Assembly: GCA_964427375.1 (NCBI GenBank)
Contig: CAYRUF010000006.1
Location: 38,892-102,891 of the forward strand
From: an uncultured Desulfatibacillum sp.
Lineage (GTDB): Bacteria > Desulfobacterota > Desulfobacteria > Desulfobacterales > SpSt-501
Direction of reading: 5' to 3'
DNA length: 64,000 bases
Shown here: positions 1 to 64,000 of the stretch, piece after piece
Position numbering within the stretch: the first letter of the stretch is position 1
Layout: each line of letters starts with the position of its first letter
Position numbers and translations under genes: made by a program
Notes under the pieces: generated by a model
What the model was told of the DNA's origin: nothing
Seen by the model: only the letters and a program-made list of their open reading frames with translations
Database searches by the model: none

Positions 1-280
1 GCCGATCGCGTTGGTTCCCGCAATAGACGCAGCGGAAGCCGTCGCGCACAAAGACATTGCGCTTCGAGAACGCCACTCCGGCCCGGTAAATGGTCCGAAT
101 CAGCTTGATCAGGCGCAGGACCGTCGGAACCCGGAAGACTTTTCCCCCGGAGCTGAGCACCGTTTCCGGTGAATCCTTGACGACTTCCACCTTTCCCTTG
201 GTGATCAGGCACAGGGCGCGCTTCCAGTTGACCAGGTTGAGAAACGAATAATCGGCGTTCAGGAGGATGCAGGGGCTCAT
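1..280 (-). CDS. HNH endonuclease, N-terminal part (gene continues beyond the left window edge)
   Basis: Reverse-strand ATG at 280-278. Translation MSPCILLNADYSFLNLVNWKRALCLITKGKVEVV...RNVFVRDGFRCVYCGN resembles the small stand-alone HNH nuclease family up to its first Cys pair. Absent from the ORF track because there is no stop in the window. Confidence 0.7.
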   Translation of the reverse strand, partial: MSPCILLNADYSFLNLVNWKRALCLITKGKVEVVKDSPETVLSSGGKVFRVPTVLRLIKLIRTIYRAGVAFSKRNVFVRDGFRCVYCGNQRDR

Positions 281-390
281 TACCGGATTCAATACCCCAA
301 TGCAACGGCAAAATCAACATTCGGTCGCCGGCCGAAACCCTTGTTCCCCAAACCTTGAAAGTGCCGGCCATTCTGGTTATAAGTGGCTGC

Positions 391-1299
391 ATGATCATGC
401 CGCTGCTGCGGGCCGCTGCCATTTTTCTTCTGGTGCTTTCCGGCGGAGCGTGCGCGCATCTGCCGCGGAGCCGGCCGGTTGGTATCGACGCGGCGGCCGT
501 TCGAGACCTCGGCCCCGTTCAGGCGGTTCTCGAGTCAGCGGACGGCGCTTCCGCGCATCTGCTGTTGACCGAGATCGGGCGGATCGCCTATCCGGGGATG
601 GACGCTCCCATCTGGCGGGTCGCCTATCGTCCGTTCCAGCCGGACCTGAAGCAGGTCCTGGTTCTGGCCGGAACCCACGGCAATGAGACCGCCGGATTGG
701 AGGCTGCGCTGGCCCTGATTGAGCGCCTGCGCTCGGCCCCGGGATCCGACACGCTGTACGACCTGGATATCATCCCGTTGATCAACCCCTGGGGATGGGT
801 TCACGATCGCCCCTTGACCCAGGCGGGGATCGATATCGCCGATGACTTCAACCGGTTCGATTCAAGGGAAGCCAGGATCGTCCGGCGCTTCCTGCGGGGC
901 AAGCGCTATGATCTCGTGCTCGACCTGCGGGAGGACCCACGCGCCGCGGGGTTCTATTTGAGGCAGTATGCCAGCGGCCGGATCGAAGCGGCGGCCCGGA
1001 TCATCGACCGGATGCGCGCCGCAGGCGACCCCATCGAGAGCAATTCGGACCGGGTTCTGCTGAAACCCCAAAACGGCGTCCTCGATGTGCCCGGCTGGAG
1101 CTTGGCGGTGATGCGGTGGACCCGCCGGCTGACCATGGCCGGATACATTCGCCAGAACGTCAGCAACATGGTGTTCAGTGTCGTCACCCCGGCGAACCTT
1201 CCGCTGCCCGACCGCGTCGCCATGCAGCGGGTGGCGGCGGAGGGACTGCTGGCTGAATTCGCCGGACCGGCAGATCCGGCCGAGCGCGCGCCGGATTGA
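391..1299 (+). CDS. M14-family zinc carboxypeptidase / succinylglutamate desuccinylase-like protein, probably exported
   Basis: ORF 355-1299 (TTG at 355, first ATG at 391). N-terminus MIMPLLRAAAIFLLVLSGGAC looks like a signal/lipobox. LAGTHGNETAG is the HxxE zinc motif. PLINPWG is typical of the fold. Confidence 0.8.
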   Translation: MIMPLLRAAAIFLLVLSGGACAHLPRSRPVGIDAAAVRDLGPVQAVLESADGASAHLLLTEIGRIAYPGMDAPIWRVAYRPFQPDLKQVLVLAGTHGNETAGLEAALALIERLRSAPGSDTLYDLDIIPLINPWGWVHDRPLTQAGIDIADDFNRFDSREARIVRRFLRGKRYDLVLDLREDPRAAGFYLRQYASGRIEAAARIIDRMRAAGDPIESNSDRVLLKPQNGVLDVPGWSLAVMRWTRRLTMAGYIRQNVSNMVFSVVTPANLPLPDRVAMQRVAAEGLLAEFAGPADPAERAPD

Positions 1300-1387
1300 T
1301 GGGGCCGTCGTGTCTTCGCGACCCGAAACGGCCGCTTTCCAGGCAACCGCCCGGGCTTGCCGAAACCCGGCATCGCGGAGGAATCTC

Positions 1388-1786
1388 GTGAGTCAGCGCC
1401 CATGCGTGCAACCGCTCAAAAAAGTTAAAGTTAGGCTGCAGGCCGGCGCGACGGACGCCGTCATGGACATCCCTCTGCCGAGCCCCGATATCGATTTCAT
1501 CTTCGGCATCGGTTCCGGCGGATGGACGCCCTTCGAGCGCCTTCTATCCGACCGCCGCGAAACCGAATCGTTTTCAGGCCATGTGGCCGGCGCGGAAGCA
1601 GGCCTCTTTTTCGGCCATGTGGCCCCTGCCCTCGGCCGCCTGTTTGAAACCCGGGAGACCGTGTTTTTCAAGGCCTGCATCCTCGCCGTCGAGACCCCGC
1701 CGCCGCGCGAGGTCATCAAGGCCATGGCCGACGCAGCGGCCCACGGCCACGAGGGGGGGTGCGACTGCGGCTGCGGCTGCAGCTGA
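1388..1786 (+). CDS. Small SlyD/FKBP-like protein with a C-terminal His/Cys metal-binding tail (tentative)
   Basis: In-frame GTG at 1388 lies 5 nt after GGAGGA (1377-1382). DIDFIFGIGSGGWTPFERLL and VFFKACILAVETPPPREV loosely follow the FKBP/SlyD pattern. The tail is HGHEGGCDCGCGCS. Confidence 0.5.
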   Translation: MSQRPCVQPLKKVKVRLQAGATDAVMDIPLPSPDIDFIFGIGSGGWTPFERLLSDRRETESFSGHVAGAEAGLFFGHVAPALGRLFETRETVFFKACILAVETPPPREVIKAMADAAAHGHEGGCDCGCGCS

Positions 1787-1847
1787 CGGACGCTTTTCGG
1801 AGAATCGCCGGGAACGCCGTTTCGTCCCGGGTTCAAAGGGAGCTACC

Positions 1848-2426
1848 ATGGCAACACCCTGGAAAGTTGAATTCGGCCGCAGGGTCGCAGCGCTCCTGCT
1901 GCTGGGAATGATCGGGGTCTGGACGCATCCGCTCGCGACGGCCGGGGAGCCGGAGCGGTCCTGGGGGCAGACGGTGTATGTGCCGGTCTATTCGCACATC
2001 CTCTACGGCGACCGCGGCGCCGCGTTCAACCTGGCCACGACGCTGGCCATCCGCAACGCCGACCCGGGCCAGTCCCTCTCGGTGATATCGGCGGACTATT
2101 ACGACTCCGGCGGACGCCTCATCCAAAAATACCTCCGCGGGCCGGTGGTGCTGAAACCGCTTGCTTCCACCGAGATTTTCATTCCCGAGAGCGACACCAG
2201 CGGCGGCTTCGGGGCGAGCTTCCTCGTCCGCTGGGCCTCGGCAGAAGCGGTCGTTCCGCCGATCATCGAATGCCTCATGATTGGAGCCCGCTCCGGCCAG
2301 GGCATCTCTTTCGTCAGCCACAGCCGCGTGGTTCAGGAGGCCCCCCCCGGGCAATCTGGGCACAAGGGCCGACCGCCGGCGCCGGCCATCAAGCCTGATA
2401 AACCAGCAACTAGTCATCAAGATTGA
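1848..2426 (+). CDS. DUF3124-like secreted protein
   Basis: ATG at 1848 after AAAGGGAG. Signal-like RRVAALLLLGMIGVWTHPLATA. Conserved-looking QTVYVPVYSHILYG ... TLAIRNAD ... ISADYYDSGGRL ... GGFGASFLVRW. Confidence 0.7.
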   Translation: MATPWKVEFGRRVAALLLLGMIGVWTHPLATAGEPERSWGQTVYVPVYSHILYGDRGAAFNLATTLAIRNADPGQSLSVISADYYDSGGRLIQKYLRGPVVLKPLASTEIFIPESDTSGGFGASFLVRWASAEAVVPPIIECLMIGARSGQGISFVSHSRVVQEAPPGQSGHKGRPPAPAIKPDKPATSHQD

Positions 2427-2523
2427 TGCGCGGGAGTTCGGTGAAACAAGTGTGCGGCGGACCGCTTCGCGCGCGGGAAGTGCTGAATGGGAGCGGGGAG
2501 GATCAGCCAGCGATCCGGCGGCG

Positions 2524-3360
2524 CTAGTTGATCTCGGTCAAGACTTGGTATTTGCGGGCCGCGCTGCGGTGGCGGAAGAGGGTCGCAGGCATTTCAACCG
2601 AACGGAAGCGATCGTCGGTAGCGGTCTGAGGATCGAAAACGCGCAGCACGTAGGGCTGGCGGTGGCTGCCGGTCGCCTCATTCAGCCACCGCGCGGCTTC
2701 GGCGACCTCATCCGGGGTCAGGCAGCGGATGGCCTCCGGGCCCTCTTCCGCCCGCACGACGGGCGCAACCGTGGTCTCGAATCGGTACTCGGGGAACCGG
2801 ACCGCCAGCGCCATGCTGCGCTGGACCTCCTCCGTATCAACCGGTCCTCCGGTCATCGCCGCGTAAAGCGGCCGCGGCCCCTTCAGCTCCATGATCACCC
2901 GGTCGCCCAGCCCTTCGGCAAGCAGCCGCTCCAGAACCGCGGCCTTCCGGCCGTCGGTGTCCAACTGCAGCTTCAGGCCGATCCGCTTCAGAAAGCCCAG
3001 AACCGCGAGCAGGTCCTCCAGCGCGGCCGGCTCGCCCTTCGAGACGTGCAGCCCCCCGACCCAGCCCTTGGAAACCTCGCTGCGGCCGATGAACCCGTCG
3101 AGCCGGTTTGCGGCCTGCAGCCAGGCGATGACGGCCGCGACGCCCTGACGGACCTCGGATCCGTCGGCCAGGATGGGGAATTCTATGCCGTCGGCTCCCC
3201 GAACGATGGCCGCGCGGTGCGTCCGGTAGAATGCCCCGAAGCGCTCCTTCCCCTCCCCGATCGCGTCGTGCTCGTCGAAAACCAGATTCTGCTCGTGCAT
3301 GAATTTCTTGGCGATCCGGCAGCGCGCACAGCCGGTTGCCGTAAAAAGGACCAGACTCAT
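2524..3360 (-). CDS. Glutaredoxin/NrdH-like CxxC domain fused to a radical-SAM-activase-like domain lacking the CX3CX2C cluster
   Basis: ATG at 3360 with GAGGAG RBS, 12 nt after the ASST-like stop. N-terminus MSLVLFTATGCARCRIAKKF (CxxC). C-terminal GGLHVSKGEP...LKLQLDTDGRK resembles the GGE and TNG regions of NrdG/PflA-type activases. Confidence 0.75.
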   Translation of the reverse strand: MSLVLFTATGCARCRIAKKFMHEQNLVFDEHDAIGEGKERFGAFYRTHRAAIVRGADGIEFPILADGSEVRQGVAAVIAWLQAANRLDGFIGRSEVSKGWVGGLHVSKGEPAALEDLLAVLGFLKRIGLKLQLDTDGRKAAVLERLLAEGLGDRVIMELKGPRPLYAAMTGGPVDTEEVQRSMALAVRFPEYRFETTVAPVVRAEEGPEAIRCLTPDEVAEAARWLNEATGSHRQPYVLRVFDPQTATDDRFRSVEMPATLFRHRSAARKYQVLTEIN

Positions 3361-3372
3361 CCGGGCGTCTCC

Positions 3373-4815
3373 TCAACTCGTTTCGACCACATCGGTGCGC
3401 ACGCACAGCGCCGCATCCGGCCGGTACGGCAGGACACCCGCGACGCTCACGGTGCGGCGCGCTCCCGGCGGCGAGGCGCCCGGCACCCGGAAGCGCGTCA
3501 CGTCGATGCGTTCGATCGCCCGTTCGGCCGGTTTTTCGATCTGCGGCACCCATTCGTAAGGCACCCGGTAGGCGCGGTAGATCATGTTGATCTTCAGCAT
3601 CCGGCCCCAATAGGGGCTGATGTACTCCCAGACGATCTCATGGCCGGCGGTGACCTCGATGAGGCGGCCGCCCGAGCCCTCGGTGATCAGGGTGTTCCCG
3701 TTCGGCAGGCGCTGGGCCGAGCTGATGAAGGGGCTGTAGAACCGGTTCGCATCCACCGGGAACGCCAGCCCGGCCTCGACCGGCGTGTACTGCCAGACGA
3801 CCTGCAGCGAGACCGGATCGATTTCGAGCACCCGCGAATAATCGCGCAGTGCGTTCCTGAATCCCGTGGGCGAACCGGGGTTGGGCGCCCCGTAGCCGGC
3901 CCAGCCGCCGTTGTCGAAGACCAGGATGTGGCCCTCGCCGGGAAGCCCGCGCGGAATCATGTGGGCGTGGTGCTGGCCGATGATCCATCCCAGCCGTCGC
4001 AGCTCGGCGGTCTCATCGTAGGTGGGGCCGAGGCGCCAGACGATCCGGCCGGTCTGCTTGTCGACGATGGCCGTGATGTTGGATTCCCGCGCGCACCAGA
4101 TGATGTTGTCCGGGTGGAAGCGCCGGTCGCCCGCGTCGAACCAGCGGTTGGGTCCCAGCAGCGACATGGAGTTGATGTGCATCCAGTCGCCGGCCCCGCC
4201 CCCGGACTTCAGCCAGTTGGGGTTGCGGAACAGGAGGTTCTTGGCGTCCTCCCGGAAGCCGAGCTCGTCGAAATGCTCGCTGCACACCCATTCCCAGATC
4301 ACCTCGCCCTCCCAGTCGACCTCGATGATGCTGTCGTCCAGGAGCGGCTTGTCGCAGATGGCGGGATTCCTCACGTTCTTGTGGGAGAGGATCATGGTGC
4401 GGCCCCGGTCGGTCAGGGGCTCCAGGCCCGGGGCATAGTAGCCCACCGGATTGCCTTCGCGCTGGTAGTCGTGATGCTGCCGGGCCATCCATTGCGGCGC
4501 TTCGCCGGGGTCCTCGATGAACTCGTACTGGTTGAAGCGCCAGACCACGTTGCCGTCCCAGTCCACCTGGACCAGGTCGATCCCGTCCTGGCTGCCGAAG
4601 GCCGTGCTGCGCTCACCGGTGCTGCCGATCAGGTGGCCGCCCGGCAGAATGCGATTGGGCATCCCGTGCAGCTCCTTCCACAGCTGGACTTCGCCGCCGT
4701 TCATGTCGATCAGCAGCGCCCCCACCTCCTTGGCCTGGAACACGGTGTAGCCGTTCCAACACCGGCCGGGGTCGTAGAGCGTCGTTCCGGTGGGAAAGAT
4801 ACTGGGATAGGTCAT
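3373..4815 (-). CDS. Arylsulfotransferase (ASST) family beta-propeller protein, no signal peptide
   Basis: Track ORF 3373-5274 overlaps tctA. The realistic start is ATG 4815 (MTYPSIFPTG) preceded by AGGAGG at 4825-4830. WDGNVVWRF, EGEVIWEW, GRIVWRL, LQVVWQY and GHEIVWEY are repeated propeller blades typical of ASST-like proteins. Confidence 0.8.
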   Translation of the reverse strand: MTYPSIFPTGTTLYDPGRCWNGYTVFQAKEVGALLIDMNGGEVQLWKELHGMPNRILPGGHLIGSTGERSTAFGSQDGIDLVQVDWDGNVVWRFNQYEFIEDPGEAPQWMARQHHDYQREGNPVGYYAPGLEPLTDRGRTMILSHKNVRNPAICDKPLLDDSIIEVDWEGEVIWEWVCSEHFDELGFREDAKNLLFRNPNWLKSGGGAGDWMHINSMSLLGPNRWFDAGDRRFHPDNIIWCARESNITAIVDKQTGRIVWRLGPTYDETAELRRLGWIIGQHHAHMIPRGLPGEGHILVFDNGGWAGYGAPNPGSPTGFRNALRDYSRVLEIDPVSLQVVWQYTPVEAGLAFPVDANRFYSPFISSAQRLPNGNTLITEGSGGRLIEVTAGHEIVWEYISPYWGRMLKINMIYRAYRVPYEWVPQIEKPAERAIERIDVTRFRVPGASPPGARRTVSVAGVLPYRPDAALCVRTDVVETS

Positions 4816-4835
4816 TTGCTGTTGCCTCCTGAATG

Positions 4836-6338
4836 TTAGTCTTCTTTGAATGCCGTCTCCCGCCCGCGGCGGATGCCCGGCAGAGCCACCGCGATCAGCA
4901 TGCCCGCCGCGAGGACGAGGAAGGCCAGCGACAGGGGGCGCGCAACGAACACGGACGGGTCGCCGCGCGAAAGCAGCATGGCCCGCCGCAGGTTTTCCTC
5001 CAGCATCGGGCCCAGGACAAAACCCAGGATGAGCGGGGCCGGCTCGCATTCGAGCTTGTGGAACACGTAGCCGAGCAGCCCGCACAGGGCCGTCAGTCCG
5101 ATGTCGAAGGTGTTGTTGTTCACGCTGTAGAGCCCGATGCAGCAGAACACCAGGATCGCGGGATACAGCAGGCGGTAGGGAACCGAGAGCAGCCGCACCC
5201 AGATCCCCACCAGCGGCAGGTTCAGCACCACCAGGATGATGTTGCCGAGCCACATGGAAACGATGACGCCCCAAAAAAGGGCCGGGTTGCTGGTGATGAC
5301 CCGCGGACCCGGCTGGATGCCGTGGATCATCATGGCGCCGGCCATCATCGCCAGGATCACGTTGGGCGGGATGCCGAGCGTGAGCAGCGGCACGAAGGAG
5401 GTCTGGGCCGCCGCGTTGTTGGCCGATTCGGGGGCGGCCACCCCGCGAATGTCACCCTGGCCGAAGCGCCCCGGGTCGTGCGCGCACTTCTTCTCGATCA
5501 TGTAGGCCGTAAACGATGAGATGATCGCCCCGCCGCCCGGCAGGATCCCCAGAAGCGAGCCGCACAGGGTGCCGCGCAGCACGGCCGGCGCGGCCGCGCG
5601 AAGGTCCTCCTTCTTCAGCCACAGCCCGGTGAGCTGGCTCTTCAGGATGTCGCGCTTCTCGCGCTTTTCGAGGCTGTTGATGATGTCGCAGATGCCGAAA
5701 AGGCCCATGGCCAGGGACACGAATCCGATGCCGTCGGCCAGTTCGGTAATCCCGAACGTGAAGCGGTGCGCGCCGCTGGTGACATCGGTCCCGATCATGC
5801 CCAGCAGCAGCCCGATCGCAATCATGCCGACCGCCTTGAGCATGGACCCGGAGGCCAGCACGACCGAGCCGATCAGACCGAAGACCATGAGCGAGAAGTA
5901 CTCCGCCGGCCCGAACCGGAACGCCAGCTCGGACAGCGGCACCGCCAGAACGGCCAGGACCAGGGTGGCGAAGGAGCCGGCCGCGAACGAGCCCAGGGCC
6001 GAAATGGTCAGCGCCGCGCCGGCCCGCCCCTGCCGCGCCATCTGGTGCCCGTCGAGGCAGGTCACGACCGAGGAGGCCTCGCCCGGCACGTTCACCAAAA
6101 TGGAGGTCGTCGACCCGCCGTACTGGGCGCCGTAGTAGATGCCGGCCAGCATGATCAGCGCCGAGACCGGCGGCAGGGCGAACGTGGTGGGCAGGAGAAT
6201 GGCGATGGTCTGGACCGGGCCGATGCCCGGCAGGACCCCGATGAGGGTGCCGATCAGGGCTCCGACCAGGCAGTATAGAAGATTCATGGGAGTGACGGCA
6301 GTCTGGAATCCGAGCGCCAAATTGGACAGCAGTTCCAT
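4836..6338 (-). CDS. tctA: Tripartite tricarboxylate transporter large permease TctA
   Basis: 500 aa polytopic protein. MELLSNLALGFQTAVTPMNLLYCLVGALIGTLIGVLPGIGPV is a typical TctA N-terminus. Confidence 0.9.
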   Translation of the reverse strand: MELLSNLALGFQTAVTPMNLLYCLVGALIGTLIGVLPGIGPVQTIAILLPTTFALPPVSALIMLAGIYYGAQYGGSTTSILVNVPGEASSVVTCLDGHQMARQGRAGAALTISALGSFAAGSFATLVLAVLAVPLSELAFRFGPAEYFSLMVFGLIGSVVLASGSMLKAVGMIAIGLLLGMIGTDVTSGAHRFTFGITELADGIGFVSLAMGLFGICDIINSLEKREKRDILKSQLTGLWLKKEDLRAAAPAVLRGTLCGSLLGILPGGGAIISSFTAYMIEKKCAHDPGRFGQGDIRGVAAPESANNAAAQTSFVPLLTLGIPPNVILAMMAGAMMIHGIQPGPRVITSNPALFWGVIVSMWLGNIILVVLNLPLVGIWVRLLSVPYRLLYPAILVFCCIGLYSVNNNTFDIGLTALCGLLGYVFHKLECEPAPLILGFVLGPMLEENLRRAMLLSRGDPSVFVARPLSLAFLVLAAGMLIAVALPGIRRGRETAFKED

Positions 6339-6359
6339 GAAACATCCACCCCTGGCCGT

Positions 6360-6827
6360 TCAGAAACGGCCAGCGATAAAGGAGGGCCAGACCGGCAATT
6401 GGAAATCGAGGAAGTAGACGAACACCGCCAGCACGATGCCGGTCAGCGCGGCGGCATTCAGGAGTGCTTCCTTCCAGCGAAATTCATGGCTGGCCCGGCT
6501 GGCGAGAACGACGAGGGCGGCGGTCGACAGCAGCAGTCCCAGTGGTTTCAGGATCTGGCTGAAAAGCACCACCGAAACGAGGATGATCGCCACGGGCTTG
6601 AGCTGCAGAGCCGGCCACCGGGAGGATTCCTGGCGCCCTGCGACCCCTCTCAGCAGGATCAGGCCGCCGAGCACGACTAAAAACCCGCCGAGCACGAGCG
6701 GGAAATACCCCGGCCCCATTTTGGCGGCGCTGCCGATCGTCAGGCCGAACGACAGGACCATGGCCGCCGCGCCGAAAAAAACGAACATCACGCCGGTCAG
6801 GAAATCCTTCGGATGCCGGATGCGCAT
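6360..6827 (-). CDS. tctB: Tripartite tricarboxylate transporter small permease TctB
   Basis: 155 aa four-TM protein 21 nt upstream of tctA, at the usual TctB position and size. Confidence 0.8.
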   Translation of the reverse strand: MRIRHPKDFLTGVMFVFFGAAAMVLSFGLTIGSAAKMGPGYFPLVLGGFLVVLGGLILLRGVAGRQESSRWPALQLKPVAIILVSVVLFSQILKPLGLLLSTAALVVLASRASHEFRWKEALLNAAALTGIVLAVFVYFLDFQLPVWPSFIAGRF

Positions 6828-6898
6828 GGAAAATCCTTTTCGGTTCTTATCATTGACATCCGTTCATCGCCCTCTGTTGGAATGGCGCAGGGATGCCT

Positions 6899-7115
6899 GG
6901 AGGGGGGCTGCGCCTCGCAGGAGCCGCCGCAATTTTTCCGGCAGCGGTCTCAACGGCAGCAATCCCGCTCAGATACGCCCAGAAAGCCCCAAACCGAAGC
7001 GCCCCACGACGGAGGCTGCCGTCACTGCCAGTGCGGAGCCATCCTAAAAGTTATCGGGGCGTGACGAAGCCTCGGCGTCTTTTGCGGCGGCCCCTGCGAG
7101 GCGCAGCCCCCCTCC
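6899..7115. repeat. 217-bp element bounded by 32-bp terminal inverted repeats (31/32 match), inside the tctC-tctB spacer
   Basis: GGAGGGGGGCTGCGCCTCGCAGGAGCCGCCGC at 6899-6930. Its reverse complement lies at 7084-7115 with one mismatch. Confidence 0.7.
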
Positions 7116-7164
7116 GGGTCTTCTTTATCAATGAGCAAATCGCTCGATTTCGGACGAAGCCAAT

Positions 7165-8127
7165 CTATTCGGCCTTGAACCCGGACGCCTGGATGATCGG
7201 CACCCAGCGCTCGCGGTCCTTCTTGAAAACGGCGCCGCATTCCTCCGGCGTGGTTCCGGCCGGATCGCTGCCCATCCCCTTGATCTTCTCAACGACGTCC
7301 GCTGACTGCACCGCCTTGACAACGGCCGCGCTCAGCTTGTCGATGACGGGTTTGGGAGTCTTGGCCGGCACGACGAGAGCGTTCCAGCCCACTCCCTCGA
7401 TCTCCGGAAAGCCCGCTTCCTTGAAGGTGGGGATGTCCGGCTGCTTGCGCGAAGTTCCGGCCGTGGCCAGGATGCGGATCTTGTCCGGATGGTAGGCCGA
7501 CTGGGCATCATAGGCATCGACGCCGATCGGAATCTGGTTGCCGATCAAGGCGGTCACCAGCGGACCCGACCCGTTGTAGGAGGAATGCACCATCTCGACC
7601 CCCGCCGCCTTGCCGATCATGAGGCCGAAAAAATGCGGCAAGCTGCCGGCGGCCGGAGATCCGTAGTTGGCCTGGTTCGGGTTTTTCTGGATCCATTCGA
7701 TCAGGCCTTTGACGTCCTTGATCGGCGAGGCCGGCGGCACCGAGGCGCAGAACTGGTAGACCTGGATGAGAGACACCGGTGCGAAGTCGGCATCCGGGTC
7801 GTAGGCCAGCTTGGAGAACACCACCGGCGCCACGACGAACAGGGCCGGGTTCACCAGCAGCAGCGTGGTGCCGTCCGCCGGCTGGCCCTTGGCGTACTCC
7901 GTACCGATGCGCCCGCCGGCGCCGGGCTTGTTTTCCACAATCACCGTCTGGCCGAGGGAATCCTTCAGCTTGTCCGCGATGAGCCGGGCCACCACATCCG
8001 AGCCGCCACCCGCCGGGTACGGCACGACGATCTTGATGGGGCCTTTGATTTCCTGGGCGGATAGCATGCCCCCTCCGCCAAGAACGACCATCATGGCCAC
8101 CAGCACCCCGATGCAGCATCTACGCAT
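7165..8127 (-). CDS. tctC: Tripartite tricarboxylate transporter substrate-binding protein TctC (Bug family)
   Basis: ATG 8127 after AGGAGG. Signal peptide, then IKIVVPYPAGGGSDVVARLIADKL, a typical Bug/TctC motif. Confidence 0.9.
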   Translation of the reverse strand: MRRCCIGVLVAMMVVLGGGGMLSAQEIKGPIKIVVPYPAGGGSDVVARLIADKLKDSLGQTVIVENKPGAGGRIGTEYAKGQPADGTTLLLVNPALFVVAPVVFSKLAYDPDADFAPVSLIQVYQFCASVPPASPIKDVKGLIEWIQKNPNQANYGSPAAGSLPHFFGLMIGKAAGVEMVHSSYNGSGPLVTALIGNQIPIGVDAYDAQSAYHPDKIRILATAGTSRKQPDIPTFKEAGFPEIEGVGWNALVVPAKTPKPVIDKLSAAVVKAVQSADVVEKIKGMGSDPAGTTPEECGAVFKKDRERWVPIIQASGFKAE

Positions 8128-8154
8128 GGCGAAACCTCCTTTGGGTAAGGGTTC

Positions 8155-8183
8155 TTGACTCTCGTTTGGACTAACGTTATACA
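8155..8183 (+). promoter_or_regulatory. Candidate sigma70 promoter for the GntR gene (TTGACT-17-TATACA) overlapping a GTTAT-N4-ATAAC palindrome
   Basis: TTGACT at 8155-8160, TATACA at 8178-8183. The palindrome GTTATACAGATAAC at about 8176-8189 is a possible GntR operator. Confidence 0.3.
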
Positions 8184-8273
8184 GATAACCGATAGCGTGT
8201 CAAGCGCATTTGCCGGCCGGCGGCCGATTCGGTCGTTGCGAATCTCGTCCTTCGGTCGGCGCAGGTTACCGTT

Positions 8274-9035
8274 ATGGTCTTCATGCCCGTCAAGCAGAAC
8301 CGCATCGCGGTCGAAATCGTCAGCCAGCTCAAGGCGGCGATCCTCTCCGGCCGGTTCAAGCCCGGCGAGCGCCTGCCCACCGAACGGGAACTGACCGAAC
8401 AGTTCCAGGTCAGCCGGGTGGTGGTCCGGGAAGCGGTCCGGGAGCTTGAAATCAAGGGGCTGGTCAAAATTCTGCAGGGCCCCACCGGCGGCGCCTATGT
8501 GACCGATCTGTCCCTGGACCACCTCAACAGCGCCTTCCTGGATCTTTTTCTCTACAATCGGGTGTCGGTGGCGGAGCTGATCGCCGCCCGCCGGTTGGTC
8601 GAGTGCGAAATCGCCCGAATCGCCGCGGCGCGCATCGAAGACCGGGGCGCCCGGCGGCTGCAGGAGGCCCTCGACGTCGAACAGCACGACAGCCCGTCGC
8701 ATGCCGAGTTCGTCTCCAACCGCTTGAAGTTTCATTATCTCCTGGCCGAACTGAGCGGCAACCGGCTGCTGCAGGCCATCGCCGGCGCGCTGTTTCGGCT
8801 GACGGGCGACGTGATCCTGGAGGTCAAGCCGGTCAGGCAAGTGATCCATCGGCCGAAGGAACATGCCGAGATCCTGGCCGCCATTCTGGATCACGACGGC
8901 CGGGCCGCCGCCCAAGCCATGCAGCGCCACCTGGAGAACATGGGCCGGCAGTTGACCCGGCTGGAGGGAATCTATCGCCGGCGAAGGGGGCTGGCAGACG
9001 ACTCCGGTCTATCCGGACGGGGAGGCGCTCAATGA
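8274..9035 (+). CDS. GntR-family transcriptional regulator with FCD (FadR C-terminal) domain
   Basis: N-terminal wHTH ERLPTERELTEQFQVSRVVVREAVRELEIKGLV followed by a helical FCD-like C-terminus. Divergent from tctC. Confidence 0.9.
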   Translation: MVFMPVKQNRIAVEIVSQLKAAILSGRFKPGERLPTERELTEQFQVSRVVVREAVRELEIKGLVKILQGPTGGAYVTDLSLDHLNSAFLDLFLYNRVSVAELIAARRLVECEIARIAAARIEDRGARRLQEALDVEQHDSPSHAEFVSNRLKFHYLLAELSGNRLLQAIAGALFRLTGDVILEVKPVRQVIHRPKEHAEILAAILDHDGRAAAQAMQRHLENMGRQLTRLEGIYRRRRGLADDSGLSGRGGAQ

Positions 9036-9523
9036 CCTCGATTGAATGCATCGGCTCGGCGCCGATCCGACGCGTCCTGCAATTCAGGATCAAGCCCGGA
9101 TCGGACCTGCTGCAGGCCATCGCGGAGGGGATTCAGGCGGAAGGGGTGCAGGCCGGGGTTTTTGTCTCCGGCCTGGGGGCCCTGCGAAAGGCGATTTTCC
9201 GCAACCTGAGGGTGTTTCCGGAAAAATTTCCGGTGCACCCGGAGGACCGCCTCTACCTGGAAATCACGGCGCCCATGGAGCTCGTGTCCTTGACGGGATG
9301 GATCGCCCCCCGCCTCGACGGGGGCACGGAGATCCATGCCCACTTCGCCGCCTCCACGGTCCAAGACGAGACCGTGGTCACGTTCGGAGGGCATCTCACG
9401 GAGGGCACCATCTGCGGCATCAAGGTGGTGGTCGCGATGCTGGTGGTCGAATCGGATCAGGCCCAGGCGGCTATGGAACCCTATTCCAAATCCCTGGATC
9501 TCTTTTTGGGTTCAACCCGCTGA
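9032..9523 (+). CDS. PPC/DUF296 domain protein
   Basis: ATG 9032 overlaps the GntR stop (ATGA). RRVLQFRIKPGSDLLQAIAEGIQAEGVQAGVFVSGLGAL...HAHFAAS fits the DUF296 pattern. Confidence 0.7.
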   Translation: MTSIECIGSAPIRRVLQFRIKPGSDLLQAIAEGIQAEGVQAGVFVSGLGALRKAIFRNLRVFPEKFPVHPEDRLYLEITAPMELVSLTGWIAPRLDGGTEIHAHFAASTVQDETVVTFGGHLTEGTICGIKVVVAMLVVESDQAQAAMEPYSKSLDLFLGSTR

Positions 9524-9547
9524 GCAGCAGCGGCGAAGGGCAATGGC

Positions 9548-10444
9548 ATGTTAAGGCAACGGTGGAAGATCTTCACATGGGCGGGGGCCATCCTGTGGTT
9601 TCTCACTTCACAGCCGTCGTCGGCCTGCACCCTGTGGGGAGCTTCCGGAACGGCGGTAGAGGGCGGGGGCACCCTGGTCGCCAAAAACCGCGACTGGAGC
9701 CCGGATCACCACCAGGAACTGGTCGTCCTGAAGCCAACGCAGGGATACCGGGCGCTTCTTCTGAAAGCGGTCGGCGGTGCCGAGCCCGGCGTCAAAGCCG
9801 GCGTGAACGAAAAAGGCCTCGTCATCGTCAGCGCCACGGCCAGCCAGGTTGACGGTCGGCAGCGGACAGCGAATCGACAGAAAAGAGATTTGATGAGCCA
9901 TTTTTTATCTGCCTGCGCCGACATCGATGAGCTTCTCGGTAAGATCGAGCTGCTGCGCCGCCCGGTGTTCTATTTAGTTGGCGACCGTAACCAGATCGCG
10001 CTGATCGAAGTTGCGCCTGACGGCCGCCGTTCGGTCCGCCGTCAAGCCGCCGGCACGCTGCACCACACGAACCATTATTGCGCCTTCGATCCGCCCCCCG
10101 ACCCCAAACGGAAAATCGGCACCAGCAGCACGCAGCGCTCTGCCCGCATCGGTGAACTGCTGAAAGACTCTCCGGCCCCGTTTACGATGGATGATTTTAT
10201 CCGTTTCAGCACGGACGAGGTCGCCGGGCCCGACAACAGCATTTGGCGAACCGGAAGCGGCCCTTCCCATAAGCGCACCCTGGCCACCTGGCTCGTATCG
10301 GTTCCGACCGGCGGCAGCCCGCAGCTTTATCTCAAGACCGCCGACCCCGGTGAACCCGAGCGGGTTTGCCGGATTTCCATCGAGGCCGCCCTCGGCGGGG
10401 ACGACCGTGACCGAATCCCGCTGGACAGCGAGCTCTGCCGATGA
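9548..10444 (+). CDS. Secreted Ntn-hydrolase, C45 peptidase / acyl-CoA:6-APA acyltransferase-like family
   Basis: The signal peptide ends SSA|CTLWG, placing Cys at the mature N-terminus. LVAKNRDW is typical of the C45/choloylglycine hydrolase superfamily. Confidence 0.7.
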   Translation: MLRQRWKIFTWAGAILWFLTSQPSSACTLWGASGTAVEGGGTLVAKNRDWSPDHHQELVVLKPTQGYRALLLKAVGGAEPGVKAGVNEKGLVIVSATASQVDGRQRTANRQKRDLMSHFLSACADIDELLGKIELLRRPVFYLVGDRNQIALIEVAPDGRRSVRRQAAGTLHHTNHYCAFDPPPDPKRKIGTSSTQRSARIGELLKDSPAPFTMDDFIRFSTDEVAGPDNSIWRTGSGPSHKRTLATWLVSVPTGGSPQLYLKTADPGEPERVCRISIEAALGGDDRDRIPLDSELCR

Positions 10445-11001
10445 TCGACGTCTGGGACGGTTCCATCACCTTTCGATCTGCGGATGCATCCGACCGCGCG
10501 GCCATTGCCGCCTTCCACGCCGCCAGCTGGCGCCGCGCCTATCGCGGCATATTGTCCGACTCGTTTCTGGATGGAGCGATCGACGCCGAGCGGCTGGAAC
10601 TGTGGACCAAACGCCTGTCGCCGTCCGGCAGCCACCGCCGCCTCGTCCTGCTGGCCGAAGAGCTTCGCGGTCTGGCCGGGTTCGTGTGCGTCCTGCTGGA
10701 CGAGGAGCCCGAATGGGGGGCCTGCCTGGACAATCTGCATGTGCGGCCCGACAGCCACAGACAGGGGCTGGGCCGGAGGCTCTTCGCCGAAGCCGCGCGC
10801 TGGCTGACGTCGGTCGAGCCGGGCTGGCCGCTCCACCTCTGGGTGTTCGAAACCAACCGGGCCGCCCGGGGATTTTACGATCGGTTCGGCGGTGAGGTGG
10901 TGACCCGCAGGATCAAGTGCATGCCCGGCGGAGGGGATATCGCCTCGCTGCGCTATTTCTGGCGCGATGTGGAAATGCTGATCAAGCGTCTGACGGGCTG
11001 A
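10441..11001 (+). CDS. GNAT-family N-acetyltransferase
   Basis: ATGA overlap with the upstream gene. NLHVRPDSHRQGLGRRLFAEAARWL is acetyl-CoA-binding motif A (Q/RxxGxG/A). Confidence 0.85.
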   Translation: MIDVWDGSITFRSADASDRAAIAAFHAASWRRAYRGILSDSFLDGAIDAERLELWTKRLSPSGSHRRLVLLAEELRGLAGFVCVLLDEEPEWGACLDNLHVRPDSHRQGLGRRLFAEAARWLTSVEPGWPLHLWVFETNRAARGFYDRFGGEVVTRRIKCMPGGGDIASLRYFWRDVEMLIKRLTG

Positions 11002-11147
11002 CCCGCCGCAGTCCGGTCGGGCGGGGCGTGGCGCGCCGGGCATAGAGTATGGACCGACCGATCAGGGACTGGCATCCGCGGATTTCATGCTTAACTTGGC
11101 GCTGCCGATCGCTACACACCCACACGCCGCTTGAAAAGAGGAACGTC

Positions 11148-11921
11148 ATGAACCGGTTGACCAGCATCATTATCCAGCGATGGTTTTCAACAGGCGCGAG
11201 CGTGGCGGCCGCGCTGGCCGTCCTGCTGCTCGCCGCAGCAGCCGTGGCCCAAAGCGGCCCGGCCGCAGGGCCGGCCGTTCCGGCCGTCACCGTCAGCGGA
11301 AACGCGGAGGTGGCGGCCGCGCCCGACCGCGCCACGCTGAGCCTCGGCGCCGTGGTCGAGAGCAAACAAGCCCAGGACGCCCAGAAGCAGATCGCCCAGA
11401 TCATGCAGCGGGTCATCAAGGACATCCGCGCCCAGGGCGTCCCGAATGAGAAGATCCGCACCGCCGGGCTCTCCTTGAATCCAGTCTACTCCCACCCCGC
11501 CCCCCGCCCCGGCCAGGAGCCCGAGGCCCCGCGCATCGTCGGGTACCGCGCCGCCAACACGGTGCGGGTGCAGGTCGACGATCTGGAGCGCGTCGGCGGA
11601 GTGATCGATGCCGGGATCGCGGCCGGCGCCAACCAGCTCAACGGACTGTCCTTCGACCTGCGCGACGATCTCAAGCATCGTGAGCAGGCCCTGCAGCTGG
11701 CCGCCCGCGAGGCCCGCAGCAAGGCCGAAGCCCTGGCCGCCGCGCTCAATCTGCAGCTGGGCGAGGTGCTTGAGATCCGCGAGGAAAGCGGCCCCGCATC
11801 CTATCCCGTGGAGCGGCGGCTGGCCGCACCGTCCGCCGCCGGCACGCCGATCCAGCCCGGCCAGGTCCAGGTCAGCGCTGCGGTCCAGGTGCGCTTCCGC
11901 CTGATCGGCCCGCAGAAGTAA
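11148..11921 (+). CDS. SIMPL/DUF541 periplasmic protein
   Basis: ATG 11148, signal peptide, then VTVSGNAEVAAAPDRATLSLGAV ... typical of the SIMPL (26-kDa periplasmic immunogenic protein) family. Confidence 0.8.
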   Translation: MNRLTSIIIQRWFSTGASVAAALAVLLLAAAAVAQSGPAAGPAVPAVTVSGNAEVAAAPDRATLSLGAVVESKQAQDAQKQIAQIMQRVIKDIRAQGVPNEKIRTAGLSLNPVYSHPAPRPGQEPEAPRIVGYRAANTVRVQVDDLERVGGVIDAGIAAGANQLNGLSFDLRDDLKHREQALQLAAREARSKAEALAAALNLQLGEVLEIREESGPASYPVERRLAAPSAAGTPIQPGQVQVSAAVQVRFRLIGPQK

Positions 11922-12075
11922 CGTGGCCGCCGGCCGTCGGACCCGCGGCCGCGAGGCCGCAGCGGGGGAGGCGTCAACGGACGCCTGCCCGCCGGGAATC
12001 CTCATCAACGAGGTCCATAAAAAATTGACCTTTGGGGCGATTCTCGCTAAGCATTCTTCTCCAGAGGACGATTAA

Positions 12076-13659
12076 ATGACGTTCACCTGGGACTTTCCCT
12101 ATCCTTCTCGAAGAATGCCGATCCTGGCGCGCAACGCGGTGGCCACCTCTCAGCCCCTGGCCGCGCAGGCCGGGCTGCGCATGCTGCTCGCCGGCGGCAA
12201 CGCCGTGGACGCGGCCCTGGCGGCCGCCATCGCGCTCACGGTGGTCGAGCCGACCAGCAACGGCATCGGCAGCGACGCCTTTGCCATCCTCTGGGACGGA
12301 AGCGCCCTGCACGGCCTGAACAGCTCCGGCCGGGCGCCGCAGGCCTGGTCGCCGCAGCGCTTCGCCGGCCTGTCCGCGATGCCGCCTTTGGGCTGGGACA
12401 CCGTTACGGTGCCCGGCGCCGTCGCCGCCTGGGCGGCTCTGTCCGAGCGCTTCGGCAAGCTTTCGTTCGCGGAGTTGTTCCAGCCGGCCATCGCCTATGC
12501 GCGCGACGGCTTCCCGGTATCGCCGATCACGGCCCGGCGCTGGCAGCAGGCCCAGGCGCTTTACCCGCAGTTTGCCGAGATCAACCGCACCTTTTTCCCG
12601 GCCGGCCGGGCCCCGCAGCCCGGAGAGCGGTTCCGCTGTCCGGACCAGGCCGATGCTCTGGCCGAGATCGCGGCCAGCCGCGGCGAATCATTCTACCGCG
12701 GGCCGCTCGCCCGCCGGATGGCGGCCTGCGCGGCGGCCGAGGGCGGCGCCCTGACGCTGGACGATCTGGCCCAGCACACCGCGGACTGGGTCGAACCGCT
12801 GGCCGTCGACTACCGCGGAGCCATGCTGCATGAAATCCCGCCGAACGGCCAGGGGATCGCGGCCCTCATCGCGCTGGGGATCTTGCGGCATTTCGACCTC
12901 GGGCGGTTTCCGGTCGATTCGGTGGACAGCATCCACCTGCAGATTGAAGCCATGAAAGCGGCCTTCACCGACGTGTTCCGCGAAGTGGCCGACCTCGATC
13001 ACATGCGGCGGCCGCCCGGCGACCTGCTGCGCGCCGACGCCCTGGCGGCCCGGGCCGCCGCGATCCGCATGGACGCCGCCGCCGAGCCACCCGGCCCATC
13101 GCCGTCCGGCGGCGGCACGGTCTTCCTGACCGCCGCCGACGAATCCGGCATGATGGTCTCTTTCATCCAATCCAACTACATGGGGTTCGGCTCCGGCGTA
13201 GTGGTGCCGGGCACCGGCATGGCCCTGCAGAACCGCGGCCTGGGGTTCGTCCTGGAGGACGGTCACCCCAACCGCGTGGCCGGCGGCAAGCGACCGTTCC
13301 ACACCATCATCCCGGGGTTCGTCACGCGGGGCGGCCGGCCGCTCATGAGCTTCGGCGTCATGGGCGCTCACATGCAGCCCCAGGGGCACGTGCAGATGAT
13401 GACCCGGATTTTCGACTACGGCCAGAACCCCCAGGCCGCCTGCGATGCGCCGCGCTGGCATGTGTCCGCCGACGGCAGTGTGCAGCTCGAGGCCGGTGTG
13501 GCACCGGCGGTGGCGGAGGGGCTTCGCCGGCGCGGGCATTCGGTGACCACCGACGCACCCGAATCGCTCTTCGGCGGCGGGCAGCTGATCTGGCGGCTCC
13601 CCGACGGCTACGCGGCGGCTTCGGACCGGCGCAAGGACGGACAGGCCGTCGGCTTTTGA
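12076..13659 (+). CDS. ggt: Gamma-glutamyltransferase family protein (no obvious signal peptide)
   Basis: RNAVATSQPLAAQAGLRMLLAGGNAVDAALAAAIALTVVEPTSNGIGSD. The probable autoprocessing site is GGGTVFLTAAD. Confidence 0.88.
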   Translation: MTFTWDFPYPSRRMPILARNAVATSQPLAAQAGLRMLLAGGNAVDAALAAAIALTVVEPTSNGIGSDAFAILWDGSALHGLNSSGRAPQAWSPQRFAGLSAMPPLGWDTVTVPGAVAAWAALSERFGKLSFAELFQPAIAYARDGFPVSPITARRWQQAQALYPQFAEINRTFFPAGRAPQPGERFRCPDQADALAEIAASRGESFYRGPLARRMAACAAAEGGALTLDDLAQHTADWVEPLAVDYRGAMLHEIPPNGQGIAALIALGILRHFDLGRFPVDSVDSIHLQIEAMKAAFTDVFREVADLDHMRRPPGDLLRADALAARAAAIRMDAAAEPPGPSPSGGGTVFLTAADESGMMVSFIQSNYMGFGSGVVVPGTGMALQNRGLGFVLEDGHPNRVAGGKRPFHTIIPGFVTRGGRPLMSFGVMGAHMQPQGHVQMMTRIFDYGQNPQAACDAPRWHVSADGSVQLEAGVAPAVAEGLRRRGHSVTTDAPESLFGGGQLIWRLPDGYAAASDRRKDGQAVGF

Positions 13660-13698
13660 GGAATCCTTGCTTGACCCGCAGACGAAAGGAAGGTGCAC

Positions 13699-13983
13699 AT
13701 GGCTACATTTTTCATGTTCGGCAGATACACCTGCGATTCCATCCAGAAGATCAGTGCGGAGCGGACCCAGGCGGCGGTCGATGCGATCCAGAAAATGGGC
13801 GGCGAGGTCAACGCCATGCACGTGCTGCTTGGCGAATACGACCTCATGATCTGCGTCAAGCTTCCGAGCATCGAGGATGCCGTCAAGGCCTCGGTGGCGC
13901 TGGCCAAGCTGACCGGAATCGCCTTCACGACCTGTCCGGCCATCGAGGTGGAGATCTTCGATCAGCTGGTCGGGAAAAAGTGA
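13699..13983 (+). CDS. GYD domain protein
   Basis: ATG 13699, 5 nt after AGGAAGG. MATFFMFGRYT...MHVLLGEYDLMICVKLPS contains the GEYD signature. Confidence 0.8.
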   Translation: MATFFMFGRYTCDSIQKISAERTQAAVDAIQKMGGEVNAMHVLLGEYDLMICVKLPSIEDAVKASVALAKLTGIAFTTCPAIEVEIFDQLVGKK

Positions 13984-14052
13984 CCGGTCGATTACCGCAG
14001 GGCTTGAGATTGCAGCCCGACCATGCCATTTAGGCGAGAGGGAGGACACGAA

Positions 14053-14496
14053 ATGAAGAGAGTACTGGTGGCATACGTGAGCCGGACGGGGAACACGGAG
14101 AAAATGGCGGAGTTCATTGCCGAGGGAATCCGCTTCTCGGGCCACACCGCCGACGTGAAGAAGGTCGCCGACATCCGGGATGAGAAGGGTTTGGGTGGCT
14201 ATGACGGCTATGTCTTCGGCTGTCCCACGTACCACAAGGACATCACCGCCGGCATGAAGACGTTTCTATTCATCGCCGAAAAGGCCAACCTGGTCGGCAA
14301 GATGGGCGGGGCGTTCGGCTCCTCCACGCACAGCGGCGAATCCGCGCAGATGATTTACGACACCATGCAGCACGTCTTTAAAATGGACATGGTGAACCTG
14401 GGCGCCCTCAATCTGAAGGAACCGATCATCCGCGCACCGGACGGCCAGCGCTCCTGCCAGGACTACGGCAAGGCCGTCGGCCAGATGTTCAGGTAA
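14053..14496 (+). CDS. Flavodoxin
   Basis: MKRVLVAYVSRTGNTEKMAEFIAEG is the FMN phosphate loop S/T-x-T-G-x-T. Confidence 0.85.
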   Translation: MKRVLVAYVSRTGNTEKMAEFIAEGIRFSGHTADVKKVADIRDEKGLGGYDGYVFGCPTYHKDITAGMKTFLFIAEKANLVGKMGGAFGSSTHSGESAQMIYDTMQHVFKMDMVNLGALNLKEPIIRAPDGQRSCQDYGKAVGQMFR

Positions 14497-14520
14497 ACGC
14501 AACGCAGGTCGTACACCACC

Positions 14521-14544
14521 GGGCGTCCCGCCGACGGGATGCCC
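14521..14544 (+). terminator. 10-bp GC hairpin between the flavodoxin and DUF2520 genes (no U tract)
   Basis: GGGCGTCCCG-CCGA-CGGGATGCCC, one G-U pair. Confidence 0.3.
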
Positions 14545-14568
14545 GATGGTGCTTGAGGAGGCAGTCCC

Positions 14569-15426
14569 ATGCTGAAATTGGGGTTCATCGGCGCCGGTCC
14601 GGTCGGCACCACCTTCGGCGTCCGGTTGTCCGAGCAGGGCTATGCGGTGGTTGCCGTGGCGGACATCCGCCCGGCGGCCGCGGAGCGGTTCGCGCAGCTC
14701 GTTGCCGGATGCCGGGTATTCAAGACCGCCCAGGAGCTGGCGGATGCGGTCGATTTGGTCTTCATCACCACCGCCGATGACTTCATCCCCCGCGTGAGCG
14801 CGGAGCTGAAATGGCGTCCGAATCAGATGGCGGTGCACTGCAGCGGTGCGAGCACGGTGCAGTCGCTCGAGGCCGCCCGGCAACAGGGCGCCCGAGTGGG
14901 CTCGATCCACCCGTGCCAGACCTTCGCCGGGATCGAGCAGGCCATCGCCAATCTGCCCGGCTCCACCTTCGCCATCGAAGCCGAGGAGCCGCTCAAAACC
15001 ACCCTGACCGAAATGGCGCGGGCCCTCAAGGGCGACATCGTCTATCTGACCTCCGAAGACAAGGTCCTCTACCATGCCGCCGCCGCCATCGCCTGCAACT
15101 ATTTCACCACCATCGTCAAGCTGGCGACCGACCTCTGGCGCAACTTCGGCAAGACGCCCGCGGACGCCATCAAGGCTTACATGCCCCTGCTGCGCGGAAC
15201 CCTGGCCAACATCGAAACGGTCGGCTTCCCCAAGTGCCTCACCGGGCCGATCGCCCGCGGCGATGTCGCCACGATCCGCCGGCATCTGGCCGCGCTCGAA
15301 AAATCCGCACCCGATCTGCTGCCGCTTTACAAAGAGCTCGGGAGGTTCACGATTCCCATCGGCCGGGACAAGGGCTCCCTGACGGCCGACCGGGCCGAGG
15401 AACTGCAGACCCTGCTGAAACCTTAA
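14569..15426 (+). CDS. Rossmann-fold NAD(P) oxidoreductase with C-terminal DUF2520 domain
   Basis: GAGGAGG RBS. LGFIGAGPVG dinucleotide loop. C-terminal LTGPIARGD motif typical of DUF2520. Confidence 0.8.
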   Translation: MLKLGFIGAGPVGTTFGVRLSEQGYAVVAVADIRPAAAERFAQLVAGCRVFKTAQELADAVDLVFITTADDFIPRVSAELKWRPNQMAVHCSGASTVQSLEAARQQGARVGSIHPCQTFAGIEQAIANLPGSTFAIEAEEPLKTTLTEMARALKGDIVYLTSEDKVLYHAAAAIACNYFTTIVKLATDLWRNFGKTPADAIKAYMPLLRGTLANIETVGFPKCLTGPIARGDVATIRRHLAALEKSAPDLLPLYKELGRFTIPIGRDKGSLTADRAEELQTLLKP

Positions 15427-15441
15427 ACGCTCCAGGCCCCC

Positions 15442-16197
15442 ATGTCGACTGATTTCAAGACCCGTTTGACCCGCGGCGACGCGTTCATCGGCGCCTTTAT
15501 CTGCCTGCCCTGCCCCGAATCGGCCGAGCTGTTTGCGGAATTGGGCTACGACTGGCTCATCATCGACACCGAGCACGGGCCCTATGACGTCTTGACGGCT
15601 CAGCGGATGCTCCAGGCGGTCGGCCGGCGCTGCCCCTGCGTCGTGCGCGTGCCGTCCAACGAGGAGGTCTGGATCAAGAAGGCCCTCGACACCGGAGCGG
15701 CCGGCGTGCTGGTCCCGCTGGTCAACACGGCCGAGATCGCCGCCCGCGTCCAGCGCGCCTGCCGCTATGCGCCGGAGGGAACCCGCGGCATGGGCCTGGC
15801 GCGCGCCCAGCGCTACGGGGTCGGATTTCAGGATTATGTGGCCGGCGCCAACCGCGAGATCGCAGCCATCGTCCAGGCCGAACATATCGAGGCGGTCAAT
15901 CACATCGACGCCATCGCCGCCGTGCCCGGAATCGATGCCATCTTCGTGGGGCCTTATGATCTCTCAGCCAGCATGGGCAAGCCCGGCCAAATCCAGGATC
16001 CCGAGGTCCAGGCCGCCATCCGCCGGGTGCGCGACGCCACGCTCAAGGCCGGGTTGAAACTCGGCATCTACTGCTCGGATCCCGAATCGGCCCGGGACTG
16101 CCTGCGGCAGGGGTACACGCTGATCGGGATGGGCACCGACCTGAGCTATCTGGCCCAGTCCGCGCTGGCGGCGCGGACATCGGCCCTGCGGGAGTGA
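15442..16197 (+). CDS. HpcH/HpaI-family class II aldolase
   Basis: GYDWLIIDTEHGP and VRVPSNE... match the HpcH/HpaI (2,4-dihydroxyhept-2-enedioate aldolase) family. Confidence 0.85.
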   Translation: MSTDFKTRLTRGDAFIGAFICLPCPESAELFAELGYDWLIIDTEHGPYDVLTAQRMLQAVGRRCPCVVRVPSNEEVWIKKALDTGAAGVLVPLVNTAEIAARVQRACRYAPEGTRGMGLARAQRYGVGFQDYVAGANREIAAIVQAEHIEAVNHIDAIAAVPGIDAIFVGPYDLSASMGKPGQIQDPEVQAAIRRVRDATLKAGLKLGIYCSDPESARDCLRQGYTLIGMGTDLSYLAQSALAARTSALRE

Positions 16198-16201
16198 CCC
16201 C

Positions 16202-16447
16202 ATGCCCGTCGACCCCCAGCGAACGCCCCCAGCCGACCCGATCCTGGCCAAGATGAAGCGCGGCGTCTATTATCCCGGGCATCACCTGGGGGCCCGCGAG
16301 GAGCTCGACCGGCTGGTGGCCCAGGGAATTTTGGAACGCATGGACGCCTCCTTTCTCTGCGGGCCCGACAGCGAACCGACGTATGGTTTGGCCGAGCCGA
16401 AGCGTTCCAAGGCCCGCCCGGCGCCGACCGATGCGACTCAACGATAG
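16202..16447 (+). CDS. Hypothetical small protein (81 aa)
   Basis: ATG 4 nt after the aldolase stop. Overlaps the next gene by 17 nt. No family recognised. Confidence 0.35.
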   Translation: MPVDPQRTPPADPILAKMKRGVYYPGHHLGAREELDRLVAQGILERMDASFLCGPDSEPTYGLAEPKRSKARPAPTDATQR

Positions 16448-17069
16448 ACCGACCGAACGCACCACGGCCGCGACCGATGTCCTGCTCAGCCTGGCGGCGG
16501 CCGCGGGAATCGTTCGGCTGCAGTCGGTCGCGCCCGCCGTTGCCTGGAAACTTCATCTATGGTCCTGGCTCTTTGCGCTCATCGCGCTGTCCTCAGCCCT
16601 CGGTGCGGTCTATCACGGTCTGGTTCTTGCCGAGCGGACGCGCACCTGGCTGTGGCGGATCCTGACGGTCTGCTTGAGCATGGCCATATCGCTGCTCGGG
16701 GTCGGGGTGGTTTTAGATGCGTTCGGCGCATCGGCGGCCGGCCGCGTGCTGCCGGTCCTGCTCCTATCCGGGTTGCTGATCTACGCCGTAAGCCGCGCCT
16801 TCGCGGGGCTTTTTATCGTATTCATCGCTTATCAGGCTCTGGTGCTGATCCTGGCGCTGGGGGTCTATGCCGGGCTGGCCGTACAAGCCGTCCTCGCGGG
16901 CGCCGGCTGGATGGCGGCCGGGGCGGCGGTCAGCCTGGCCGCCGCAGCCGCCCAGGCTGCGCGCAGCCTGCGGGTCCGATTGATCTGGGAGTTCGACCAC
17001 AATGGAATCTTTCACCTGCTCCAGGTCGGTGGGGTGATCCTTTTTGGCATGGGGGCTTCCCAGGGATGA
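16431..17069 (+). CDS. Integral membrane protein of unknown function (about 6 TM)
   Basis: ATG 16431 within track ORF 16383-17069. Strongly hydrophobic repeated helices. Confidence 0.6.
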   Translation: MRLNDRPTERTTAATDVLLSLAAAAGIVRLQSVAPAVAWKLHLWSWLFALIALSSALGAVYHGLVLAERTRTWLWRILTVCLSMAISLLGVGVVLDAFGASAAGRVLPVLLLSGLLIYAVSRAFAGLFIVFIAYQALVLILALGVYAGLAVQAVLAGAGWMAAGAAVSLAAAAAQAARSLRVRLIWEFDHNGIFHLLQVGGVILFGMGASQG

Positions 17070-17088
17070 AACGAGGCTGTGCCGCGAT

Positions 17089-17808
17089 ATGATGCTCGAT
17101 CGCATTGCCGTTGAGTTGACCCATGAGCTGCAGGATATGCGCTTCGGTCCCCCCGTCGCGCAGGTCTACAACCCGCTCGAATACGCCCGAGCACCCCATC
17201 GCCAATACCTGCAGCGCTACGGAAAGCCGCCCAAGGAAATCGTGTTGGTGGGGATGAACCCCGGCCCTTGGGGCATGGCCCAGACCGGCATTCCTTTCGG
17301 CGAAATCGGCGCCGTCCGCGGCTGGATGGGGATCGATGCTCCGGTGGCCCAACCTCGCCGGCCCCACCCCCGGCGGCCGGTCCTCGGCTTCGACTGCACC
17401 CGCCGGGAGGTCAGCGGGCAGCGGCTGTGGGGCTGGGCCCGGAAGAAATTCGGCGCGGCCGACGCGTTTTTCAGGAGGTTTTTCGTCGCCAATTATTGCC
17501 CCTTGATGTTCATGGCGGAAAGCGGAGCCAACCTGACGCCCGACAAGCTCAAGACCGCGGAGGCGGGCCCCTTGTTTACGGCCTGCGACCGCGCCCTGCG
17601 CCGAACGATCGTCTATCTGAAGCCGACACACGTGGTCGGCATCGGGCAGTTTGCGGCCCAGCGCGCGCGCATCGCGCTGGAGGGCCTGCCGCTGCAAATC
17701 GGCGGGGTCACCCATCCGAGCCCGGCCAACCCGAAGGCCAACCGCGGCTGGGAATCCCTGGCCGACCAGGAGCTGGCCGCATTGGGCATCCGGCTGGAGC
17801 CCCTATGA
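17089..17808 (+). CDS. Family-3 (SMUG1-type) uracil-DNA glycosylase
   Basis: VLVGMNPGPWGMAQTGIPFG matches the SMUG1 GMNPGP motif. Start ATG 17089 (MMLDR). Confidence 0.8.
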   Translation: MMLDRIAVELTHELQDMRFGPPVAQVYNPLEYARAPHRQYLQRYGKPPKEIVLVGMNPGPWGMAQTGIPFGEIGAVRGWMGIDAPVAQPRRPHPRRPVLGFDCTRREVSGQRLWGWARKKFGAADAFFRRFFVANYCPLMFMAESGANLTPDKLKTAEAGPLFTACDRALRRTIVYLKPTHVVGIGQFAAQRARIALEGLPLQIGGVTHPSPANPKANRGWESLADQELAALGIRLEPL

Positions 17809-18362
17809 ACCGTCCGCTGCACACCTGGCTGTCGATGGCGATGGCGGCTGTCTGCGCGGCAGCCTGGCTGACCGGCTGCGCCGGCCCGCGGGCCGCTGCT
17901 CCGCTGGAAGCGGACCGGATCGAGTCCAAGATCGCCTCCCTCCAGAGCCGCCTGAAAGGCCTCGATCCGGCCGCCGATGCGTTCGAAGCCCGCCGCGTGG
18001 CCCGTACGGCGGTGGCCGACTCCTACCGGCTGGCCGAGGACTATCGCCTGGCAGGCCCGGCGCGCTGGCACAATCTGCTCATTCAAATGGGGCTCCGCGA
18101 GCGCGGTCTTTGCTACCACTGGACCGAGGACCTGATGAAGCGCCTGCAGGCTCTGAACTTGAAAACCTACCGGCTGCACTGGGGGGTGGCCCACCAGGGC
18201 AGCGATCTTTACGAGCACAACAGCGTGGTCATCACCGCCTCGAACCAGCCGTTTGAGGACGGGCTCGTGCTCGATCCCTGGCGGAACTCGGGCGACCTCT
18301 ACTGGACCGCCGTCCGCGAGGACGACTATCCGTGGGTGCCGCTGCCGCCGGATCAATGGTGA
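17805..18362 (+). CDS. Lipoprotein of unknown function
   Basis: ATGA overlap with the UDG stop. Lipobox AAWLTGC. Confidence 0.65.
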   Translation: MNRPLHTWLSMAMAAVCAAAWLTGCAGPRAAAPLEADRIESKIASLQSRLKGLDPAADAFEARRVARTAVADSYRLAEDYRLAGPARWHNLLIQMGLRERGLCYHWTEDLMKRLQALNLKTYRLHWGVAHQGSDLYEHNSVVITASNQPFEDGLVLDPWRNSGDLYWTAVREDDYPWVPLPPDQW

Positions 18363-18386
18363 TGGCTTCGTAAAAGGAAGAACACG

Positions 18387-19355
18387 ATGGATAGGAGCTT
18401 GGAAGAACTCTTTGGCATGCTGACGGATGCCGCCGCGCGCCTGCGCGGAGTGGCCCACCTCACTCCGGTCATGACCTCGCGCCACCTGAACGAGCGCGTC
18501 GGGGCCGAGGTGTTTCTGAAATGCGAAAACCTTCAGCGCATCGGCGCCTTTAAGTTCCGCGGCGCCTACAACGCCATGTCCCGGCTTTCAGCCGAGGAAC
18601 GCCGCCGCGGGGTCGTCACCTTTTCCTCGGGCAACCACGCCCAGGCCGTCGCGCTCGTGGGCCGGCTGCTCGGCATCGACGCCTGCGTGGTCATGCCTCA
18701 AGACGCGCCGGCCATCAAGCGTCAGGCGACCGAAGGCTACGGCGCCCGCGTCCTTCTCTACGACCCCGAGGCGAGCAGCCGCGAGGAAATCGCCCGGGAG
18801 CTTCAGCGGCAGCACGGTTACACCCTGATCCCGCCTTTCGACCACATCGATGTCGTGGCCGGCCAGGGTACTGCGGCGCTGGAGCTTGGGGAACAGGCCG
18901 GCGGGCTCGACTGGCTGCTGGTGCCCTGCGGCGGGGGCGGGCTGCTGAGCGGCTGTGCCATCGCCGCCAAGGGGGCGAGCGCAACCTGCCGGGTCTGCGG
19001 CGTCGAGCCGGAGGTGGCCGACGACGCTACCCGGTCGTTTTACAGCGGCCGCCTGCAGACCGTCAAAAACCCGCCGACCATCGCCGACGGTACGCGCACG
19101 CCCAGCCTTGGAAAAATTACATTCCCTCTGGTGCGGCGGTTCGTGGATGCCATGCAAACCGTGTCCGAGGATGCCATCCAAGACGCGGTCCGCTTTTTAT
19201 TCTATCGTCTGAAGCTCGTGGTGGAGCCCTCGGGCGCCCTGGGACTGGCGGCGCTGCTCAGCGGCCGGACCCCGGCCAGCGGGCGGGTGGGGGTGATCTT
19301 GAGCGGCGGTAACATCGACGGCCCCACCATGCAGGCGATTCTGGCCGGCGAATGA
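18387..19355 (+). CDS. PLP-dependent threonine/serine dehydratase (serine racemase / threo-3-hydroxyaspartate ammonia-lyase-like)
   Basis: NLQRIGAFKFRGAYNA (PLP lysine), FSSGNHAQAVA, GGGGLLSG. Confidence 0.9.
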   Translation: MDRSLEELFGMLTDAAARLRGVAHLTPVMTSRHLNERVGAEVFLKCENLQRIGAFKFRGAYNAMSRLSAEERRRGVVTFSSGNHAQAVALVGRLLGIDACVVMPQDAPAIKRQATEGYGARVLLYDPEASSREEIARELQRQHGYTLIPPFDHIDVVAGQGTAALELGEQAGGLDWLLVPCGGGGLLSGCAIAAKGASATCRVCGVEPEVADDATRSFYSGRLQTVKNPPTIADGTRTPSLGKITFPLVRRFVDAMQTVSEDAIQDAVRFLFYRLKLVVEPSGALGLAALLSGRTPASGRVGVILSGGNIDGPTMQAILAGE

Positions 19356-19375
19356 CCGCAGAACCGGAGGGGCGC

Positions 19376-19945
19376 ATGAAAATCTACACCGGCAGCGGGG
19401 ATCGCGGGAAGACCAGTCTCTTCAGCGGCGAACGGGTCGCCAAACACGACCCGCGCATCGACGCCTACGGCGACCTGGACGAGCTCAACTCGGTCATCGG
19501 CGCCTTGATTGCCGGCCTGCCTTCGGGCGGCGGCGGCCTCGATCCGGAGCTCCACGGCATCCAGTCCGAGCTGTTTGCCATCGGCGCCTGGCTCGCCACC
19601 GCCCCCGGGGCCCCGGCGGCCGCGGCCCTGCCGCCGCTCGACCCGGAGGCCGCCAAGAACCTCGAACGTGCCATCGACCGGCTGGATGCCGGGCTTCCGC
19701 CGCTGGCCGGGTTCATCCTGCCCGGCGGGCATCCCGGCGCCGCCTGGGCGCACATCGCCCGCACCGTCTGCCGCCGGACCGAGCGCCGCGTCGTGGGACT
19801 TGCCGCCCAAGGTGCAGACGCCGCGGCCGCCGAGCAAATCCAGCGGGCGATCATCTATCTCAACCGCCTGTCCGACTATTTCTTCGTGCTGGCCCGCCAC
19901 ATCAACCGCATTCAGGGCATCGAGGACCGCCTATGGCAACGGTGA
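19376..19945 (+). CDS. PduO-type ATP:cob(I)alamin adenosyltransferase
   Basis: MKIYTGSGDRGKTSLFSGERV... Start ATG 19376 after GGAGGGG. Track ORF begins at 19352. Confidence 0.85.
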   Translation: MKIYTGSGDRGKTSLFSGERVAKHDPRIDAYGDLDELNSVIGALIAGLPSGGGGLDPELHGIQSELFAIGAWLATAPGAPAAAALPPLDPEAAKNLERAIDRLDAGLPPLAGFILPGGHPGAAWAHIARTVCRRTERRVVGLAAQGADAAAAEQIQRAIIYLNRLSDYFFVLARHINRIQGIEDRLWQR

Positions 19946-20619
19946 GGCCTCCCGCCCCCCGGGCGACAGCCGCCGGAGCGTTCACCGTCCGGGTCCGGGC
20001 CAACCGCCGGCTGTCCGCGAATGCGTTCGAGCTGACCCTGACCAGGCCGCCGGACTTCAGTTTCCTGGCTGGCCAGCGGCTGCGGATCGAGTGCGACGGG
20101 GCGCAGCGGGACTACTCGATCGTCTCCTCCCCGGCCGAACCCCTTCTCCGGCTGTGCATCCGCCGGGTGGCGGGCGGCCGCCTGTCGGCGCGCCTGGCTC
20201 ACGCCGATGTGGATGAAGCACTGACGTTCACCGGTCCGCACGGCTACTTCACGTTCAAGACCTCCGCCCGGCCGGCCGTGTTCGCGGCGACCGGCACCGG
20301 CATCGCGCCGTTCTGCGCCATGGCCGGCGACGGAGTATCGGGGTTCACGCTGCTGCACGGCGTCAAGACGCCGGCCGACCTCTACTATCGGGATCTCATC
20401 CAGCCGCGGGCGTCCGCGTACGTGGCCTGCCTGTCCGCGGGCCGACCGGCCGAGCCCGCCCACCATCCCGGCTGGGTGACCGACTATATCCGGAACTGCC
20501 TGCCGCCGCGGGCCTACGATTTTTATCTCTGCGGGCGCCAGGACATGATCCGCGATGCGACCCTTCTGATCGACGAGCGATTTCCGGAGTCGCTGGTCTA
20601 CACCGAGGTTTTCTACTGA
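19933..20619 (+). CDS. Ferredoxin-NADP reductase-like FAD/NAD(P)-binding oxidoreductase
   Basis: RDYSIVS (RxYS FAD motif) and FAATGTGIAPF (NAD(P) loop). Overlaps the upstream gene by 13 nt. Confidence 0.8.
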   Translation: MATVRPPAPRATAAGAFTVRVRANRRLSANAFELTLTRPPDFSFLAGQRLRIECDGAQRDYSIVSSPAEPLLRLCIRRVAGGRLSARLAHADVDEALTFTGPHGYFTFKTSARPAVFAATGTGIAPFCAMAGDGVSGFTLLHGVKTPADLYYRDLIQPRASAYVACLSAGRPAEPAHHPGWVTDYIRNCLPPRAYDFYLCGRQDMIRDATLLIDERFPESLVYTEVFY

Positions 20620-20637
20620 AACCACAGGAGGACACCG

Positions 20638-21690
20638 ATGCAGTTCGCAGTGACGAAGAAAGAAGCCGTCATCCTGGACCCCGCCAACGCCATGCAGCCC
20701 AAGGCCATCCCGGTCGAGGTCCGGACCGACCCGCTCACCGGACGAACCGCGCGCATCTGTCATTTCATGCGGCTGCAGTGGAAGAAACCCGACCTCGACC
20801 GGCTCGTGGCCGGAACCGACGGCAGCTGCCCCTTCTGCCCGGATCGGGTGCTGAAGTTCACCCCCTGCTTTCCGGCGGACATCGCGCCGGACGGCCGCTT
20901 CTTCCGCGGCGACCACGTGCTGTTTCCCAACCTCGCGCCTTATGACGGCCTGGGCGCGGTCGCCACGCTCGGCAGCCGCCACTACACTCCCATGGCGGAG
21001 ATCGAGCCGGCGCGAATCGCCGGAGGCATCCGACTCGCCATGGACTTCTTCCGCCGCGTGCGGGCCATCGGACACCCGGAATCGGTTTACCACCTGCTCA
21101 GCTGGAACTACATGCCCGCCTCCGGCAGCTCGCTCATCCACCCGCACCTGCAGGTTTTTGCCAGCTCGACCGCACCCAATCAGCTGCGCGAGGAACTGGC
21201 GGCGGCCGAGGCCTATTTCCGGGCGCACGGCCGCACGTACTGGGACGATCTGGTTCAGGTGGAGCGCGCCGACGGCCAGCGGTTTCTCGGCCGCCGGGGC
21301 CGGATCTCCTGGCTGGCGAACTTCGCGCCGTTCGGCGTCGCCGGGGACGTGGTCGCCGTGGTGGACGACTGCCGCGGGATGCTGGACCTGACCGAGGCGG
21401 ATGTGGACGGCATCGCCGGGGGGCTCGCCGCCGCGATGGCCGCCTACGACCGGATGGGCATCTACAGCTTCAACGTGTGCTTTTTCCCGGGCACCGAATC
21501 GGACCGGTTCGCCCGGCTTCATATGGTTTTTTCACCGCGGATTTATTATAATCCGATCTTGGCCACGCCGGATACGACCGCCCTGCGAACGCTCTACGAC
21601 GAAAGCATCTGCGTCGGGTTTCCGGAAGAGATCGCCGCCATGATCCGGCCCGCATTTCAGGAGCCCCCCCGCCTGGACGGAGGCGCATAA
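20638..21690 (+). CDS. Galactose-1-phosphate uridylyltransferase-like HIT-superfamily nucleotidyltransferase/phosphorylase
   Basis: CPFCP zinc site and SSLIHPHLQVFAS (HxHxQ). Confidence 0.8.
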   Translation: MQFAVTKKEAVILDPANAMQPKAIPVEVRTDPLTGRTARICHFMRLQWKKPDLDRLVAGTDGSCPFCPDRVLKFTPCFPADIAPDGRFFRGDHVLFPNLAPYDGLGAVATLGSRHYTPMAEIEPARIAGGIRLAMDFFRRVRAIGHPESVYHLLSWNYMPASGSSLIHPHLQVFASSTAPNQLREELAAAEAYFRAHGRTYWDDLVQVERADGQRFLGRRGRISWLANFAPFGVAGDVVAVVDDCRGMLDLTEADVDGIAGGLAAAMAAYDRMGIYSFNVCFFPGTESDRFARLHMVFSPRIYYNPILATPDTTALRTLYDESICVGFPEEIAAMIRPAFQEPPRLDGGA

Positions 21691-22515
21691 ATGCAGCTTC
21701 AAAAGTTCGAGATCCCCGGCCCCGGCGGTCAGCGCTTGTCGGCCATTCTGGACCTGCCGGCCGACGGCGCGCCCATCGCCTACGCGCTTTTCGCCCACTG
21801 CTTCACCTGCTCGAAGGATGTGAAGGCGGCATACCACATCTCGCGCACGCTCACGCGCGAGCGGATCGGCGTGCTGCGCTTCGACTTCACCGGCTTGGGC
21901 GAGAGCGGTGGCGTCTTTGCGGACACCAGTCTGCAGTCCAACGTAGCCGACCTCATCGCCGCCGCGGAATTCCTATCAGCGCGGTTCGAGGCGCCCCGGC
22001 TGCTGATCGGCCATTCCTTCGGAGGGGCCGCCGTCTTGCAGGCGGCCGCCGCGATCCCGTCCTGCCGGGCGGTGGTGACCATTGCCGCTCCGGCCGACCC
22101 ACGGCATGTCTTTAAAACACTCGGCCCGGCCGCCGAAACGATTGCCTCCAGGGGCGAAGCCGAAGTCACCATCGCCGGCCGGCCGTTCACCCTGCGGAAA
22201 AAATTTTTAGACGACCTCGCGGGAGTCGACCCGGAAGCAGCCATCCAGAACCTCGACCGCGCGCTGCTGGTCATGCACTCGCCGGTGGACGATGTGGTCG
22301 GAATCGAAAACGCCACCCGCATCTTCCAGGCGGCGCGCCATCCCAAGAGCTTCGTCTCGCTCGACCCGGCCGACCACCTGCTGTCGGACCTGGCTGATTC
22401 CCGCTATGCCGGCGCCGTGATCGCGGCCTGGGCCCGGCGCTATCTGTCACCAACGCCGACCGCCGCCCGGCGCACCGCCCACTCACCCGCGAAGTATCGC
22501 TTCGGGGGCGGTTGA
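21691..22515 (+). CDS. Alpha/beta hydrolase
   Basis: Starts immediately after the preceding stop. FAHCFTCSKD and nucleophile elbow GHSFGG. Confidence 0.8.
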   Translation: MQLQKFEIPGPGGQRLSAILDLPADGAPIAYALFAHCFTCSKDVKAAYHISRTLTRERIGVLRFDFTGLGESGGVFADTSLQSNVADLIAAAEFLSARFEAPRLLIGHSFGGAAVLQAAAAIPSCRAVVTIAAPADPRHVFKTLGPAAETIASRGEAEVTIAGRPFTLRKKFLDDLAGVDPEAAIQNLDRALLVMHSPVDDVVGIENATRIFQAARHPKSFVSLDPADHLLSDLADSRYAGAVIAAWARRYLSPTPTAARRTAHSPAKYRFGGG

Positions 22516-22542
22516 GCGGGTGAACGGGTCCAATCTTCGAAT

Positions 22543-23130
22543 ATGCCCAAAAACGCCGCTACGTTTTGGTCGCTGGAATACCTGATGGGCCGCTGGCGCC
22601 CCACGATCGGAGACCCTTCCGTCATAGGATGGTTCACCGTCGGGGCCTATTTTGTTTGCGCCGCCCTGGCGTTTGGGGCGGCCCGACCCCACCCGGAAAA
22701 CGACCGCCGGTCGGTTTTTTTCTGGGGCGCGGTGGGGCTGCTCATGGTCCTGCTGGCGATCAACAAACAACTCGATCTCCAGAGCCTGCTCACCGAAATC
22801 GGCCGGCAGGTGGCGCTGCATCAGGGCTGGATGGAACAGCGCCGTTCCGTGCAATTATGGTTCGTCGTGGGGTTCAGCCTGCTGGCCACTGCCGGTTTTT
22901 TGGGGTTCGCCTTTTTCATGCGGAACTGGTTCCGGCGGTTCATGCTCGCGTTCATCGGGCTGTTCGTCCTGCTCAGCTTCATCATCATCCGCGCGGCCAG
23001 TTTCCACCACGTCGATCAATTCCTAAATGTCCGGATCCTTCAACTGAGGATGAATTGGATCCTCGAGCTGAGCGGCATCTTCATCGTGCTGGCCGCCGCG
23101 GCGGCCGACATCCGACGGAATCGCAAGTGA
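22543..23130 (+). CDS. Integral membrane protein of unknown function
   Basis: Chosen over the overlapping frame 22566-23138 because of clean TM helices and natural composition. Confidence 0.6.
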   Translation: MPKNAATFWSLEYLMGRWRPTIGDPSVIGWFTVGAYFVCAALAFGAARPHPENDRRSVFFWGAVGLLMVLLAINKQLDLQSLLTEIGRQVALHQGWMEQRRSVQLWFVVGFSLLATAGFLGFAFFMRNWFRRFMLAFIGLFVLLSFIIIRAASFHHVDQFLNVRILQLRMNWILELSGIFIVLAAAAADIRRNRK

Positions 23131-23156
23131 CCAACTGAAACGAAGGAGGCTGAAGA

Positions 23157-23912
23157 ATGGCAGGCCATCATCGCATTGCAATCGTCACCGGCGCGGGCAC
23201 CGGCATTGGCCAGTCGGTCACGCTGGCGCTGTTGCGCAGCGGATACAGCGTGGCGCTCGCCGGGCGAAGGCGGGAGCCGCTCGAGCAGACGGCGGCGCAG
23301 TCCGGCGCGGCCGCGCGGACGCTGATCGTTCCGACGGACGTCAGCGACCCCGGAGCGGTGCGGGCGCTTTTTGAAGCCGTGGAGGAGCGCTTCGGCCGGC
23401 TGGATCTGCTCTTCAACAACGCCGGCATCTTCGTTCCTGGCGTCGAGATCGACGCGCTGTCGGTCGAACAGTGGCAGGCGGTGGTCGACATCAATCTGAC
23501 CGGCTCCTTCCTGTGCGCGCGCGAGGCCTTCCGCATGATGAAAACCCAGAACCCGCCCGGCGGACGCATCATCAACAACGGCTCGATCTCGGCCCATGCC
23601 CCGCGGCCCAATTCAACGGCCTACACGACGACCAAACACGCCATCACCGGCCTCACCAAGTCGATCGCCCTCGACGGCCGCCGCTATGACATCGCCTGCA
23701 GCCAGATCGACATCGGCAACGCCCGCACCGAGCTGGCCGCACCCATGGCCAAGGGGGTTCCGCAGGCCAACGGCCAGATCGCCGTCGAGCCCATGATGGA
23801 CCTGGAGCACGTGGCGAGCGCGGTGCTCTACATGGCCGGCCTGCCGCTCGACACCAACGTGCAGTTCATGACCATCATGGCGACGAAAATGCCGTTCGTG
23901 GGCAGAGGATAG
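23157..23912 (+). CDS. Short-chain dehydrogenase/reductase (SDR)
   Basis: TGAGTGIG cofactor loop, NNAG, YTTTKHA (YxxxK). Confidence 0.9.
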
Positions 23913-23989
23913 GTTCCGCGCCAGCGGTCCTCGGCCGCGATGGTGAACCGTATAGCTCGTTACGGAGACACTTAGCCCTATCGAGGGGC

Positions 23990-24160
23990 CAGGGTTCGGG
24001 GTTCAGGAAAGAAGTAATTGCTTGGGGCTGATCGCACATGCCCCGATTCGCCTACCTCGGGAGGAGATTGCGAATTATAGCACCTGTGTTACCATGCTCC
24101 CTGAACCCCGAACCCTGAACCCTGGCACTCTGAACCCTGGCACTCTGAACCCTTGAACCC
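23990..24160. repeat. GGGTTCR/GAACCC heptamer repeat block: an 18-bp perfect inverted repeat flanking 92 bp, plus tandem 15-mers
   Basis: CAGGGTTCGGGGTTCAGG at 23990-24007. Its reverse complement is at 24100-24117. CTGAACCCTGGCACT occurs in tandem at 24115-24129 and 24130-24144. Six GAACCC copies lie in 24103-24160. Confidence 0.8.
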
Positions 24161-24182
24161 TATCCATCACTCGGAGGAAGCC

Positions 24183-26090
24183 GTGGACTCGAAACCCATC
24201 GAAAAAAAAGGCTCCGGCCGGTTGCGTTTTCGCGACGGCATTCTGGATCGCTACCCGGACGTGCTGACGCCGGCGGCGCGCGACGCGCTGGAGGCCCTGG
24301 CCGGGTTCAACGCCGACCGGCAGCGGATCATGCAGGAGCGCATCGAACGCCGCGCGGCGCGCTTCCGGGAAGGCCGGCGGATCGGCTTCCTCGACCCGGC
24401 CGCCCCGATCCCGCGCACCACGCTCACCGTGCAGCAGGCGCGCGAGGGCCGGTTCGAGGGCTCCGAGATCCCCCACGACCTGCAGCGCCAGTGGGTGCAG
24501 GGCACCGGCCCGGCCACCCGGCCGCGGGCAACGGTCGAAGCCGGCATCCGCAACGTGGCCTATGCCCTGCTTTCCGGGGCCGACGGCTGGATGTTCGACG
24601 GCGAGGATGCGCTCGGCCAGGTGGACGCCATGTCCCTCGACAACCAGCGCAACCTCATGATCGCCTTCGGCCGCCGGGAGCCGTTCTTGCGCGTCGCCGA
24701 GACCGTCGCCGCGGAGATGAACGCCTGGTCCAGGGGCTTTTTCGGCCGCGAAATCATTGCCGACTGGAAAAAGCAGCTCGATTTCACCACCCGCATCTAT
24801 CGCCCCCGGGGCCTGCACCTCGACGACCGCCATGTGCGCGACCGCGACGGCTCCGGCTTCTCGGCCGCGATCGTCGACGCCGTCCTCTACGTCGTCAACA
24901 ACCACCGGACCCTGCAGGCTGAGGGCCGCTCGATCGTCCTCTACCTGCCCAAAATCCAGACCGCCGAAGAAGCCGCGCTGTGGCACGACATCCTCGGCGC
25001 GCTCGAACAGCACCTCGGGCTGACGGTCGGCACGGTGAAGACCTATGTCCTGGTCGAACAGCTCGAGGCCTGCTACCAGTTGATGGAGATCCGCGCCGCG
25101 CTGGGGCGCCGCTTCGTCGGGTTCAACACCGGCCGCTGGGACTACATCAACAGCGTCGCCGATGCGCTCGCCTGGGACCCGAGCTTCCACAACCCCAACA
25201 TTGACGCCATCACCATGAAATACGGCTACATGCGGATCTACGAGGACCGGGTGCGCCGGGCCGTAAACACACCCGACCGCAGCGGCCGCTGCGCGCTCTG
25301 GCAGGGCGGCATGCAGCCCAATATCCCGGTCGGATCGGAAAAAGGCATCGCGCTCGGCATGAAGCGCGCGGTGGCCGGCGGCGAAAGCGAGCAGCAGGGC
25401 GGCGCCAGCGGCAAATGGGTGGCGCACTGGAAGATGGTCCACATCGTCCGGCCGGTTTGGGAGAAGGCCGGCGCCGACAACCAGCTGGGCCGCGCCTTTC
25501 CGCCGCTCACCTACGATCCGAAGGACGCCGACGACCTGATCCGGCTCGAGCCGGCGCCGCGCACGGTGCGCGGCGCCCGCGATCTGCTTTCGATCGCGCT
25601 GCAGTACGGCAACGCCTTCGGCCGGGGGTTTCAGGCCGCAGCGCTCAAGCCGGCCGACTACTTCGGCAACGACGACGAGCTCTACCTGATGGAGGACATG
25701 GCGACCGGCGAAATCCGCCTCAGCATTCTCTGGGAGTGGCTGCATAAACAGGCACGCTTCACCGCGGACGACCCGGCCGGAGGGGTGAAGGCGGGGGACG
25801 CGTTTACTCCCGCATTTTTCGACCGGCTGATGCAAGAGGAATACGACAAGCTGCTCCGGGCGGGAAACCGGGACGTCCACGACGACTCGAAGAAAACCAC
25901 CCTGCCGATCGCCCGTGCGATCGTCGAGCGCTATGTCAAGAGCCCGTTCAAGCTGCCATGGGCCATCGATCTGCTCAACCTCAATCTCAACAACCACGAT
26001 CTCGGCCGCGCAAACCAGCGCATCGATGCGTATCTGGCCGCCTTCGGCCGCGACGGCACCCGCCTGACGGAGAACCCGGACTTCGGCTAA
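24183..26090 (+). CDS. Malate synthase family protein (atypical ~635-aa form)
   Basis: GTG 24183, 4 nt after GGAGGA (track start TTG 24153 lies inside the repeat). GWMFDGEDALGQ, LYLPKIQTAEEAALW and FNTGRWDYINS are malate synthase-type motifs. Confidence 0.8.
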   Translation: MDSKPIEKKGSGRLRFRDGILDRYPDVLTPAARDALEALAGFNADRQRIMQERIERRAARFREGRRIGFLDPAAPIPRTTLTVQQAREGRFEGSEIPHDLQRQWVQGTGPATRPRATVEAGIRNVAYALLSGADGWMFDGEDALGQVDAMSLDNQRNLMIAFGRREPFLRVAETVAAEMNAWSRGFFGREIIADWKKQLDFTTRIYRPRGLHLDDRHVRDRDGSGFSAAIVDAVLYVVNNHRTLQAEGRSIVLYLPKIQTAEEAALWHDILGALEQHLGLTVGTVKTYVLVEQLEACYQLMEIRAALGRRFVGFNTGRWDYINSVADALAWDPSFHNPNIDAITMKYGYMRIYEDRVRRAVNTPDRSGRCALWQGGMQPNIPVGSEKGIALGMKRAVAGGESEQQGGASGKWVAHWKMVHIVRPVWEKAGADNQLGRAFPPLTYDPKDADDLIRLEPAPRTVRGARDLLSIALQYGNAFGRGFQAAALKPADYFGNDDELYLMEDMATGEIRLSILWEWLHKQARFTADDPAGGVKAGDAFTPAFFDRLMQEEYDKLLRAGNRDVHDDSKKTTLPIARAIVERYVKSPFKLPWAIDLLNLNLNNHDLGRANQRIDAYLAAFGRDGTRLTENPDFG

Positions 26091-27394
26091 TCGACAATCC
26101 GCTCCTCGCACCACCGGGCCGCTGCCAGCAGCTGCCCGTCAGCGCGCCGCGGGCCTACGATTTGCAGGCCGAGCGGCAGGCCGGTCGGACCTTTTCCGGC
26201 AGGGATCGTGACCGCGGGAACGCCGCAGAGCGACCAGATGGTGCAGAAGGCCGGATCCCCGGTCTGGGTCAGATCGGCGGGCGCCTCGCCGAGGGCGGGA
26301 GGAGTGATGATCCCGTCAAAGCGGCCCAGGAAAACATCCAGCTCCTCTGCCAGTCGACTCTTGCTCGCAAGCCCCCGGGCCAGGTCGGCGTCCGAAATGC
26401 CTCGGCCCTCGTCGATGAGGGCGTTCAAGCGCGGGCTGAGCCGGTCGCGGTCGCGGCCCTGCAGCTCGGCGAACACCCGCGCCCCCTCGCCGTACATGAC
26501 GGTTCGGTGCACGGCGTGGGCGTCGTTGAACGACGGGGGCAGCTCCGTCTCCTCGACCGAAGCTCCGGCCGAGCGCAGATGCGCGACCATCTTCAGGAAG
26601 TGCTCCTGAGCGCAAGGCTCCGCCAGATGCCAGACCGGCGAGCGCACGGCCGCCAGCCGCGGCGCCTGCGCCATGACGGGCACGTCGCAACCCACTCCGG
26701 CTTCCGGCTCCGCCAGCGCCGCCGCCAGGTATGCGGCGTCGGGCACGCTGCGGGTGAATACGCCCGGCTGGTCCAGGCTCGGGCTGAAGGGGTGCACGCC
26801 GTCAAGGGAGATGCAGCCCGCCGTCGGTTTGTACCCCACCACGCCGCAGAAGGCCGCGGGCCGGATCATCGAGCCGTTGGTCTGGGTGCCGACCGCTCCC
26901 GGCAGGAACCCCATGGCGACCGCCGCCGCCGATCCGCTCGAGGAGCCGCCGGGCGTGTGGGCCGGGTTCCAGGGGTTGCGGGTCTTGCCCGGGGTGAAAT
27001 AGGCGAACTCGGTGGTGACGGTCTTTCCCAGCACGAAGGCGCCGGCATCCTCGGCGCGCCGGACCAGCGCCGCCGATTGGGCCGGCACATGGCCGGCATA
27101 GATCGGCGAACCCATGGCGGTCGGAATGCCGCGGGTGGCGATGATGTCCTTGATGCCGAGGGGAATGCCGTGCAAAACGCCCGGCTTGTCTCCGGACTTC
27201 ATTTGACGGTCGGCCCGGCGCGCCAAGTCCAGCGCCCGCTGAGGGTCGATCCATTCAAACGCCTGCACGTTGCTCTCCCGCCGTTCGATGCGTGCGAGCA
27301 GCGCGCGGGTCAGCTCCTCGCTGCTGAGCTCGCCCCGGCGGATGGCCTGCACGGCTTCACGAAGCCCCATGGAATGAAGACGAGTCGTGTCCAT
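26087..27394 (-). CDS. Amidase-signature family amidase (GatA-like)
   Basis: GGSSSGSAAAVA signature. 4-nt convergent overlap with the malate synthase-like gene. Confidence 0.9.
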   Translation of the reverse strand: MDTTRLHSMGLREAVQAIRRGELSSEELTRALLARIERRESNVQAFEWIDPQRALDLARRADRQMKSGDKPGVLHGIPLGIKDIIATRGIPTAMGSPIYAGHVPAQSAALVRRAEDAGAFVLGKTVTTEFAYFTPGKTRNPWNPAHTPGGSSSGSAAAVAMGFLPGAVGTQTNGSMIRPAAFCGVVGYKPTAGCISLDGVHPFSPSLDQPGVFTRSVPDAAYLAAALAEPEAGVGCDVPVMAQAPRLAAVRSPVWHLAEPCAQEHFLKMVAHLRSAGASVEETELPPSFNDAHAVHRTVMYGEGARVFAELQGRDRDRLSPRLNALIDEGRGISDADLARGLASKSRLAEELDVFLGRFDGIITPPALGEAPADLTQTGDPAFCTIWSLCGVPAVTIPAGKGPTGLPLGLQIVGPRRADGQLLAAARWCEERIVD

Positions 27395-27438
27395 TGTTTT
27401 TCGCTCCGGTTCAGCAGGCGAGCAAAAAGTGTAAGGTG

Positions 27439-27483
27439 TTAAAGTTTAAAGAGGGCATCCGTTCATGTCACTTTAAACCTTAA
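27439..27483. promoter_or_regulatory. AT-rich 15-bp inverted repeat (13/15) upstream of the amidase gene; candidate operator
   Basis: TTAAAGTTTAAAGAG at 27439-27453 and CACTTTAAACCTTAA at 27469-27483. A third half-site GAACTTTAACC lies at about 27489-27499. Confidence 0.3.
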
Positions 27484-27561
27484 TCCTTGAACTTTAACCC
27501 GGCCATATCTGACTTTTCACAACCGATTCAACATGGTGGCATGGCCCGAACGGCCGATAAA

Positions 27562-28524
27562 TCAGGGGTTCAAGAGATTGGGCGGCTTTCCGGTGGTCAA
27601 CGCCGCCACCAGGTTCTGCGCGGCCAGCAACGCCATGGCGTGGCGGGTGGCTGCCGAGGAGCTGGCGATGTGCGGGGTCAGGACCACGTTCTTCATGGCC
27701 AAAAACTCCGGGTTCAGGGCTGGTTCGTTCTCGAAGACGTCCAGGCCGGCGCCGGCCAGCCGGCCGCTTTTCAGGGCCGCCGCCAGGGCCGCGTCGTCCA
27801 CCACGCCGCCGCGCGAGGCGTGGATGAGGATGGCTCCCGGCTTCATCTTGGCGAACTCCGGCGCCCCCATCACGTGGTGGGTCGATGATGCATAGGGCAC
27901 GTGGATGGTCAGGATGTCGGCGCGGGCCAGGAGTTCGTCCATGCCGACGTAGGCGGCGTTGCAGGCGCGCTCCGCCTCAGCGTCGGCCCGCTGGGGATCG
28001 TGGTACAGGACCGTCATGTCGAAGCCGAGCGCGCGGCGCGCCACCCGTCTTCCGATGCGTCCGAAGCCCAGGATGCCCAGCGTGGCGTGATGTACGTCCT
28101 TGCCCAGGAACTGCTTGAGGTACCACCCCTTCCACTGCCCGGCCCGTAGGTGCGCGTCGGCCTCCACTACCCTTCGAGCCGTGGACAGGATCAGCGCCCA
28201 GGTGAAATCCGCGGTGCTGTCGTCCAGGACGCCGGGCGTGTTGGTGGCCATGACGCCGGCCTGGGAGCACGCTGCCAAATCGATGTTGTTGAAGCCGACC
28301 GCGATGTTGCACACCGCTTTGAGCTGGGGGCAAGCGGCAAGGAGCTTCGCGTCCACCCGGTCCACCAGTGTCGTCATGGCGCCGGTCTTGTCGGCCAGGT
28401 TTTTGGCCAACGCCGCGGCATCCATGGGCGTATCCGCCTGGTTGTCGGTCACATCGAAGTGCTGGCGAAGATAGTCCAGCACGTCGTCGAAAACCTCGCG
28501 AGTTACCAATATTTTCGGTTTCAT
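27562..28524 (-). CDS. D-2-hydroxyacid dehydrogenase (glyoxylate/hydroxypyruvate reductase B-like)
   Basis: Start MKPKILVTR at 28524 (the track start 28560 would overlap dctM). GILGFGRIGRRVA, RGGVVDDAAL, LTPHIASS. Confidence 0.9.
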   Translation of the reverse strand: MKPKILVTREVFDDVLDYLRQHFDVTDNQADTPMDAAALAKNLADKTGAMTTLVDRVDAKLLAACPQLKAVCNIAVGFNNIDLAACSQAGVMATNTPGVLDDSTADFTWALILSTARRVVEADAHLRAGQWKGWYLKQFLGKDVHHATLGILGFGRIGRRVARRALGFDMTVLYHDPQRADAEAERACNAAYVGMDELLARADILTIHVPYASSTHHVMGAPEFAKMKPGAILIHASRGGVVDDAALAAALKSGRLAGAGLDVFENEPALNPEFLAMKNVVLTPHIASSSAATRHAMALLAAQNLVAALTTGKPPNLLNP

Positions 28525-28529
28525 TTTTT

Positions 28530-30461
28530 TTATCCTTGATACACCAGGGACGGCAGCCACAGCCCGATCTGCGGGAACACATACAGCAGGATCAGTGCGA
28601 TCACCTGGATGGCCATGTACGGCATCATCCCCATGAAGATCTGGTTCAGCGAGACGTGCGGCGGCGACACGCCCTTGAGGTAGAACGCGGCCATGGCCAC
28701 CGGCGGCGACAGGAAGGCCGTCTGCAGATTGAGCGCCACGAGCAGGCCGAAGAAAAGCGGGTCGATGTTGAAGTGGGCGAGCAGCGGGATGAAGATCGGC
28801 ATGAAGATGACGATGATCTCAGTCCATTCCAGCGGCCAGCCCAGCAGGAAGATGATGACCTGCGCCAGCAGCATGAACTGCACCGGCGTCATGTCGAGCG
28901 ATTTGACCCACGCATTGATGATCTCCTGGCCGCCGAGCAGGGCGAAGGCTGCGGCGAATATGGCCGAGCCCACGAACAGCCAGCACACCATGGCGCTGGT
29001 CTTGGCGCACAGGAACACGGATTCCTTGACCCGGCCGAAGGTGAGCTGCCGGTAGGCCGCCGCCAGCACGAACCCGCCGAAGGAGCCCATGGCCGCCGCC
29101 TCGGTCGGCGTGGCCAGGCCGACCACGATGGAGCCGAGCACCCCGAGGATCAACAGCGCCAGCGGGAAGAAGGAGCTCAGCAGCATCTTGAAGATCTCGA
29201 GCCGCACGAAGGTGAAGATCGCGTAGAAAATCAGAAGCCCGGCGGCGACAATGGCAAGCGTGACCCAATAGGCGGTCGGCACGGGCTTGCGCTCGCCCGC
29301 AGCGGTCTCCGTGGTTTGAGGATTTTCCGGCGTGGCGGCCTCAGCCGGTTTCGGACTCTCGACAGCGGTTTCGGCCGCAGCCGACGCATCAGGCTCCCCT
29401 TCAGCCGGCGGCTCCTGCAGCCCGCCGGCCTCTTCCGGCTCATCCAGATCCCCGGCCTGCTCTTGGGCCGCCCCGAAGCCCATTTCTTGCAGCTCACTTG
29501 GCACCACGTAGTCTGGAGCGGTCGCCGCAAGGTAGATCGAGCCCATCAGCAGGCCGGCCGCCAGTGCCGGCAGCAGCGCGATCAACAGGTGAGCCAACAA
29601 GGTCCGCAGCGGTACCTCGGCGTTGCGCGGGCCCTTGAGCGCGCCGATCAGACCCGCCATGACGTTCCGCCGGGTCCTGGAGATGATCTCGGCGAATTTC
29701 GGCAGATCGACCCGCTGGTCTTCCGCGGAGAGCGGCGGCGCGATGCCCGGTCTGAGTTTGGCGTTTATAACAATCCAGAGGACATACATCGTCGCCAGCA
29801 TGATGCCGGGGAAGAAGGCGCCGGCATAGAGCTGCACCACCGACACCCCGGCCGTGGCGCCGTATAAAATGAGCAGCACCGAAGGCGGGATCAGGATGCC
29901 GAGCGTGCCGCCGGCGGTTACGGAACCCGCCGCCAATCGGACGTTGTAGCCGGCCTTGAGCATGGCCGGAAACGCGAGCAAGCCCATCAGGGTTACCACG
30001 GCGCCGATGATACCCGTGGCGGTGGCGAAGACCGCACAGGTCACGACGGTGGCTACCGCCAGCGACCCGGGGATGGCCGAGGTCGCCAGGTGCAGGCTCT
30101 TGAACAGCCGCTCGATCAGGTTGGCGCGTTCGACCAGGTAGCCCATGAAAACGAAAAGCGGTACCGAAATCAGCACGTCGTTGTTCATGACCGCGTAAGC
30201 GCGCTGGACCATCAGGTCGAGCGTACGGGCCACCGCCGTCGCGGGATTGGTGCTGTAGTAGAAGAAAAAAGTGAACATCGTGCCCATGCCCATCAGGGTG
30301 AACGCCGTGGGGAACCCCAACATGATCGCGATCACGATCATGGCGAGCATCAGCAGGCCCAGGTGCCCGTTGGTCATCTGCGACGGCGGCGGCATCATCC
30401 AGAACACTCCGATCACCACCAGAGCCATGATCGAGAGGCCGAACCAGACTTCCTTTCTCAT
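28530..30461 (-). CDS. dctM: TRAP transporter large permease DctM with a 77-aa acidic/Pro-rich insertion
   Basis: 643 aa polytopic DctM-like sequence. The low-complexity insert is encoded at about 29286-29516. Confidence 0.9.
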   Translation of the reverse strand: MRKEVWFGLSIMALVVIGVFWMMPPPSQMTNGHLGLLMLAMIVIAIMLGFPTAFTLMGMGTMFTFFFYYSTNPATAVARTLDLMVQRAYAVMNNDVLISVPLFVFMGYLVERANLIERLFKSLHLATSAIPGSLAVATVVTCAVFATATGIIGAVVTLMGLLAFPAMLKAGYNVRLAAGSVTAGGTLGILIPPSVLLILYGATAGVSVVQLYAGAFFPGIMLATMYVLWIVINAKLRPGIAPPLSAEDQRVDLPKFAEIISRTRRNVMAGLIGALKGPRNAEVPLRTLLAHLLIALLPALAAGLLMGSIYLAATAPDYVVPSELQEMGFGAAQEQAGDLDEPEEAGGLQEPPAEGEPDASAAAETAVESPKPAEAATPENPQTTETAAGERKPVPTAYWVTLAIVAAGLLIFYAIFTFVRLEIFKMLLSSFFPLALLILGVLGSIVVGLATPTEAAAMGSFGGFVLAAAYRQLTFGRVKESVFLCAKTSAMVCWLFVGSAIFAAAFALLGGQEIINAWVKSLDMTPVQFMLLAQVIIFLLGWPLEWTEIIVIFMPIFIPLLAHFNIDPLFFGLLVALNLQTAFLSPPVAMAAFYLKGVSPPHVSLNQIFMGMMPYMAIQVIALILLYVFPQIGLWLPSLVYQG

Positions 30462-31084
30462 GCGCCGCCTCCCTTCTTGGCCGTCACATACTGATCCAGC
30501 TTGGCGATATCCTCATCCTTGACCTTCACCATCTCTTTCAGTTTGTCGACGTCCACCTCCTCGACGTCCTCCTGACGCGAGGGCCACTTTCCCTGCTTCA
30601 GGCAGAGGACGCAGCGGATCATCTCGACGATGCCTTGCACCAGAATGAAGGCGCCGGCGACCGGGATGACGGTCTTGAACGGGTAGATCGGCGGGCCTTC
30701 CGAGGTGATGCTCGATCGCTCCCAGATGGCCCAGGATTCCGCGGCATACGTGTAGCCGGCCCAGCACAGGGCGACCACCCCGGGAAGGAAAAAGACGAAA
30801 TACAACGTCAAATCCAGACCGGCCTGCAGCCGCGGCGGGAAAAAGCCGTAGAGCACATCGCCGCGCACGTGGCTGTTCTTTGAAAGCGCATAGGCGCCCG
30901 ACATCATGAAGAGAGTGCCGTACATCTGGAGCATCATGTCGAAGGCATAGGCATGCGGAGCGTCCAGCGCGTAACGCGAGAAGATTTCATAAGTGATGAG
31001 AAAGGTAAGCGACACGATGAGCCAGGAGAAGACCTTGCCCACAAACGTGCTGATCTTGTCGATGGTGAGCAGTATTTTCTGCAT
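30458..31084 (-). CDS. dctQ: TRAP transporter small permease DctQ
   Basis: 208 aa, 4 TM, 4-nt overlap with dctM. Confidence 0.85.
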   Translation of the reverse strand: MQKILLTIDKISTFVGKVFSWLIVSLTFLITYEIFSRYALDAPHAYAFDMMLQMYGTLFMMSGAYALSKNSHVRGDVLYGFFPPRLQAGLDLTLYFVFFLPGVVALCWAGYTYAAESWAIWERSSITSEGPPIYPFKTVIPVAGAFILVQGIVEMIRCVLCLKQGKWPSRQEDVEEVDVDKLKEMVKVKDEDIAKLDQYVTAKKGGGA

Positions 31085-31100
31085 GGTCGATCCTAATCAG

Positions 31101-31139
31101 AAATCAGCCATCCGGGTGCGAAACCCGGATGGCTGATTT
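31101..31139 (-). terminator. Perfect 17-bp stem hairpin between dctP and dctQ (intercistronic attenuator / mRNA stabiliser)
   Basis: AAATCAGCCATCCGGGT-GCGAA-ACCCGGATGGCTGATTT. Confidence 0.5.
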
Positions 31140-31157
31140 GTAATTCACCAAAATGCT

Positions 31158-32309
31158 TCAGCTTTTCTTCTTGGCGAAGTAATGGTTGTACGCCATGCGC
31201 CGGCTCACGTTGGTATCCTGGTCCCAGGGAACCGCGCGTGTGGCAAAGGCCTTCTGGGATTCAAGAATTTCCTTGAACAGGGGGTTCTCGGCCGACTTCT
31301 TGGCCGCGACCTGGTCGAAGACGTCGAGCTGCTTCTGCAGGATCGGGTCGGGGGTCTTGTAGAACTTGACCTTGTCCTTGGTCTGCAGTTCGACGTAGTC
31401 TTTGGAATAGCGGTCGATCGCCTTCCAGGACAGGTCCGCCGAGGCTGCCTCCACGGCGTTTTCGATGATGGCCTTCATCTTGTCCGGCAGGGCATTGTAC
31501 TTGGTCTTGTTGAACAGGATCTCAAACGACTCGGCGTTTTGGTGGTAGCTCTGCAGCATGCACACCTTGGACACGTCCGGGAACCCCAGTAGCCGGTCGG
31601 AGGTGGCGTTGTTGAATTCCGCGCCGTCGAGCAGGCCGCGGTCCAAGGCCGGCACGATCTCGCCGCCGGGCAGGGCGTTCACCGCCGCGCCCATGCCGGT
31701 AAAAAGGTCGATCGAAATTCCGACGGTACGGAACTTGAGGCCCTTGAGATCCTCCACCTTGGCGATCGGCTTCTTGAACCAGCCGAGCGGCTGGGTCGTC
31801 ATCGGGCCGTAGGCGAACGAAACGACGTCCGCGCCGATGGACGCATAGATCTTGGCCAGCAGCTCCTTGCCGCCGCCGTACTTGTGCCAGGACAGCAGCA
31901 TGTTGGCGTCCATGCCGAAGGCCGGGCTCGAGCCCCAGAGGGCCAGGGCGTTCTGCTTGCCGTAGTGGTAGACGAACACGCCGTGGCCGCCGTCGAGGGT
32001 GCCCTTGGACACCGCGTCCAGCAGCCCGAAGGCCGGCACCACCGCCCCGGCCGGCAGCACCTCGATCTTGAGATCCCCGCCGGTCATGTCGTTCACCTTC
32101 TTGGCGAAGTCGAGGGCGTATTCGTGAAAAATATCCTTGGTCGGCCAGGTGCTCTGCCAGCGCATGGTAATCGGCCCCTGGGCCTTGGCGACCATGGGAA
32201 AGCCCAGCGCCGCTGCTCCGGCCGCGGCCGCGGTTAGAAACCCTCTGCGGCTGACACCTTTTCTGACCTTGCCCTCTTTCTGCTTCGCACCGACTTTCTT
32301 TTCGTTCAT
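31158..32309 (-). CDS. dctP: TRAP transporter substrate-binding protein DctP with Tat signal
   Basis: SRRGFLTAAAAGAAALGFPMVAKAQG twin-arginine leader, followed by a DctP-like body. Confidence 0.9.
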   Translation of the reverse strand: MNEKKVGAKQKEGKVRKGVSRRGFLTAAAAGAAALGFPMVAKAQGPITMRWQSTWPTKDIFHEYALDFAKKVNDMTGGDLKIEVLPAGAVVPAFGLLDAVSKGTLDGGHGVFVYHYGKQNALALWGSSPAFGMDANMLLSWHKYGGGKELLAKIYASIGADVVSFAYGPMTTQPLGWFKKPIAKVEDLKGLKFRTVGISIDLFTGMGAAVNALPGGEIVPALDRGLLDGAEFNNATSDRLLGFPDVSKVCMLQSYHQNAESFEILFNKTKYNALPDKMKAIIENAVEAASADLSWKAIDRYSKDYVELQTKDKVKFYKTPDPILQKQLDVFDQVAAKKSAENPLFKEILESQKAFATRAVPWDQDTNVSRRMAYNHYFAKKKS

Positions 32310-32332
32310 AGACTTCCTCCTGGATGGTTGTT

Positions 32333-32363
32333 GCGGGCTCGTGCCCCCGAGGCCCGCCTTTTT
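32333..32363 (+). terminator. Plus-strand intrinsic-terminator-like hairpin + T5 located in the dctP 5' leader region
   Basis: GCGGGCTCG-TGCCCC-CGA(G)GCCCGC followed by CTTTTT. There is no plus-strand gene upstream. Confidence 0.35.
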
Positions 32364-32656
32364 AAGGTTGGTCCAGCTCGATGAGAGCGAATTTTATACC
32401 ATCTGCATCTCTCATGACGCTGTGCGGGAAGCCTTCCGGAATTGCCGCAAACCGCATAATCGAAGCGGAAAAAAGAGCAAGGAGCGCGGTAGCGGTGAAG
32501 GTATTAGCTACATTGTGAACCAGCAAAAATCAATAGGAATCTGAGACGAATTCAAAAAAATGATCGGCAATCAGAATAGATCACGAGCCGAATTCCTGAA
32601 TGCGCAATCCTGGTTCGGTTGACCCGTGTGTATGCAGAAATTGGACTTCCGAGGCA

Positions 32657-32700
32657 GTCGATCTTAAAATCCCCCCGCCCCCTTTGCCAAAGGGGGAGAC
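32657..32700. repeat. Hairpin repeat family 1, copy A (GTCGAT..TAAAATCCCCCCGCCCCCTTTGCCAAAGGGGGAG)
   Basis: Shares about 40 nt with 52284-52334. Palindromic core CCCCCTTTG/CAAAGGGGG. Confidence 0.65.
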
Positions 32701-32888
32701 CGAGGGAAGAAAGCTTGTCGATTTCGTTGCCGAGCAGGATGGCGCCACGCCATGTCCTGTTATTTTCGAAGTCATCATAGTTGACCATCCGCACCGACAC
32801 GCGATAAGTAATAAAACCTGACCGTCCGCCGCCATGATCCGGCCGATTGACGCAACCCACTGAAATGCAAATGGATTCGGGAGGAAGA

Positions 32889-34241
32889 ATGAATCTGTAT
32901 CGGATGCTTAGGGCAAGAGCGGAAGAAGGCAGACCCGTACGCGTGGGCGTCATCGGAGCTGGCAAGTTCAGCAGCATGTTCCTGTCCCAGGCGCGGTTGA
33001 CGCCGGGCCTGCAGCTGGTCGGGATTGCGGAACTGGACCCGGAAAAAGCCCGGCAGGCCTGCCTGCGCACGGGCTGGCCGGCGGAGGCCCTGGTCTTTGG
33101 CTCCTCGGCCGCATCCATCGCGGACGGTGCGGCGGCCGGCAAGACCGTGATCACCGGCGACGCCCGCCAGCTCATCGAGGCGCCGCTGGACGTCGTCCTG
33201 GAGATCACCGGGGTGCCCGAAGCCGGTGCGGAGCATGCCTGGCAGGCGCTTGAAAACGGCAAGCACGTCGTCATGGTGAACGTGGAAGCCGATTCCCTGC
33301 TGGGGCCGATGCTCCAGAAAAAGGCCGAGCAGACTGGGTGCGTCTATTCCATGGCCTACGGCGACCAGCCCGCCCTCATCGCGGAGCAGATCGACTGGGC
33401 GCGCGCGGTGGGGCTGGAGGTCGTCTGCGCCGGCAAGGGTACGCGCTTCCAGCCCGAATACCATTACTCGACGCCCCAGACGGTCTGGGGCCATTACGGC
33501 TTTTCGGAGGAGCGCGTGGCCTCGGGCGACTACAACGCCAAGATGTTCAATTCGTTTATCGACGGCACCAAGTCCGCGATCGAGATGTGCGCCGTGGCCA
33601 ACGGCAGCGGGCTGGTTCCGCAGCGCGGCGGGCTGCAGTTTCCGCCCGTCGGCGCGGACGATCTGCCGCAGGTCCTCAGACCCCGCGAGGCGGGGGGCAT
33701 CCTCGAGCACGGCGGCACGGTCGAAGTCGTGGCCAGCGAAAACCGCGACCGCTCGCCCGTGCCGCGCGATCTGCGCTGGGGCGTGTATGTCGTATTCCGA
33801 GCCCCCACGGAGTACGTCAAGCGCTGCTTCTCCGAATACGGCCTGCGCACCGACGCCTCGGGCGAGTTCGCCGCCTTGTACCGGCCGTATCACCTGATCG
33901 GCCTGGAGCTGGGCATCAGCGTGGCGTCGGCCGCGCTGCGGGGCGAGCCGACCGGCTCGAGCCGCGCGTTCATCGCCGACGTGGGGGCGGCCGCCAAAAA
34001 AGACCTGCAGCCCGGGGATGAGCTCGACGGCGAGGGCGGATACACCGTCTACGGCCGGCTCGTCCGTGCGTCTGAAAGCCTCGAAAAAGGCTTCCTTCCC
34101 ATGGGCCTGGCGAATCATCTCAGACTCGTGCGGCCGGTTCCGAAGGACACCCTGGTAACCTATGCCGACGTCATAATCGACGAGGGTCTCTTCTCCTGCA
34201 AGCTGCGCCGCACCATGGAAGCGAACGCCAAGAACAAATAG
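32889..34241 (+). CDS. NAD(P)-binding oxidoreductase with C-terminal SAF domain (COG4091-like, predicted homoserine-dehydrogenase-like)
   Basis: ATG 32889 after GGGAGGAAG. VRVGVIGAGKFSSMF Rossmann loop. C-terminal DLQPGDELDGEGGYTVYG is SAF-like. Confidence 0.75.
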   Translation: MNLYRMLRARAEEGRPVRVGVIGAGKFSSMFLSQARLTPGLQLVGIAELDPEKARQACLRTGWPAEALVFGSSAASIADGAAAGKTVITGDARQLIEAPLDVVLEITGVPEAGAEHAWQALENGKHVVMVNVEADSLLGPMLQKKAEQTGCVYSMAYGDQPALIAEQIDWARAVGLEVVCAGKGTRFQPEYHYSTPQTVWGHYGFSEERVASGDYNAKMFNSFIDGTKSAIEMCAVANGSGLVPQRGGLQFPPVGADDLPQVLRPREAGGILEHGGTVEVVASENRDRSPVPRDLRWGVYVVFRAPTEYVKRCFSEYGLRTDASGEFAALYRPYHLIGLELGISVASAALRGEPTGSSRAFIADVGAAAKKDLQPGDELDGEGGYTVYGRLVRASESLEKGFLPMGLANHLRLVRPVPKDTLVTYADVIIDEGLFSCKLRRTMEANAKNK

Positions 34242-34252
34242 GAGAACAGCGC

Positions 34253-35077
34253 ATGAACGCCGATTTTTCGGCCCTGGACCGGCCGGAGGTTCTGAGGGTC
34301 CTCTTCCATCCCCGCCGGGACTACGGCCTGCCCATGGACGGCCCACCCGAAGCTACGGCCGGATTCCCGCGGGTGCAGGACGTCCTGGTCCCCGTCGCAG
34401 ACGACATCGCCGTCGGCGCCCGCTTCCACTTGGGCGGCCCTTCCCACGCCAACATCCTTTTCTTCCACGGCAACGGCGAAATCGCGGCCGACTACGACGA
34501 GATCGGCCCTTTCTACAACCGGATCGGGGTCAACTACCTGGCCGCCGATTACCGCGGCTACGGCCGTTCGACCGGGCATCCAACCGTAGCGGCCATGATG
34601 CAGGACTGCCGCACGGTCTATCATTTCGCTGCCGCCTGGTTGGCTCAAAACGGCTTCACCGGGCCGCTCATTGTCATGGGCCGCTCCCTGGGCAGCGCCT
34701 CCGCCATCGAGCTGGCGGCGGCATACCCAGAGCGGGTCGCCGGCCTCATCGTCGAGAGCGGATTCGCCTATGCCGGTCCGCTGGTCCGGCTCTTGGGGGT
34801 CGATCCGGCTCGAATCGGCTTTCGCGAGGAGTCCGCCTTCCGGCACATCGAGAAGATCGGCCAAGTCCGGAAACCCGTTTTGCTTATCCATGCCGAATTC
34901 GACCACATCATCCCATTTTCCGAGGGGCAGGCGCTCTTCGACGCCTGCCCCTCGCCCGCCAAAACGCTGCTCAAGATACCGGGCGCCAACCACAACGACA
35001 TCCTGGCCGTCGCGTTCGACGGCTACATGGCCGCGATCCAGCGCTTCACCGCCGCCCTCCCTCCGGTTTCCGCTTAA
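34253..35077 (+). CDS. Alpha/beta hydrolase (S33/BAAT-like serine hydrolase)
   Basis: HGNGE, nucleophile elbow GRSLGS, HAEFDHIIP, GANHND (Ser-Asp-His). Confidence 0.8.
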   Translation: MNADFSALDRPEVLRVLFHPRRDYGLPMDGPPEATAGFPRVQDVLVPVADDIAVGARFHLGGPSHANILFFHGNGEIAADYDEIGPFYNRIGVNYLAADYRGYGRSTGHPTVAAMMQDCRTVYHFAAAWLAQNGFTGPLIVMGRSLGSASAIELAAAYPERVAGLIVESGFAYAGPLVRLLGVDPARIGFREESAFRHIEKIGQVRKPVLLIHAEFDHIIPFSEGQALFDACPSPAKTLLKIPGANHNDILAVAFDGYMAAIQRFTAALPPVSA

Positions 35078-35107
35078 GTTCCTGCCTCTTTGGGACGATA
35101 GACTAAC

Positions 35108-35150
35108 AAAAGGCCGCCTCCCGCCGCGGAATTCCGGCCGGCAGGCCTTT
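35108..35150 (+). terminator. Hairpin downstream of the hydrolase gene
   Basis: AAAGGCC...CGGAATTCCG...GGCCTTT nested palindromes followed by CAAA. No strong U tract. Confidence 0.35.
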
Positions 35151-35190
35151 CAAACCCATCTGCTCGACAGAAATCGGTGGAACAAGATCG

Positions 35191-36426
35191 ATGACGGCGG
35201 TTCGAACCAAAAAGCTCAAACCCGGCATGGTGCTGGCCGATGATGTCCGCGACATCAAGGGCCGGCTGCTGCTGTCCCGCGGCAAACCCCTCGGCCCGGA
35301 GCATATCCGCATATTCAAGATCTGGGGGATTCCGCAGGTGGAGATCGCCGGTGCTTCCGACGAAGCGGATGCCGCCGCACCGGCCCCCGTCGATCCGGCT
35401 TGGCTGGAGGCCGCCCGCCAGGAAGCCGAGCCGCTGTTCATCCTCACCGACCGGGACCACCCGGCCATCCAAGAGATCTTCAACCAGGCGGTCCAATACC
35501 GTGCCGGCCGGCGCACCCGGCCGCTGCCCGAGCGCCTTCCGCCGCAAGCGTTATCCGCACCCGTCCGAGATCCGGACAAGGATTTTCTGGAGAAATTCAT
35601 CGATCAGGACCTCGCTCTGCCGGAAATTCCTTCCATCGTGATCGAGCTGAACGAGGTCATCGCAGACCCTCTGTCCACGGCCGATCAGATGGCCCAAGTG
35701 ATCAACAAGAGCCCCAGTCTGACCGCCCTGCTCTTGAAAATCGTGAACTCGTCCTTCTACGGCCTGCCGTCCCGGGTGGACCGCGTGTCGCTGGCGGTCA
35801 CCCTGATCGGAACCCGCGAGCTGTCGTCGCTGGCGCTGGGGATCAGCATCTTGTCGTATTTCAAGAGCATCCCCAGCAGCCTCCTGACCATGCGCTCGTT
35901 CCTGAAGCACAGTCTGGCCTGCGGCATCATGTCGCGGCTGCTGGCGGCGCAGAAGAGCCTGCGGCAAACCGAGCAGATGTTCACCACCGGCCTGCTGCAC
36001 GATATCGGGCGGCTGATCCTCTTCATCTATTTCCCGGAAGAAGCCCTCGGTTGCCTGCATCAGGCCCGCCGGACATCCGAACGACTTTACCAGGTGGAGC
36101 GGAAACGCCTGGGCTGCCATCATGCCCAAATCGGGAAGTACCTGCTGAACCGCTGGCGGCTGCCCCTGATCATCGAAAACACGGTCTGCTTTCATCATGA
36201 GCCGGCCGAGGCTCCGGACCCGATTCCGGCCGCTATCGTGCATGTCGCCGACCTGATAGCGAACGCCCTGGGGATCGGCACCAGCGGCGAACGCCTGGTC
36301 CCGCCCCTCGACGCCCGCGCGTGGGGGTCGCTGGAGCTGTCTCCCAGCTGCTTCGAGGTCGTGATCCAGCAGACCATCCACCAACTCAACAACCTGGAAT
36401 TTCTATTGCCGGAAAACCAACCATGA
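35191..36426 (+). CDS. HDOD domain signalling protein
   Basis: LPEIPSIVIELNEVIADPLST...INKSPSLTALLLKIVNSSFYGL...HHAQIGKYLL is an HDOD/HD-like pattern. Confidence 0.85.
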   Translation: MTAVRTKKLKPGMVLADDVRDIKGRLLLSRGKPLGPEHIRIFKIWGIPQVEIAGASDEADAAAPAPVDPAWLEAARQEAEPLFILTDRDHPAIQEIFNQAVQYRAGRRTRPLPERLPPQALSAPVRDPDKDFLEKFIDQDLALPEIPSIVIELNEVIADPLSTADQMAQVINKSPSLTALLLKIVNSSFYGLPSRVDRVSLAVTLIGTRELSSLALGISILSYFKSIPSSLLTMRSFLKHSLACGIMSRLLAAQKSLRQTEQMFTTGLLHDIGRLILFIYFPEEALGCLHQARRTSERLYQVERKRLGCHHAQIGKYLLNRWRLPLIIENTVCFHHEPAEAPDPIPAAIVHVADLIANALGIGTSGERLVPPLDARAWGSLELSPSCFEVVIQQTIHQLNNLEFLLPENQP

Positions 36427-38243
36427 ACGGCGGCATTCCCTATACCACCGAACAGCTGCTCACCCGCATCGACTATCTCGAGGAAAACCGGCGGTTCGTC
36501 CAAAACGTGCTGGAGATGGCGCTGTCCCTCGTGGATTTCCAGGAAAACATCCTCAACAGCTATGGGCCCGAAACCATTCTGGAAGAGGCCGAAAAGCGGA
36601 TCCGCTACCTGATACCGTTCGATGCCAATGCGCTGTACATCGTCAATCAGGACAGTTCCGATTTTCAGCTGGCGGTATGCAACCCTCCGGGAATGCGCGC
36701 GGCCCTGGCCGGGGATGTGGAGGATGCGATCGAGAAAGGCTTTTTCGCCTGGGCCATCCGCGAGCGGCGCGGCATTTCCGTCGCCTCCCGCGACCGTTCC
36801 AAGCGCCTGGTGCTGCATGTGATTGCCACCCACTCGCGCATCCGGGGGATGTTCGTCGGCCAGATGGACAACCGCAAGCAGATTCCGGACACCTCTTTGA
36901 CGCTGCTGTCGATCATCCTGCTCAACACGGCCAACGCCCTGGAGAGCCTGGAATTCTACCGGATGCTGCGCCATCAGAAGACAACCCTGGAGAAGCAGGT
37001 GGAGGAGCGCACCCAGGCCCTGGCCGAGTCCGAACGCCAGATGCAGCAGGTGTTGAAGCTCCAGGCCATCGGGACGCTGGCCGGCGGGATCGCGCACGAC
37101 TTCAACAACATCCTCTTTCCGATCATCGGCTACACCGAAATCAGCATGGACGACGTGCCGGAGGACAGCCCGATCCGGCGCAACCTCGAGGAAATCCTCA
37201 AGGCCGCCAACCGCGCCCGGGAACTCGTTCAGCAGATTCTGACCTTCAGCCGCCAGAACGGCCGCGAACGCAAGCCGATCCGGGTCCAGGTCATCGTCAA
37301 GGAGGCCTTGCGCCTGTTGCGCGCATCCATTCCCAAGACCATCGACATCCGCACCGACCTTGAAGAAGGCTGCAACGCGATCATGGGAGATCCCACCCAG
37401 ATCCACCAGGTCATCATGAACCTGTGCACCAACGCTTACCAGGCGATGCAGGAAACCGGCGGGACCCTGGACGTGCGCCTGGCGGAGACCTACATCGACT
37501 ACGAGGAGACGGTCAAGCGCATCGGCATCAAGATGGGTCCGCATTTGCACCTGATCGTCAGGGACGAGGGCGTGGGCATGGAGCCGGCGGTGTTGCACCG
37601 CATCTTCGAGCCGTACTACACGACCAAGGAACCCGGCAAGGGCACGGGGCTGGGGCTTTCGGTCATCCACGGCATCGTCAAGAACCACGGCGGATTCATC
37701 ACCGTGGAGAGCGCCCCGGGCCGCGGCAGCACGTTCCACGTGTATCTGCCGACCCTGGAAGATACGGAGGCCGAAATCGAGGAGGCGGCCAGCGCGGGAA
37801 AAAGCGGCGGCAGCGAACGCATCCTTCTGGTGGACGACGAGCCGCAAATCGTCGCCATGGAAAAGCAGATGCTGGAAAAGCTGGGCTACCGCGTGACCAC
37901 CCAACTCAGCAGCACCGAGGCCCTGGAAACTTTCGCCGCCCAGCCGGACCAGTTCGATCTGGTCATCACCGACATGACCATGCCGCAGATGACCGGCGAC
38001 CAGATGGCCCGCCGCATCTGGGATATCCGGCCAGGCATCCCGGTCATCCTCTGCACCGGGTACAACGAAATGATGTCCGAAGACAAAGCGATTGCCCTAG
38101 GCATCCGCAAGTTCATCCTCAAGCCCATCGACAAGGATGAGCTGGCCATGGCGATCCGCAGCGCCCTGAACACCCACCCCACGCCCTACCTCGCCCCGAG
38201 GAAAGAACCGGCGCCGGCCGCCTCCGTGCAGCCCCCCGCCTGA
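36423..38243 (+). CDS. Hybrid sensor histidine kinase / response regulator with GAF-like N-terminal domain
   Basis: ATGA overlap with the HDOD gene. H-box GGIAHDFNNIL, G-box GTGLGLS. Receiver ILLVDDEP...DLVITDMTMPQMTG...ILKP. Confidence 0.9.
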   Translation: MNGGIPYTTEQLLTRIDYLEENRRFVQNVLEMALSLVDFQENILNSYGPETILEEAEKRIRYLIPFDANALYIVNQDSSDFQLAVCNPPGMRAALAGDVEDAIEKGFFAWAIRERRGISVASRDRSKRLVLHVIATHSRIRGMFVGQMDNRKQIPDTSLTLLSIILLNTANALESLEFYRMLRHQKTTLEKQVEERTQALAESERQMQQVLKLQAIGTLAGGIAHDFNNILFPIIGYTEISMDDVPEDSPIRRNLEEILKAANRARELVQQILTFSRQNGRERKPIRVQVIVKEALRLLRASIPKTIDIRTDLEEGCNAIMGDPTQIHQVIMNLCTNAYQAMQETGGTLDVRLAETYIDYEETVKRIGIKMGPHLHLIVRDEGVGMEPAVLHRIFEPYYTTKEPGKGTGLGLSVIHGIVKNHGGFITVESAPGRGSTFHVYLPTLEDTEAEIEEAASAGKSGGSERILLVDDEPQIVAMEKQMLEKLGYRVTTQLSSTEALETFAAQPDQFDLVITDMTMPQMTGDQMARRIWDIRPGIPVILCTGYNEMMSEDKAIALGIRKFILKPIDKDELAMAIRSALNTHPTPYLAPRKEPAPAASVQPPA

Positions 38244-38349
38244 TCCGCCCGACTCGGATTTCACGTTCACCGAGCGGCGCTGCGGGTCCGACCAGACGTA
38301 TCTCCCTCCAGCGGAAAACCATTTGAATTTCATAGGACGATGGCGCTAT

Positions 38350-38389
38350 AAATTCGAAACACGGATTTCGCGCTTCGGATTTCGAATTT
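38350..38389. promoter_or_regulatory. 10-bp inverted repeat AAATTCGAAA/TTTCGAATTT enclosing tandem CGGATTTCG motifs, next to a TATAAA box
   Basis: IR arms at 38350-38359 and 38380-38389. CGGATTTC at 38255, 38362 and 38376. Ends 20 nt upstream of ATG 38409. Confidence 0.3.
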
Positions 38390-38408
38390 GGTCTAGAGGG
38401 GGCCACCC

Positions 38409-38693
38409 ATGGCGAAACACACCCATCAGTTCATCGAGCGCTATGAAGGACTCGTCGGTTTCGGCCTCGACCGGAAGACGGATGAAAGCACGATCATCTG
38501 CTACCTCCAGAAGTTTTCCGACGATGCGGTCATGAACGCCATCATCCAGCGGCTGGAGGATTCCGAGCTGGCCGACGTGTTCGACCTGATCAACCGCCTG
38601 CTGCGGCGGCACTTCACCGAAGCCGAATACCACCGGTTGTTTCTGAAGGACGACGAGAGCGCCGACCGGAGCGGAGCGGAGGGGTCATGCTGA
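38409..38693 (+). CDS. Hypothetical cytoplasmic protein (94 aa)
   Basis: RBS AGAGGGGG. Natural composition. 7-nt overlap with the downstream aminopeptidase gene. Confidence 0.55.
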   Translation: MAKHTHQFIERYEGLVGFGLDRKTDESTIICYLQKFSDDAVMNAIIQRLEDSELADVFDLINRLLRRHFTEAEYHRLFLKDDESADRSGAEGSC

Positions 38694-39886
38694 CCGAGAA
38701 GCACCTCGAAAACTACGCCGACGTGCTTTGGTGGGGTCTGACCACCGCCCGCCGCCGGCGCTTCCGAAAAGGAGACCTCGTCCAGATCCGGTTTCATTCC
38801 GGAGCGCTGCGCCTGGCCGAGATCCTGCACCGCAAGCTGATCGAAAAGGGGCTTCAGCCGATCGTTCGGCTGGCGCGCACGACCGACATGGATCGCAGTT
38901 TTTACCATTTGGCCAGCCGGCAGCAGCTCGCTTTCATCCCGCCCGGCGAGGAGCATCTCTCGCGGCGCCTGAACGGCAGCATCTTCCTGAATGCACCCGA
39001 ATCCCTCACCCATCTGCGCGCGGCCGCCCCCGAGCGCATCGCGGCGGCCGCCCTCGCCGCCCATCCGCTGCGCACGCTGCTCGAAGCGCGCGAAGCCCGC
39101 GGCGAATATGCCTGGACCCTCTGCCTGCTGCCCACCCCCGCGCTGGCCCAGCATGCCGGGCTCAGCCTGGCCCAGTACACCCGCCAGGTGGTGAACGCCT
39201 GTTTTCTGGAGGCGGCCGAGCCCGTCTCCGAGTGGCGGCGAATCCATCGCCGGGCGGCCGCGATCAAACGCTGGCTGGACCGCCTGCCGGTCGCCTCTTT
39301 CCAGGTGGAATCCGCCTCAACCGACCTCATCATCCCCCTGGGGGCGCGGCGGCGGTGGGCCGGGGTGTCGGGCCGGAACATCCCCAGTTTTGAGCTGTTC
39401 GTGAGCCCGGACTGGCGCGGCGTGCGCGGGGTGTACGGCGCCGACCAGCCGTCTTTTCGAAACGGCAACATGGTGCGCGGCGTGCGCCTGGAATTCAGGG
39501 ACGGACGCCTGGTGCGCTCCGCGGCAGCCGAGGGCGGGCGTTTCCTGAAGCGGCAGCTGGCCATGGACGCCGGCGCCAGCCGGGTCGGGGAATTCTCGCT
39601 CACCGACCGCCGGTTTTCCCGAATCACCCGCTTCATGGCCAACACGCTCTTCGACGAGAACTACGGCGGGCGCTTCGGGAACTGCCACGTGGCGCTCGGC
39701 TCCTCGTTCGCCAACACCTATGCCGGAGACCCCCGCCGACTCTCGCCCGCAACAAAGGATCGACTGGGCTTCAACCAGTCCGCCCTGCACTGGGATTTCG
39801 TCAATACCGAAAAAAAGCGGGTGACGGCCGTGTTGTCCGACGGAACCCGGAAAGTGATCTATGAAAACGGGGAGTTTCCCGATTAG
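38687..39886 (+). CDS. M29-family aminopeptidase (AmpS/PepS-like)
   Basis: 399 aa. MLTEKHLENYADVLWWGL..., ending ...HVALGSSFANTY and ALHWDFV, typical of thermophilic metalloprotease M29. Confidence 0.8.
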   Translation: MLTEKHLENYADVLWWGLTTARRRRFRKGDLVQIRFHSGALRLAEILHRKLIEKGLQPIVRLARTTDMDRSFYHLASRQQLAFIPPGEEHLSRRLNGSIFLNAPESLTHLRAAAPERIAAAALAAHPLRTLLEAREARGEYAWTLCLLPTPALAQHAGLSLAQYTRQVVNACFLEAAEPVSEWRRIHRRAAAIKRWLDRLPVASFQVESASTDLIIPLGARRRWAGVSGRNIPSFELFVSPDWRGVRGVYGADQPSFRNGNMVRGVRLEFRDGRLVRSAAAEGGRFLKRQLAMDAGASRVGEFSLTDRRFSRITRFMANTLFDENYGGRFGNCHVALGSSFANTYAGDPRRLSPATKDRLGFNQSALHWDFVNTEKKRVTAVLSDGTRKVIYENGEFPD

Positions 39887-40296
39887 ACGCCGGCCTCGGT
39901 CACGGCGGGGGTCTCCTGGAAGGGCTGAGGCGCGGCTTCCGAAACCAAGAAGCCGACGAAGAGATTTTGAACCATCTCGATGAGCTGCTTCAACGGAAAC
40001 GGTTTGGGCAGAATCCGGTCGAAGCCGGCGCCATGCAGCAGCCACGGAGTTCCGGACATGCCCACGACCGGCGTCCGTCCGCGTGCGGATCTGCGAATGT
40101 GCTGCAGCACGCCGTTTCCATCGAGATGCGGCATGAGGTAATCGGTGATCACCACATCGAAATGCCCGTGGTCGTACTTGCGGATGCCTTCTCGGCCGTC
40201 CGGTGCGGTTTCAACCCGATACCCGAACCGGGTCAGGGCGGCCTCGATCAGACCCAGAATCCCGTTATCGTCCTCAATAACCAATACCGACCCCAT
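39883..40296 (-). CDS. Stand-alone CheY-like response regulator receiver
   Basis: ATG 40296 after AAGGAG. VLVIEDD...DVVITDYLMPHLDG...LPKPF. Confidence 0.85.
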   Translation of the reverse strand: MGSVLVIEDDNGILGLIEAALTRFGYRVETAPDGREGIRKYDHGHFDVVITDYLMPHLDGNGVLQHIRRSARGRTPVVGMSGTPWLLHGAGFDRILPKPFPLKQLIEMVQNLFVGFLVSEAAPQPFQETPAVTEAGV

Positions 40297-40405
40297 GCTG
40301 CCACTCCTTCCTGCAGCCGGACGAACGGCTGGCTGCAACGCATGGTCTGAAAATGTTTCCGATCAGACCCGGTTCGGCTTCCGGAAAATCAAGAGACGCG
40401 AGAGA

Positions 40406-40421
40406 TGCGAGGGTGGTGCCA
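40406..40421 (-). promoter_or_regulatory. Sigma54-type promoter candidate (TGGCAC-N5-TCGCA) upstream of the response regulator
   Basis: The minus strand reads TGGCACCACCCTCGCA. GG and GC have the correct 10-nt separation, with one mismatch in the -12 element. Confidence 0.3.
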
Positions 40422-40706
40422 TGGCGGAATATGTAGGGAAGGGAGGCAGGCTTGTCAAACCGCAAAAAAAGATAAAGATCTCGAAAGCCGTCTAAATTAT
40501 CAACAATTTTTATCTTGGCGAAAGCATGGGGTTTTCGAAGAGACCCGGCGTTAAACCCGCCTGCCGTGCCCCTTGCCGCAGATTGGACCGATTGGCAACG
40601 ATTTCATCGGGATCGGGGCAATATCGGCGGCAGCCGCAGGCTGCGGCCGACCCTCCGAACTGCTTGAATCGTCGATTATCTCCGTTTTCCTGGAAAGGGA
40701 TGAACG

Positions 40707-41204
40707 CTAAACCTTGTATTTGCCAAAATCCTCCGACGACAGCTTCTCAAGGTAATCGGCCCACTTCTTACCCTCTTCACTCGTGTCTGCGATCTCAACG
40801 TCCGGCTCGCGGGTCTTGGAATGCTGGATGACAGCATCTTCCACGAAAATCGGCGCTTCGAAGCGCAGGGCCAGGGCAATGGCATCGCTGGGGCGCGCAT
40901 CCATCTCGAACGTCTTGCCCTCGGAGAGGAAATGAATGCGGGCGTAAAACGTGTTGTCCCGCAGGTCGCAAACCTCGACGCGCGCGACGGAAATCTGAAG
41001 CTGCTCGGCAAAGTTCCGGAAAAGGTCGTGGGTCATGGGCCGTTCGTATTTGATCTTCTGAAGCGCGGAGGCGATGGAGGTGGCCTCCAACAAGCCGATC
41101 CAGATGGGCACGGCCTGCTCGTCGTCCTCGGTCTTCAGGATGATGATCGGCGTGTTTGAGGCCGGGTCCATGGTTAATCCGGCGATGTTGACTCTGCGCA
41201 GCAT
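40707..41204 (-). CDS. Bifunctional nuclease (BFN/DUF151) family protein
   Basis: MLRRVNIAGLTMDPASNTPIIILK...VPIWIGLLEATSIA...RPMTHDL...ARPSDAIALAL is the conserved DUF151 pattern. Confidence 0.85.
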   Translation of the reverse strand: MLRRVNIAGLTMDPASNTPIIILKTEDDEQAVPIWIGLLEATSIASALQKIKYERPMTHDLFRNFAEQLQISVARVEVCDLRDNTFYARIHFLSEGKTFEMDARPSDAIALALRFEAPIFVEDAVIQHSKTREPDVEIADTSEEGKKWADYLEKLSSEDFGKYKV

Positions 41205-41217
41205 GAAGCACCTCTCT

Positions 41218-42609
41218 CTAAGGATGTCCGCATGCGTGGGACCGCTCCAGGCGCCCCCACAGTGAATGCGCCAGCCCCCGTTCGATGCGAACCGGCACGA
41301 GCCGGCCGGGACGGATGCACTCGGCATCCCCGCCCGGGCCACCGTCGTAGAAATGAACAATCTTGTTGCCCCGGGTCCTGCCCGTCCATTGCTTCCCGAA
41401 GCCGGCCGCAGCGGCCGCCGGCCGCTTGCTGTAGCCTTCCACCAGGATCTCCTGCACCGAGCCGACCAGGCTCTGGTGCTTGGCGGCGGTGATGCGGTCC
41501 TGGAGCGCGAGCACGGCGTGCAGGCGCTCGCGCTTTTCCCGCTCCGGAACCTTGTCGGCAAGCCGTCGGGCGGGCGTGTTCGGACGGTCCGAGTACATGA
41601 AGGCGAACACGCTGTCGAATTCGACCTGCTGCAAAAGGTCCAGGGTCGCCTCGAATTCGGTTCGGGTCTCGCCCGGGAAACCGACGATGATATCCGAGGT
41701 AATGGAGATCTGACGAGAACTATTCCGTAGTTTGGCAACGTTGTCAAGGTAATGCTCGCGCGTATAACGCCGGTTCATGCAGGCCAGGATCCGATTGGAA
41801 CCGGACTGGACCGGCAGATGGATGTGCGGGCAAAGCTTATCGAGGGTGGCAAAGCTTTCGATCAGCGCCGGGGTCAGGTCTTTGGGATGGGAGGTGGTGA
41901 ACCGGATGCGCGCCAGATCGGTTACAGCGTTCACCTGCTCCAACAGCTGCGCGAACGAACAGATTCCCTCCTTGGCGCCGTAGCTGTTCACGTTCTGCCC
42001 GAGCAGCGTGACTTCGCGGACCCCGGTTGCACACCATCCGCGGATTTCATTCAGAATCGCGTCCGGAGGCCGGCTGGTCTCGCGTCCGCGAACATAGGGC
42101 ACGACGCAGTAGGCGCAATAGTTGTCGCAGCCGCGCATGATGGTCACAAACCGCGAAACTCCGTTGCGGTCCGCCGCGCCCGGCGCTTCGGCCGGCTCAT
42201 CCGGCGACTCGTCCATCTCCACCGCCACCAGCGGGCGGGAGTGGGTCTGCAGCCGCATCAGCAAGGATCCCAGGCGGTGGACCGCTCGGGTTCCGAGGAC
42301 CAGATCCACGTGCGGCGCACGCTCCCGGATGCGTTCGCCCTCCTGCTGGGCCACGCAGCCGGCCACCACGACGACCAGCTCCGGCCGCCGGGCTTTGACG
42401 GCGGCCAGTTGACCCAGCAGGCTGAAAGCCTTCTGCTCGGCCTTGGCGCGCACGGAGCAGGTGTTGACGACGACGAGGTCGGACGAATCGGCGGAGGGCG
42501 CAGGGCCATACCCCAGCGCCGCCAGGCTCCGGGCGATGCGTTCGGAGTCGGAAACGTTCATCTGACAGCCGATGGTGTGAATGTAGAATGATCTGGGTTG
42601 CATGATCAT
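41218..42609 (-). CDS. miaB: tRNA-i6A37 methylthiotransferase MiaB
   Basis: FYIHTIGCQMNVSDSE, NTCSVRAKAE, radical SAM RGCDNYCAYC, TRAM C-terminus. Start uncertain (42609, 42603 or 42651). Confidence 0.9.
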   Translation of the reverse strand: MIMQPRSFYIHTIGCQMNVSDSERIARSLAALGYGPAPSADSSDLVVVNTCSVRAKAEQKAFSLLGQLAAVKARRPELVVVVAGCVAQQEGERIRERAPHVDLVLGTRAVHRLGSLLMRLQTHSRPLVAVEMDESPDEPAEAPGAADRNGVSRFVTIMRGCDNYCAYCVVPYVRGRETSRPPDAILNEIRGWCATGVREVTLLGQNVNSYGAKEGICSFAQLLEQVNAVTDLARIRFTTSHPKDLTPALIESFATLDKLCPHIHLPVQSGSNRILACMNRRYTREHYLDNVAKLRNSSRQISITSDIIVGFPGETRTEFEATLDLLQQVEFDSVFAFMYSDRPNTPARRLADKVPEREKRERLHAVLALQDRITAAKHQSLVGSVQEILVEGYSKRPAAAAAGFGKQWTGRTRGNKIVHFYDGGPGGDAECIRPGRLVPVRIERGLAHSLWGRLERSHACGHP

Positions 42610-42764
42610 GGGCGCCGAAGCGGCGGCGGGAGAATGGGTTACCATGTGCATCGATACCCGTTCAGTATAACCACCTCCCGCGGGAATGCAACTCGAAACA
42701 GGACTCGTGACCCGATCGGTTTTCAATTGAGGTCGCCCCCCGGATCGGGTATAAGGGCCGCCGG

Positions 42765-44489
42765 ATGGAAAAACGCTGGCAGATCGCGACCGTGGACGGA
42801 GCCGCCGCCACGGCCCTCAAGCAGGCCCTCGGGTGCCATCCCGTGATCGCCACCCTGCTCGTCAACCGCCGACTCACCTCACCGGAGCAGGCCGATGCCT
42901 TTCTGCATGCATCGATTGCGCATCTGCGGCCGCCGACCGGACTCCGGGATCTGGAGCCGGCGGTCGAGCGTGTGGTTCGAGCGATCACGGGCCGCGAGAC
43001 CATTCTGCTCTTCGGCGACTATGACGTGGACGGGACGACCGCCACGGCCGTCCTGTTCGAATTCCTGAAAGCCTGCGGCGCCAGGGTATCCTACTACATT
43101 CCCCACCGTCTCCAGGAGGGCTACGGGCTGCAACCCCGGCATATTGCGGAAGTGGCCGTGCCGCGGCGGGTCCGGCTGGTGATCACCGTGGATTGCGGCT
43201 CCAACAGCCATGCCGCCGCAGATGCCGCCCGCGCGGCGGGGGTCGACGTGATCATCACCGATCACCACCATGTGAGCCTTCCGCTGCCGCAGGCGCTGGC
43301 CGTCATCAACCCCAAGCGTCCGGACTGCGCGGGCGGGTTGAGCCGGCTGGCCGGCGTCGGCGTGGCCTTCTTCCTGGCCCTCGCGCTGCGGCGGCGTCTG
43401 CGCGAAGCCGGTTTTTGGGCCGGGCGCACCGAACCCAATCTGCGCTCCTTCTGCGACCTGGTGGCCCTGGGCACCATCGCCGACATGGTGCCGCTGCTGG
43501 AGGAAAACCGCATCCTGGCGAAAACCGGCTTGGAGGTGATGGGGTCCGGCCGGCGGCCGGGGCTGGCCGCCTTGATGGAGGCGGCCGGGATCACCCACCG
43601 CCCGATGGACGCCGACGACGTCGCCTTCCGGCTGGCCCCGCGGCTGAACGCCGCCGGCCGGATCGACCATGCCCTCCGCGCCGTCGATCTGCTGACGGCC
43701 GACCGCATCGACACCGCACGGGGGCTGGCTCACGCCCTCAACCAGCTGAACGCCAGCCGCCAGGAAATCGAACGCCGCATCTGGGACGATCTGGAGGCGC
43801 GGATCGCGCGCCAGCCCGACCTGCTGAAGCGCCACACCCTGGTTCTGGCCCATCCGGAATGGCATGCCGGGGTGATCGGCATCGCGGCCTCCAAGATGAT
43901 GGCCCGCTATCACCGGCCGGTGGTCCTCATCGCCCTCACGGGCCGCTCCGGACGAGGCTCGGCGCGGGGAATCCCGGGGATCGATCTCTACGCCTGCCTG
44001 TCCGCCTGCCGGATGCATCTCGAGGAACTGGGCGGCCACGCGCAGGCCGCCGGCCTGCGCATCCATGCGGATCGGCTGGAGGATTTTCAGCAGGCCTTCG
44101 AGGCAGCCGTGCACGGCGCTGCCGGCCCGGAGGCGTTCATCCCGCATCTGCCGATCGAGGCCGAAGTGGGGCTGGCGGCGATCTCGGAGGACCTTGCCGA
44201 CCAGCTGGAGCAGCTGATGCCCTTTGGCGCCGAAAACCCGGAGCCCTTGTTCCTGGCGCGCCAAGTGGCCGTCGTCTCCTCCAGCCGCGTCGGCGAGCAT
44301 CACCGGCGCATGGTGCTCCGTCCGGCCGCCGGACCGGCGCAGCGCACGTTTCACGCCATTCAGTTCCACGCGGATCCCCGGCAGGAGGCCCTGACGCACT
44401 TCGAGCGCATGGCGTACCGGCTGCGCTGGAACCGCTGGAACGGAAACAAGGCCCTGCAGCTGGTGGTCGAGGCGGTATCCGGCCGCTAA
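42765..44489 (+). CDS. recJ: Single-stranded-DNA-specific exonuclease RecJ
   Basis: LFGDYDVDGTTA, ITVDCGS, IITDHH are DHH-family motifs. Confidence 0.9.
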   Translation: MEKRWQIATVDGAAATALKQALGCHPVIATLLVNRRLTSPEQADAFLHASIAHLRPPTGLRDLEPAVERVVRAITGRETILLFGDYDVDGTTATAVLFEFLKACGARVSYYIPHRLQEGYGLQPRHIAEVAVPRRVRLVITVDCGSNSHAAADAARAAGVDVIITDHHHVSLPLPQALAVINPKRPDCAGGLSRLAGVGVAFFLALALRRRLREAGFWAGRTEPNLRSFCDLVALGTIADMVPLLEENRILAKTGLEVMGSGRRPGLAALMEAAGITHRPMDADDVAFRLAPRLNAAGRIDHALRAVDLLTADRIDTARGLAHALNQLNASRQEIERRIWDDLEARIARQPDLLKRHTLVLAHPEWHAGVIGIAASKMMARYHRPVVLIALTGRSGRGSARGIPGIDLYACLSACRMHLEELGGHAQAAGLRIHADRLEDFQQAFEAAVHGAAGPEAFIPHLPIEAEVGLAAISEDLADQLEQLMPFGAENPEPLFLARQVAVVSSSRVGEHHRRMVLRPAAGPAQRTFHAIQFHADPRQEALTHFERMAYRLRWNRWNGNKALQLVVEAVSGR

Positions 44490-44546
44490 GGGCCGCCGCG
44501 TTCGATCGAGCCGGTGCCGCGAGCGGCTGCAACATGTATTTTTTGC

Positions 44547-44575
44547 TTGAAATCTATCTGCATGGCATCTATGAT
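44547..44575 (+). promoter_or_regulatory. Sigma70-type promoter TTGAAA-17-TATGAT
   Basis: -35 at 44547-44552, -10 at 44570-44575. Lies about 64 nt upstream of ATG 44639. Confidence 0.4.
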
Positions 44576-44638
44576 GAGCCGTTTACGAATTTAAATACCC
44601 GCCGATCGTTCGGGTCGGTGTGAAAGGGAACAGAGGGT

Positions 44639-45061
44639 ATGGGAAAGGTCTTCCGACCGAGTACGCGCGAATCTTCGATCCTGTCCAAAATCGAGTCTTC
44701 CAAGGAACACAAGCGGCGTCTGGCGATCGGCAGCCTGCGGGACTGCATGGATGCGCTCTCCAACGCCGTGGCCATGAAGCTGGTGGAAAACAGCCTGGTG
44801 GAAACCACCAACAAGAACTCCCTGGAGGAACAGATCCGGTCCTGCCTCGAAAAGCTGACCCGCGCCAGTGACTTCGACATCGACTACCAGATTGCGCCGG
44901 TCCGCAACCTGGTGCCGGACTTCAACATCGTGAGCCTCTATTTGACGGCGTTCATCATTGAAAAGCTACTCGACCAAAAAGACATCGTCGATATTTTCGG
45001 TTCGGACGAAGACATCTATCTGACGGTCAATCAGCAAGTCAAGAAACACCTGCCGGTGTAA
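44639..45061 (+). CDS. Hypothetical protein (140 aa), translationally coupled to the downstream MBL-fold gene
   Basis: RBS GGGAACAGAGGG. TAATG stop/start overlap at 45059-45063. No family assigned with confidence. Confidence 0.6.
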   Translation: MGKVFRPSTRESSILSKIESSKEHKRRLAIGSLRDCMDALSNAVAMKLVENSLVETTNKNSLEEQIRSCLEKLTRASDFDIDYQIAPVRNLVPDFNIVSLYLTAFIIEKLLDQKDIVDIFGSDEDIYLTVNQQVKKHLPV

Positions 45062-46086
45062 TGCCTTCCCTGTTTCAGCCGCGGCTGGTCAACGGGCCAT
45101 TCGAAGATCCGGGGCTGTTCATCCCCTTTCCATTCGAGCGCCGGGCGATGCTATTCGATCTGGGCGACCTCTCGCGGTTGCCCGCCCGCGACCTCCTGAA
45201 GATCACCCATGTGTTCGTCACGCACACCCATATGGACCATTTCATCGGGTTCGACCAGCTGCTGCGCTGCATTCTGGGCCGGCAGAAAGACCTCCACCTG
45301 TATGGACCCGAGGGGTTTATCGACAACGTGGAGGGAAAGCTGGCGGGGTACTCCTGGGATCTCGTCGACCGGTTCACCGACCGCCTCGCGCTGCACCTGA
45401 CCGAGGTTCATGCCGACCGCTTGCTGCGCCGATCCTATTTGGGTAGGGACGGCTTTGCCGGCGCCGGCGACCGGGTCGTCCAGCCGTTCGACGGCCGGCT
45501 GCACGCCGAGCCCGGCTTGGCGGTCGACGCCGCGGTCCTCCGGCACAGCATCCCCTGTCTGGGCCTGTGCCTGGCGGAGCGCTTTCACGTCAACATTCTC
45601 AGAACCGGGCTGGAGGAGTTGGGACTGGCCCCGGGTCCCTGGATCTCCCGGTTCAAAGCCGCGCTGTATGCGCAGGTCGATCCGCAGGCGGAATTCACCA
45701 TCGAACCCGGCCCGCGGGCGGCCGGGGGCACCTTCACCGTGGGACGCCTGACTCAAAAACTGGCGCGAATCACGCCGGGGCAGAAAATCGCCTACATCAC
45801 CGACGTCGGCGATAGCGCCGCCACGCGGGAGGCGGTCGCCGCACTGGCGCACGACGCCGACCAGCTCTTCATCGAAGCCGCCTTTCTCGATGCGGAGCGG
45901 GAGCGCGCCGCCGCCACCCATCATCTCACGGCGCGCCAGGCCGGAGCGATCGCCGCCCTGGCGCAGGCCCGCCGATTCACGCTGTTCCACTTCTCGCCGC
46001 GCTACGAGGGCCGGGCGGTGGAGCTGCTATTGGAAGCCCGGGCGTCCTACGATCAAACGCTGGCCGGCCTCGGCCACAGGCAATAG
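45061..46086 (+). CDS. MBL-fold metallo-hydrolase, RNase Z/ElaC-like
   Basis: HVFVTHTHMDHFIGF (HxHxDH). C-terminal FTLFHFSPRY. Confidence 0.8.
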   Translation: MPSLFQPRLVNGPFEDPGLFIPFPFERRAMLFDLGDLSRLPARDLLKITHVFVTHTHMDHFIGFDQLLRCILGRQKDLHLYGPEGFIDNVEGKLAGYSWDLVDRFTDRLALHLTEVHADRLLRRSYLGRDGFAGAGDRVVQPFDGRLHAEPGLAVDAAVLRHSIPCLGLCLAERFHVNILRTGLEELGLAPGPWISRFKAALYAQVDPQAEFTIEPGPRAAGGTFTVGRLTQKLARITPGQKIAYITDVGDSAATREAVAALAHDADQLFIEAAFLDAERERAAATHHLTARQAGAIAALAQARRFTLFHFSPRYEGRAVELLLEARASYDQTLAGLGHRQ

Positions 46087-46122
46087 CCAACCTTGATGGA
46101 CTCCTAAAAAGTCATCCGAAGC

Positions 46123-46249
46123 GATGGCTTCGTAAAGAGGGCAAGATCAAGGCGCGCGAATCTCGTGCCGCGAGGCGTACTGGCCGTACGCCGCAGCGGC
46201 AACGAGATGACGCGCAACGCAGAGATTGGACGCTATTTACGAAGCCATC
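46123..46249. repeat. Long imperfect-hairpin repeat family 2, copy 1 (127 bp)
   Basis: Termini GATGGCTTCGTAAA...TTTACGAAGCCATC. The internal sequence is collinear with 52403-52528 (CAAGGCGCGC..TCTC..GCGAGGCGT...ACGCCGCAGCG..AACG...GCGCAACGC..GA.ATTGG). Confidence 0.75.
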
Positions 46250-46253
46250 AACC

Positions 46254-48584
46254 TTACCAGCGCTCATCGGCGCGACGCGCCAGGTCGTCCGGCGGAGCCC
46301 CATGAACCATTCGGGCCGACGTCCGGATCCGCTCGAGGGTTAGCCGCATCAACCCAGCCGCATGCCGCACCGAGCCTTTCAACCCGATCCGCATCAGCCG
46401 GAAAAACGCGCGCAAGGTGCCGATGGTTTTCGTACGGCGCGTCTCGGAAAAGTATTTCCACCGGCCGCTGTCGCCGTAGACGAAACCGATCACCTGCCGC
46501 CGCAGGGATTCGTCCCCGGCCGCGAAGCGGCATCCCAGCGTGGTGGTCCCGTTTTCGTCCTGGGCGCGCAGCACCTGGACGGGCAGCGCATGGCGGCGTC
46601 CGTAGCTGTCAACGGCCTCCAGCTGCAGCGGCGGCGCCGGGAGCGCCGCCCGGCCGTCCACGCTCAGCCCGAGCCCGCTGATCGAAAGATCCCGCAGGGT
46701 CGCGGCCACCGGCGGACCGCCGTCCAACGGCCTCAGCCGGACCGGCTCGCGGGTGGCATAACGGTGCGACCGGCGCAGCTGACGCCGCTCCCAGACGACT
46801 CCCAGACAGCAGACCACCAGAAACAGGTTGAACGTGTTCCAGCACAGGCAGATCACGATCGTATCCAGCAGCGCCGGCTGGTTCATCCACAGGACCGCCC
46901 CCGCGCAGAACGCCAACAGATTGAGCAGAAACATGAGATAAAACGGGGTGGCCAGATGCGTGCGCGCGTCGTGCTCGAGGGAGATGGTCTTGGGGGTGAC
47001 CCGGAACCGCGGCGACCACGGATTCAGGAACACCGCAACGACCGCCGGAATAAGATAGATGCTCTGGATGATTTCGAACAGCTCGGAGAAGAACGGGTGC
47101 CGCAGCCGGCCGTAAAGGAAGTTGGATAGAAAATAGGACCCCAGCAGGTGCGGGACGGCATAGACCAGGACCTGCATCAGCGAGGCATTGTAGACCCGCA
47201 GGCCGAAGATGAGAAACATCAGCGGCGCCAGGAAGAAAATGATGCGCGCGAATCCGAACAGCCAAAACAGACAGGCGTTCAGGTAGCAGATGCGCTGGGG
47301 AAGCGCGAGGCCTTTTTCGCGCAGCGGGTTGCGGAGCAGCAGGATCTGCAGCATGCCCTTGGCCCAGCGGCTGCGCTGGATGATGAAGCTGTCGAAGGAC
47401 TCCGGCGAAAGGCCCATGACCATGGCCTTGTTCAGGTAGACGCTGTTGAGCCCCCGGGCGTGCAGCCGCAGGGCCGTGCCGGCGTCCTCGGTGATCGTGT
47501 CCTCGACCAGCCCGCCGATGTCCATCAGGTGCCGGCGCCGCAGCAGCGCCGCCGATCCGCAGAAAAACGAGGCGTTCCAGAAATCCAGCCCCAGTTGAAT
47601 CCCGCCGTAGAACATCTCATTCTCGCCCGGGCTGATCGTGGCGGTGCCGAGGTTCTTTTCGACCGGCGTGGGGTTGATGAAAAAATGCGGGGTCTGCACG
47701 CAGGCCAGCTGCTCGTCTTCGAGAAAGAAGCCCGCCGTGTGCACCAGGAAATCGCGCGTGGGCACATGGTCGCAATCGAGAATGAGCACCAAATCGCCGT
47801 GCGGCCGCGGCTCGCCCAGGCCCGGGTTGTGGCATGCGGCGACCCGGCGGTCACCGCCGCCGCGGACGGCCGCGCCCAGGGCGGCGTTGATGTTGCCGGC
47901 TTTGGCGTGGATGTTGCGCTCGCGGGTGAGATAGTGCACGCCCAGGGATGCAGCGGCGGCCTGCAGCGCCGCCGAGCGCCGGTGGGCCGCCTCGGCCTTC
48001 ACCAGATCCGGATCATCGAGCTTCTGGGTGGTTCCGCCGTCGTCCAGCACGAACACGTTGAGCTTGTCTTTGGGGTAGTCCAGCTGGGTGCAGGCGGTGA
48101 GCGTGAGGGTCACCAGTTCGACCGGTTCGTTGTAGGTCGGAATCAGCACGTCGACGCTCGGCCAGAGGGACCGGTCCGCCGGCAGCGGCGCGCGCCGCCG
48201 CCGAATGGGCGCCACGTTGACGAAAAGGCCGACCAGATGGGTGAAGATCCCGTAGGTTTCGGCCAGATAGAGCAGCATCAGGAAAACGAAATCCCAGAAG
48301 CCGGTGTAAGAAAGCGTGGCGGTCGTGCGGAACATCCAGTACCGCAGGCTGAGATAGGATCCCAGCACGATGACCACCACGCGGTTGAAATCCCCCGACT
48401 CGCGTTCGATCCGGCTGAAAAGCCATACCGAGACCAGGATGCCGGCGGAGAACAGCATCTGGTTGTCGTCCGTCAGGATGAACGTCGCGGACCAGACCGA
48501 CAGGAGGAAAAGGCCGGCCAGTGCGATCAGCGCCGGCAACGAGCGGCTCCGGTTGGTTTCATAAGCGACGGCCGGGAGGGTCAT
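46254..48584 (-). CDS. BcsA-like processive GT2 glycosyltransferase with C-terminal PilZ domain
   Basis: Start ATG 48584 (the track extension to 48794 overlaps dnaE). VLIPTYNEP, FVLDDGGT, ILDCDHVP, ITEDAGT, QRSRWAKG (QxxRW). PilZ RRSHR...DLSISGLG. Confidence 0.85.
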   Translation of the reverse strand: MTLPAVAYETNRSRSLPALIALAGLFLLSVWSATFILTDDNQMLFSAGILVSVWLFSRIERESGDFNRVVVIVLGSYLSLRYWMFRTTATLSYTGFWDFVFLMLLYLAETYGIFTHLVGLFVNVAPIRRRRAPLPADRSLWPSVDVLIPTYNEPVELVTLTLTACTQLDYPKDKLNVFVLDDGGTTQKLDDPDLVKAEAAHRRSAALQAAAASLGVHYLTRERNIHAKAGNINAALGAAVRGGGDRRVAACHNPGLGEPRPHGDLVLILDCDHVPTRDFLVHTAGFFLEDEQLACVQTPHFFINPTPVEKNLGTATISPGENEMFYGGIQLGLDFWNASFFCGSAALLRRRHLMDIGGLVEDTITEDAGTALRLHARGLNSVYLNKAMVMGLSPESFDSFIIQRSRWAKGMLQILLLRNPLREKGLALPQRICYLNACLFWLFGFARIIFFLAPLMFLIFGLRVYNASLMQVLVYAVPHLLGSYFLSNFLYGRLRHPFFSELFEIIQSIYLIPAVVAVFLNPWSPRFRVTPKTISLEHDARTHLATPFYLMFLLNLLAFCAGAVLWMNQPALLDTIVICLCWNTFNLFLVVCCLGVVWERRQLRRSHRYATREPVRLRPLDGGPPVAATLRDLSISGLGLSVDGRAALPAPPLQLEAVDSYGRRHALPVQVLRAQDENGTTTLGCRFAAGDESLRRQVIGFVYGDSGRWKYFSETRRTKTIGTLRAFFRLMRIGLKGSVRHAAGLMRLTLERIRTSARMVHGAPPDDLARRADERW

Positions 48585-48595
48585 GGCGCTATCGG

Positions 48596-51500
48596 CTACC
48601 TCGCATTCCAATGCGGTTTCGATGACTGCGGCGGGCGTTCCACCGGCGCGCAACGGGTTTCGACCGCGGCGTAGCCCAGCAGCTCCCGCACCTCGCGCCG
48701 CAGCGCCGGGCCGGCCCGGAGTTGAAAGCCTTCCGAAAGCTCGATCAACGCTTCCGCCCGGGCCGCACCGCGCAGGTGCAGGTAGGTCTTGCACGGCCCG
48801 GGGAAGCGCTGCAGCAGATCCCGCAACCGCAGCAGGAGCTCGCGGTCGGTGCGGTCGAGTTCCAGGTTGACATGCACGCTGGCGGTCCAGGTCTCCTCGG
48901 CTTTTTCCAGCGCGATCATGCTGTCGGCGACCAGTTTGACCGATTGTTCGTCCTTCTGGACCTGACCCTGCACCAGGACGGCGTTGTCCTCCTTCAACAG
49001 ATCACCGCAGCCCGCGTACAGGCGCGAGAACACCGTCACCTCCAGGGCGCCGTGCAGGTCTTCGATGGTCACAAACGCCATGAGGTCGCCTTTTTTGGTC
49101 TTGATCGTCTTGGTGCCGCGGACCAGCCCGCCGATGCGCACGGAGGCGCCGTCGGCGGCCTCCTTGACGGACAGCGCGTCGGCGGTGGTGAACTTGCCGA
49201 GCAAATCCTCAAACCGCCGCAGCGGGTGGCCGCTGAGGTAGAACCCCAGCGATTCCTTCTCGAAGGCCAGCTTCTGGCGGTCGTCCCATTCGTCGATGTC
49301 GGGAACGGCCGGAAGGTTCACGGGCTGCGGGCACTCCGTCCCGCCGAAGAGCCCCATTTGGGGATCGCAGCGTTCCTTTTGAGCCCGCTGGCCGTATTCC
49401 AGGGCCACTTCCAGCGCCCCCATCATCTGGGAGCGCCGCAGGCCGGTGGTGTCGAACGCCCCGCACTTGATCAGGCTTTCGATGACCCGCTTGTTGACCT
49501 TCTTGAGATCCACCCGTTCGCAGAAGTCGAAAAACGAGGCAAACGGCCGCTCCCGGCGGGCATCGACAATGGCATCGATCGCAGCCTCGCCCACGTTCTT
49601 CACCGCCACCAGGCCGAAGCGGATCCGGTTGCCGTCCACCGTGAATTCCTTGAAGCTGCGGTTGATGTCCGGCGGCAGCACGGGGATGTCATGGCTGCGG
49701 CATTCGGCGACGAACTTGACGATGTTGTCGATGGATCCCATTTCGCTGGTGAGCAGCGCGGCCAGGAACTCCACCGGAAAGTGCGCTTTCAGGTAAGCGG
49801 TCTGATAGGCGATGAGCGCATAGGCGGCGCTGTGCGATTTGTTGAACCCGTAGCCGCCGAATTTTTCCATCAGATCGAAGAGGGTGGCCGCCTTGTCCGG
49901 GGCCACCCCGTTGGCCGTCGCGCCCTTGATGAAGCGCTCCCGGTGGGCCGCCATGATCTCCACGATCTTCTTGCCCATGGCCTTGCGCAGGTCGTCGGCG
50001 TCCGCCATGCTGTAGCTGGCCAGAACGCTGGCGATCTTCATGACCTGCTCCTGGTAGACGATGACCCCGTAGGTTTCCTCGAGGATCGGCGCCAGCTGCG
50101 GCACCAGATAGCTGACGGCTTTCCGGCCGTGCTTGCGGTCGACGTAGTCGTCGATCATGCCGCTTTCCATGGGGCCGGGACGGTACAATGCCACCAATGC
50201 GACCACGTCCGCGAAGCATTCGGGCTTGAGCCGCACCAGCAAGTCCTTCATGCCCGAGCTTTCCAGCTGGAAGACCCCGGTGGTGTCGCCGGCGGAAAGC
50301 AGCCGGTAGGTGGCCGCGTCGTCGAGCGCGATGTTTTCGAGGTCCGGGGGGGTCTTGCCCTGGCGGCGGATGAGCTCCAGCGCGCTGGCGATGACGGTCA
50401 GGTTGCGCAGCCCCAGGAAATCGAACTTGACCAGTCCGATCTTCTCCACGATCTTCATGTCGAACTGGGTGACGACCTCACCCTTCTTGCCCCGGAACAG
50501 CGGCAGGTACTCCACCAACGGGCGGTCGGAGATCACCACCCCGGCGGCGTGGGTCGAGGCATGGCGCGGCAGACCCTCCAGCACCCGGCAGATCCGAATC
50601 AGATCGCCGTATTCGGGCTTTTTCTCCACCAACTCCCGCAGCCGGGGCTCCCGTTCCAGCGCGTCGTCCAGGCCGATGTTGAGCACGTCGGGCACCAGCT
50701 TGGCGATGGCGTCCACCTCCGGCAGCGGGATGTCGAGCGCGCGGCCGACGTCCCGGATCACCGCCCGCGTCTTGAGCTTTCCGAAGGTGATGATCTGGGC
50801 CACGTAGTCCCCGCCGCCGTAGCGGTCCACGACATACCGGTAAACGTCTTCGCGGCCGTCGATGCAGAAGTCGACGTCGATGTCCGGCATGCTCTTGCGG
50901 GCGGGGTTCAGAAAGCGCTCGAAGATCAGCCCGTGCACGATGGGGTCCAGGTCGGTGATGCCCAGACTGTAGGCGACCAGGCTGCCGGCGGCCGACCCCC
51001 GTCCGGGGCCGACCGGGATGCCGCTTTCCTTGGCGTGGCGGATGAAATCGGAAACGATCAGAAAATAGCTGGGAAAGCCCATCTCCTTGATCATCCGGAT
51101 TTCATCATCCAGTCGCTCCCGGTAGACGGACTCGTCCGCCTCGGGGTTTTTGGCGCGCACCCGGCGCATGATCTTCTCGAACCCCTCGCGCGCATTGCGC
51201 TCGAAGAGCTCATCGACGCTCTGCTGGCCGTGGGTGTCGAACCGCGGGAAATGATAGGTTTTGAAATCGAACTCCAACCGGCAGCGCCGCGCGATCGCCG
51301 CCGTGTTCGCGAGCGCCTCCGGGGTATCCTTGAAATACGCCGCCATCTCGGAGGCCGGCTTGAAATACAGCTGGTCGGTGCGGAACTTAAGCCGCTCCGA
51401 GTCGTGGATGGTCTTGCCGGTTTGAATGCACAGCAGCACGTCGTGGGCGCGGACGTCCTCGCGCGAGAGGTAGTGGCAGTCGTTGCTCGCCACGAGCGGG

Positions 51501-52096
51501 ATCGACAACCGCCGGCTCATGTCGATCAGCGCCGCGTTGACCCGCTCCTGCTCGTCGATGCCGTTGTTTTGAATCTCGAGGAAGAACCGGCTCTCGCCGA
51601 ACATCTCCCGGTAGTTGCGTGCGGCCTGGTCGGCCTGCTCCAGGCGGCCCTCCATGATCCGCCGCGGGATTTCGCCGTGCAGGCAGGCCGACATTCCGAT
51701 CAGGCCTCGGGCGCACTCCTTGAGAAGCTCCCGGTCGATCCGCGGCCGGTAGTAGAAGCCTTCCAATTGGGCCGCCGTGGCCAGGCGGCAGAGGTTGCGG
51801 TAGCCTTCCTGATTTTCCGCCAGCAAAATGATGTGGCAGAGCTCGCGGTTGTCGGCCGGGTTCTTGTCGAACCGGCTGCGCGGGGCGATGTACATCTCGC
51901 AGCCGATGATCGGCTGGATGCCGGCCTTCACCGCCTTCTCGTAAAATTCGACGGCCCCGAACAAGGTGCCGTGGTCGGTGGTCGCCACGGCCGACATGCC
52001 GTAGGCCGCGGTTTGTTTGATCAGATCGTCGATGCGGATCGCCCCGTCCAGCAGGCTGTACTGGGTGTGGACGTGCAGGTGAACGAAGTCGGTCAT
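48596..52096 (-). CDS. dnaE: DNA polymerase III alpha subunit DnaE
   Basis: PHP domain MTDFVHLHVHTQYSLLDGA. Full-length about 1166 aa with a typical DnaE body. Confidence 0.95.
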   Translation of the reverse strand: MTDFVHLHVHTQYSLLDGAIRIDDLIKQTAAYGMSAVATTDHGTLFGAVEFYEKAVKAGIQPIIGCEMYIAPRSRFDKNPADNRELCHIILLAENQEGYRNLCRLATAAQLEGFYYRPRIDRELLKECARGLIGMSACLHGEIPRRIMEGRLEQADQAARNYREMFGESRFFLEIQNNGIDEQERVNAALIDMSRRLSIPLVASNDCHYLSREDVRAHDVLLCIQTGKTIHDSERLKFRTDQLYFKPASEMAAYFKDTPEALANTAAIARRCRLEFDFKTYHFPRFDTHGQQSVDELFERNAREGFEKIMRRVRAKNPEADESVYRERLDDEIRMIKEMGFPSYFLIVSDFIRHAKESGIPVGPGRGSAAGSLVAYSLGITDLDPIVHGLIFERFLNPARKSMPDIDVDFCIDGREDVYRYVVDRYGGGDYVAQIITFGKLKTRAVIRDVGRALDIPLPEVDAIAKLVPDVLNIGLDDALEREPRLRELVEKKPEYGDLIRICRVLEGLPRHASTHAAGVVISDRPLVEYLPLFRGKKGEVVTQFDMKIVEKIGLVKFDFLGLRNLTVIASALELIRRQGKTPPDLENIALDDAATYRLLSAGDTTGVFQLESSGMKDLLVRLKPECFADVVALVALYRPGPMESGMIDDYVDRKHGRKAVSYLVPQLAPILEETYGVIVYQEQVMKIASVLASYSMADADDLRKAMGKKIVEIMAAHRERFIKGATANGVAPDKAATLFDLMEKFGGYGFNKSHSAAYALIAYQTAYLKAHFPVEFLAALLTSEMGSIDNIVKFVAECRSHDIPVLPPDINRSFKEFTVDGNRIRFGLVAVKNVGEAAIDAIVDARRERPFASFFDFCERVDLKKVNKRVIESLIKCGAFDTTGLRRSQMMGALEVALEYGQRAQKERCDPQMGLFGGTECPQPVNLPAVPDIDEWDDRQKLAFEKESLGFYLSGHPLRRFEDLLGKFTTADALSVKEAADGASVRIGGLVRGTKTIKTKKGDLMAFVTIEDLHGALEVTVFSRLYAGCGDLLKEDNAVLVQGQVQKDEQSVKLVADSMIALEKAEETWTASVHVNLELDRTDRELLLRLRDLLQRFPGPCKTYLHLRGAARAEALIELSEGFQLRAGPALRREVRELLGYAAVETRCAPVERPPQSSKPHWNAR

Positions 52097-52283
52097 CGAT
52101 GTCCTATGAAGCAGGCAGGATGTCGAGAATCGCATCCTGGCGAATGTGAATACCCGTGAACGGAGGGAGCCGCGGCCCCCTCGGAACGCCGCTGACCTCC
52201 GAGCGGAGGCGAGCTCAACTCATCTGAAATCTTCTCAGGGATCGGTCCGGATGTAAAGCAAAAGATCGCGCCGGCTTCAGGAA

Positions 52284-52334
52284 GTCGATGGTAAAATCCC
52301 CCGCCCTCCCCTTTTCAAAAGGGGCAGAAGGCGG
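52284..52334. repeat. Hairpin repeat family 1, copy B
   Basis: GTCGATGGTAAAATCCCCCGCCCTCCCCTTTTCAAAAGGGGCAGAAGGCGG. Palindrome CCCCTTTT-C-AAAAGGGG at 52308-52324. Confidence 0.65.
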
Positions 52335-52402
52335 AAGCGGGCGCGGGACGAACTTGGGCTTCCGGCAAAGCCTAACCGGAGAACCGGATCTCGCGGAAAG
52401 CC

Positions 52403-52528
52403 GATGGCGTCGCCCGAAGCCCAAGTTCAAGGCGCGCAAGTCTCCGCCGAGCGAGGCGTGCTCCCGGCACGCCGCAGCGAACGCGGAACGCAGCGCAACG
52501 CCGAAATTGGGCTTCCGGCGACGCCATC
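52403..52528. repeat. Long imperfect-hairpin repeat family 2, copy 2 (126 bp), abutting the guaB stop codon
   Basis: Termini GATGGCGTCGCCCGAAGCCCAA...TTGGGCTTCCGGCGACGCCATC. An extra copy of the arm lies at 52350-52362. Confidence 0.75.
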
Positions 52529-53990
52529 ACTCGAGGCGGTAGTTGGGCGCCTCCTTGGTGATAATCACATCGTGCACGTGCGATTCACGGATGCCGGCGG
52601 CCGAAATCTTGATGAAGCGCGCCTTCTCCCTCAGCTCCTCCAGGCTGGCGCAGCCGCAATAGCCCATGCCGGCCTTCAACCCGCCCACCAGCTGGAAGAT
52701 GTTGGCCTGCAGCGACCCGCGGTAGGGCACCCGGCCGACGATCCCCTCCGGCACGAGCTTGTCGCCCTCGCTGTCGTCCCCCTGGTAGTAGCGGTCCTTG
52801 CTGCCCTTCTTCATGGCCTCGATCGACCCCATCCCGCGATAGACCTTGTAGCTGCGTCCCTGGTAGAGGATCAGTTCGCCCGGGCTTTCCTCGGTGCCCG
52901 CGAACAGCCCGCCGATCATGACCGTGTGCGCGCCCGCGCCGATCGCCTTGGTGAGGTCGCCCGAGAAGCGGATGCCGCCGTCGGCGATGAGCGGCACGCC
53001 CGTCTTTTCGGAAACCGGCCGGCAGTTCATGATGGCCGTCAACTGGGGAACGCCCACCCCGGCCACCACTCGGGTCGTGCAGATCGAGCCGGGACCGATC
53101 CCGATCTTGACGGCGTCGACCCCGGCCTTGATGAGGTCGCGCGCCCCCTCCGCCGTGGCGACGTTGCCGGCGATCACCTCGATCTCCTTGAAGGTATGCT
53201 TCAGGCGTTTGACCGCGTCGATCACGTTTTTGGAATGGCCGTGCGAGGTGTCGATCAGGATGATGTCCGCGCCGGCCTTGAGCAGGGCCTCGGCGCGCTC
53301 CTCCATGTCCGGCCCGACCCCCACCGCCGCGCCGACCCGCAGCCGACCCAGGCCGTCCTTGCAGGCGTTGGGGTATTTCTTGATCTTTTCGATGTCCTTG
53401 ATCGTGATCAGACCGGTCAACCGCCCCTTTTTGTCGACCACCAGCAGCTTTTCGATGCGGTGCTGATGCAGAAGCTTCTTCGACTCTTCCAGCCCGATTC
53501 CCTCGGTGACCGTTACCAGGTGATCCTTGGTCATCACCTCCGAGACCTTTTTCTCCATATCGGACTCAAACCGCAGGTCCCGATTGGTCACGATCCCGAC
53601 GAGCTGGTCCCCCTTGACGACCGGCACGCCGGAAATCCGGTATTGCTCCATGAGCGTGAGCACCTCGGCCACCTTCTGGTCGGGATGGATGGTGACCGGG
53701 TCGACGATCATGCCGCTTTCCGACTTCTTGACCTTGTCGACCTCCATGGCCTGGACCTTGATCTCCAGGTTCCGGTGGATGAACCCCAGCCCGCCCTCCC
53801 GCGCCATGCTGATGGCGGTGTCCGCCTCGGTGACCGTATCCATGGCGGCGCTGACGATCGGAACATTGAGCTGAATGCGCCGGGTCAAGCGCGTGTTGAC
53901 CGTGACATCCTTGGGCAGCACATCGGAATAGCTGGGCAGCAGCAGCAGATCGTCGAACGAATAGGCTTCCTGCAGCAGCGGATTCGGCAT
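52527..53990 (-). CDS. guaB: IMP dehydrogenase GuaB
   Basis: [16 protein letters not shown] pair, catalytic loop [11 protein letters not shown]. Confidence 0.95.
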
Positions 53991-54134
53991 CGAACTCCTC
54001 CTGTACCAAGGTTAAAAATTGTGCCCACGAATAACAGATGGCCGGGCGTTTGGCAATCTTTATTTGGAAGCCGGAACGGCTTCGGGACCAAACAAAATGT
54101 CATTCTATTTCAAATAATTACCCGATTATTTGCG

Positions 54135-54162
54135 TTGACTTTAAACCATTGGGTGGTATAAA
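54135..54162 (+). promoter_or_regulatory. Sigma70-type promoter TTGACT-16-TATAAA upstream of the yciO-like gene
   Basis: -35 at 54135-54140, -10 at 54157-54162. The region is AT-rich. Confidence 0.35.
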
Positions 54163-54191
54163 ATAAGGAGTTTCCAAGGAAGGGCAACGCC

Positions 54192-54800
54192 ATGATCGTC
54201 AACATCAATCCACAGAATCCACCGCTGCGGCTCATCCGAAAAGTCGTGGAGGTATTAGAAGGCGGGGGCATCGTCGTCTACCCCACCGACACCTACTATG
54301 GCATCGGCTGCGACCTCATGAACCCCCGAGCGATCGAACGGATCTATCAGTTGAAACGCCGCGACCGGAGCAAGCCGTTCAGCTTCATCTGCTCGGACTT
54401 GACCAACATCAGCCAATACGCCAAGGTCTCCAACTACGCCTACCGGACCATGAAGCGCCTGCTGCCGGGCCCGTATACGTTCATCCTGGAGGGCTCCAAG
54501 CTGGTGCCCAAGATCATGCTCACCAAGCGCAAGACCGCCGGCATCCGCGTGCCCGCCAACGAGATCTGCCTGGCGTTGGTGCGCGAGCTCGGCCACCCGA
54601 TCATCACCACCAGCGCCGCCACCGCCGAGGGGGAAAGCTTCCACGACGCCTCCCTGATCCATGACCACTTCGGCAAGCAGGTCGATGTCGTCATCGACGG
54701 CAGCCTGGTCTTGGGCGAACCGTCCAGCGTCGTATCCCTGATCGACGACATCCCCCAGATCATCCGCCGCGGCGCGGGGGACGTTAGCCTGTTCGAGTAA
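54192..54800 (+). CDS. yciO: YrdC/Sua5-fold protein, YciO subfamily (threonylcarbamoyl-AMP synthase paralog)
   Basis: Collinear by eye with E. coli YciO: GGIVVYPTDTYYGIGC, PGPYTFILEGSK, KRKTAGIRVP, KQVDVVIDGS...IIRRGAGDV. Confidence 0.8.
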   Translation: MIVNINPQNPPLRLIRKVVEVLEGGGIVVYPTDTYYGIGCDLMNPRAIERIYQLKRRDRSKPFSFICSDLTNISQYAKVSNYAYRTMKRLLPGPYTFILEGSKLVPKIMLTKRKTAGIRVPANEICLALVRELGHPIITTSAATAEGESFHDASLIHDHFGKQVDVVIDGSLVLGEPSSVVSLIDDIPQIIRRGAGDVSLFE

Positions 54801-54846
54801 TCGAGCGCCGATGCGACCCCGTTTCCGGTTCGCGGGGTCAACTTCA

Positions 54847-54981
54847 TCAATAAGGCATTAATTTGCCGGCCGATGTGGCGACTCCGTAGTAATCAAAAAA
54901 CTTGGCCCCGGCCTCAGGAGCGTGCTCGCCGATGTTGGTGAAGTCCTCAAGGTCCTGTCGTTCGTAGTAGGTCTCAATCAT
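54847..54981 (-). pseudogene. 44-codon remnant of a carboxymuconolactone decarboxylase/AhpD-like (CMD) gene
   Basis: RBS AAGGAAG + ATG 54981. MIETYYERQDLEDFTNIGEHAPEAGAKFFDYYGVATSAGKLMPY* matches the N-terminus of about 110-aa CMD proteins but stops before the CxxC helix. Confidence 0.45.
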
Positions 54982-55033
54982 GGCATTCTTCCTTTCCACG
55001 GATGTATGGGCAGGGAACAACTCCTCGCACGGC

Positions 55034-56566
55034 TTAACGCCGCCATGCCATCAATCGAGAAAAAATCTTCTTGGCAAAAGGCGTGAGACGCGTGCGATTG
55101 AAAGCATCGCCGACCTGGCGCACGGCTTCGGCCTGCGTCGGATACGGATGAATGGCGGCGGCGATGTTTTTGAGCCCCAGCCCGTTCGTCATCGCCAGGG
55201 TGATCTCGGATATCATGTCCCCGGCGTTTTGGGCCACGATCGTGGCCCCGGCGATCTGATCGCTGCCCTTGCGCACATGCACGCGGACAAAGCCCTTGGT
55301 TCGGCCTTCGAGGATAGCTCGGTCCACCTCGGATAGCTCCCGCGTGAAGGTATCCAGCGCGACCCCCTGCTCCTCGGCCTGTTTCGGATAGAGCCCGACA
55401 TGGGCAATTTCCGGCTCCGTGTAGGTGCACCATGGAATCGTCAATGCGCTGGCCTTGGCGCGGCCGAAAAAAAGCGCGTTTCGGATCACGGTGCGCGCCA
55501 TGACATCGGCGGCATGCGTGAATTGATAGGGCGAGCAGATGTCGCCGGCCGCGTAAATGTCGGGCTGCGTCGTCTGAAGCTGATCATTTACCTGAACGCC
55601 CTTCTTGGAATACGCCACCCCGGCCGCTTCCAGCCCCAATCGCTCCACGTTCGGGGAGCGTCCGACGGCGACCAGGAGCTTGTCCACGACCTCGTCGTAG
55701 TTTTTCGAGTGAGATTCCACCGACAGGCGCACCCGTCCCCCATCCGCCTTGGACAGCTTCAGTTCCTGGCCGCAGCAAAGGAGCCTGACACCGTCTTTGA
55801 GCAGAGACCCCAAGACGATCTCGGAGGCATCAGAGTCCTCGCGCGGCAGGATGCCATGGGTGGCCTCGACCAGGAACACTTCAGCGCCGAAGCGGGCAAA
55901 GCTCTGGGCCATCTCGCAGCCGATGGGCCCGGCGCCGATCACGGCCAGGCGCTTGGGCAGCCCCGTCAAGGAGAAGAGGGTTTCGTTGGTCAGGTATTCC
56001 ACCTCGCCCAGCCCCGGAATGGGCGGGGCCGAGGCCCGGGCGCCGGTGGCGATGACGGCTTTCTTGAAGCGGAGCTTCTCCCCCGCAACCTCAATGGTAT
56101 GGGAATCCACAAACCGTCCGTTGCCGATGAAGACATCGACCCCCAGTCGGCTGAACCGCTTGGCGGAGTCGTTCGGGGCGATGGACGCCCGCAGCCGACG
56201 CATACGCTCCATGACGTGGCCGAAATCGACCTGCACCCCCTCCGGCACTCGAACTCCGAACTCGGCTGCATCCCGCACGGCCGCCGCCGCCCGCGCCGCT
56301 GCGATCAGCGCCTTCGAGGGAACGCAGCCGACGTTGAGACAGTCCCCTCCCATCAGATGGCGTTCGACCAGCGCCACTTTTGCACCTAATCCGGCCGCAC
56401 CGGCTGCACTGACCAGCCCGGCGGTCCCGGCTCCGATCACGACCAGATTGTAGCGCTCAGCGGGCTTCGGGTTGGTCCAATCGAACGGGTGGACCAGGGA
56501 GGCCAAGTTCCGGTTGTGTTCATCCCATGGGCGAACAATCGGGATCCCATTATTATTTTCCGACAT
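55034..56566 (-). CDS. Class I pyridine nucleotide-disulfide oxidoreductase (mercuric reductase / dihydrolipoamide dehydrogenase-like)
   Basis: Start MSENNNG at 56566 after AAGGAG. VVIGAGTAGL, redox disulfide GGDCLNVGCVPSK, C-terminal dimerisation domain. Confidence 0.9.
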   Translation of the reverse strand: MSENNNGIPIVRPWDEHNRNLASLVHPFDWTNPKPAERYNLVVIGAGTAGLVSAAGAAGLGAKVALVERHLMGGDCLNVGCVPSKALIAAARAAAAVRDAAEFGVRVPEGVQVDFGHVMERMRRLRASIAPNDSAKRFSRLGVDVFIGNGRFVDSHTIEVAGEKLRFKKAVIATGARASAPPIPGLGEVEYLTNETLFSLTGLPKRLAVIGAGPIGCEMAQSFARFGAEVFLVEATHGILPREDSDASEIVLGSLLKDGVRLLCCGQELKLSKADGGRVRLSVESHSKNYDEVVDKLLVAVGRSPNVERLGLEAAGVAYSKKGVQVNDQLQTTQPDIYAAGDICSPYQFTHAADVMARTVIRNALFFGRAKASALTIPWCTYTEPEIAHVGLYPKQAEEQGVALDTFTRELSEVDRAILEGRTKGFVRVHVRKGSDQIAGATIVAQNAGDMISEITLAMTNGLGLKNIAAAIHPYPTQAEAVRQVGDAFNRTRLTPFAKKIFSRLMAWRR

Positions 56567-56580
56567 TTCCAGCTCCTTTG

Positions 56581-57306
56581 CTATGAGATTCGGGCGGATA
56601 ATGCTTTTTTGGCCACGCGCGTGACAAACACCGTTACCACCACCGTTGCCAGCAACCCGACACCGTAAAGCACCCATTCGGCCGTGGTACGGCTATGCCC
56701 TCCGGCCCCCAGACTGGCCAGGTCTCCGGCGAGCGATCCTAAATAGACATACATCACGGTGCCGGGCATCATGCCTATCCACGATGCAAAGAAGTAGTGC
56801 CGCAGGCTTACCTTGGTCAATCCGTAGGCGTAGTTGAGCAGATTGAAAGGAAATACTGGGGAAAGTCGGGTCAACAGGACGATCTTCCAGCCTTCCTTCC
56901 CCACAGCCTCGTCGACGGCGTTGAATTTCTGATTGCCGGCTATTCGCTTGGCCACCCAGTTGCGTGCCAAGTAGCGCCCGACGAGAAAGGCGCTGGTGGC
57001 CCCCAGTGTCGCCCCGATCGAAACGGCGATGGAGCCTTGGACCACCCCGAAGACAACCCCGGCCCCTAACGTCAGGATGGATCCCGGCAACAGCAGGACA
57101 CAGGCCATGATGTAGAGCGCCATGAAAATCAACAGACCTGCAGCGCCTAGGCCGGAAATCCAGGCCAGCGCTTGGCGCAGGACTTCTTGGAGATTGAAAT
57201 ATCTCGCTGCAACGAGAATTCCGCCGACAACGGCCGCAGCCATAAGAGCCTTGACCGCCGTTCCGCTGCGCGAGGCGGTTGTTTGTGAATCGGCTGCTGC
57301 ATTCAT
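56581..57306 (-). CDS. TVP38/TMEM64 (DedA-related) membrane protein
   Basis: LLLPGSILTLGAGVVFG...RLSPVFPFNLLNYAYGLT is the family pattern. Confidence 0.85.
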   Translation of the reverse strand: MNAAADSQTTASRSGTAVKALMAAAVVGGILVAARYFNLQEVLRQALAWISGLGAAGLLIFMALYIMACVLLLPGSILTLGAGVVFGVVQGSIAVSIGATLGATSAFLVGRYLARNWVAKRIAGNQKFNAVDEAVGKEGWKIVLLTRLSPVFPFNLLNYAYGLTKVSLRHYFFASWIGMMPGTVMYVYLGSLAGDLASLGAGGHSRTTAEWVLYGVGLLATVVVTVFVTRVAKKALSARIS

Positions 57307-57829
57307 AATATAGCCTGCCTTTCTGTACCTTTAAAAAATCTCTCCTGAGAAGTTATCCTCCAAACGAGCTTTACGATACAGAAGTTATCGTTGCGCTGGG
57401 CGTTGAAGACTATGTCGCTATCGCTCCTGGATTCTTACCCGATCGTCCCGGCGTTGTGCCCGGCCTCCGTGGAAGGAAGGGACTCCACGAGCAACCCATA
57501 CGGTTCCCGGCTGATGATGCGGCACTATTCGCGGATCATGCCGCGGGATTTCGACCTGGGCCCGAACTTTGAGATCATCAAATACAACATCTTCGGCCAC
57601 GGCCGTTCCGATTACGCGTCCTTATGGGCGGAGACCATTTTTGAACCTGCTTCCCGAACCCGGAGCTGCGATGCGGGGTCACAGAGCCAAAAACCAGCGC
57701 AACGGTCCTCACAACAGCTCCCAGCGACCCGATTTGAGTTCCGGTTTCGGCCAACGGATATTCGGCAGACCCATGAAACCCAAATTCACCGAGCTCGTTT
57801 TACATGCATCCTGGAGCGCCCGCCAGAAC

Positions 57830-59401
57830 TCAACGCCGGATTCGGACGCCGCGCAGAAACTTCTCCGTCAGATCGGTGATCTCGGCGATCTTCAGTCCAT
57901 ACCCGGCCGCGAGCATGAGCGCCGCGAAGGCGCTTCCGACGATCACCGCGATCGCCAGGCTGCCGGCCGGGCCGGAGGCATCCAGCGCCTCGAGCGCCAG
58001 GCGCCGGACCGCCGCCAGCAGCGGCGCCAGGGCCAGGCTCAACAGGGCGGTCTTGAGATAGAAGCGCATCACCTCGCTCTGTCCCGTATTGCGGCTGCGG
58101 CGGTTCCAGAGAATGAAGAGGACCGCGACCTGCAGGATGCCGGAAAAGGAGATCGCGAGCGCCACCCCCTGCACGCCCATCAGCACGATGCCGAGCGGGT
58201 AGAGCGGAAGGCTCGCCAGCACGACCACCGTGCCGAACACGGCCGGGAAGAGCGTGTTGCGGGTGGCGAAGTAGCCGCGCACCACGACGGTGCTGGCCGC
58301 AAAGCCGACCGCTCCGGCCAGGAACCAGACCAGCACGTCGGCCGTGATCCGGGTGGCGGCGGGGTCGAACCGCCCCCGCTCGAACAGAAGACGCACGACC
58401 TCCGGGCTCAACACCATCAACAGCACGGAAACGGGTATCAGCAGCGCCAGGTAGCGCAGGGTCCGGTTCATCAGCCGGTTCAGTTCGTCCAACCGGTTTT
58501 CCTCGGCCAGGCGGGCCATAAAGGGGTACGTGGCCGTGCCCACCGCCTGGCCGAAGATGCCGACCAGGATGAGCATCACCCGCAGGCTGAAATTGAGCAC
58601 GGCGATGCTGCCGCCCGGAAGATAAGAGCCGAAAAACCGGAAAAGGAATTCAGTGGAAAACGTCATGGTCAGGCCGAGCATCAGCGGCAGCGTCAGGCGC
58701 AGGTAGGCGCCCACGTCCGGGTGGCGCCAGTCCCAGGCCGGCCGAAACCGCAGTCCCAGCCGGCGCGCCCCCGCCCACTGCAGCAGCAGGTTTCCGGCAA
58801 ACGATCCGGCCAGCACCCCCCAGGCGAACCCTTCAACCCCCAGCCACGGTCCCAGCAGCAACCCGCCGGCGATGATGCCCAGGTTGTAGATCAGGGGCGC
58901 GAGCGCCGGCAGGAGGAAGTGCTCGCGCGCGAACTGGACGGCCGTCAGCAGGCCGCCGGCAAAGAAAAACATCTGGGCCGGCAGGATGATGCGGGTCATG
59001 CGCACGGCCAGGGCCCGGGTCTCCGGGTCTTCAAGGCCCGGCGCGGCCCAGGTCACCAGTTCGGGGGCGAATGCCATGGCGAGCCCCACGCCCGCCAGCG
59101 CTAGGCTTCCGAAGACGCACAGGAGAATGGAAAATACGCGGCCGGCTTCGGCTACGCCCTGCTGGATCAGCCGGCGGGCATAAAGCGGAATGAACGTCAC
59201 GGATAGGAAACCGGTTGCGACCACGTGGTTCAGGATTTCCGGCAGGATGAAGGCGACTTGATAGGCGTCCACCTCCGGGCCGGCGCCGGCCCGCCAAGCG
59301 ATGGTCATTTCGCGCAGCAGCCCGATCACGCGGCTGAGGAAGACGGAAGCCATCATGACCAGGGAAGCGATGCCGGCTTTTCGGTAGATGGAAGGTTGCA
59401 T
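57830..59401 (-). CDS. murJ: Lipid II flippase MurJ
   Basis: Start MQPSIYRKAG at 59401. SRVIGLLREMTIAWRAGAGPEVDAYQVAFILPE is a typical MurJ N-terminus. Confidence 0.9.
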   Translation of the reverse strand: MQPSIYRKAGIASLVMMASVFLSRVIGLLREMTIAWRAGAGPEVDAYQVAFILPEILNHVVATGFLSVTFIPLYARRLIQQGVAEAGRVFSILLCVFGSLALAGVGLAMAFAPELVTWAAPGLEDPETRALAVRMTRIILPAQMFFFAGGLLTAVQFAREHFLLPALAPLIYNLGIIAGGLLLGPWLGVEGFAWGVLAGSFAGNLLLQWAGARRLGLRFRPAWDWRHPDVGAYLRLTLPLMLGLTMTFSTEFLFRFFGSYLPGGSIAVLNFSLRVMLILVGIFGQAVGTATYPFMARLAEENRLDELNRLMNRTLRYLALLIPVSVLLMVLSPEVVRLLFERGRFDPAATRITADVLVWFLAGAVGFAASTVVVRGYFATRNTLFPAVFGTVVVLASLPLYPLGIVLMGVQGVALAISFSGILQVAVLFILWNRRSRNTGQSEVMRFYLKTALLSLALAPLLAAVRRLALEALDASGPAGSLAIAVIVGSAFAALMLAAGYGLKIAEITDLTEKFLRGVRIRR

Positions 59402-59508
59402 AACGCCCTTGGGTTTCGGCCGCCATCCATATCTGAAATCCCCGACGGGAGTCAACGGCAGGCTGCAGCCCGGAGGATCCGAGCGGCTGCCAGGGTCTGC
59501 CCCATGCC

Positions 59509-59537
59509 TTGACTTCAATGACCCGATTTCCTATAAG
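59509..59537 (+). promoter_or_regulatory. Sigma70-type promoter TTGACT-17-TATAAG
   Basis: -35 at 59509-59514, -10 at 59532-59537. Lies 60 nt upstream of ATG 59597. Confidence 0.4.
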
Positions 59538-59596
59538 TCAGCACGGTTTTGCAGACCGGTGCGGTTCGCGGTTGATCCCAGCAGGCGGTTGCGGAC

Positions 59597-61090
59597 ATGG
59601 CCCCCAGCAAAGGGCGATTACCCCAGCGCATAACGGCGGTTCTGGTCTACGGGCGGTTGCCCCTCGTGTTCGGCGGCATGCTGTGCGCCGTAGCCGTGAT
59701 GTGGAATCAGAATCCCACACTCTACATGATCGGGGTCATTCTGCTGTTCATCGCCATGACCTTCGATCTGGTCGACGGCTGGTTTGCCGCGCGGTTTTTC
59801 CCCTACCCCCAGATGGCCCAGCTGGCCGACCGCATCCTCGACAAACTCATTTATTCCATCATCTTCCCGCTGGTCGCCGTCGGCTGCATGTGGCGGCTGC
59901 ACTATGTTCTGCCGGATCCCAAGAAAACCGAGCTGCTCCACGCCGTGCTGGTGTTGTTTCTGGTGATCACCGTGCTGGTGCGCGACAACTTCGCCCATTT
60001 CATGCGCAGCGTCGCCCTGCGCTTCGATCAGGAATTGGAGTACCGCGAGTTCACGCGTCTGCGCACCATCGTGGCCGCGCCGGTCGGCGCCCTGCTCTAC
60101 GCCTATGCGTTCTACATCCCGAACGGTTCGACTTCCCTCGTCTACCGCTGGATCGCCCGACTGGGAGAGACCCCTCTGCGGACGCTGTTTTTCATCGAGA
60201 TCGTCTTCTTCGTCATTAATTTCGGCTCGATCGCCGGATACATCCGCAAATACGGAACCCTGTGCCTGGACGACCTCTGCCTCGGCAACGTGCAGTTGCG
60301 CCGCCGGATCCTGGCGTTTTTTCCAAACGCCCTGACGATCATGAATGCCATGATGGGGCTGCTGGCGGTGTTTTTCGCTTACCAGGACCGCATTCGGGAG
60401 GCCTCTTTGTTTCTGATTGGTGCGGCCCTCTTCGACAAACTGGATGGGGCCGTGGCCCGCCGGCTCGGTTTGACCGAGCCGCTGCCCGGGCAGGAGCAGC
60501 GGCCCCACCGGGTGACCCTCGGGGGCGTGCTGGACGACATCTCGGATGCCGTCAGCTTCTGCATCGCGCCGGCATGGATTTATTACTTTCTCGTTTCCGA
60601 CATTGCCGATCCGTGGCTCCAGGATCTGCCTTACAGCCTGACCGCGGTGCTCTACGCCTTGGCCGGCATCATCCGGTTGATTTATTTCACCCTGGACCGG
60701 AATCCGATCCCCGGGTTTTTCAAGGGCATGCCCAGCCCGGCCGCGGCGCTGCTGGCCGTAGCGCCCATGATTATTCTCAATCAATCCGTCAATGACGGCT
60801 GCGTTTCGGTTCCCTTCTGGGGCACGATCTGCTTCGTCACGATGATCGTTGCCGCCGTGGTGATGAACCTTTATCCGATCCGTTACCTGCATGCCGGCCG
60901 GTTCATGAGCCGTCACCCCTGGTTGGGCCGCGCGGCCCTGCTGCTGCTCGTATCGGTTTTTACACCCTATTACGGATACGTCTTCCTTTTTTTCATGCTG
61001 CTGTACGCCCTGTCTCCGCTCGTCACCTGGCGCATCGCTCCCCAGGACGCCGCCCGCGAGAACCGCCCCAAAGGGGCGCACGCCCGCTAA
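59597..61090 (+). CDS. Tandem (duplicated) CDP-alcohol phosphatidyltransferase fusion protein
   Basis: Two signatures: FDLVDGWFAAR...LADRILDKL (first half) and FDKLDGAVARR...GGVLDDISDAV (second half). About 14 predicted TM segments. Confidence 0.85.
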   Translation: MAPSKGRLPQRITAVLVYGRLPLVFGGMLCAVAVMWNQNPTLYMIGVILLFIAMTFDLVDGWFAARFFPYPQMAQLADRILDKLIYSIIFPLVAVGCMWRLHYVLPDPKKTELLHAVLVLFLVITVLVRDNFAHFMRSVALRFDQELEYREFTRLRTIVAAPVGALLYAYAFYIPNGSTSLVYRWIARLGETPLRTLFFIEIVFFVINFGSIAGYIRKYGTLCLDDLCLGNVQLRRRILAFFPNALTIMNAMMGLLAVFFAYQDRIREASLFLIGAALFDKLDGAVARRLGLTEPLPGQEQRPHRVTLGGVLDDISDAVSFCIAPAWIYYFLVSDIADPWLQDLPYSLTAVLYALAGIIRLIYFTLDRNPIPGFFKGMPSPAAALLAVAPMIILNQSVNDGCVSVPFWGTICFVTMIVAAVVMNLYPIRYLHAGRFMSRHPWLGRAALLLLVSVFTPYYGYVFLFFMLLYALSPLVTWRIAPQDAARENRPKGAHAR

Positions 61091-61143
61091 AACCGGTTCT
61101 TCGGATGCGGACCGGAAATCCCTTTCCAGTGGGTTAAGCCCTC

Positions 61144-61172
61144 TTGCCAGATGGCGGGATTTGCACTATCAA
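61144..61172 (+). promoter_or_regulatory. Weak sigma70-type promoter candidate TTGCCA-17-TATCAA
   Basis: -35 at 61144-61149, -10 at 61167-61172. Confidence 0.25.
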
Positions 61173-61337
61173 TTAAGCCGTTGAACGTATTCGGCGTGCA
61201 GCGAAAATCTGCGGTCCGGTTTGTCCGGTCGAAGACCGGTCGGAAATTCCCGGCATTCGGTGACCTCCAAACAACGGGCAGGACCCTGAAGCCCGTTCCG
61301 ATGATTGAATTCCCGCTCGAACCAGCGGGAGGCAGCC

Positions 61338-64000
61338 ATGACGCATGCAATCAAATCCCTTGGTTTATGCCTGGGCGCATCCACGGTTTCGATGGTCCAG
61401 GTCGAACAGGACCGCGGCGGCGCCACCGCGCCGCGCATCAGCGCCCATTCGGTTCACGTCCATGAAGGGGACCCCAAGCGCACTTTGCTGCGGGCTCTGG
61501 AAGGCATCGACCTGGCATCCTTCGACCGCATCGCCGCCACCGGACGCAAATTCCGCAAATTCGTCAATTTGACGTCGATCTCGGAGCCGGAAGCGGTCGA
61601 ATGCGCCTATCCGTTCCTGAAGCCCGCCGGGATCGACTGCCCCGCTGTCGTGTCCGCCGGCGGGGAGACCTTCATGGTCTATGTCCTGGACCGCCGCGCA
61701 CGCATCGCCAACGTCATCACCGGCAACAAATGCGCCTCCGGCACGGGCGAGTTTTTTCTGCAACAGCTGCGGCGCATGAACGTCGGCCTGGAGGAAGCCG
61801 CCGCGTTCGCCGCCGTGGAACGACCCCATCATGTCTCCGGCCGCTGTTCGGTGTTCTGCAAGTCGGACTGCACCCACGCCACCAACAAGGGCATTCCCAA
61901 GGCCCAGGTTACCGCGGGCCTGTGCCAGATGATGGCCAACAAGATCCTCGAACTGCTCAAGAAGGTCGAGCGTCGCGACATCATGATCACCGGCGGCACC
62001 GCCCAGAATCACATGATGATCGAGTACCTGCGCCGCGAAATCCCGGGGTTGATCGTCCCCCCGGAGGCTCCTTACTTCGAGGCCCTCGGAGCCGCGCTCT
62101 GGGCGCTCAACCATGAAACCGCACCGTTTCCGGGCATCGCCGACCTCTTCGTCGAGGGAGCGGTGGCCTTCAACCGCCTGGCGCCCCTTGCGGATTTCGC
62201 CGCGCAGGTCGAGTTCAAGACGATCGCCCGGGATGCGATCCGCGCCGGAGACGTCTGCATCCTCGGCCTGGACGTCGGCTCCACCACCACCAAGGCCGTG
62301 CTGCTGCGCCGCTCCGACCAGGCCCTGCTGGCCTCGGACTATCTGCGCACCAGCGGCGATCCGGTGGGCGCCTCCCGGCGCTGCTACCGTTCGATCCTGG
62401 AGCAGGTGCGGCGCCAGGTCGACCCGCGGCAGATCCACATCGTCGGTCTCGGGGTGACCGGATCGGGGCGGCAGATCGCCGGGCTGCACGCCCTCACCGA
62501 CGGGGTCATCAACGAAATCATCGCCCACGCCACGGCGGCCGTCCATTTCGATCCCCAGGTCGACACGATTTTTGAAATCGGCGGCCAGGACGCCAAGTAC
62601 ACCTACATCACCAACTCGGTCCCCTCGGACTATGCCATGAACGAGGCCTGCTCCGCCGGGACCGGCTCGTTTTTAGAGGAGTCGGCCTTCGAAACGCTGG
62701 GCGTACGCATGGAAGACATCGCCGACGTCGCCCTCCGGGGCCGGCGGCCGCCCAACTTCAACGACCAGTGCGCCGCCTTCATCGCCTCGGACATCAAGAA
62801 CGCCATTCACGAGGGCATGGCCCACGAGGACATCGTCGCCGGCCTGGTGTATTCGATTAGCATGAACTACTCCAACCGGGTCAAGGGCAACCGCCCGGTC
62901 GGCGAAAAGGTCTTCATGCAGGGCGGCGTGTGCTATAACCGGGCCGTGCCGCTCGCGATGGCGGCGCTGGTCGGCAAACCGATCGTCGTGCCGCCGGAAC
63001 CCGGCCTGATGGGGGCCTTCGGCGTAGCCCTGGAGGTCCGCAAGCGCATCGAAAGCGGGCTCATGACCGAGACGCTCTTCGACCTGGAGGCGCTGGCCGG
63101 CCGGGAGGTGATCTACGGCCGCTCCTTCACCTGCCGGGGCGGCAAGGAAAAGTGCGACCGGCGCTGCGCCATCAACGTCATCGAAGTGGAGGGGCAGAAG
63201 CACCCCTTCGGCGGAGCCTGCAACCGCTACTACAATCTCCGCCACCACATGGACTACGACATCGAGAAGCTCGACCTGGTCCGCCGGCGCCAGAAGATGA
63301 TCTTCGAAATCTACGGCGTACCGCCCGCCGCCGGCATGAGCGCGGGGGGCCGCGGCCGCGTCGGCCTCAACCGCAGCTTCCTGGTCAACACCTACTACCC
63401 GCTCTACTCCCATTTCTTCAGCCAGCTGGGCTTCGATCTGGTGGTGCCGGACCTGCCCACCCAGGAGGGCATCGACCAGCGCGGCGCGGCGTTCTGCTAT
63501 CCCGTGGAGCTGGCGCACGGCTTCTTCGATACGCTGCTCAAGGCCGATCCGCCCCTGGATTTCATCTTTCTGCCGCACTTCAAGGCAGTTCCCAATCTGA
63601 AGGACGAAAGCAGCGCCCAGTCGCTGGTCTGCCCCCTGGTCCAGGGGGAGACCTACTACCTGCAGACCTCTTTCCGTCCGGCGCTCGACCGCCTGCGGCA
63701 GCGCGGCGCCCGCCTGCTGGCGCCGCTGCTGGACCTGTCGCAGGGAGTCCACGCCGCCGAGGCGCCTCTGCTGGAAGCCGCCGAACAGATGGGCGTGAAC
63801 CGCAAGGCCGCCCAGGCCGCCTTCGCCGTCGCCCGGCAGCGGCAGCTCGACTGCTTCGCCGCCATGAAGACCGCCGGCCGGCAGGCCCTGGCCGAGCTGG
63901 AGGCCGACCCGGAGCGCTTCGGCGTCGTGATCTTCGCGCGGCCGTACAACGGCTTCGCCGAAGAAGCCCACATGGGCATCCCCCACAAGTTCGCTTCGCG
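61338..64000 (+). CDS. Giant BadF/BadG/BcrA/BcrD(HgdC)-type double ATPase fused to a 2-hydroxyacyl-CoA-dehydratase-like domain (5' 887 codons; continues past the right edge)
   Basis: GGGAGG RBS + ATG 61338, open to the window end, hence absent from the track. Two acetate/sugar-kinase-fold ATPase modules (LGLCLGASTVS...GNKCASGTGEFF...CSVFCKSD and LGLDVGSTTTKAV...NEACSAGTGSFLE...NDQCAAFIASD), followed by an HgdAB/DUF2229-like region. Confidence 0.85.
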   Translation, partial: MTHAIKSLGLCLGASTVSMVQVEQDRGGATAPRISAHSVHVHEGDPKRTLLRALEGIDLASFDRIAATGRKFRKFVNLTSISEPEAVECAYPFLKPAGIDCPAVVSAGGETFMVYVLDRRARIANVITGNKCASGTGEFFLQQLRRMNVGLEEAAAFAAVERPHHVSGRCSVFCKSDCTHATNKGIPKAQVTAGLCQMMANKILELLKKVERRDIMITGGTAQNHMMIEYLRREIPGLIVPPEAPYFEALGAALWALNHETAPFPGIADLFVEGAVAFNRLAPLADFAAQVEFKTIARDAIRAGDVCILGLDVGSTTTKAVLLRRSDQALLASDYLRTSGDPVGASRRCYRSILEQVRRQVDPRQIHIVGLGVTGSGRQIAGLHALTDGVINEIIAHATAAVHFDPQVDTIFEIGGQDAKYTYITNSVPSDYAMNEACSAGTGSFLEESAFETLGVRMEDIADVALRGRRPPNFNDQCAAFIASDIKNAIHEGMAHEDIVAGLVYSISMNYSNRVKGNRPVGEKVFMQGGVCYNRAVPLAMAALVGKPIVVPPEPGLMGAFGVALEVRKRIESGLMTETLFDLEALAGREVIYGRSFTCRGGKEKCDRRCAINVIEVEGQKHPFGGACNRYYNLRHHMDYDIEKLDLVRRRQKMIFEIYGVPPAAGMSAGGRGRVGLNRSFLVNTYYPLYSHFFSQLGFDLVVPDLPTQEGIDQRGAAFCYPVELAHGFFDTLLKADPPLDFIFLPHFKAVPNLKDESSAQSLVCPLVQGETYYLQTSFRPALDRLRQRGARLLAPLLDLSQGVHAAEAPLLEAAEQMGVNRKAAQAAFAVARQRQLDCFAAMKTAGRQALAELEADPERFGVVIFARPYNGFAEEAHMGIPHKFAS

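Follow-up and report, generated by a model that had tools for sequence, protein, structure and literature searches.

A TTT transporter operon of an uncultured Desulfatibacillum sp. encodes a predicted cytoplasmic ASST-like protein together with a CxxC redoxin fusion

Organization of the locus

The window, i.e., the whole stretch of 64,000 nucleotides from an uncultured Desulfatibacillum sp. that was analyzed, carries a transporter operon with a divergent regulator. Its features are as follows:

2524–3360, minus strand: CxxC fusion gene (partner protein G, 278 aa), assigned by Pfam, NCBIfam, and fold
3373–4815, minus strand: ASST-like gene (480 aa), assigned by Pfam PF05935 and PF14269 and by fold
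4836–6338, minus strand: tctA, large membrane subunit (Pfam TctA, E 3e-159)
6360–6827, minus strand: tctB, small membrane subunit (Pfam TctB, E 2e-18)
7165–8127, minus strand: tctC, periplasmic substrate-binding protein with an N-terminal signal peptide (Pfam TctC, E 4e-51)
8153–8204, minus strand: candidate promoter/operator of the tctC operon, read from the sequence
8274–9035, plus strand: GntR/FCD regulator, divergent from the transporter operon (Pfam GntR, E 1.5e-19; FCD, E 9e-19)

The coordinates agree with an earlier note on this DNA, in which the three tct genes, the ASST-like gene, and the glutaredoxin-fusion gene were all placed on the minus strand, with gaps of 21 nt (tctB–tctA), 20 nt (tctA–ASST), and 12 nt (ASST–CxxC gene), and the GntR/FCD gene was placed divergently at 146 bp from tctC. 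The tctC–tctB gap, which that note missed, measures 337 nt and holds a 223-nt inverted-repeat element. The ASST-like gene starts with ATG at 4815–4813, preceded by AGGAGG at 4830–4825.

The transporter belongs to the TTT type, since TctA, TctB, and an exported TctC are encoded together and all three are recognized by Pfam. The N-terminus of TctC is hydrophobic, with a top 12-residue Kyte–Doolittle mean of 3.05. The closest solved relatives of TctC are BugE, terephthalate-binding protein, Bug27, and AdpC, which do not indicate its ligand.

Regulator and candidate operator

Both Pfam domains of the regulator, the N-terminal GntR winged helix and the C-terminal FCD domain, score above threshold. 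Many related loci likewise have a GntR gene at a distance of up to 6 kb, and GntR genes also form part of an ORF cluster that covers 29 of 80 loci. The candidate tctC promoter consists of a −35 element TTGACA (8203–8198), a 16-nt spacer, and a −10 element TATAAC (8181–8176), and was overlooked by a consensus scanner because the −10 element ends in C. The gntR–tctC intergenic region also contains the palindrome TAACGTTA at 8179–8172 and the inverted hexamers CTTGAC (8204–8199) and GTCAAG (8159–8154). In 10 orthologous loci, the block CTTGACA...TGTATAACGTTAGTCCAAA...GAGTCAAG is conserved between gntR and tctC, with divergent sequence on either side. The GntR/FCD protein is probably a repressor that would bind this conserved candidate operator, which overlaps the −10 element of the tctC promoter.

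Family, fold, and active site of the ASST-like protein

The ASST-like ORF scores 71.7 bits against PF05935 (cut-off 24.2) and 54.3 bits against PF14269 (cut-off 27). Its AF2 model has a pLDDT of 91.3 and a pTM of 0.90, with residues 469–480 falling below 50. The top Foldseek matches are Cpz4 (E 5e-17) and the E. coli ASST (E 1e-11), at TM-scores of only ~0.5, and Cpz4 is the best sequence-profile match too (E 1.5e-8). Pfam, the profile-to-PDB search, and the fold concur in placing the propeller inside the ASST family, as originally assigned, although its identity to characterized ASTs is only 16–21%.

A profile alignment to 3elq, weak at E 1.5e-3, pairs His282 with the sulfo-histidine nucleophile His436 of EcAST, and H114/H115, H213, N215, and R243 with His252, His356, Asn358, and Arg374, respectively; the H356 motif was in part aligned by visual inspection, and the EcAST residue list was taken from a 2026 review. 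In the family alignments, the mapped columns show little or no variation. On the basis of this weak profile alignment, the ASST-fold propeller is predicted to retain the sulfuryl-transfer active site.

The AssT of E. coli CFT073 (3ELQ, 3ETS) shares with the window protein the Pfam family, the six-bladed propeller, and the active-site equivalents, at a structure-based identity of only 16–18%. However, AssT is periplasmic and has a signal peptide, an extra N-terminal β-sandwich, and a structural disulfide that requires DsbL/DsbI, whereas the window protein is without leader or sandwich, has an added tail cysteine, and is accompanied by a presumably reducing cytoplasmic partner. The window protein has 480 residues versus 571 in EcAST, their alignment begins at about EcAST residue 232, and neither the N-terminal β-sandwich nor the Dsb-made structural disulfide of EcAST was found in it. 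Both operons encode a thiol-disulfide oxidoreductase as the partner. The parallel with DsbL/DsbI that had been drawn holds insofar as the partner is a thiol-redox protein, but it is superficial, since the Dsb pair oxidizes a structural disulfide in the periplasm.

Cpz4 (9KF4, 9KF6), the best match by profile and fold, is likewise a single propeller, of ~470 aa. It is encoded in an antibiotic cluster (caprazamycin biosynthesis), sulfates a glycoside, and is ~20% identical to the window protein; within the aligned region, nothing corresponding to the Cys471 tail was seen. Cpz4 is not known to be periplasmic. Nor is a redoxin, GcvH/Lpd, or importer known to accompany it, the 2026 review included.

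Cytoplasmic clade and its conserved cysteines

The top 12-residue Kyte–Doolittle mean at the N-terminus of the ASST-like protein is 1.30, versus 3.05 in TctC, and each of the four in-frame start codons further upstream falls within tctA and adds no hydrophobic segment. Close homologues all begin with M-[TS]-Y-P-S at the same position, which makes this start common to the clade; relatives at 40–50% identity bear leaders of 22–30 residues. The proposal that the ORF has no leader is borne out by the low N-terminal hydrophobicity, the lack of a usable upstream start, and the conserved clade start, and the alternative-start check, made on the hydrophobicity of the N-terminus and the upstream in-frame starts, yielded no signal peptide. 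According to the 2026 review, the enzymes of Klebsiella K-36 and E. coli CFT073 have signal peptides and are periplasmic; no export signal of this kind was found in the ASST-like protein. It is predicted to belong to a cytoplasmic clade of thousands of sequences, with 68–75% identity between Desulfobacterota and Bacillota. A full-text literature search found no published characterization of this clade, so the description of the locus as an uncharacterized uptake-plus-modification module is a fair one.

Two cysteines distinguish the clade. Cys471, located on the disordered C-terminal tail (pLDDT below 50), is present in all 79 genome-locus sequences and all 120 cluster representatives, and Cys178 is clade-specific and present in 92% of members. 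The exported relatives in a 40-sequence alignment are without Cys178, and the tail is missing in most of them. Additionally, two ASST-like relatives carry a fused C-terminal thioredoxin domain (Pfam PF00085, E 2e-14 and 1e-11).

The redoxin partner, protein G

Protein G combines an NrdH/glutaredoxin-like domain (residues ~1–90) with a half barrel of the radical-SAM-activase type (~97–278). The N-terminal domain has the thioredoxin fold, N-terminal CxxC, and cis-proline of glutaredoxin/NrdH proteins, although its Pfam Glutaredoxin score of 17.7 falls below the threshold of 22.9; G10-C11-x-R13-C14 and F61-P62, with cis-Pro62, are invariant, as are R54, R265, and R269. The AF2 model (pLDDT 93.5) is matched in Foldseek by PFL-AE, DesII, BioB, NrdH (1h75, TMt 0.69), and Grx.

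The C-terminal 180 residues resemble the PflA/NrdG activases in that they match the NrdG2 profile and the PFL-AE fold, along with those of DesII and BioB. The Pfam Radical_SAM match is weak, that to NCBIfam NrdG2 (E 4e-13) covers profile positions 59–172 only, and both are limited to the part of the profile past the cluster loop. In contrast to these activases, the CxxxCxxC loop is replaced by the glutaredoxin-like domain, and the position of the GGE motif ("SKGEP" here) varies freely across the family. No CxxxCxxC Fe-S motif occurs in the C-terminal domain, and Cys11 and Cys14 are the only cysteines conserved among 44 and 28 family members. Automatic annotation names the partner a "pyruvate formate lyase activating enzyme"; a radical SAM enzyme is ruled out by the replaced cluster loop and the missing Fe-S cysteines. 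The label "Grx fusion" is apt for the glutaredoxin-like CxxC domain, but the fusion is not a simple one, since the second half is a cluster-less radical-SAM-type barrel. The partner is a cytoplasmic redoxin and most likely serves to reduce a catalytic or tail cysteine of the ASST-like enzyme.

Conservation and composition of the module

In the genome collection, 563 of the first 600 pattern matches encode relatives. Of the best 80 loci, 49 have the redoxin gene no more than 3 kb from the ASST-like gene. When only the 52 loci flanked on each side by 3 kb or more are counted, 32 have it within that distance and 20 do not. The protein G gene is 46% identical to the neighbor of the ASST-like gene in Desulforamulus ruminis, and when the search was started in reverse from three redoxin homologues (45–49% identity), the ASST-like gene was adjoining or in the same cluster in all three. 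The gene order is thus kept in relatives, as had been expected, and the redoxin linkage extends far beyond the source genome in both search directions. The ASST-like enzyme and its dedicated CxxC redoxin are genetically linked, and the module occurs widely among sulfate/sulfite-reducing anaerobes: the hosts are overwhelmingly Desulfobacterota and Desulfotomaculia/Peptococcaceae, and also include Neomoorella sulfitireducens and some clostridia.

A typical operon combines the ASST-like and redoxin genes with a regulator and an anion importer. The importers are TTT (in at least two lineages), TRAP, DASS, Ssu-like ABC, MFS, and NhaC, and TTT is one of several interchangeable importers of the module; the earlier inclusion of an anion importer as a module part holds for related operons, but the TTT type is not fixed. 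In some cases, GcvH, dihydrolipoyl dehydrogenase (Lpd), LipA, LipB, or LplA is added; Bacillota operons add GcvH, Lpd, and LipA/LipB, in the order GcvH–redoxin–ASST-like–Lpd–LipB–LipA. In the D. ruminis operon, both GcvH and Lpd score above the NCBIfam equivalog cut-offs. The Bacillota module includes a complete lipoyl-protein reducing system. No further recurrent enzyme was found in the related operons, and the 10 kb around the related loci show no recurrent sulfite reductase, sulfite exporter, or other sulfur gene.

These operons bear on whether the protein is an ordinary PAPS-independent cytoplasmic sulfotransferase, similar to Cpz4 of caprazamycin biosynthesis, for which the imported compound would be the sulfuryl donor or acceptor, with –SO3 passing between it and a cytoplasmic phenol or alcohol, and in which redoxin, GcvH, and Lpd would merely keep the enzyme's cysteines reduced or regulate it. 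The retained full ASST active-site set, a closest solved structure that is an AST-type transferase of a biosynthetic pathway, and the 20 of 52 full-flank loci with no redoxin gene nearby speak for such an enzyme. However, housekeeping explains neither a tail cysteine that is invariant and confined to the cytoplasmic clade, nor the thioredoxin fusion, nor the presence of GcvH, Lpd, LipA, and LipB inside the operon. Moreover, a dedicated redoxin family accompanies the ASST-like enzyme at every locus examined from redoxin homologues, no second gene that would make or use a donor or acceptor recurs, and strict anaerobes, whose cytoplasm is reducing, should have little need of a dedicated thiol-reducing system. 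We regard this assignment as unlikely.

The same redox components, i.e., the CxxC redoxin, lipoyl-GcvH, Lpd, and fused thioredoxin, point to two-electron thiol-disulfide chemistry and not to a substrate. The ASST scaffold might thus have been recruited for another thiol-dependent reaction on an anion, such as reduction or cleavage of a disulfide, sulfoxide, thiosulfonate, sulfonate, or Se/As oxyanion conjugate, with the histidines and arginine binding the anion and carrying no sulfuryl group. The low identity to characterized ASTs (16–21%) and the DASS and Ssu-like ABC importers, the latter typical of sulfonates, are consistent with this. However, the nucleophilic His and the sulfuryl-binding residues are (nearly) invariant even in exported clades that have no redox partner, and conserved sulfuryl chemistry is therefore the simplest account of them; C–S cleavage of unactivated sulfonates also appears chemically implausible at an ASST active site. 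Such a recruitment is rather improbable.

Proposed mechanism

As the best explanation, we propose import-coupled sulfuryl transfer followed by dithiol-driven sulfite release by the ASST-like enzyme and the redoxin, to which we assign a probability of a little under 40%. It is favored because of the module conservation, the retained active site, the clade cysteines, the thioredoxin fusions, the redoxin, and the sulfidogenic hosts. The operon would be substrate-inducible, and TTT would import a small organic anion to be processed in the cytoplasm by the two-protein catalytic unit. The –SO3 group of an imported sulfate ester (or S-sulfonate) would first be transferred to His282 and then to the thiol of Cys178 or Cys471 to give S-sulfocysteine, which the redoxin CxxC or dihydrolipoyl-GcvH would resolve with release of sulfite and formation of a disulfide. 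The disulfide would be re-reduced by NADH via Lpd and lipoyl-GcvH, or by general thiol systems in Desulfobacterota. The net reaction would be R-O-SO3- + 2[H] -> R-OH + HSO3-, i.e., the logic of PAPS/APS reductase and thioredoxin on an ASST scaffold, and the sulfite could enter dissimilatory or assimilatory sulfite reduction, with no ATP spent on sulfate activation. Whether the ASST-like enzyme and redoxin, with lipoyl-GcvH/Lpd in Bacillota, amount to a "sulfate-ester reductase" that turns imported organosulfates straight into sulfite by way of sulfo-histidine and S-sulfocysteine intermediates is more doubtful.

In PAPS reductase, S-sulfocysteine forms on a flexible C-terminal Cys and is resolved to sulfite by thioredoxin. 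What PAPS/APS reductase (CysH) with thioredoxin/glutaredoxin would share with the module is the proposed logic only, from a sulfuryl group to a tail cysteine to a CxxC redoxin; CysH has an ATP-pyrophosphatase-like fold, a nucleotide donor, and no histidine intermediate, so the comparison concerns how it works and not family membership. The Lpd–DlaT(SucB)–AhpD–AhpC system of M. tuberculosis is an NADH-fed lipoyl-to-CxxC reducing relay. The Bacillota operon shares with it the sequence NADH, Lpd, lipoyl carrier, CxxC protein, and terminal enzyme, and with sHdr–LbpA of sulfur oxidizers the placement of dedicated lipoylation genes inside a sulfur-metabolism cluster. However, the terminal enzymes of these systems are a peroxiredoxin and a heterodisulfide-reductase-like complex, which have no homology to the ASST-like protein or the redoxin fusion.

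The same parts and intermediates would serve the reverse reaction, in which an S-sulfonate arises by sulfitolysis of the oxidized redoxin or of a lipoyl disulfide and its –SO3 is moved by the enzyme to an imported hydroxyl compound, for sulfite detoxification or PAPS-free sulfate-ester synthesis. Sulfite reducers make sulfite internally, and no result distinguishes the direction. However, the binding-protein-dependent importers (TTT, TRAP, ABC) and the repressor resemble catabolic or respiratory uptake, no product exporter recurs, and NAD+-driven sulfation is estimated to be thermodynamically unattractive; sulfation in this direction is very improbable.

Sulfite release following sulfuryl transfer is itself weakened because no sulfur gene recurs within 10 kb, the redoxin gene is missing in 20 of 52 loci, and the EcAST residue mapping rests on a weak alignment (E 1.5e-3). 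Also counting against it, the conserved cysteines and redoxin could serve regulation or protection, not catalysis, and the cluster-less radical-SAM-type barrel is unexplained by it. Carboxylates are the usual ligands of TTT and TRAP binding proteins, a habit that counts against it too and constrains the substrate without identifying it.

Significance

PAPS-independent aryl sulfotransferases have served in biocatalysis for decades, while their physiological roles are still called unknown (2026 review). For the cytoplasmic clade, of which the window provides a clean example, the genomic context offers a testable answer, namely an import-coupled cytoplasmic reaction dependent on a dedicated dithiol relay. 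If sulfite is indeed released, sulfate esters would join sulfonates as direct respiratory sulfite sources for the sulfidogenic bacteria of sediments, wetlands, and guts. Sulfate/sulfite reducers would have an ATP-free entry to dissimilatory sulfite reduction, and clostridia would gain an anaerobic sulfur-assimilation route; the reaction would be of a new class and would add a new link to the sulfur cycle of sediments and guts. Protein G deserves attention on its own, as an activase barrel that has lost the Fe-S cluster and carries a glutaredoxin domain.

Organization of the operon

The six genes described in the earlier note were recovered with the same coordinates and strands, as follows:

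2524-3360, minus strand: CxxC fusion gene, encoding the 278-aa partner protein
3373-4815, minus strand: ASST-like gene, encoding the 480-aa propeller protein
4836-6338, minus strand: tctA of the tripartite tricarboxylate transporter (TTT)
6360-6827, minus strand: tctB
7165-8127, minus strand: tctC
8274-9035, plus strand: GntR/FCD regulator gene

The gaps of 21, 20 and 12 nt within the operon and the divergent intergenic region of 146 bp were likewise reproduced, while tctC and tctB are separated by 337 nt (6828-7164). The AGGAGG motif lies 9 nt 5' of the ATG of the ASST-like gene at position 4815. The assignment of this gene to the ASST family stands, with both Pfam ASST models passed, as does the reported absence of a hydrophobic leader; the highest mean Kyte-Doolittle value over 12 residues is 1.30, versus 3.05 for TctC, and the four alternative in-frame starts upstream all fall within tctA. 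No NCBIfam model matched the ASST-like protein or TctC, and no Rfam match was obtained in 2300-9200. The end of the operon faces a convergent DUF3124 gene (1581-2426, plus strand); past the last operon gene there is no canonical intrinsic terminator, only a GC-rich palindrome at 2465-2480.

Fold and active site of the ASST-like protein

A search of the PDB with the single sequence returned no match, and a profile was needed; a 40-member family profile detected Cpz4, an AST-type sulfotransferase of Streptomyces (E 1.5e-8), and the ASST of E. coli (E 1.5e-3). The AlphaFold2 model (pLDDT 91.3, pTM 0.90) is disordered only at residues 1-3 and 469-480, and Foldseek ranked Cpz4 first (E 5e-17), followed by E. 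coli ASST (E 1e-11). The residues of the AST active site were taken from a 2026 review (PMC13426309). In the profile alignment, which is weak for residue mapping onto E. coli ASST, His282 (motif GQ-H-HAHM) occupies the column of His436, the sulfo-histidine nucleophile, and R243 that of Arg374; H213/N215 (WMHINS) are the counterparts of His356/Asn358 (WAHVNS), and the HHD motif at 114-116 is that of His252. Since these mapped columns are invariant or nearly so in the family alignments, the sulfuryl-transfer machinery appears to be intact. Pfam family, fold and active-site residues all place the protein in the ASST family.

The ASTs of Klebsiella and E. coli have a described periplasmic location and a Dsb-dependent disulfide, neither of which is shared by the window protein, and the N-terminal β-sandwich of E. 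coli ASST is absent from it. Cpz4, the nearest solved relative, is not known to have any of the redoxin, lipoyl or importer context described below.

A leaderless clade with its own cysteines

The homologue search yielded more than 6,450 matches, the best 120 of which are 71-91% identical, 476-489 aa long and hosted by Desulfobacterota and by Bacillota such as Desulforamulus, Desulfotomaculum and Moorella. All of these close homologues start with M-[TS]-Y-P-S, whereas representatives at 40-50% identity mostly carry hydrophobic leaders of 22-30 residues, some of them Tat-like; a hydrophobic N-terminus occurs in 52 of the 76 representatives that are 400 aa or longer. This contrast marks the leaderless state as a property of a defined subfamily and not an annotation artefact. 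The clade also possesses a C-terminal tail of approximately 40 residues, the disordered part of the AlphaFold2 model, in which Cys471 is invariant (79 of 79 and 120 of 120 sequences), and Cys178 is present in 92% of its members. In the alignment, Cys178 is missing from the exported relatives, most of which also have no tail.

The wider family (P0248 and others) contains numerous paralogues that are exported by Sec- or Tat-like leaders, as well as multidomain forms with Lcl_C or MopE-like copper-binding motifs; two 50%-cluster representatives, P0244 and P0245, combine an ASST-like region with a C-terminal thioredoxin domain. A literature search on the cytoplasmic ASST-like clade or its redoxin/GcvH context found no paper.

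The partner protein

Pfam assigned Glutaredoxin and Radical_SAM to the partner, both weakly, and the NCBIfam activase model NrdG2 matched (E 4e-13) only over profile positions 59-172, i.e., past the cluster-binding loop. The AlphaFold2 model (pLDDT 93.5) comprises an N-terminal thioredoxin-fold domain, for which Foldseek retrieved NrdH and Grx, and a C-terminal α/β half barrel resembling PFL-activating enzyme, DesII and biotin synthase. Among the invariant positions are G10-C11-x-R13-C14, F61-P62, R54, R265 and R269. Because Cys11 and Cys14 are the only conserved cysteines in the 44-member and 28-member sets, and the site of the GGE SAM-binding motif shows no conservation across the family, the partner consists of a redoxin joined to a radical-SAM-type scaffold that has no cluster, and it is not a radical SAM enzyme, automatic names notwithstanding. 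Its action on the propeller as a true radical SAM activase was ruled out by the missing cluster cysteines. Selenocysteine at the CxxC, raised by a weak Uxx-star match, was also discarded, both positions being Cys in 98% of 44 aligned members. A profile search for distant relatives of the fusion returned only the same family of about 280 aa.

Genomic context of related loci

A genome scan using one genome per species gave at least 600 matching stretches; 563 of the 600 listed encode relatives, and the 80 best-scoring loci, which are hence biased to close relatives, were analyzed using simple longest-ORF calls. A partner gene lies within 3 kb of the ASST-like gene in 49 of these 80 loci, and in 32 of the 52 that have 3 kb or more of flanking sequence on each side. 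Conversely, all three partner homologues examined (45-49% identity) adjoin an ASST-like gene or share a gene cluster with one, and one of them sits between two ASST-like paralogues.

ORF clustering and operon walking revealed a stereotyped architecture of regulator, anion importer, ASST-like gene and partner gene. The regulator may be of the GntR, Crp, IclR or LysR type or a sigma-54 activator, and the importer a TTT, TRAP, DASS, Ssu/NMT1-type ABC, MFS or NhaC system; the TTT importers belong to at least two lineages, with TctA identities of 82-96% or about 33%. Operons of Bacillota additionally contain GcvH, Lpd, LipB, LipA or LplA. In Desulforamulus ruminis, GcvH and a 46%-identical partner homologue precede the ASST-like gene, a dihydrolipoyl dehydrogenase follows, and a LysR gene is divergent from the operon; both GcvH and Lpd exceed the NCBIfam equivalog thresholds. 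No other recurrent operon enzyme was found in the related loci, and Pfam searches on 41 of the 59 non-recurrent ORFs outside the named gene groups gave singletons or pairs only. Neither the Crp-type regulators of the Bacillota loci nor TctC pointed to the ligand: the regulators resemble E. coli CRP and the phenol-sensing CprK to the same degree, and solved relatives of TctC bind glutamate, terephthalate, adipate or nicotinate.

At locus L087 (JGI 3300083231, 4176-8312), as well as at L054, L057, L080 and L085, two ASST-like paralogues are adjacent or lie in neighbouring operons; each has its own importer and they have one redoxin gene in common, which suggests that they handle different substrates via one redox partner. 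Single occurrences in ASST-like operons include an aromatic-acid exporter (ArAE_1) and a lipoate-protein ligase (LplA-B_cat), and EamA exporters occur twice; the exporter matches would fit the release of a desulfated aromatic acid, but they are too few to count as evidence.

Proposed mechanism and alternatives

The earlier note envisaged an uptake-plus-modification module. The import-coupled, predicted cytoplasmic ASST-fold enzyme has an apparently intact sulfuryl-transfer site and clade-specific cysteines, one on a mobile tail. Its link to the CxxC redoxin looks obligate, and Bacillota operons also tie it to a reducing chain of NADH, Lpd and lipoyl-GcvH. Set beside this linkage, a conventional transferase accompanied by a housekeeping redoxin is an unlikely reading. 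We propose instead that His282 would accept the sulfuryl group of a sulfate ester (or S-sulfonate) and pass it to a cysteine thiol, after which the S-sulfocysteine would be resolved by the dithiol partner, thus freeing sulfite. Sulfuryl transfer with dithiol-driven sulfite release is the simplest chemistry that would use all the parts, and we assign it a probability of a little under 40%. Its logic would be that established for PAPS reductase and thioredoxin, with a lipoyl relay resembling the known Lpd-DlaT-AhpD-AhpC chain; both are drawn on as analogies.

With sulfite release, the module would require no additional pathway genes, and the host range, made up largely of Desulfobacterota and Desulfotomaculia, is in keeping with it. 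The cluster-less barrel is left unexplained by this mechanism, and no recurrent sulfite gene near the 80 loci supports it. A small NIR_SIR gene, which lies about 6 kb away from the ASST-like gene in D. ruminis, was considered as a locus-linked sulfite reductase and dropped, as it recurs in only 1 of 80 loci. A different thiol-dependent reaction carried out on this scaffold seems somewhat less probable again than the conventional transferase, and the reverse reaction, a sulfite-dependent sulfation, is very improbable. According to the 2026 review (PMC13426309), it is still not known what ASTs do physiologically. Sulfite release by an ASST-like enzyme, if true, would constitute a new reaction class.

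A dihydrolipoyl-dehydrogenase homologue (55106-56452, minus strand), about 50 kb away and 37% identical to the Lpd of the D. ruminis operon, could supply the reducing relay in the window genome.

Regulatory region and neighbouring genes

The alignment of the gntR-tctC intergenic region across 10 orthologous loci contains one conserved block, CTTGACA...TGTATAACGTTAGTCCAAA...GAGTCAAG, the remainder being divergent. From the sequence and this conservation, the following elements were read:

8153-8204: candidate promoter/operator block
8203-8198: -35 element TTGACA, followed by a 16-nt spacer
8181-8176: -10 element TATAAC
8179-8172: palindrome TAACGTTA, overlapping the -10 element and flanked by the inverted hexamers CTTGAC/GTCAAG

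A consensus promoter scanner missed the block because the -10 element ends in C. Its layout would fit a GntR-type repressor that occludes the tctC promoter at the candidate operator.

The tctC-tctB gap, which is about 200 nt shorter in orthologous loci, holds a 223-nt element (6896-7118) missed in the earlier note. Its ends are 37-nt inverted repeats (6896-6932 and 7082-7118; 95% complementary), and as RNA of the operon strand it is predicted to fold at -150 kcal/mol (z = -7.9). Neither a second copy, in the window or the 80 related loci, nor an Rfam match was found. The element may represent a MITE-like insertion; alternatively, it may act as a stem that separates expression of tctC from that of the genes downstream.

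Beyond gntR and on the same strand, a PCC-domain gene (9032-9523, plus strand) overlaps its stop by 4 nt and is followed by a C45/AAT Ntn-hydrolase with a signal peptide (9548-10444, plus strand) and a GNAT acetyltransferase (10441-11001, plus strand). In close relatives, gntR is repeatedly accompanied by PCC and MR/MLE (enolase-superfamily) genes, and other loci repeatedly contain M20 peptidase genes. Such neighbours may point to a substrate of the N-acyl or peptide type, or to an unrelated regulon. A gamma-glutamyltranspeptidase gene (12076-13659, plus strand) lies 3 kb past the regulator.

Follow-up and report, generated by a model that had tools for sequence, protein, structure and literature searches.

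Glycyl-radical-enzyme activases of the NrdG2 type (TIGR02495; PF04055) begin with an N-terminal hairpin and a CX3CX2C loop that holds a [4Fe-4S] cluster, and in PFL-AE the substrate peptide loop is bound in the opening of the barrel. Radical-SAM homologues without the canonical cluster cysteines are on record as the 'pseudo-SAM/SPASM protein' family (TIGR04347), a precedent for non-radical descendants. A thioredoxin-fold system dedicated to an aryl-sulfate sulfotransferase (ASST) is formed by DsbL/DsbI of uropathogenic E. coli, which are encoded beside the periplasmic ASST of this organism and act oxidatively, forming disulfides. AhpC of M. tuberculosis receives its electrons through a relay of Lpd, lipoyl-DlaT and AhpD, a protein with a CxxC motif. 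Finally, PAPS reductase (CysH) forms an S-sulfocysteine on a cysteine of its C-terminal tail, which is resolved to sulfite by thioredoxin. Here, we describe a protein of 278 aa, named GRS, that is encoded at positions 2524-3360 of a window of 64,000 nucleotides (the whole stretch of DNA analysed) from an uncultured Desulfatibacillum sp. and has likenesses to each of these systems. Its fusion of a glutaredoxin-like domain to a cluster-less activase barrel is far beyond chance.

The GRS open reading frame lies on the minus strand and runs from an ATG at 3360 to a TAG at 2524-2526. A GAGGAG Shine-Dalgarno sequence is located 8 nt 5' of the start, where it shares nucleotides with the stop codon of the ASST-like gene ahead of GRS; this implies translational coupling and a single operon for both genes (Table 1). 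The position of the divergent GntR/FCD regulator is kept across loci, and the order GntR|TctC-TctB-TctA-ASST-GRS is found in about 20 of them. The DNA has a GC content of 64.5%, and a spurious 852-aa antisense ORF (2281-4839, plus strand) spans the real genes.

Table 1. Features of the GRS cluster, with positions in the window.
Feature	Position	Strand	Basis
GRS gene (glutaredoxin-like domain and cluster-less NrdG2-type radical-SAM-fold barrel)	2524..3360	-	ORF, homologues, alignment A1, AF2
Partial (beta/alpha) barrel, residues ~95-278, homologous to NrdG2 activase strands 2-6	2527..3078	-	TIGR02495, profile, alignment A3, Foldseek
Thioredoxin/glutaredoxin fold, residues ~3-87	3100..3354	-	Secondary structure, invariant columns, Pfam/NCBIfam, Foldseek
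ASST-like/GRS junction, 12 nt	3361..3380	-	Read from sequence
Partner ASST-like beta-propeller gene, 480 aa, cytoplasmic	3373..4815	-	PF05935, PF14269, alignments, AF2, Foldseek
TctA-TctB-TctC tripartite tricarboxylate-type transporter genes, upstream, same operon	4836..8127	-	ORFs, shared gene order
TctA	4836-6338	-	ORF
TctB	6360-6827	-	ORF
TctC	7165-8127	-	ORF
GntR/FCD-family regulator, divergent from cluster	8274..9035	+	Pfam: GntR E 1.5e-19, FCD E 9e-19

The GRS family comprises at least 263 homologues at E<=0.001, with lengths of ~255-290 aa. Across 28 aligned members (alignment A1), the mean column identity is 73% and 53 columns are invariant. Loci are found in Desulfobacterota, Bacillota and other phyla, with members in Desulfobacterales, Desulfosporosinus, Desulforamulus (Dred_0364), Neomoorella, SAR324 and others, and most of the hosts reduce sulfate or sulfite. 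The gene is also present in complete genomes of cultured strains; the cultured carriers include Desulforamulus reducens MI-1 (Dred_0364), D. ruminis, Desulfosporosinus spp. and Neomoorella sulfitireducens. A literature search on the family, its gene module and the D. reducens locus tags found nothing. Conservation across the family extends to the start codon and the N-terminus, and every branch keeps C11, R13, C14, F61-P62 and the C-terminal motif YR(S/T)AAR.

The AlphaFold2 (AF2) model of GRS (pLDDT 90.1, pTM 0.87) has a b-a-b-a-b-b-a topology at residues 3-87 (E3-7 H12-23 E28-32 H38-47 E63-66 E69-72 H74-87). The initial annotation had read about residues 1-75 as a glutaredoxin/NrdH fold; the fold itself is borne out by AF2, Pfam and Foldseek, while its span is corrected to about residues 3-87. 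The motif C11-x-R13-C14 (CxRC) is invariant and sits at the start of helix 1. Other N-terminal motifs are FYR..R..R(G/D) and an invariant F61-P62 at the cis-Pro position, where the proline is presumably in the cis conformation. The domain agrees with a thioredoxin fold in having a CxxC that opens helix 1 and a predicted cis-Pro loop. Pfam Glutaredoxin (PF00462) aligns with residues 4-32 at E 0.004 (17.7 bits, the gathering score of 22.9 not being reached) and matches 26 of the 28 family members at E<0.01, the best at 3.3e-6. The NCBIfam models for NrdH, YruB and Uxx-star match the N-terminus weakly, Foldseek likens this part to Spx-type thioredoxin folds, and the GRS sequence gives marginal matches only in the PDB (human Grx2 and PqqE). 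With NrdH (TIGR02194), YruB (TIGR02196) and PF00462, the domain shares the start of strand 1-CxxC-helix 1, the order of strands and helices and a proline before strand 3. It differs from these small redoxins in that it scores below all curated cut-offs, carries an invariant Arg within its CxRC, shows neither a glutathione-binding motif nor the WSGFRP of NrdH in recognisable form, and is fused to a barrel, whereas they are free-standing. A proline-free CxxC such as this could also provide ligands for a bridging Fe-S cluster.

From residue 101 onward, strands and helices alternate in the AF2 model as in a partial (beta/alpha)6 TIM barrel. Positions 59-172 of the 193 in TIGR02495 (NrdG2) match GRS residues 97-207 at E 3.9e-13, with scores below the family thresholds for both TIGR02495 (49.2 bits, cut-off 131.15) and PF04055 (18.9 bits versus 29.5). 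A profile of the GRS family (query 95-280) matches canonical radical-SAM proteins of ~250 aa at E 1e-20 to 1e-32, and all five canonical relatives scanned against NCBIfam exceed the TIGR02495 cut-off and carry GCNFxCxxC. In alignment A3, such cluster-bearing relatives align with GRS 95-278 from about their residue 57 to the C-terminus, at 27-32% identity. The best Foldseek matches in the PDB are PFL-AE (3can, 8fo0), DesII, BioB, BlsE, viperin and NifB, with a probability of 1.00. Together, TIGR02495, the profile, Foldseek and A3 place GRS with the NrdG2 activases; the initial annotation had likened the C-terminal part to the core of NrdG/PflA/QueE-type activases. Its two motif comparisons hold in A3, where GLHVSKGEP, likened to GGE, aligns with GLxISGGEP, and LQLDTDGRK, likened to xTNG, aligns with VKLDTNGSN.

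The last ~185 residues of GRS are homologous to strands 2-6 of NrdG2 and have the same fold according to AF2 and Foldseek. The NrdG2 motifs that are matched are W.dG..iSGGEP, vKLDTNG, vDyvamDvKgP, FPdYeFRTT.vP and kY.lq.F; their counterparts in GRS read GW.GG.HVS.G[DE]P (ex-GGE), LQLDT[DN]G (ex-TNG), DR..M[DE].KGP, FPEYRF.TTV.P and QPY.L..F.P. Relative to NrdG2, GRS has gained a family-specific C-terminal motif, [HY]R[ST]AAR[KR].QV, in short YR(S/T)AAR.QV. The main difference lies at the other end, where the N-terminal hairpin and the CX3CX2C loop are missing and ~85 residues of glutaredoxin fold take their place. The motif C-x3-C-x2-C, already reported as absent from the ORF, is absent from the six frames of window positions 2200-3800 and from 120 GRS homologues as well, and C11 and C14 are the sole invariant cysteines in A1. 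Without the CX3CX2C loop, GRS is therefore without the [4Fe-4S] cluster. An upstream exon or frameshift that would supply the motif was considered and rejected: none occurs in any frame of 2200-3800, the Shine-Dalgarno sequence is strong and the N-terminus is conserved. Transitional forms with both a glutaredoxin domain and an intact cluster motif were sought among representative matches; the longer relatives inspected (P0227, P0250 and P0264) proved to be NrdG2 proteins of the canonical kind, lengthened by insertions and not by a fusion. MAFFT pairs VLFTATGCARC of GRS with VLFTNGCNFHCGFC. It is suggestive that strand 1 and CxRC of GRS may be a remodelled strand 1 and loop of the radical-SAM fold, a pairing that is inseparable from a chance likeness of two 'strand-Cys-loop-helix' starts.

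The SAM-contact motifs differ in their fate between branches. The Desulfobacterales branch, including the protein of the window, keeps nearly all of them (S-x-G-[DE]-P, DT[DN]G and D-x-K, or [DE]-x-K), so a ligand, either SAM or another nucleoside, may still bind there. In Firmicute GRS proteins (MNVLGP) and in the divergent subfamily, the D-x-K and GGE motifs have been lost.

The ASST-like partner has 480 aa and no signal peptide and is cytoplasmic. By sequence, it is assigned to the aryl-sulfate sulfotransferase family through PF05935 (E 1.9e-19, 70.4 bits, threshold 24.2) and PF14269 (E 3.7e-14, 53.3 bits, threshold 27), making it a putative sulfotransferase. The top Foldseek match is the sulfotransferase Cpz4 (E 1.9e-15), which is also the only PDB entry that a profile search recovers (E 8e-4); a plain sequence search of the PDB gave no matches. 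The histidine motifs HHD, H.N and QHHAH are invariant among the ASST-like proteins (40-sequence alignment; A2). A single cysteine, C471, is invariant in both the 40-sequence and the 22-sequence alignment. It is found in the context ...DAALCVRTD..., ~10 residues before the C-terminus, within a tail (459-480) that is predicted to be disordered (pLDDT<50 in AF2), and it is also kept in the partners of the divergent GRS subfamily. C19 and C178 are nearly invariant, each present in 36 of the 40 sequences.

Neighbourhood linkage was counted from targeted tblastn maps. An ASST-like gene lies in the same cluster as GRS in 48 of the 52 informative loci, which answers in the affirmative the question raised with the initial annotation of whether homologues keep such neighbours, and it usually adjoins GRS, on either side. 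In D. reducens, the ASST-like protein that goes with Dred_0364 is Dred_0361, and the ASST-like, GRS, GcvH-like and Lpd proteins together correspond to Dred_0361, 0363, 0364 and 0365. The four loci without it, all with long flanks, are L041, L054, L056 and L065. In the divergent subfamily, the cluster includes an ASST-like gene at two of the three loci examined, and D. reducens has one ASST-like copy that is solitary. GRS clusters usually contain an organic-anion transporter as well, of the TTT, TRAP or DASS type; as these three families are unrelated, they indicate only the anionic nature of the substrate. Directly beside GRS, a dihydrolipoyl dehydrogenase (Lpd) gene (524 bits for TIGR01350, cut-off 409) is present in ~17 loci, and a GcvH-like gene with a lipoyl-lysine motif adjoins GRS in ~14 loci, including those of D. 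reducens MI-1 and D. ruminis. Neither gene occurs in the GRS clusters of the Desulfobacterales branch. The partner of GRS also differs from that of NrdG2, being an ASST-like propeller: no gene for a glycyl-radical enzyme (NrdD or other) is present among the called genes of the 14 GRS loci examined. AstE/AspA-like, DUF3124, LarA-like, ABC ATPase and enolase-superfamily genes were considered as parts of the module and rejected as lineage-specific synteny. In single cases, a TauE sulfite-exporter-family gene is adjacent to GRS, and a small NIR_SIR gene lies 6 kb from the GRS locus of D. ruminis.

GRS is very probably a cluster-less, repurposed activase scaffold that is functionally paired with the ASST-like enzyme. 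The tail cysteine of a neighbour that almost always lies beside GRS suggests that sulfate- and sulfite-reducing anaerobes have a thiol-based redox system not yet described. The best explanation overall, to which we assign a probability of about 0.5, is that a former activase serves this enzyme as an adaptor or thiol-disulfide oxidoreductase of its own. Three observations argue for such a role: Lpd and GcvH-like genes are often adjacent to GRS, the partner has a single invariant tail cysteine, and CxRC is invariant even in those parts of the family where the SAM motifs have decayed. The initial annotation had offered a degenerate radical-SAM scaffold acting as a redox or adaptor protein, or else a thiol-dependent variant; homology, ASST linkage, the Lpd/GcvH neighbours and the tail cysteine support this proposal, under which GRS would be active as a redox protein. 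That the dithiol of GRS is specifically the redox partner of the tail cysteine has, in our judgement, roughly even odds.

In the proposed mechanism, an ancestor of the NrdG2 type would have lost its N-terminal hairpin, strand 1 and the CX3CX2C [4Fe-4S] loop, a glutaredoxin-like CxRC domain being substituted for them, and GRS would have given up radical-SAM chemistry. The activase barrel, which evolved to dock the C-terminal peptide loop of a partner, would now dock the flexible ASST arm bearing C471, and the CxRC dithiol would reduce an adduct or disulfide on this cysteine. Where they are encoded, dihydrolipoyl dehydrogenase and a lipoylated GcvH-like carrier may re-reduce GRS at the expense of NAD(P)H; elsewhere, as in the window, a housekeeping system could do so. 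This would resemble the mycobacterial relay, with electrons passing from NADH via Lpd, a lipoyl carrier and a CxxC adaptor to a client cysteine, and Lpd and GcvH-like genes do flank GRS in many loci. Nonetheless, GRS is not homologous to AhpD, its client would be a sulfotransferase-like propeller instead of a peroxiredoxin, and gene order alone suggests the relay, while many loci, including the window, are devoid of Lpd and GcvH-like genes.

As for the overall reaction, the most likely course would be that the sulfuryl group of an imported sulfated organic anion is taken over by the ASST histidine and passed on to C471, yielding Cys-S-SO3-. GRS would resolve this S-sulfocysteine and release sulfite, which sulfite and sulfate reducers could respire without the ATP cost of sulfate activation. 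The TauE and NIR_SIR genes, each seen at one locus, are hints of a link to sulfite. Like PAPS/APS reductase with its single essential cysteine, the ASST-like partner has its one invariant cysteine on a flexible C-terminal tail. Unlike in CysH, the donor would be a sulfate ester and not (P)APS, the folds are unrelated, and Cys-S-SO3- is hypothetical here. A sulfite-releasing reduction of sulfate esters by the GRS/ASST-like pair is a tentative assignment. It is rather doubtful that the ASST-like enzyme, GRS and, where present, the lipoyl-GcvH-like carrier and dihydrolipoyl dehydrogenase together constitute a cytoplasmic 'sulfate-ester reductase' that acts on imported aryl or other organic sulfates with NADH.

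Among the other explanations, the strongest, though unlikely, is that GRS is a maturation or repair factor of the ASST-like enzyme and not its partner in turnover. It could act on a structural or regulatory disulfide by forming, isomerising or reducing it, or modify the tail cysteine once per enzyme molecule, much as DsbL/DsbI serve the periplasmic ASST of E. coli or in the manner of the sulfatase-maturating enzymes. The tight GRS-ASST linkage fits this role, as do the requirement of E. coli ASST for its dedicated Dsb pair, the two additional and nearly invariant cysteines C19 and C178, and descent from an 'activating enzyme'; the solitary second ASST copy of D. reducens could be served in trans. 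The resemblance to DsbL/DsbI consists of a thioredoxin-fold protein that is encoded beside an ASST and dedicated to it. However, the E. coli system is periplasmic and oxidative, whereas the GRS pair is cytoplasmic, belongs to anaerobes and is linked to NADH-dependent reductases, and its redoxin is fused to a radical-SAM-fold barrel. Strict anaerobes would hardly require disulfide formation in a cytoplasmic protein, the NADH-linked supply (Lpd and a lipoyl carrier) beside GRS in many loci suggests a continuous flow of electrons and not a single maturation event, and chemistry of the Cys-to-formylglycine type is unavailable without an Fe-S cluster or SAM cleavage.

An improbable option is that GRS still holds a metallocluster, namely a bridging [2Fe-2S] or [4Fe-4S], and acts as an electron-transfer or cluster-dependent, possibly SAM-binding, subunit. 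The ligands would be the two CxRC motifs of a homodimer, or CxRC together with a cysteine of the partner (C471 of ASST) or a small thiol. Cluster-binding glutaredoxins likewise have a CxxC without proline, and human Grx2 is the weak best match in PDB sequence searches. Most SAM-contact motifs are retained in the Desulfobacterales branch, and clusters that bridge subunits with two cysteines per monomer are known from NifH and the activators of 2-hydroxyacyl-CoA dehydratases. GRS has just two invariant cysteines, however, and a cluster ligated by four cysteines has no free iron to chelate SAM, which would preclude radical-SAM chemistry. Moreover, Firmicute and divergent GRS proteins have lost the SAM motifs and yet share the ASST linkage, and what recurs beside GRS is dithiol/disulfide enzymes (Lpd, GcvH) rather than ferredoxins or flavodoxins.

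Distinctly improbable is a role centred on a lipoyl protein, with GRS as a reductase, (de)modifier or docking factor of lipoyl-GcvH, or a role as a SAM- or nucleoside-binding sensor or regulatory subunit with a redox-sensing CxRC. The GcvH-like gene that immediately adjoins GRS in ~14 loci would agree with the former, since the lipoyl synthases, relatives among the radical-SAM enzymes, act on GcvH-type carriers, and the SAM-contact motifs retained in one branch would agree with the latter. Most GRS loci, among them that of the window and about 25 from Desulfobacterales, nevertheless have neither a GcvH nor an Lpd gene nearby, while the ASST-like gene is always there; the universal feature of the partner is the ASST tail cysteine. 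The notion of a functionless, decaying activase remnant or an annotation or assembly artefact, to which scores under the curated cut-offs of every family and the missing catalytic cluster motif might point, has a negligible probability and is already refuted by conservation, given hundreds of full-length homologues of constant length across phyla, the 53 invariant columns, a confident AF2 model, a conserved operon position with a coupled ribosome-binding site, and occurrence in complete genomes of cultured strains.

GRS, read as a former activase in the service of the ASST-like enzyme, is a clean natural case in which a dithiol centre has come to occupy the place of the cluster that a radical-SAM activase fold has lost. 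The TIGR04347 proteins differ from it in belonging to a SPASM-type branch and in having neither a glutaredoxin domain nor an ASST linkage. GRS is useful for learning how the largest enzyme superfamily sheds and replaces its catalytic module. At the same time, it is part of an uncharacterised module that is widespread in sulfate and sulfite reducers and consists of a cytoplasmic ASST-like protein with a tail cysteine, GRS and an anion transporter, sometimes accompanied by GcvH and Lpd. If sulfate esters are indeed converted to sulfite, the module would open another route into the anaerobic sulfur cycle and give protein-bound lipoate a role of a new kind, and organosulfates would become respirable by sulfate and sulfite reducers with no ATP spent on activating sulfate. 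In that case, GRS would be the first glycyl-radical activase scaffold in which Fe-S/SAM radical chemistry has given way to dithiol chemistry, with the docking of a partner's C-terminal peptide retained.

GRS, a 278-residue protein joining a glutaredoxin-like domain to a cluster-less NrdG2-type radical-SAM-fold barrel, is read from an ATG at 3360 to a TAG at 2524-2526, and its start lies 12 nt past the stop of the preceding ASST-like gene, which encodes a cytoplasmic beta-propeller of the aryl-sulfate-sulfotransferase type. A GAGGAG ribosome-binding site 8 nt 5' of the GRS start overlaps the ASST-like stop codon, which indicates that both genes are translationally coupled. An 852-aa ORF antisense to the pair, which misled a longest-ORF gene caller, was rejected as an artefact of the high GC content (64.5%). 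The initial annotation had described the GRS frame as glutaredoxin-like and radical-SAM-activase-like but devoid of a CX3CX2C cluster motif, and this combination is present beyond chance according to Pfam, NCBIfam and a motif scan. Two of the Pfam profiles that it named match below threshold, Glutaredoxin on residues 4-32 (E = 0.004) and Radical_SAM on residues 97-187 (E = 0.0018). TIGR02495 (NrdG2 anaerobic RNR activase; profile 59-172 of 193) covers residues 97-207 at E = 3.9e-13, scoring 49 bits where the cut-off is 131, while the NCBIfam glutaredoxin-like models NrdH, YruB and Uxx-star match residues 3-36 weakly. C-x3-C-x2-C occurs neither in the six frames of window positions 2200-3800 nor in 120 homologues. 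AlphaFold2 (mean pLDDT 90.1, pTM 0.87) predicts a b-a-b-a-b-b-a thioredoxin/glutaredoxin topology for residues 3-87 and alternating strands and helices from residue 101 onward. With Foldseek, the top PDB matches are the PFL-AE domain 3can, DesII, biotin synthase, PFL-AE 8fo0, BlsE, viperin and NifB, and the N-terminal part resembles Spx-type thioredoxin folds, where the invariant F61-P62 would take the cis-proline position.

A search of 5.8 billion proteins returned 263 homologues; among the matches listed, nearly all measure 278-285 aa and align over their full length at 56-100% identity, under the source labels 'pyruvate formate lyase activating enzyme', 'glutaredoxin' or 'hypothetical'. Column identity averages 73% in a 28-sequence alignment with 53 invariant columns; among its cysteines, only C11 and C14 are invariant, and they frame an equally invariant arginine in a C-x-R-C motif (CxRC). 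When 1.84 billion cluster representatives were searched with a profile, 88 proteins matched at E < 1e-30, including a divergent subfamily (~255-270 aa) with CIRC, GHGWTGG and YRTAARRWQV. All branches share C11-x-R13-C14, FYR..R..R[GD]..G[IV].FP, the GW.GG strand and a C-terminal [HY]R[ST]AAR[KR].QV that canonical NrdG2 proteins lack. The SAM-contact motifs S-x-G-[DE]-P, DT[DN]G and [DE]-x-K are retained in the Desulfobacterales branch of the window; Firmicute proteins carry MNVLGP or MNVLAP where D-x-K is expected, and in the divergent subfamily neither GGE nor D-x-K survives. Linkage to ASST-like genes nevertheless persists in all of these groups, which argues, at the level of sequence, against SAM binding as the conserved function of the family and in favour of the dithiol, the barrel scaffold and several invariant arginines.

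Next in the profile ranking (E 1e-20 to 1e-32) come canonical radical-SAM proteins of ~250 aa, with GCNFxCxxCHN (a CX3CX2C motif) at residues ~26-33; all five that were scanned against NCBIfam exceed the TIGR02495 cut-off (132-181 bits). Their part from residue ~57 to the end aligns with GRS ~95-280 at 27-32% identity and motif by motif, and the pairings with GGE and xTNG that had been proposed from the sequence are borne out in this joint alignment: GW.GG.HVS.G[DE]P with W.dG..iSGGEP, LQLDT[DN]G with vKLDTNG, DRV.M[DE].KGP..LY with vDYvAMDvKgP..lY, FPEYRF.TTVAPV with FPdYEFRTT.vP, and QPYVLR.F.P with hKYfLQkF. These relatives have an N-terminal hairpin, a strand 1 with the cluster loop, and a helix 1 (~55 residues in all) that are missing from GRS, where ~95 residues of glutaredoxin fold plus linker stand in their place. 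MAFFT aligns GRS VLFTATGCARC with canonical VLFTNGCNFHCGFC, so the redoxin domain is possibly an outgrowth of the ancestral strand 1 and its loop and not a whole graft. GRS thus has a radical-SAM fold of clear NrdG2 ancestry. Since it has no defining cluster motif and scores below every curated radical-SAM threshold, GRS should be classed neither as a radical-SAM enzyme nor as an activase, and the label 'pyruvate formate lyase activating enzyme' misannotates it. It does have a glutaredoxin fold and a CxxC, below the Pfam and NCBIfam cut-offs; scans of both collections gave no curated family covering GRS, and no literature on it was found. Cluster-less radical-SAM homologues such as GRS are already a recognised category (the pseudo-SAM/SPASM family of NCBIfam), while the module containing it could be something new.

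Features of the window and of related loci (L, fetched GRS or ASST-like loci)
Sequence	Coordinates	Strand	Feature
Window	355-1299	+	314-aa protein, hydrophobic N-terminus, succinylglutamate desuccinylase/aspartoacylase domain (PF24827, E 6.5e-8)
Window	1848-2426	+	DUF3124 protein (PF11322, E 1e-46), directly downstream of GRS
Window	2281-4839	+	Rejected antisense ORF
Window	2524-3360	-	GRS
Window	3373-4815	-	ASST-like, 480 aa, no signal peptide (PF05935, E 1.9e-19; PF14269, E 3.7e-14)
Window	28539-32114	-	TRAP-type (DctP/DctQM-like) transporter
Window	55100-56458	-	Flavoprotein disulfide reductase homologue, ~52 kb from GRS
L002	10859-11551		PhnX-like HAD hydrolase, 4 nt past GRS
L005	4810-8240		Pyrogallol-phloroglucinol transhydroxylase-like molybdoenzyme
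L049	1926-5304		Same type of molybdoenzyme
L038 (Desulfobacula MAG)	5174-8115		Two tandem ASST-like genes upstream of GcvH-Lpd-GRS
L059 (D. reducens MI-1, CP000612)	8001-13796		Full cluster: LysR / ASST-like, DASS transporter, GcvH (ABO48911), GRS, Lpd (ABO48913)
L061 (D. reducens)	8001-9446		Solitary ASST-like gene
L065	2969-9842		Divergent GRS (P0169), TctBAC, unannotated 254-aa protein, GGGtGRT protein (PF14057), TauE/SafE (sulfite-exporter family)
L069 (MAG)	3592-6608		GRS/ASST/Tct cluster adjoining relaxase, NikA-like and integrase genes

In the window, TctA, TctB and TctC follow further upstream of the ASST-like gene, with a divergent GntR/FCD regulator beyond them. Neighbours were mapped by tblastn in 53 GRS loci from GTDB species representatives and in further loci obtained by exact protein look-up. 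An ASST-like neighbour, asked of all homologues at the outset, is found within the cluster in 48 of the 52 loci with enough flanking DNA (exceptions: L041, L054, L056, L065), usually directly adjoining GRS on either side. Most Desulfobacterales carry the TTT transporter (TctABC), others TRAP (DctPQM) and Firmicutes DASS (Na_sulph_symp); the regulator varies (GntR, IclR, LysR). The TRAP system of the window shares 24-29% identity with those replacing TctABC elsewhere. A 460-aa flavoprotein, dihydrolipoyl dehydrogenase (Lpd) by TIGR01350 (524 bits, cut-off 409), lies directly beside GRS in ~17 loci, and a putative lipoyl carrier (GcvH-like; PF01597, E 4e-40; lipoyl-lysine motif ESAK) is also adjacent in ~14. 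The Desulforamulus reducens MI-1 GRS is Dred_0364 (ABO48912, 'hypothetical protein'); in D. ruminis, the order is LysR / GcvH, GRS, ASST-like, Lpd. The 64-kb window holds no GcvH gene, and its only Lpd-related flavoprotein is the tabulated reductase homologue (30% identity). The divergent subfamily sits beside ASST-like and TctABC genes in L066 and L069; in L065, no ASST-like gene is near P0169, so the client enzyme of GRS may be of another kind there. Sulfate or sulfite reducers make up the great majority of hosts (Desulfobacterales, Desulfosporosinus, Desulforamulus, Neomoorella sulfitireducens), with a few loci in SAR324, Woeseiaceae, Veillonellaceae and methanogen MAGs.

Several neighbours are more local. 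The module may travel on mobile elements, given its neighbours at L069, and it has undergone paralogous expansion, as in L038 and in the two separate loci (L035, L049) of one N. sulfitireducens genome. The molybdoenzymes, in or beside two clusters, pair an AthL-like large subunit with a Fer4/CarboxypepD_reg small subunit and hint at polyphenol or phenolic substrates or products. The PhnX-like hydrolase (TIGR03351, 215.5 bits, just below the cut-off of 218.9), also seen in L003, L004 and L022, belongs to one Desulfobacterales lineage and is absent from the window. Homologues of the 314-aa protein lie near the cluster in nine Desulfobacterales loci, probably by lineage synteny rather than as part of the module; those of the DUF3124 protein do so in seven related loci.

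GRS-adjacent ASST-like proteins remain 60-96% identical even between phyla, and 140 columns are invariant among 40 sequences. These invariant positions include the histidine motifs HHD (114-116), H213-x-N215 and H282-H283-x-H285, the last of which lines up with a QHD segment in the sulfotransferase Cpz4, also the best structural match (9kf6, 9kf4; E ~2e-15). The sole invariant cysteine, C471, stands ~10 residues before the C-terminus in (Y)(R/Q)(P/G)-DAALCV, and this tail cysteine is retained in the solitary second D. reducens copy and in the ASST-like partners of divergent GRS proteins (GVCVVTD). AlphaFold2 (pLDDT 71.7, pTM 0.80) models a beta-propeller whose last 22 residues (pLDDT < 50) are predicted to form a disordered arm. 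C19 and C178, each found in 36 of the 40 homologues, could be a structural or redox pair. Both D. reducens paralogues, at ~73-74% identity to the window protein, carry the tail cysteine. The clade counts more than 6,400 matches at E < 1e-10, which databases label 'hypothetical', 'aryl-sulfate sulfotransferase' or, surprisingly, 'thioredoxin'.

We put at roughly 85% the probability that GRS is an activase scaffold which has lost its cluster, has been repurposed and forms a functional pair with the ASST-like enzyme. Beyond architecture, conservation and linkage, we infer a mechanism from analogy, in which GRS would have an even chance of being the dithiol redox partner of C471. In glycyl-radical activases, the barrel opening receives the client's C-terminal glycine loop, as PFL-AE peptide complexes show. 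The GRS barrel plausibly retains this docking of a C-terminal client peptide, which would now be the ASST arm that bears C471, and would present the arm to CxRC, presumably located where the cluster used to be. In loci with Lpd and GcvH-like genes, the GRS disulfide could be re-reduced from NADH via Lpd and lipoyl-GcvH to CxRC, a path with a precedent in the Lpd-DlaT-AhpD-AhpC relay of M. tuberculosis.

Alternatively, GRS might act on the ASST-like enzyme once only, in its maturation or repair, which we consider unlikely. A bridging Fe-S cluster held by CxRC, conceivable for a motif without proline, is less probable still, as it fits poorly with the Lpd/GcvH neighbours, and it would not restore radical-SAM chemistry. 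A role directed at the lipoyl protein, or in ligand sensing, is weakened by the many loci with ASST but without GcvH or Lpd and appears slightly more doubtful again. A dead remnant is excluded by the conservation of GRS.

For GRS as redox partner of C471, the chemistry of the client may be extended tentatively to a net release of sulfite from a sulfate ester. Members of the ASST family transfer sulfuryl groups through a sulfo-histidine intermediate, and a thiol acceptor on the ASST-like protein would give Cys-S-SO3-. PAPS reductase forms the same intermediate on its own C-terminal-tail cysteine and resolves it to sulfite with thioredoxin. Host range, anion transporters, one adjacent TauE-family gene and the molybdoenzymes of two clusters are hints in favour of this reaction. 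By analogy with the APS/sulfite couple, it should be exergonic for NADH to reduce an activated sulfate ester to sulfite. If true, dissimilatory sulfite reducers would gain an acceptor without the ATP cost of sulfate activation.

Follow-up and report, generated by a model that had tools for sequence, protein, structure and literature searches.

Sulfate reducers of the Desulfobacterales are known for saturated alkyl glycerol ethers. The ester reductase Ger has been described from Desulfatibacillum alkenivorans (SHJ90043/WP_073476268.1) and Thermotoga maritima (Tmari_0479) (Sahonero-Canavesi et al. 2022; Hopmans et al. 2024). The active D. alkenivorans enzyme (1458 aa, 159 kDa; its inactive paralogue Ger2 is 153 kDa) forms saturated alkyl ethers. 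Published data indicate that Ger takes finished PE/PG as substrate, not CDP-activated precursors, and that it is active on its own in E. coli (PMC11150832). Standalone pgsA and pssA genes are reported for D. alkenivorans. The related PlsA/PlsR system is encoded by CPE1194/1195 in Clostridium perfringens and by a single plsA gene in Enterococcus faecalis, Lactococcus cremoris and Bifidobacterium longum. Members with the PlsA/Ger layout have been validated in five organisms, and its core of two BcrAD_BadFG domains and DUF2229 (BBD) is reported for all alkyl-ether producers (PMC13159169).

Here we analyse a locus at the end of a 64,000-nucleotide stretch of DNA (the window) from a sulfate-reducer-type bacterium, in which a gene for a tandem CDP-alcohol phosphatidyltransferase (CDPx2) precedes one for a large reductase-like protein (GerL; Table 1). 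The features described originally are confirmed, with one correction to a motif, and the interpretation given to them finds support in part. The reading we favour, as probable, is that of two separate membrane-lipid genes lying side by side, one for a PlsA/Ger-family reductase and one for a pseudo-heterodimer derived from PgsA-PssA fusions. It builds on the architectures, motif states, synteny statistics and promoter-like element observed here, from which we infer the chemistry, the substrates and the active half.

Table 1 Features of the locus, in window coordinates
Feature	Position	Strand	Basis
murJ (lipid II flippase)	57830..59401	-	Pfam MurJ 7.2e-75; TIGR01695 293.8 bits vs cutoff 235.6
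Tandem CDP-alcohol phosphatidyltransferase (CDPx2), 497 aa	59597..61090	+	ORF and profile matches
CDPx2 N half, residues 1-228, PgsA-derived, strongly diverged	59597..60280	+	TIGR00560 score
CDPx2 N-half signature D57..D82	59765..59842	+	Alignments with homologues
CDPx2 C half, residues 229-497, PssA-derived	60281..61087	+	TIGR00473, 7POW/7B1K, Foldseek
CDPx2 C-half signature D280..D317 (DKLDGAVARR...GGVLDDISD)	60434..60547	+	Motif search; MjPSS mapping
Sigma-70-like promoter-like element CTTGCCAGATGGCGGGATTTGCACTATCAA	61143..61172	+	Conserved block in spacer
Putative Ger/PlsA-family single-chain ester reductase (GerL), first 887/1453 codons	61338..64000	+	Pfam domains; window end cuts ORF
GerL ATPase (activase) module 1	61338..62117	+	Alignment to 1HUX, 4EHT
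GerL ATPase (activase) module 2	62256..63035	+	4EHT, 1HUX; Pfam BcrAD_BadFG residues 309-565
GerL DUF2229 ('reduction' domain of PlsA/Ger), residues 674-887, on to 897 past window	63357..64000	+	Pfam PF09989

A probable single-chain reductase of PlsA/Ger layout

The GerL ORF, described originally as at least 887 codons long, runs without a stop for 887 codons up to the end of the window; an identical public contig (0 mismatches over 4404 shared bases) extends it to 1453 aa and 159.7 kDa (protein P0405). Within the window, Pfam finds the two BcrAD/HgdC-type ATPase modules that had been proposed (BcrAD_BadFG, E 3e-61) and, after them, the expected dehydratase-like region in the form of DUF2229 (E 4.9e-38; E 7e-42 on the full-length protein), which is followed by a weak HGD-D match of ~50 residues. 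Module 1 aligns to 1HUX (E 1.9e-15) and 4EHT (E 6.1e-18), module 2 to 4EHT (E 2.7e-30) and 1HUX (E 2.5e-28). The predicted paired Cys motifs are indeed kept as the cluster-ligand pairs C132/C170 (module 1) and C438/C478 (module 2). Module 1 has the additional C174 and C178, and these four Cys are invariant in the 18 homologues compared, as are 26/29 Cys of the whole protein; the exceptions are C89 and C1216, which vary, and C1078, which a single homologue replaces. PDB profiles detected no HgdA/HgdB or BcrB/BcrC catalytic-subunit homology in the remainder of the chain; the C-terminal catalytic region gave no significant match in Pfam (E 0.009) or PDB profiles and no fold match, its model being poor (pLDDT 58).

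Orthologues share 71-94% identity across Desulfobacterales; for those of Desulfobulbus and Syntrophales the figure is about 74-75%. In most relatives the Ger-like gene is followed by genes for a SagB-type flavin nitroreductase, an Atg22-like MFS transporter, a GDPD-family phosphodiesterase and a CbiR-like phosphodiesterase; counts downstream in Desulfobacterales are 28/29 for MFS, 20/29 for the nitroreductase and 21/26 for GDPD. The context is MFS in Desulfobulbus, and in Syntrophales a PlsC-type acyltransferase, FAS genes and a CFA-synthase-like methyltransferase. CoA-ligase, CoA-transferase and beta-oxidation partners are absent among these neighbours in all three orders.

A single chain with two activases and DUF2229, plus a weak HGD-D match, is what the literature defines as PlsA/Ger, and the PlsA-type assignment made originally thus agrees with the layout. 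Likened by description to the validated enzymes, GerL fits this family in architecture, size, taxon and lipid gene context (three orders); orthology to Ger as opposed to Ger2 is judged from size, architecture and taxon only. The source annotations ('acyl-CoA dehydratase activase', 'CoA-substrate-specific enzyme activase') would instead suggest an acyl-CoA dehydratase, aryl-CoA reductase or double-cubane-type reductase with a fused activase and a soluble substrate, and the top PDB and NCBIfam matches are likewise dehydratase or reductase activators, NCBIfam holding no curated PlsA/Ger model to contradict them. We consider this very unlikely: the activator matches are confined to the ATPase modules, HgdAB/BcrBC catalytic subunits are not detectable by the searches above, the fused layout of ~1450 aa is that of the validated PlsA/Ger enzymes, and the neighbours are lipid or membrane genes without CoA partners. 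A membrane-lipid role rather than acyl-CoA dehydration, as first proposed, is much more likely because the PlsA/Ger architecture is joined by lipid contexts in Desulfobacterales, Desulfobulbales and Syntrophales.

The 'plasmalogen-type' label, on the other hand, found less support. Plasmalogen and alkyl-ether makers cannot be told apart reliably by domain architecture, and by analogy saturated alkyl ethers are the more likely product, since Ger of D. alkenivorans, the validated enzyme closest to GerL in taxon, size and architecture, forms saturated alkyl ethers. We propose that the two fused HgdC-like ATPase modules would share a [4Fe-4S] cluster at C132/C170/C438/C478 and that ATP hydrolysis would drive an electron of low potential into the Cys-rich part made up of DUF2229 and the C-terminal catalytic region. 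In a phospholipid that is already assembled, this part may then, under anoxic conditions, reduce the acyl ester at sn-1 (and perhaps that at sn-2) to an ether. For this Desulfobacterales lineage a saturated alkyl ether, as made by Ger, is the most likely product, not a vinyl ether.

A diverged PgsA-PssA fusion

The CDPx2 ORF matches the gene called on the identical public contig. Pfam CDP-OH_P_transf covers it in two stretches (E 3.1e-17), hhalign finds the profiles of the two halves to be homologous (probability 90-94%, E 1.6e-7), and about 6 + 8 TM helices are predicted (AF2 model of moderate confidence, mean pLDDT 64). Identity is 67-92% across about 80 species genomes, indicating purifying selection, and both halves are equally conserved, with all eight Asp invariant.

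Two complete CDP-alcohol phosphatidyltransferase signatures had been read in this chain; the C-half one is complete and the N-half one is not, although alignment finds all four catalytic Asp in each. The C-half motif is D280-x2-D283-G284-x2-A287-R288-x20-G309-x3-D313-x3-D317, with 12 extra residues inserted into the AR...G loop. In the N half (D57-x2-D60-G61-x2-A64-A65(R66)-x8-A74-x3-D78-x3-D82) the Asp are invariant in 24 close homologues, but Ala65 occupies the canonical Arg position, with Arg66 one late, and Ala74 the canonical Gly position; a strict regex for the motif misses this signature. The N half scores 22.5 bits against TIGR00560 pgsA (cutoff 109.1), a score that rises to 37, 78, 114 and 143 bits in ever more canonical tandem relatives, and a sequence search against the PDB gave no match to it. 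The C half scores 70-77 bits against TIGR00473 pssA (cutoff 107), matches Methanocaldococcus jannaschii PSS (MjPSS; 7POW/7B1K) at E 2.5e-6, and its predicted model has 7b1k_B as top Foldseek match (TM 0.69). The nearest single-domain relatives of CDPx2 are PssA and PgsA-like; those closest to the C half are bona fide PssA. When mapped onto the residue roles in MjPSS (PMC8633023), the C half has Asp314 in place of the serine-contacting Ser63 and Tyr in place of Arg104 in the acceptor/anion site. As judged from these alignments, its catalytic motif is kept and its acceptor pocket altered.

By sequence comparison, then, CDPx2 is a strongly diverged branch of the PgsA-PssA fusion family. The tandem architecture, originally called unusual, is uncommon yet recognisable: JGI labels canonical tandem fusions 'PgsA/PssA', with both activities, and their PgsA/PssA scores (P0389, 143/115 bits; P0311, 114/104 bits) are at or above curated cutoffs. 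Those scores and that label, together with the invariant Asp and high conservation, would fit a housekeeping bifunctional enzyme, a single chain that turns CDP-diacylglycerol into both PGP and PS. For CDPx2 itself this seems improbable: its halves fall far short of the same cutoffs, the N-half Arg and Gly are lost, Ser63 and Arg104 of the acceptor/anion site are replaced, and D. alkenivorans, of the same order, is reported with standalone pgsA and pssA. In the relative P0241, moreover, a canonical PgsA domain is fused ahead of the tandem and would be redundant. In the reading we prefer, CDPx2 would descend from a PgsA-PssA fusion and form a pseudo-heterodimer whose two CDP-alcohol phosphatidyltransferase domains are covalently joined. 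Its C half is probably the active transferase, with a CDP-activated lipid as putative donor and an altered acceptor pocket, and its N half probably a degenerate or re-specialised stand-in for the second protomer of an obligate dimer. With four Asp and conservation like that of the C half, the N half may nevertheless be fully active.

Neighbours in one lineage

The two genes lie on the same strand with a gap of 247 nt between the CDPx2 stop and GerL, as described originally, and the predicted divergent murJ adjoins CDPx2 upstream (523 aa in the public gene call; its mechanical ORF reaches 59518). At loci of at least 66% identity, a divergent MurJ lies within 1 kb of the tandem gene in 10/10 and 36/38 cases, compared with 2/22 beyond. 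Conservation of the gene pair is similarly bounded: a Ger-like gene lies within 10 kb at 9/9 and 22/22 loci of at least about 66% identity (31/31 in all, where the flank is long enough) and at 2/13 in relatives below that. Already at 66-75% identity it is not within 1 kb in 22/39 loci, and each insert examined is an opposite-strand TetR-OEP(-MFP-AcrB) efflux operon. The Ger-like orthologues of Desulfobulbus and Syntrophales have no tandem gene alongside.

The spacer contains one invariant block, CTTGCCAGATGGCGGGATTTGCACTATCAA, and is otherwise variable. This block (-35 TTGCCA, 17-nt spacer, -10 TATCAA) lies 196 nt upstream of the GerL ATG, and its pattern has 1 match in the window vs 0.01 expected. 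In relaxed form it precedes the Ger-like gene at 28/49 loci (background 0.003 per 450 nt), some of which have the efflux operon between the two genes. At the level of a conserved motif it is promoter-like, and GerL would be transcribed from it as its own putative promoter.

The original prediction coupled the two genes in function, and one co-regulated ether-lipid module, in which CDPx2 would attach head groups specifically to CDP-alkylacyl- or dialkyl-glycerol with ether links, or in some other way supply or consume the substrate of the reductase, would suit the shared strand and short gap. No terminator-like site was found after the tandem gene at this locus, so that read-through co-transcription into GerL may occur in this genome. 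It would also suit the downstream Ger-like gene in all 31 informative loci, a proximity that could reflect function, not inertia, as well as the changed acceptor pocket and a C half that scores equally against archaetidylserine synthases (ether-lipid donors) and bacterial PssA. We nonetheless think such a module unlikely, as the efflux operon splits the pair in many loci, adjacency fades in more distant relatives, orthologues elsewhere lack the tandem gene, the reductase has its own promoter-like element, and published data indicate that Ger acts on finished PE/PG and by itself. We therefore prefer separate units because of the efflux-operon inserts, the synteny loss and the frequency of the promoter-like element. 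The two are neighbours within one bacterial lineage rather than an obligate unit, and the downstream Atg22-like MFS, SagB-type nitroreductase and GDPD genes are steadier partners of GerL than the tandem gene.

Comparison with known systems

GerL resembles Ger as a single ~1450-aa chain with two BcrAD_BadFG domains, DUF2229 and small HGD-D-like segments, its weak match recalling the small 'H' matches of PMC13159169, and it shares with D. alkenivorans Ger the order Desulfobacterales, a near-identical size and a strict-anaerobe context. The SagB-type nitroreductase, Atg22-like MFS, GDPD and CbiR-like neighbours find no mention in the part of the Ger literature covered. PlsA/PlsR is likewise of BCR/HAD type, with two activation domains plus reduction/dehydration domains; it is [4Fe-4S]-dependent, acts on the sn-1 ester of diacyl phospholipids and is common in fused single-gene form. 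It stops at the vinyl ether, and for GerL sequence alone did not discriminate vinyl from alkyl. The GerL ATPase modules align end to end with HgdC/HadI and benzoyl-CoA reductase ATPase subunits (1HUX, 4EHT, 9GAI) and share with these activators the two Cys that ligate the bridging [4Fe-4S] cluster, but in GerL two modules occupy one chain and are joined to the catalytic part.

Canonical PgsA-PssA fusions (~445 aa; P0389, P0311), uncharacterised proteins of Candidatus Margulisiibacteriota and other uncultured lineages, have the same order of a PgsA-like and then a PssA-like half. Their alignment with CDPx2 spans the full length (22-25% identity), and each half has invariant residues in common with it. 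They keep DGxxAR, LDS and RLxRF and score as bona fide PgsA and PssA, whereas CDPx2 has lost the N-half Arg and Gly, carries Ser63->Asp and Arg104->Tyr, and is about 50 aa longer, with the loop insertion. Its C half resembles MjPSS (7B1K/7POW) and bacterial subclass-II PssA in fold and metal-binding Asp quartet and has equivalents of MjPSS Arg49, Arg101 and Phe105; it differs from PssA in its score (70 vs 107 bits), in Ser63->Asp314 and in being a domain of a fused chain rather than a homodimer subunit.

Layout and surroundings of the large protein

We infer from its layout that the large protein is a PlsA/Ger-type ether-lipid reductase; its candidate activity would be the PlsA/Ger reaction, the anaerobic conversion of an sn-1 acyl ester into an alkyl or alkenyl ether. 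Its missing 3' end was recovered from a JGI metagenome contig (L001) that matches the window without mismatch over 4404 shared bases, and with one mismatch in the 10 kb upstream, giving a full-length protein of 1453 aa (159.7 kDa). Two BcrAD_BadFG stretches (Pfam PF01869, E 3e-61) lie in one chain, and each of these ATPase modules aligns over its whole length with HgdC (1HUX) and HadI (4EHT). The original prediction of paired Cys motifs in these modules was correct: C132/C170 in module 1 and C438/C478 in module 2 align with the HgdC NDKC.../SSTC... motifs, match the cysteine ligands of the bridging [4Fe-4S] cluster in HgdC and HadI, and are unchanged in all 18 homologues compared. DUF2229 (PF09989) follows the activases at residues 674–897 (E 7e-42, full length), and the C-terminal 550 residues contain a single weak match of ~50 residues to HGD-D (PF06050; E 0.009, 16 bits against a cutoff of 28.4).

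The cysteine pattern extends beyond the activase ligands. Across the 18 homologues, which reach down to about 70% identity, 26 of 29 cysteines are invariant; the exceptions are C89 and C1216, which vary, and C1078, replaced in a single homologue. Conserved additional groups occur in ATPase module 1 (C170-x3-C174-x3-C178), ahead of DUF2229 (C599-x6-C606-x3-C610 with C628) and at C1078-x2-C1081, which suggests further Fe-S sites absent in HgdC. Searched as a profile against PDB sequences, the catalytic part gave no match, the PDB matches of the protein being confined to residues ~7–576, and neither the HgdA/HgdB nor the BcrB/BcrC catalytic subunits were recognisable in it. The AlphaFold2 model of this part (from a 91%-identical homologue, residues 576–1454, pLDDT 58) was so poor that the lack of a significant Foldseek match in the PDB does not count as a negative. 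In 2-hydroxyacyl-CoA dehydratase and benzoyl-CoA reductase systems the activator is a separate protein, whereas here the activases are fused.

Ger, which has been validated for Thermotoga maritima and Desulfatibacillum alkenivorans, is described as a modified PlsA that combines two activation domains, one DUF2229 'reduction' domain and small HGD-D-like pieces in one chain, and the 'BBD' core of two activases and DUF2229 is conserved in all alkyl-ether producers (Sahonero-Canavesi et al., PMC13159169). The large protein, about 1450 aa in one chain, shares this layout. The published criterion for Ger is e ≤ 1e-50 with at least 30% coverage against T. maritima Ger; NCBIfam holds no PlsA/Ger model. 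D. alkenivorans Ger has 1458 aa (159 kDa), and its paralogue Ger2 (153 kDa) is inactive (PMC11150832). A single-gene PlsA of similar length yields plasmalogens in Enterococcus, Lactococcus and Bifidobacterium. The earlier qualification of the product as plasmalogen-type went too far, as D. alkenivorans Ger, the nearest validated relative by taxon, size and architecture, makes saturated alkyl ethers.

A soluble acyl-CoA dehydratase is the role implied by the source annotation of near-identical proteins ('acyl-CoA dehydratase activase'). Orthologues are highly conserved, at 71–94% identity in Desulfobacterales and about 74–75% in Desulfobulbus alkaliphilus and Syntrophales, and their gene contexts support a membrane-lipid role and disfavour the soluble dehydratase. 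On L001 the reductase gene is followed by genes for a SagB-type nitroreductase, an Atg22-like MFS protein, a GDPD (opposite strand), a CbiR-like protein (a xylose-isomerase-fold phosphodiesterase) and, at the cluster end, a geranylgeranyl-reductase-family protein, the last in the closest relatives only (L001, L006 and L077). At informative Desulfobacterales loci the downstream set comprises MFS (28/29), nitroreductase (20/29), GDPD (21/26) and CbiR-like genes (13/19). The MFS gene is the most constant neighbour, adjoining the reductase in Desulfobulbus alkaliphilus too; its product could act as a flippase or an importer of lysolipids or glycerophosphodiesters. The SagB-type flavoprotein is a candidate redox partner of the reductase, for instance in saturating a vinyl-ether intermediate. 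In Syntrophales (contig L087) a fatty-acid gene cluster lies on one flank of the reductase; on the other is a methyltransferase and oxidoreductase pair reminiscent of the two genes that form mid-chain methyl-branched fatty acids. The central idea of the original prediction, an ether-lipid function, holds as the probable reading on the basis of the PlsA/Ger layout and these contexts. The protein is known as a kind and is newly recognised here, public databases having misnamed it: a highly conserved Desulfobacterota orthologue group labelled as activases is probably to be read as PlsA/Ger-type ether-lipid reductases.

Coordinates of features in the window and on related public contigs (L numbers)
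Feature	Location	Strand	Remarks
BcsA-like glycosyltransferase-2 with C-terminal PilZ	window 46257-48794	-	adjoins dnaE
DedA/VTT-domain membrane protein (weak UptA-like match) and PRK06370-type FAD disulfide oxidoreductase	window 55034-57306	-	murJ strand
Tandem CDP-OH gene	window 59597-61090	+	ORF, 497 aa
Antisense ORF over tandem gene	window 59618-61081	-	487 aa; absent from public gene calls
Ger-like gene	window 61338, open to base 64000	+	ORF, 887 codons; full-length gene (protein P0405) at L001:11742-16100
Antisense ORF over Ger-like gene	window 61365-62546	-	393 aa; absent from public gene calls
Antisense ORF over Ger-like gene	window 62673-63986	-	437 aa; absent from public gene calls
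SagB-type nitroreductase-family flavoprotein	L001:16122-16724		200 aa; 19 nt after reductase stop, beyond window; TIGR03605, E 6e-35
Atg22-like MFS transporter	L001:16865-18202; L086:14524-15849		PF11700, E 1.7e-62
Geranylgeranyl-reductase-family protein	L001:19824-20981		TIGR02032, 181 bits, above cutoff
FabH/FabA/KR/KAS/ACPS cluster with ApeI/ApeP-like and PlsC-type acyltransferase genes	L087:903-7671		Syntrophales
CFA-synthase-like methyltransferase and FAD_binding_4 oxidoreductase	L087:12737-15249		Syntrophales
IspH(LytB)-UbiA prenyltransferase fusion	L066:11692-13410	-	573 aa; after tandem gene of a distant relative

A diverged PgsA-PssA fusion

The two halves of the tandem protein are homologous CDP-OH domains of the CDP-alcohol phosphatidyltransferase type, PF01066 (hhalign 90–94%, E 1.6e-7). 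Among the 1.84 billion cluster representatives scanned, only about ten were full-length tandems, and the single-domain matches aligned to the C half only. The single-domain relatives of the C half are bona fide PssA (8/9 above the curated cutoff), and the one N-half relative is PgsA-like. We scored the halves of the window protein and its tandem relatives separately, the N half against PgsA (TIGR00560, cutoff 109.1 bits) and the C half against PssA (TIGR00473, cutoff 107 bits).

Bit scores of the two halves of tandem proteins
Protein	N half, PgsA	C half, PssA
P0389 (most canonical)	143.2	115.2
P0311	114.3	104.3
P0249	78.5	68.5
P0243	37.4	60.0
Window protein	22.5	70.2

In the window protein both halves thus fall below their equivalog cutoffs, the C half at 70–77 bits. 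With phmmer it aligns in one stretch to each of the two highest-scoring fusions, over residues 39–476 to P0389 and 40–454 to P0311. Canonical fusions of ~445 aa abound in uncultured lineages, Margulisiibacteriota among them, and their JGI label names both activities. The full-length alignments and the graded scores place the window protein in the PgsA-PssA fusion family, of which it is, by sequence, a strongly diverged and Desulfobacterales-wide branch; common origin and independent fusion both fit. This branch occurs at 67–92% identity in 80 species genomes, and a relative is present in 273 genomes. Near-identical proteins are annotated at source as 'phosphatidylserine synthase'. The canonical form, of which the window protein is a diverged version, is implicit in annotation pipelines, and the searchable literature yielded no article about PgsA-PssA fusions or about CDP-alcohol phosphatidyltransferases in tandem. 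One relative that is 58% identical (P0241, 730 aa) has a third, canonical PgsA-like CDP-OH domain ahead of the tandem. Whether this is a genuine triple fusion or a gene call merged with an adjacent pgsA, it hints at a link to the PG branch.

Motif states differ between the halves. All four catalytic Asp residues are kept in each on alignment, but the claim of two complete signatures stands for the C half only. There, all eight residues of D-x2-D-G-x2-A-R-x8-G-x3-D-x3-D are kept and do not vary even in relatives at 22% identity, and a 12-residue insertion lengthens the AR...G loop from x8 to x20. The N half has the four Asp at canonical spacing, the Gly of DG and the Ala, whereas the motif Arg is Ala65 (Arg66 is next to it) and the motif Gly is Ala74; Asp60 is His in two sister clades. 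Mapped on the M. jannaschii phosphatidylserine synthase MjPSS, the C half keeps the metal ligands (D280, D283, D313 and D317) as well as Arg49 (R288), Ser65 (S316), Arg101 (R360) and Phe105 (F364). Of the serine-contacting residues Asp62, Ser63, Asp66 and Phe105 it keeps three, Ser63 being replaced by Asp314, and Arg104 is replaced by Tyr363. Canonical PgsA-PssA fusions retain both LDS and RLxRF, whereas the window protein is altered at both. Because of these two replacements, the C-half acceptor may be other than serine.

Mutating motif residues of a CDP-alcohol phosphatidyltransferase is reported to cause loss of activity, and these enzymes are obligate dimers in several of which residues from both protomers line the anion or acceptor site (PMC8633023). 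The simplest reading would be that the tandem protein is a covalent heterodimer in which the PssA-derived half is active and its PgsA-derived partner is drifting. Its AlphaFold2 model (24 close homologues; mean pLDDT 64, N half 50–60) is usable for the helix count and the PSS fold match only; confidence in both this model and that of the large protein is low to moderate because the alignments are shallow. If it did arise by covalent joining of what was an obligate homodimer, with one half now drifting, this widespread, uncharacterised protein would offer a natural system for the contribution of the second protomer.

Gene order and transcription at the locus

The tandem gene and the reductase gene had been predicted to form a module, and we evaluated synteny at 80 loci from named genomes, binned by identity of the tandem protein to that of the window.

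Synteny of the tandem gene, counted over informative loci
Identity of tandem protein	Ger-like gene within 1 kb	Ger-like gene within 10 kb	murJ divergent within 1 kb
≥ 75%	9/9	9/9	10/10
66–75%	17/39	22/22	36/38
< 66%	1/20	2/13	2/22

Conservation of the pair in relatives was borne out at 66% identity and above, within 10 kb, and failed below. In the 66–75% band the examined inserts between the two genes are opposite-strand TetR-OEP or TetR-OEP-MFP-AcrB efflux operons. Below 66% the tandem gene is surrounded by unrelated housekeeping genes, and deriving its function from these neighbours was rejected. In one distant relative an IspH(LytB)-UbiA fusion comes after the tandem gene.

The 247-nt spacer between the two genes has no terminator-like site, Rfam match or unusual fold (z-score -0.9). 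It contains one sharply conserved block, CTTGCCAGAyG-N8-TGCAsTAT, which in the comparative alignment reads as a promoter with -35 TTGCCA, a 17-nt spacer and -10 TATCAA. A riboswitch or leader RNA was rejected in favour of this promoter element, given the negative Rfam result and the ordinary fold. A consensus promoter scan of the spacer found nothing; it missed the element because its rule requires the -10 hexamer to end in T. Of 49 loci, 28 have the relaxed form CTTGC[CA]A-N17-TA[TA] in the 450 nt preceding the Ger-like gene, where the expectation is 0.003; in 11 of them an efflux operon lies between the two genes. Conservation of the element even across these inserts argues that the reductase block is, by predicted promoter, its own transcription unit; read-through from the tandem gene in this genome is possible. 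The two-gene module was therefore an over-reading, given the inserts, the loss of synteny below 66% and the promoter-like element of the reductase. The adjacency is lineage-level synteny, shared with the divergent murJ upstream of the tandem gene, and not evidence for an operon, tempting as that reading is.

No further CDP-OH or lipid genes were found in the remainder of the window. The DedA/VTT and FAD oxidoreductase ORFs, as called mechanically, overlap by about 97 nt, and the 523-nt gap between this pair and murJ has neither a called gene nor an Rfam match. The BcsA-like PilZ protein is of the c-di-GMP-controlled polysaccharide synthase type, with no relation to the lipid finding. The G+C content of the window is 60–68%, and the antisense ORFs over both genes resemble the shadow ORFs that DNA rich in G+C typically shows. 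Carriers of near-identical proteins are all uncultured Desulfobacterales MAGs or metagenome contigs. MAGs labelled 'Desulfatibacillum' have 60–73% GC and are not close to cultured species. A Desulfobacterales-type locus also occurs in MAGs labelled Hyphomicrobiales (L009, JBLMXM010000347.1, 84%) and Gammaproteobacteria (L050, JAIVWA010000076.1, 68%), probably through binning or labelling errors in public records.

A possible wider ether-lipid pathway and known systems

Sulfate reducers make non-isoprenoid alkyl glycerol ethers, which serve widely as biomarkers in sediments and bear on the 'lipid divide' between archaea and bacteria. So far the Ger enzyme alone has been validated in the alkyl-ether pathway (PMC11150832), and diether formation, Ger2 inactivity and ether-lipid turnover are questions raised in that study. 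The conserved reductase neighbourhood, including the SagB-type flavoprotein, found no description in the searchable Ger literature, and its nitroreductase, MFS and GDPD are testable candidates for accessory ether-lipid steps.

A fuller bacterial ether-phospholipid pathway, with a SagB helper, genes for ether-lysolipid handling and an ether-specialised tandem transferase acting jointly, seems to us improbable as a whole. In such a pathway the SagB-type flavoprotein, encoded so close behind Ger, would saturate a vinyl-ether intermediate or enable sn-2 ether formation, and its absence would explain why Ger2 alone is inactive in E. coli. Non-hydrolysable ether lysolipids would fall to the Atg22-like MFS, the GDPD and the CbiR-like phosphodiesterase. 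Finally, the tandem transferase would add head groups with a specialisation for ether-linked CDP-lipid donors, as a bacterial counterpart of the archaeal archaetidylserine and archaetidylglycerol synthases.
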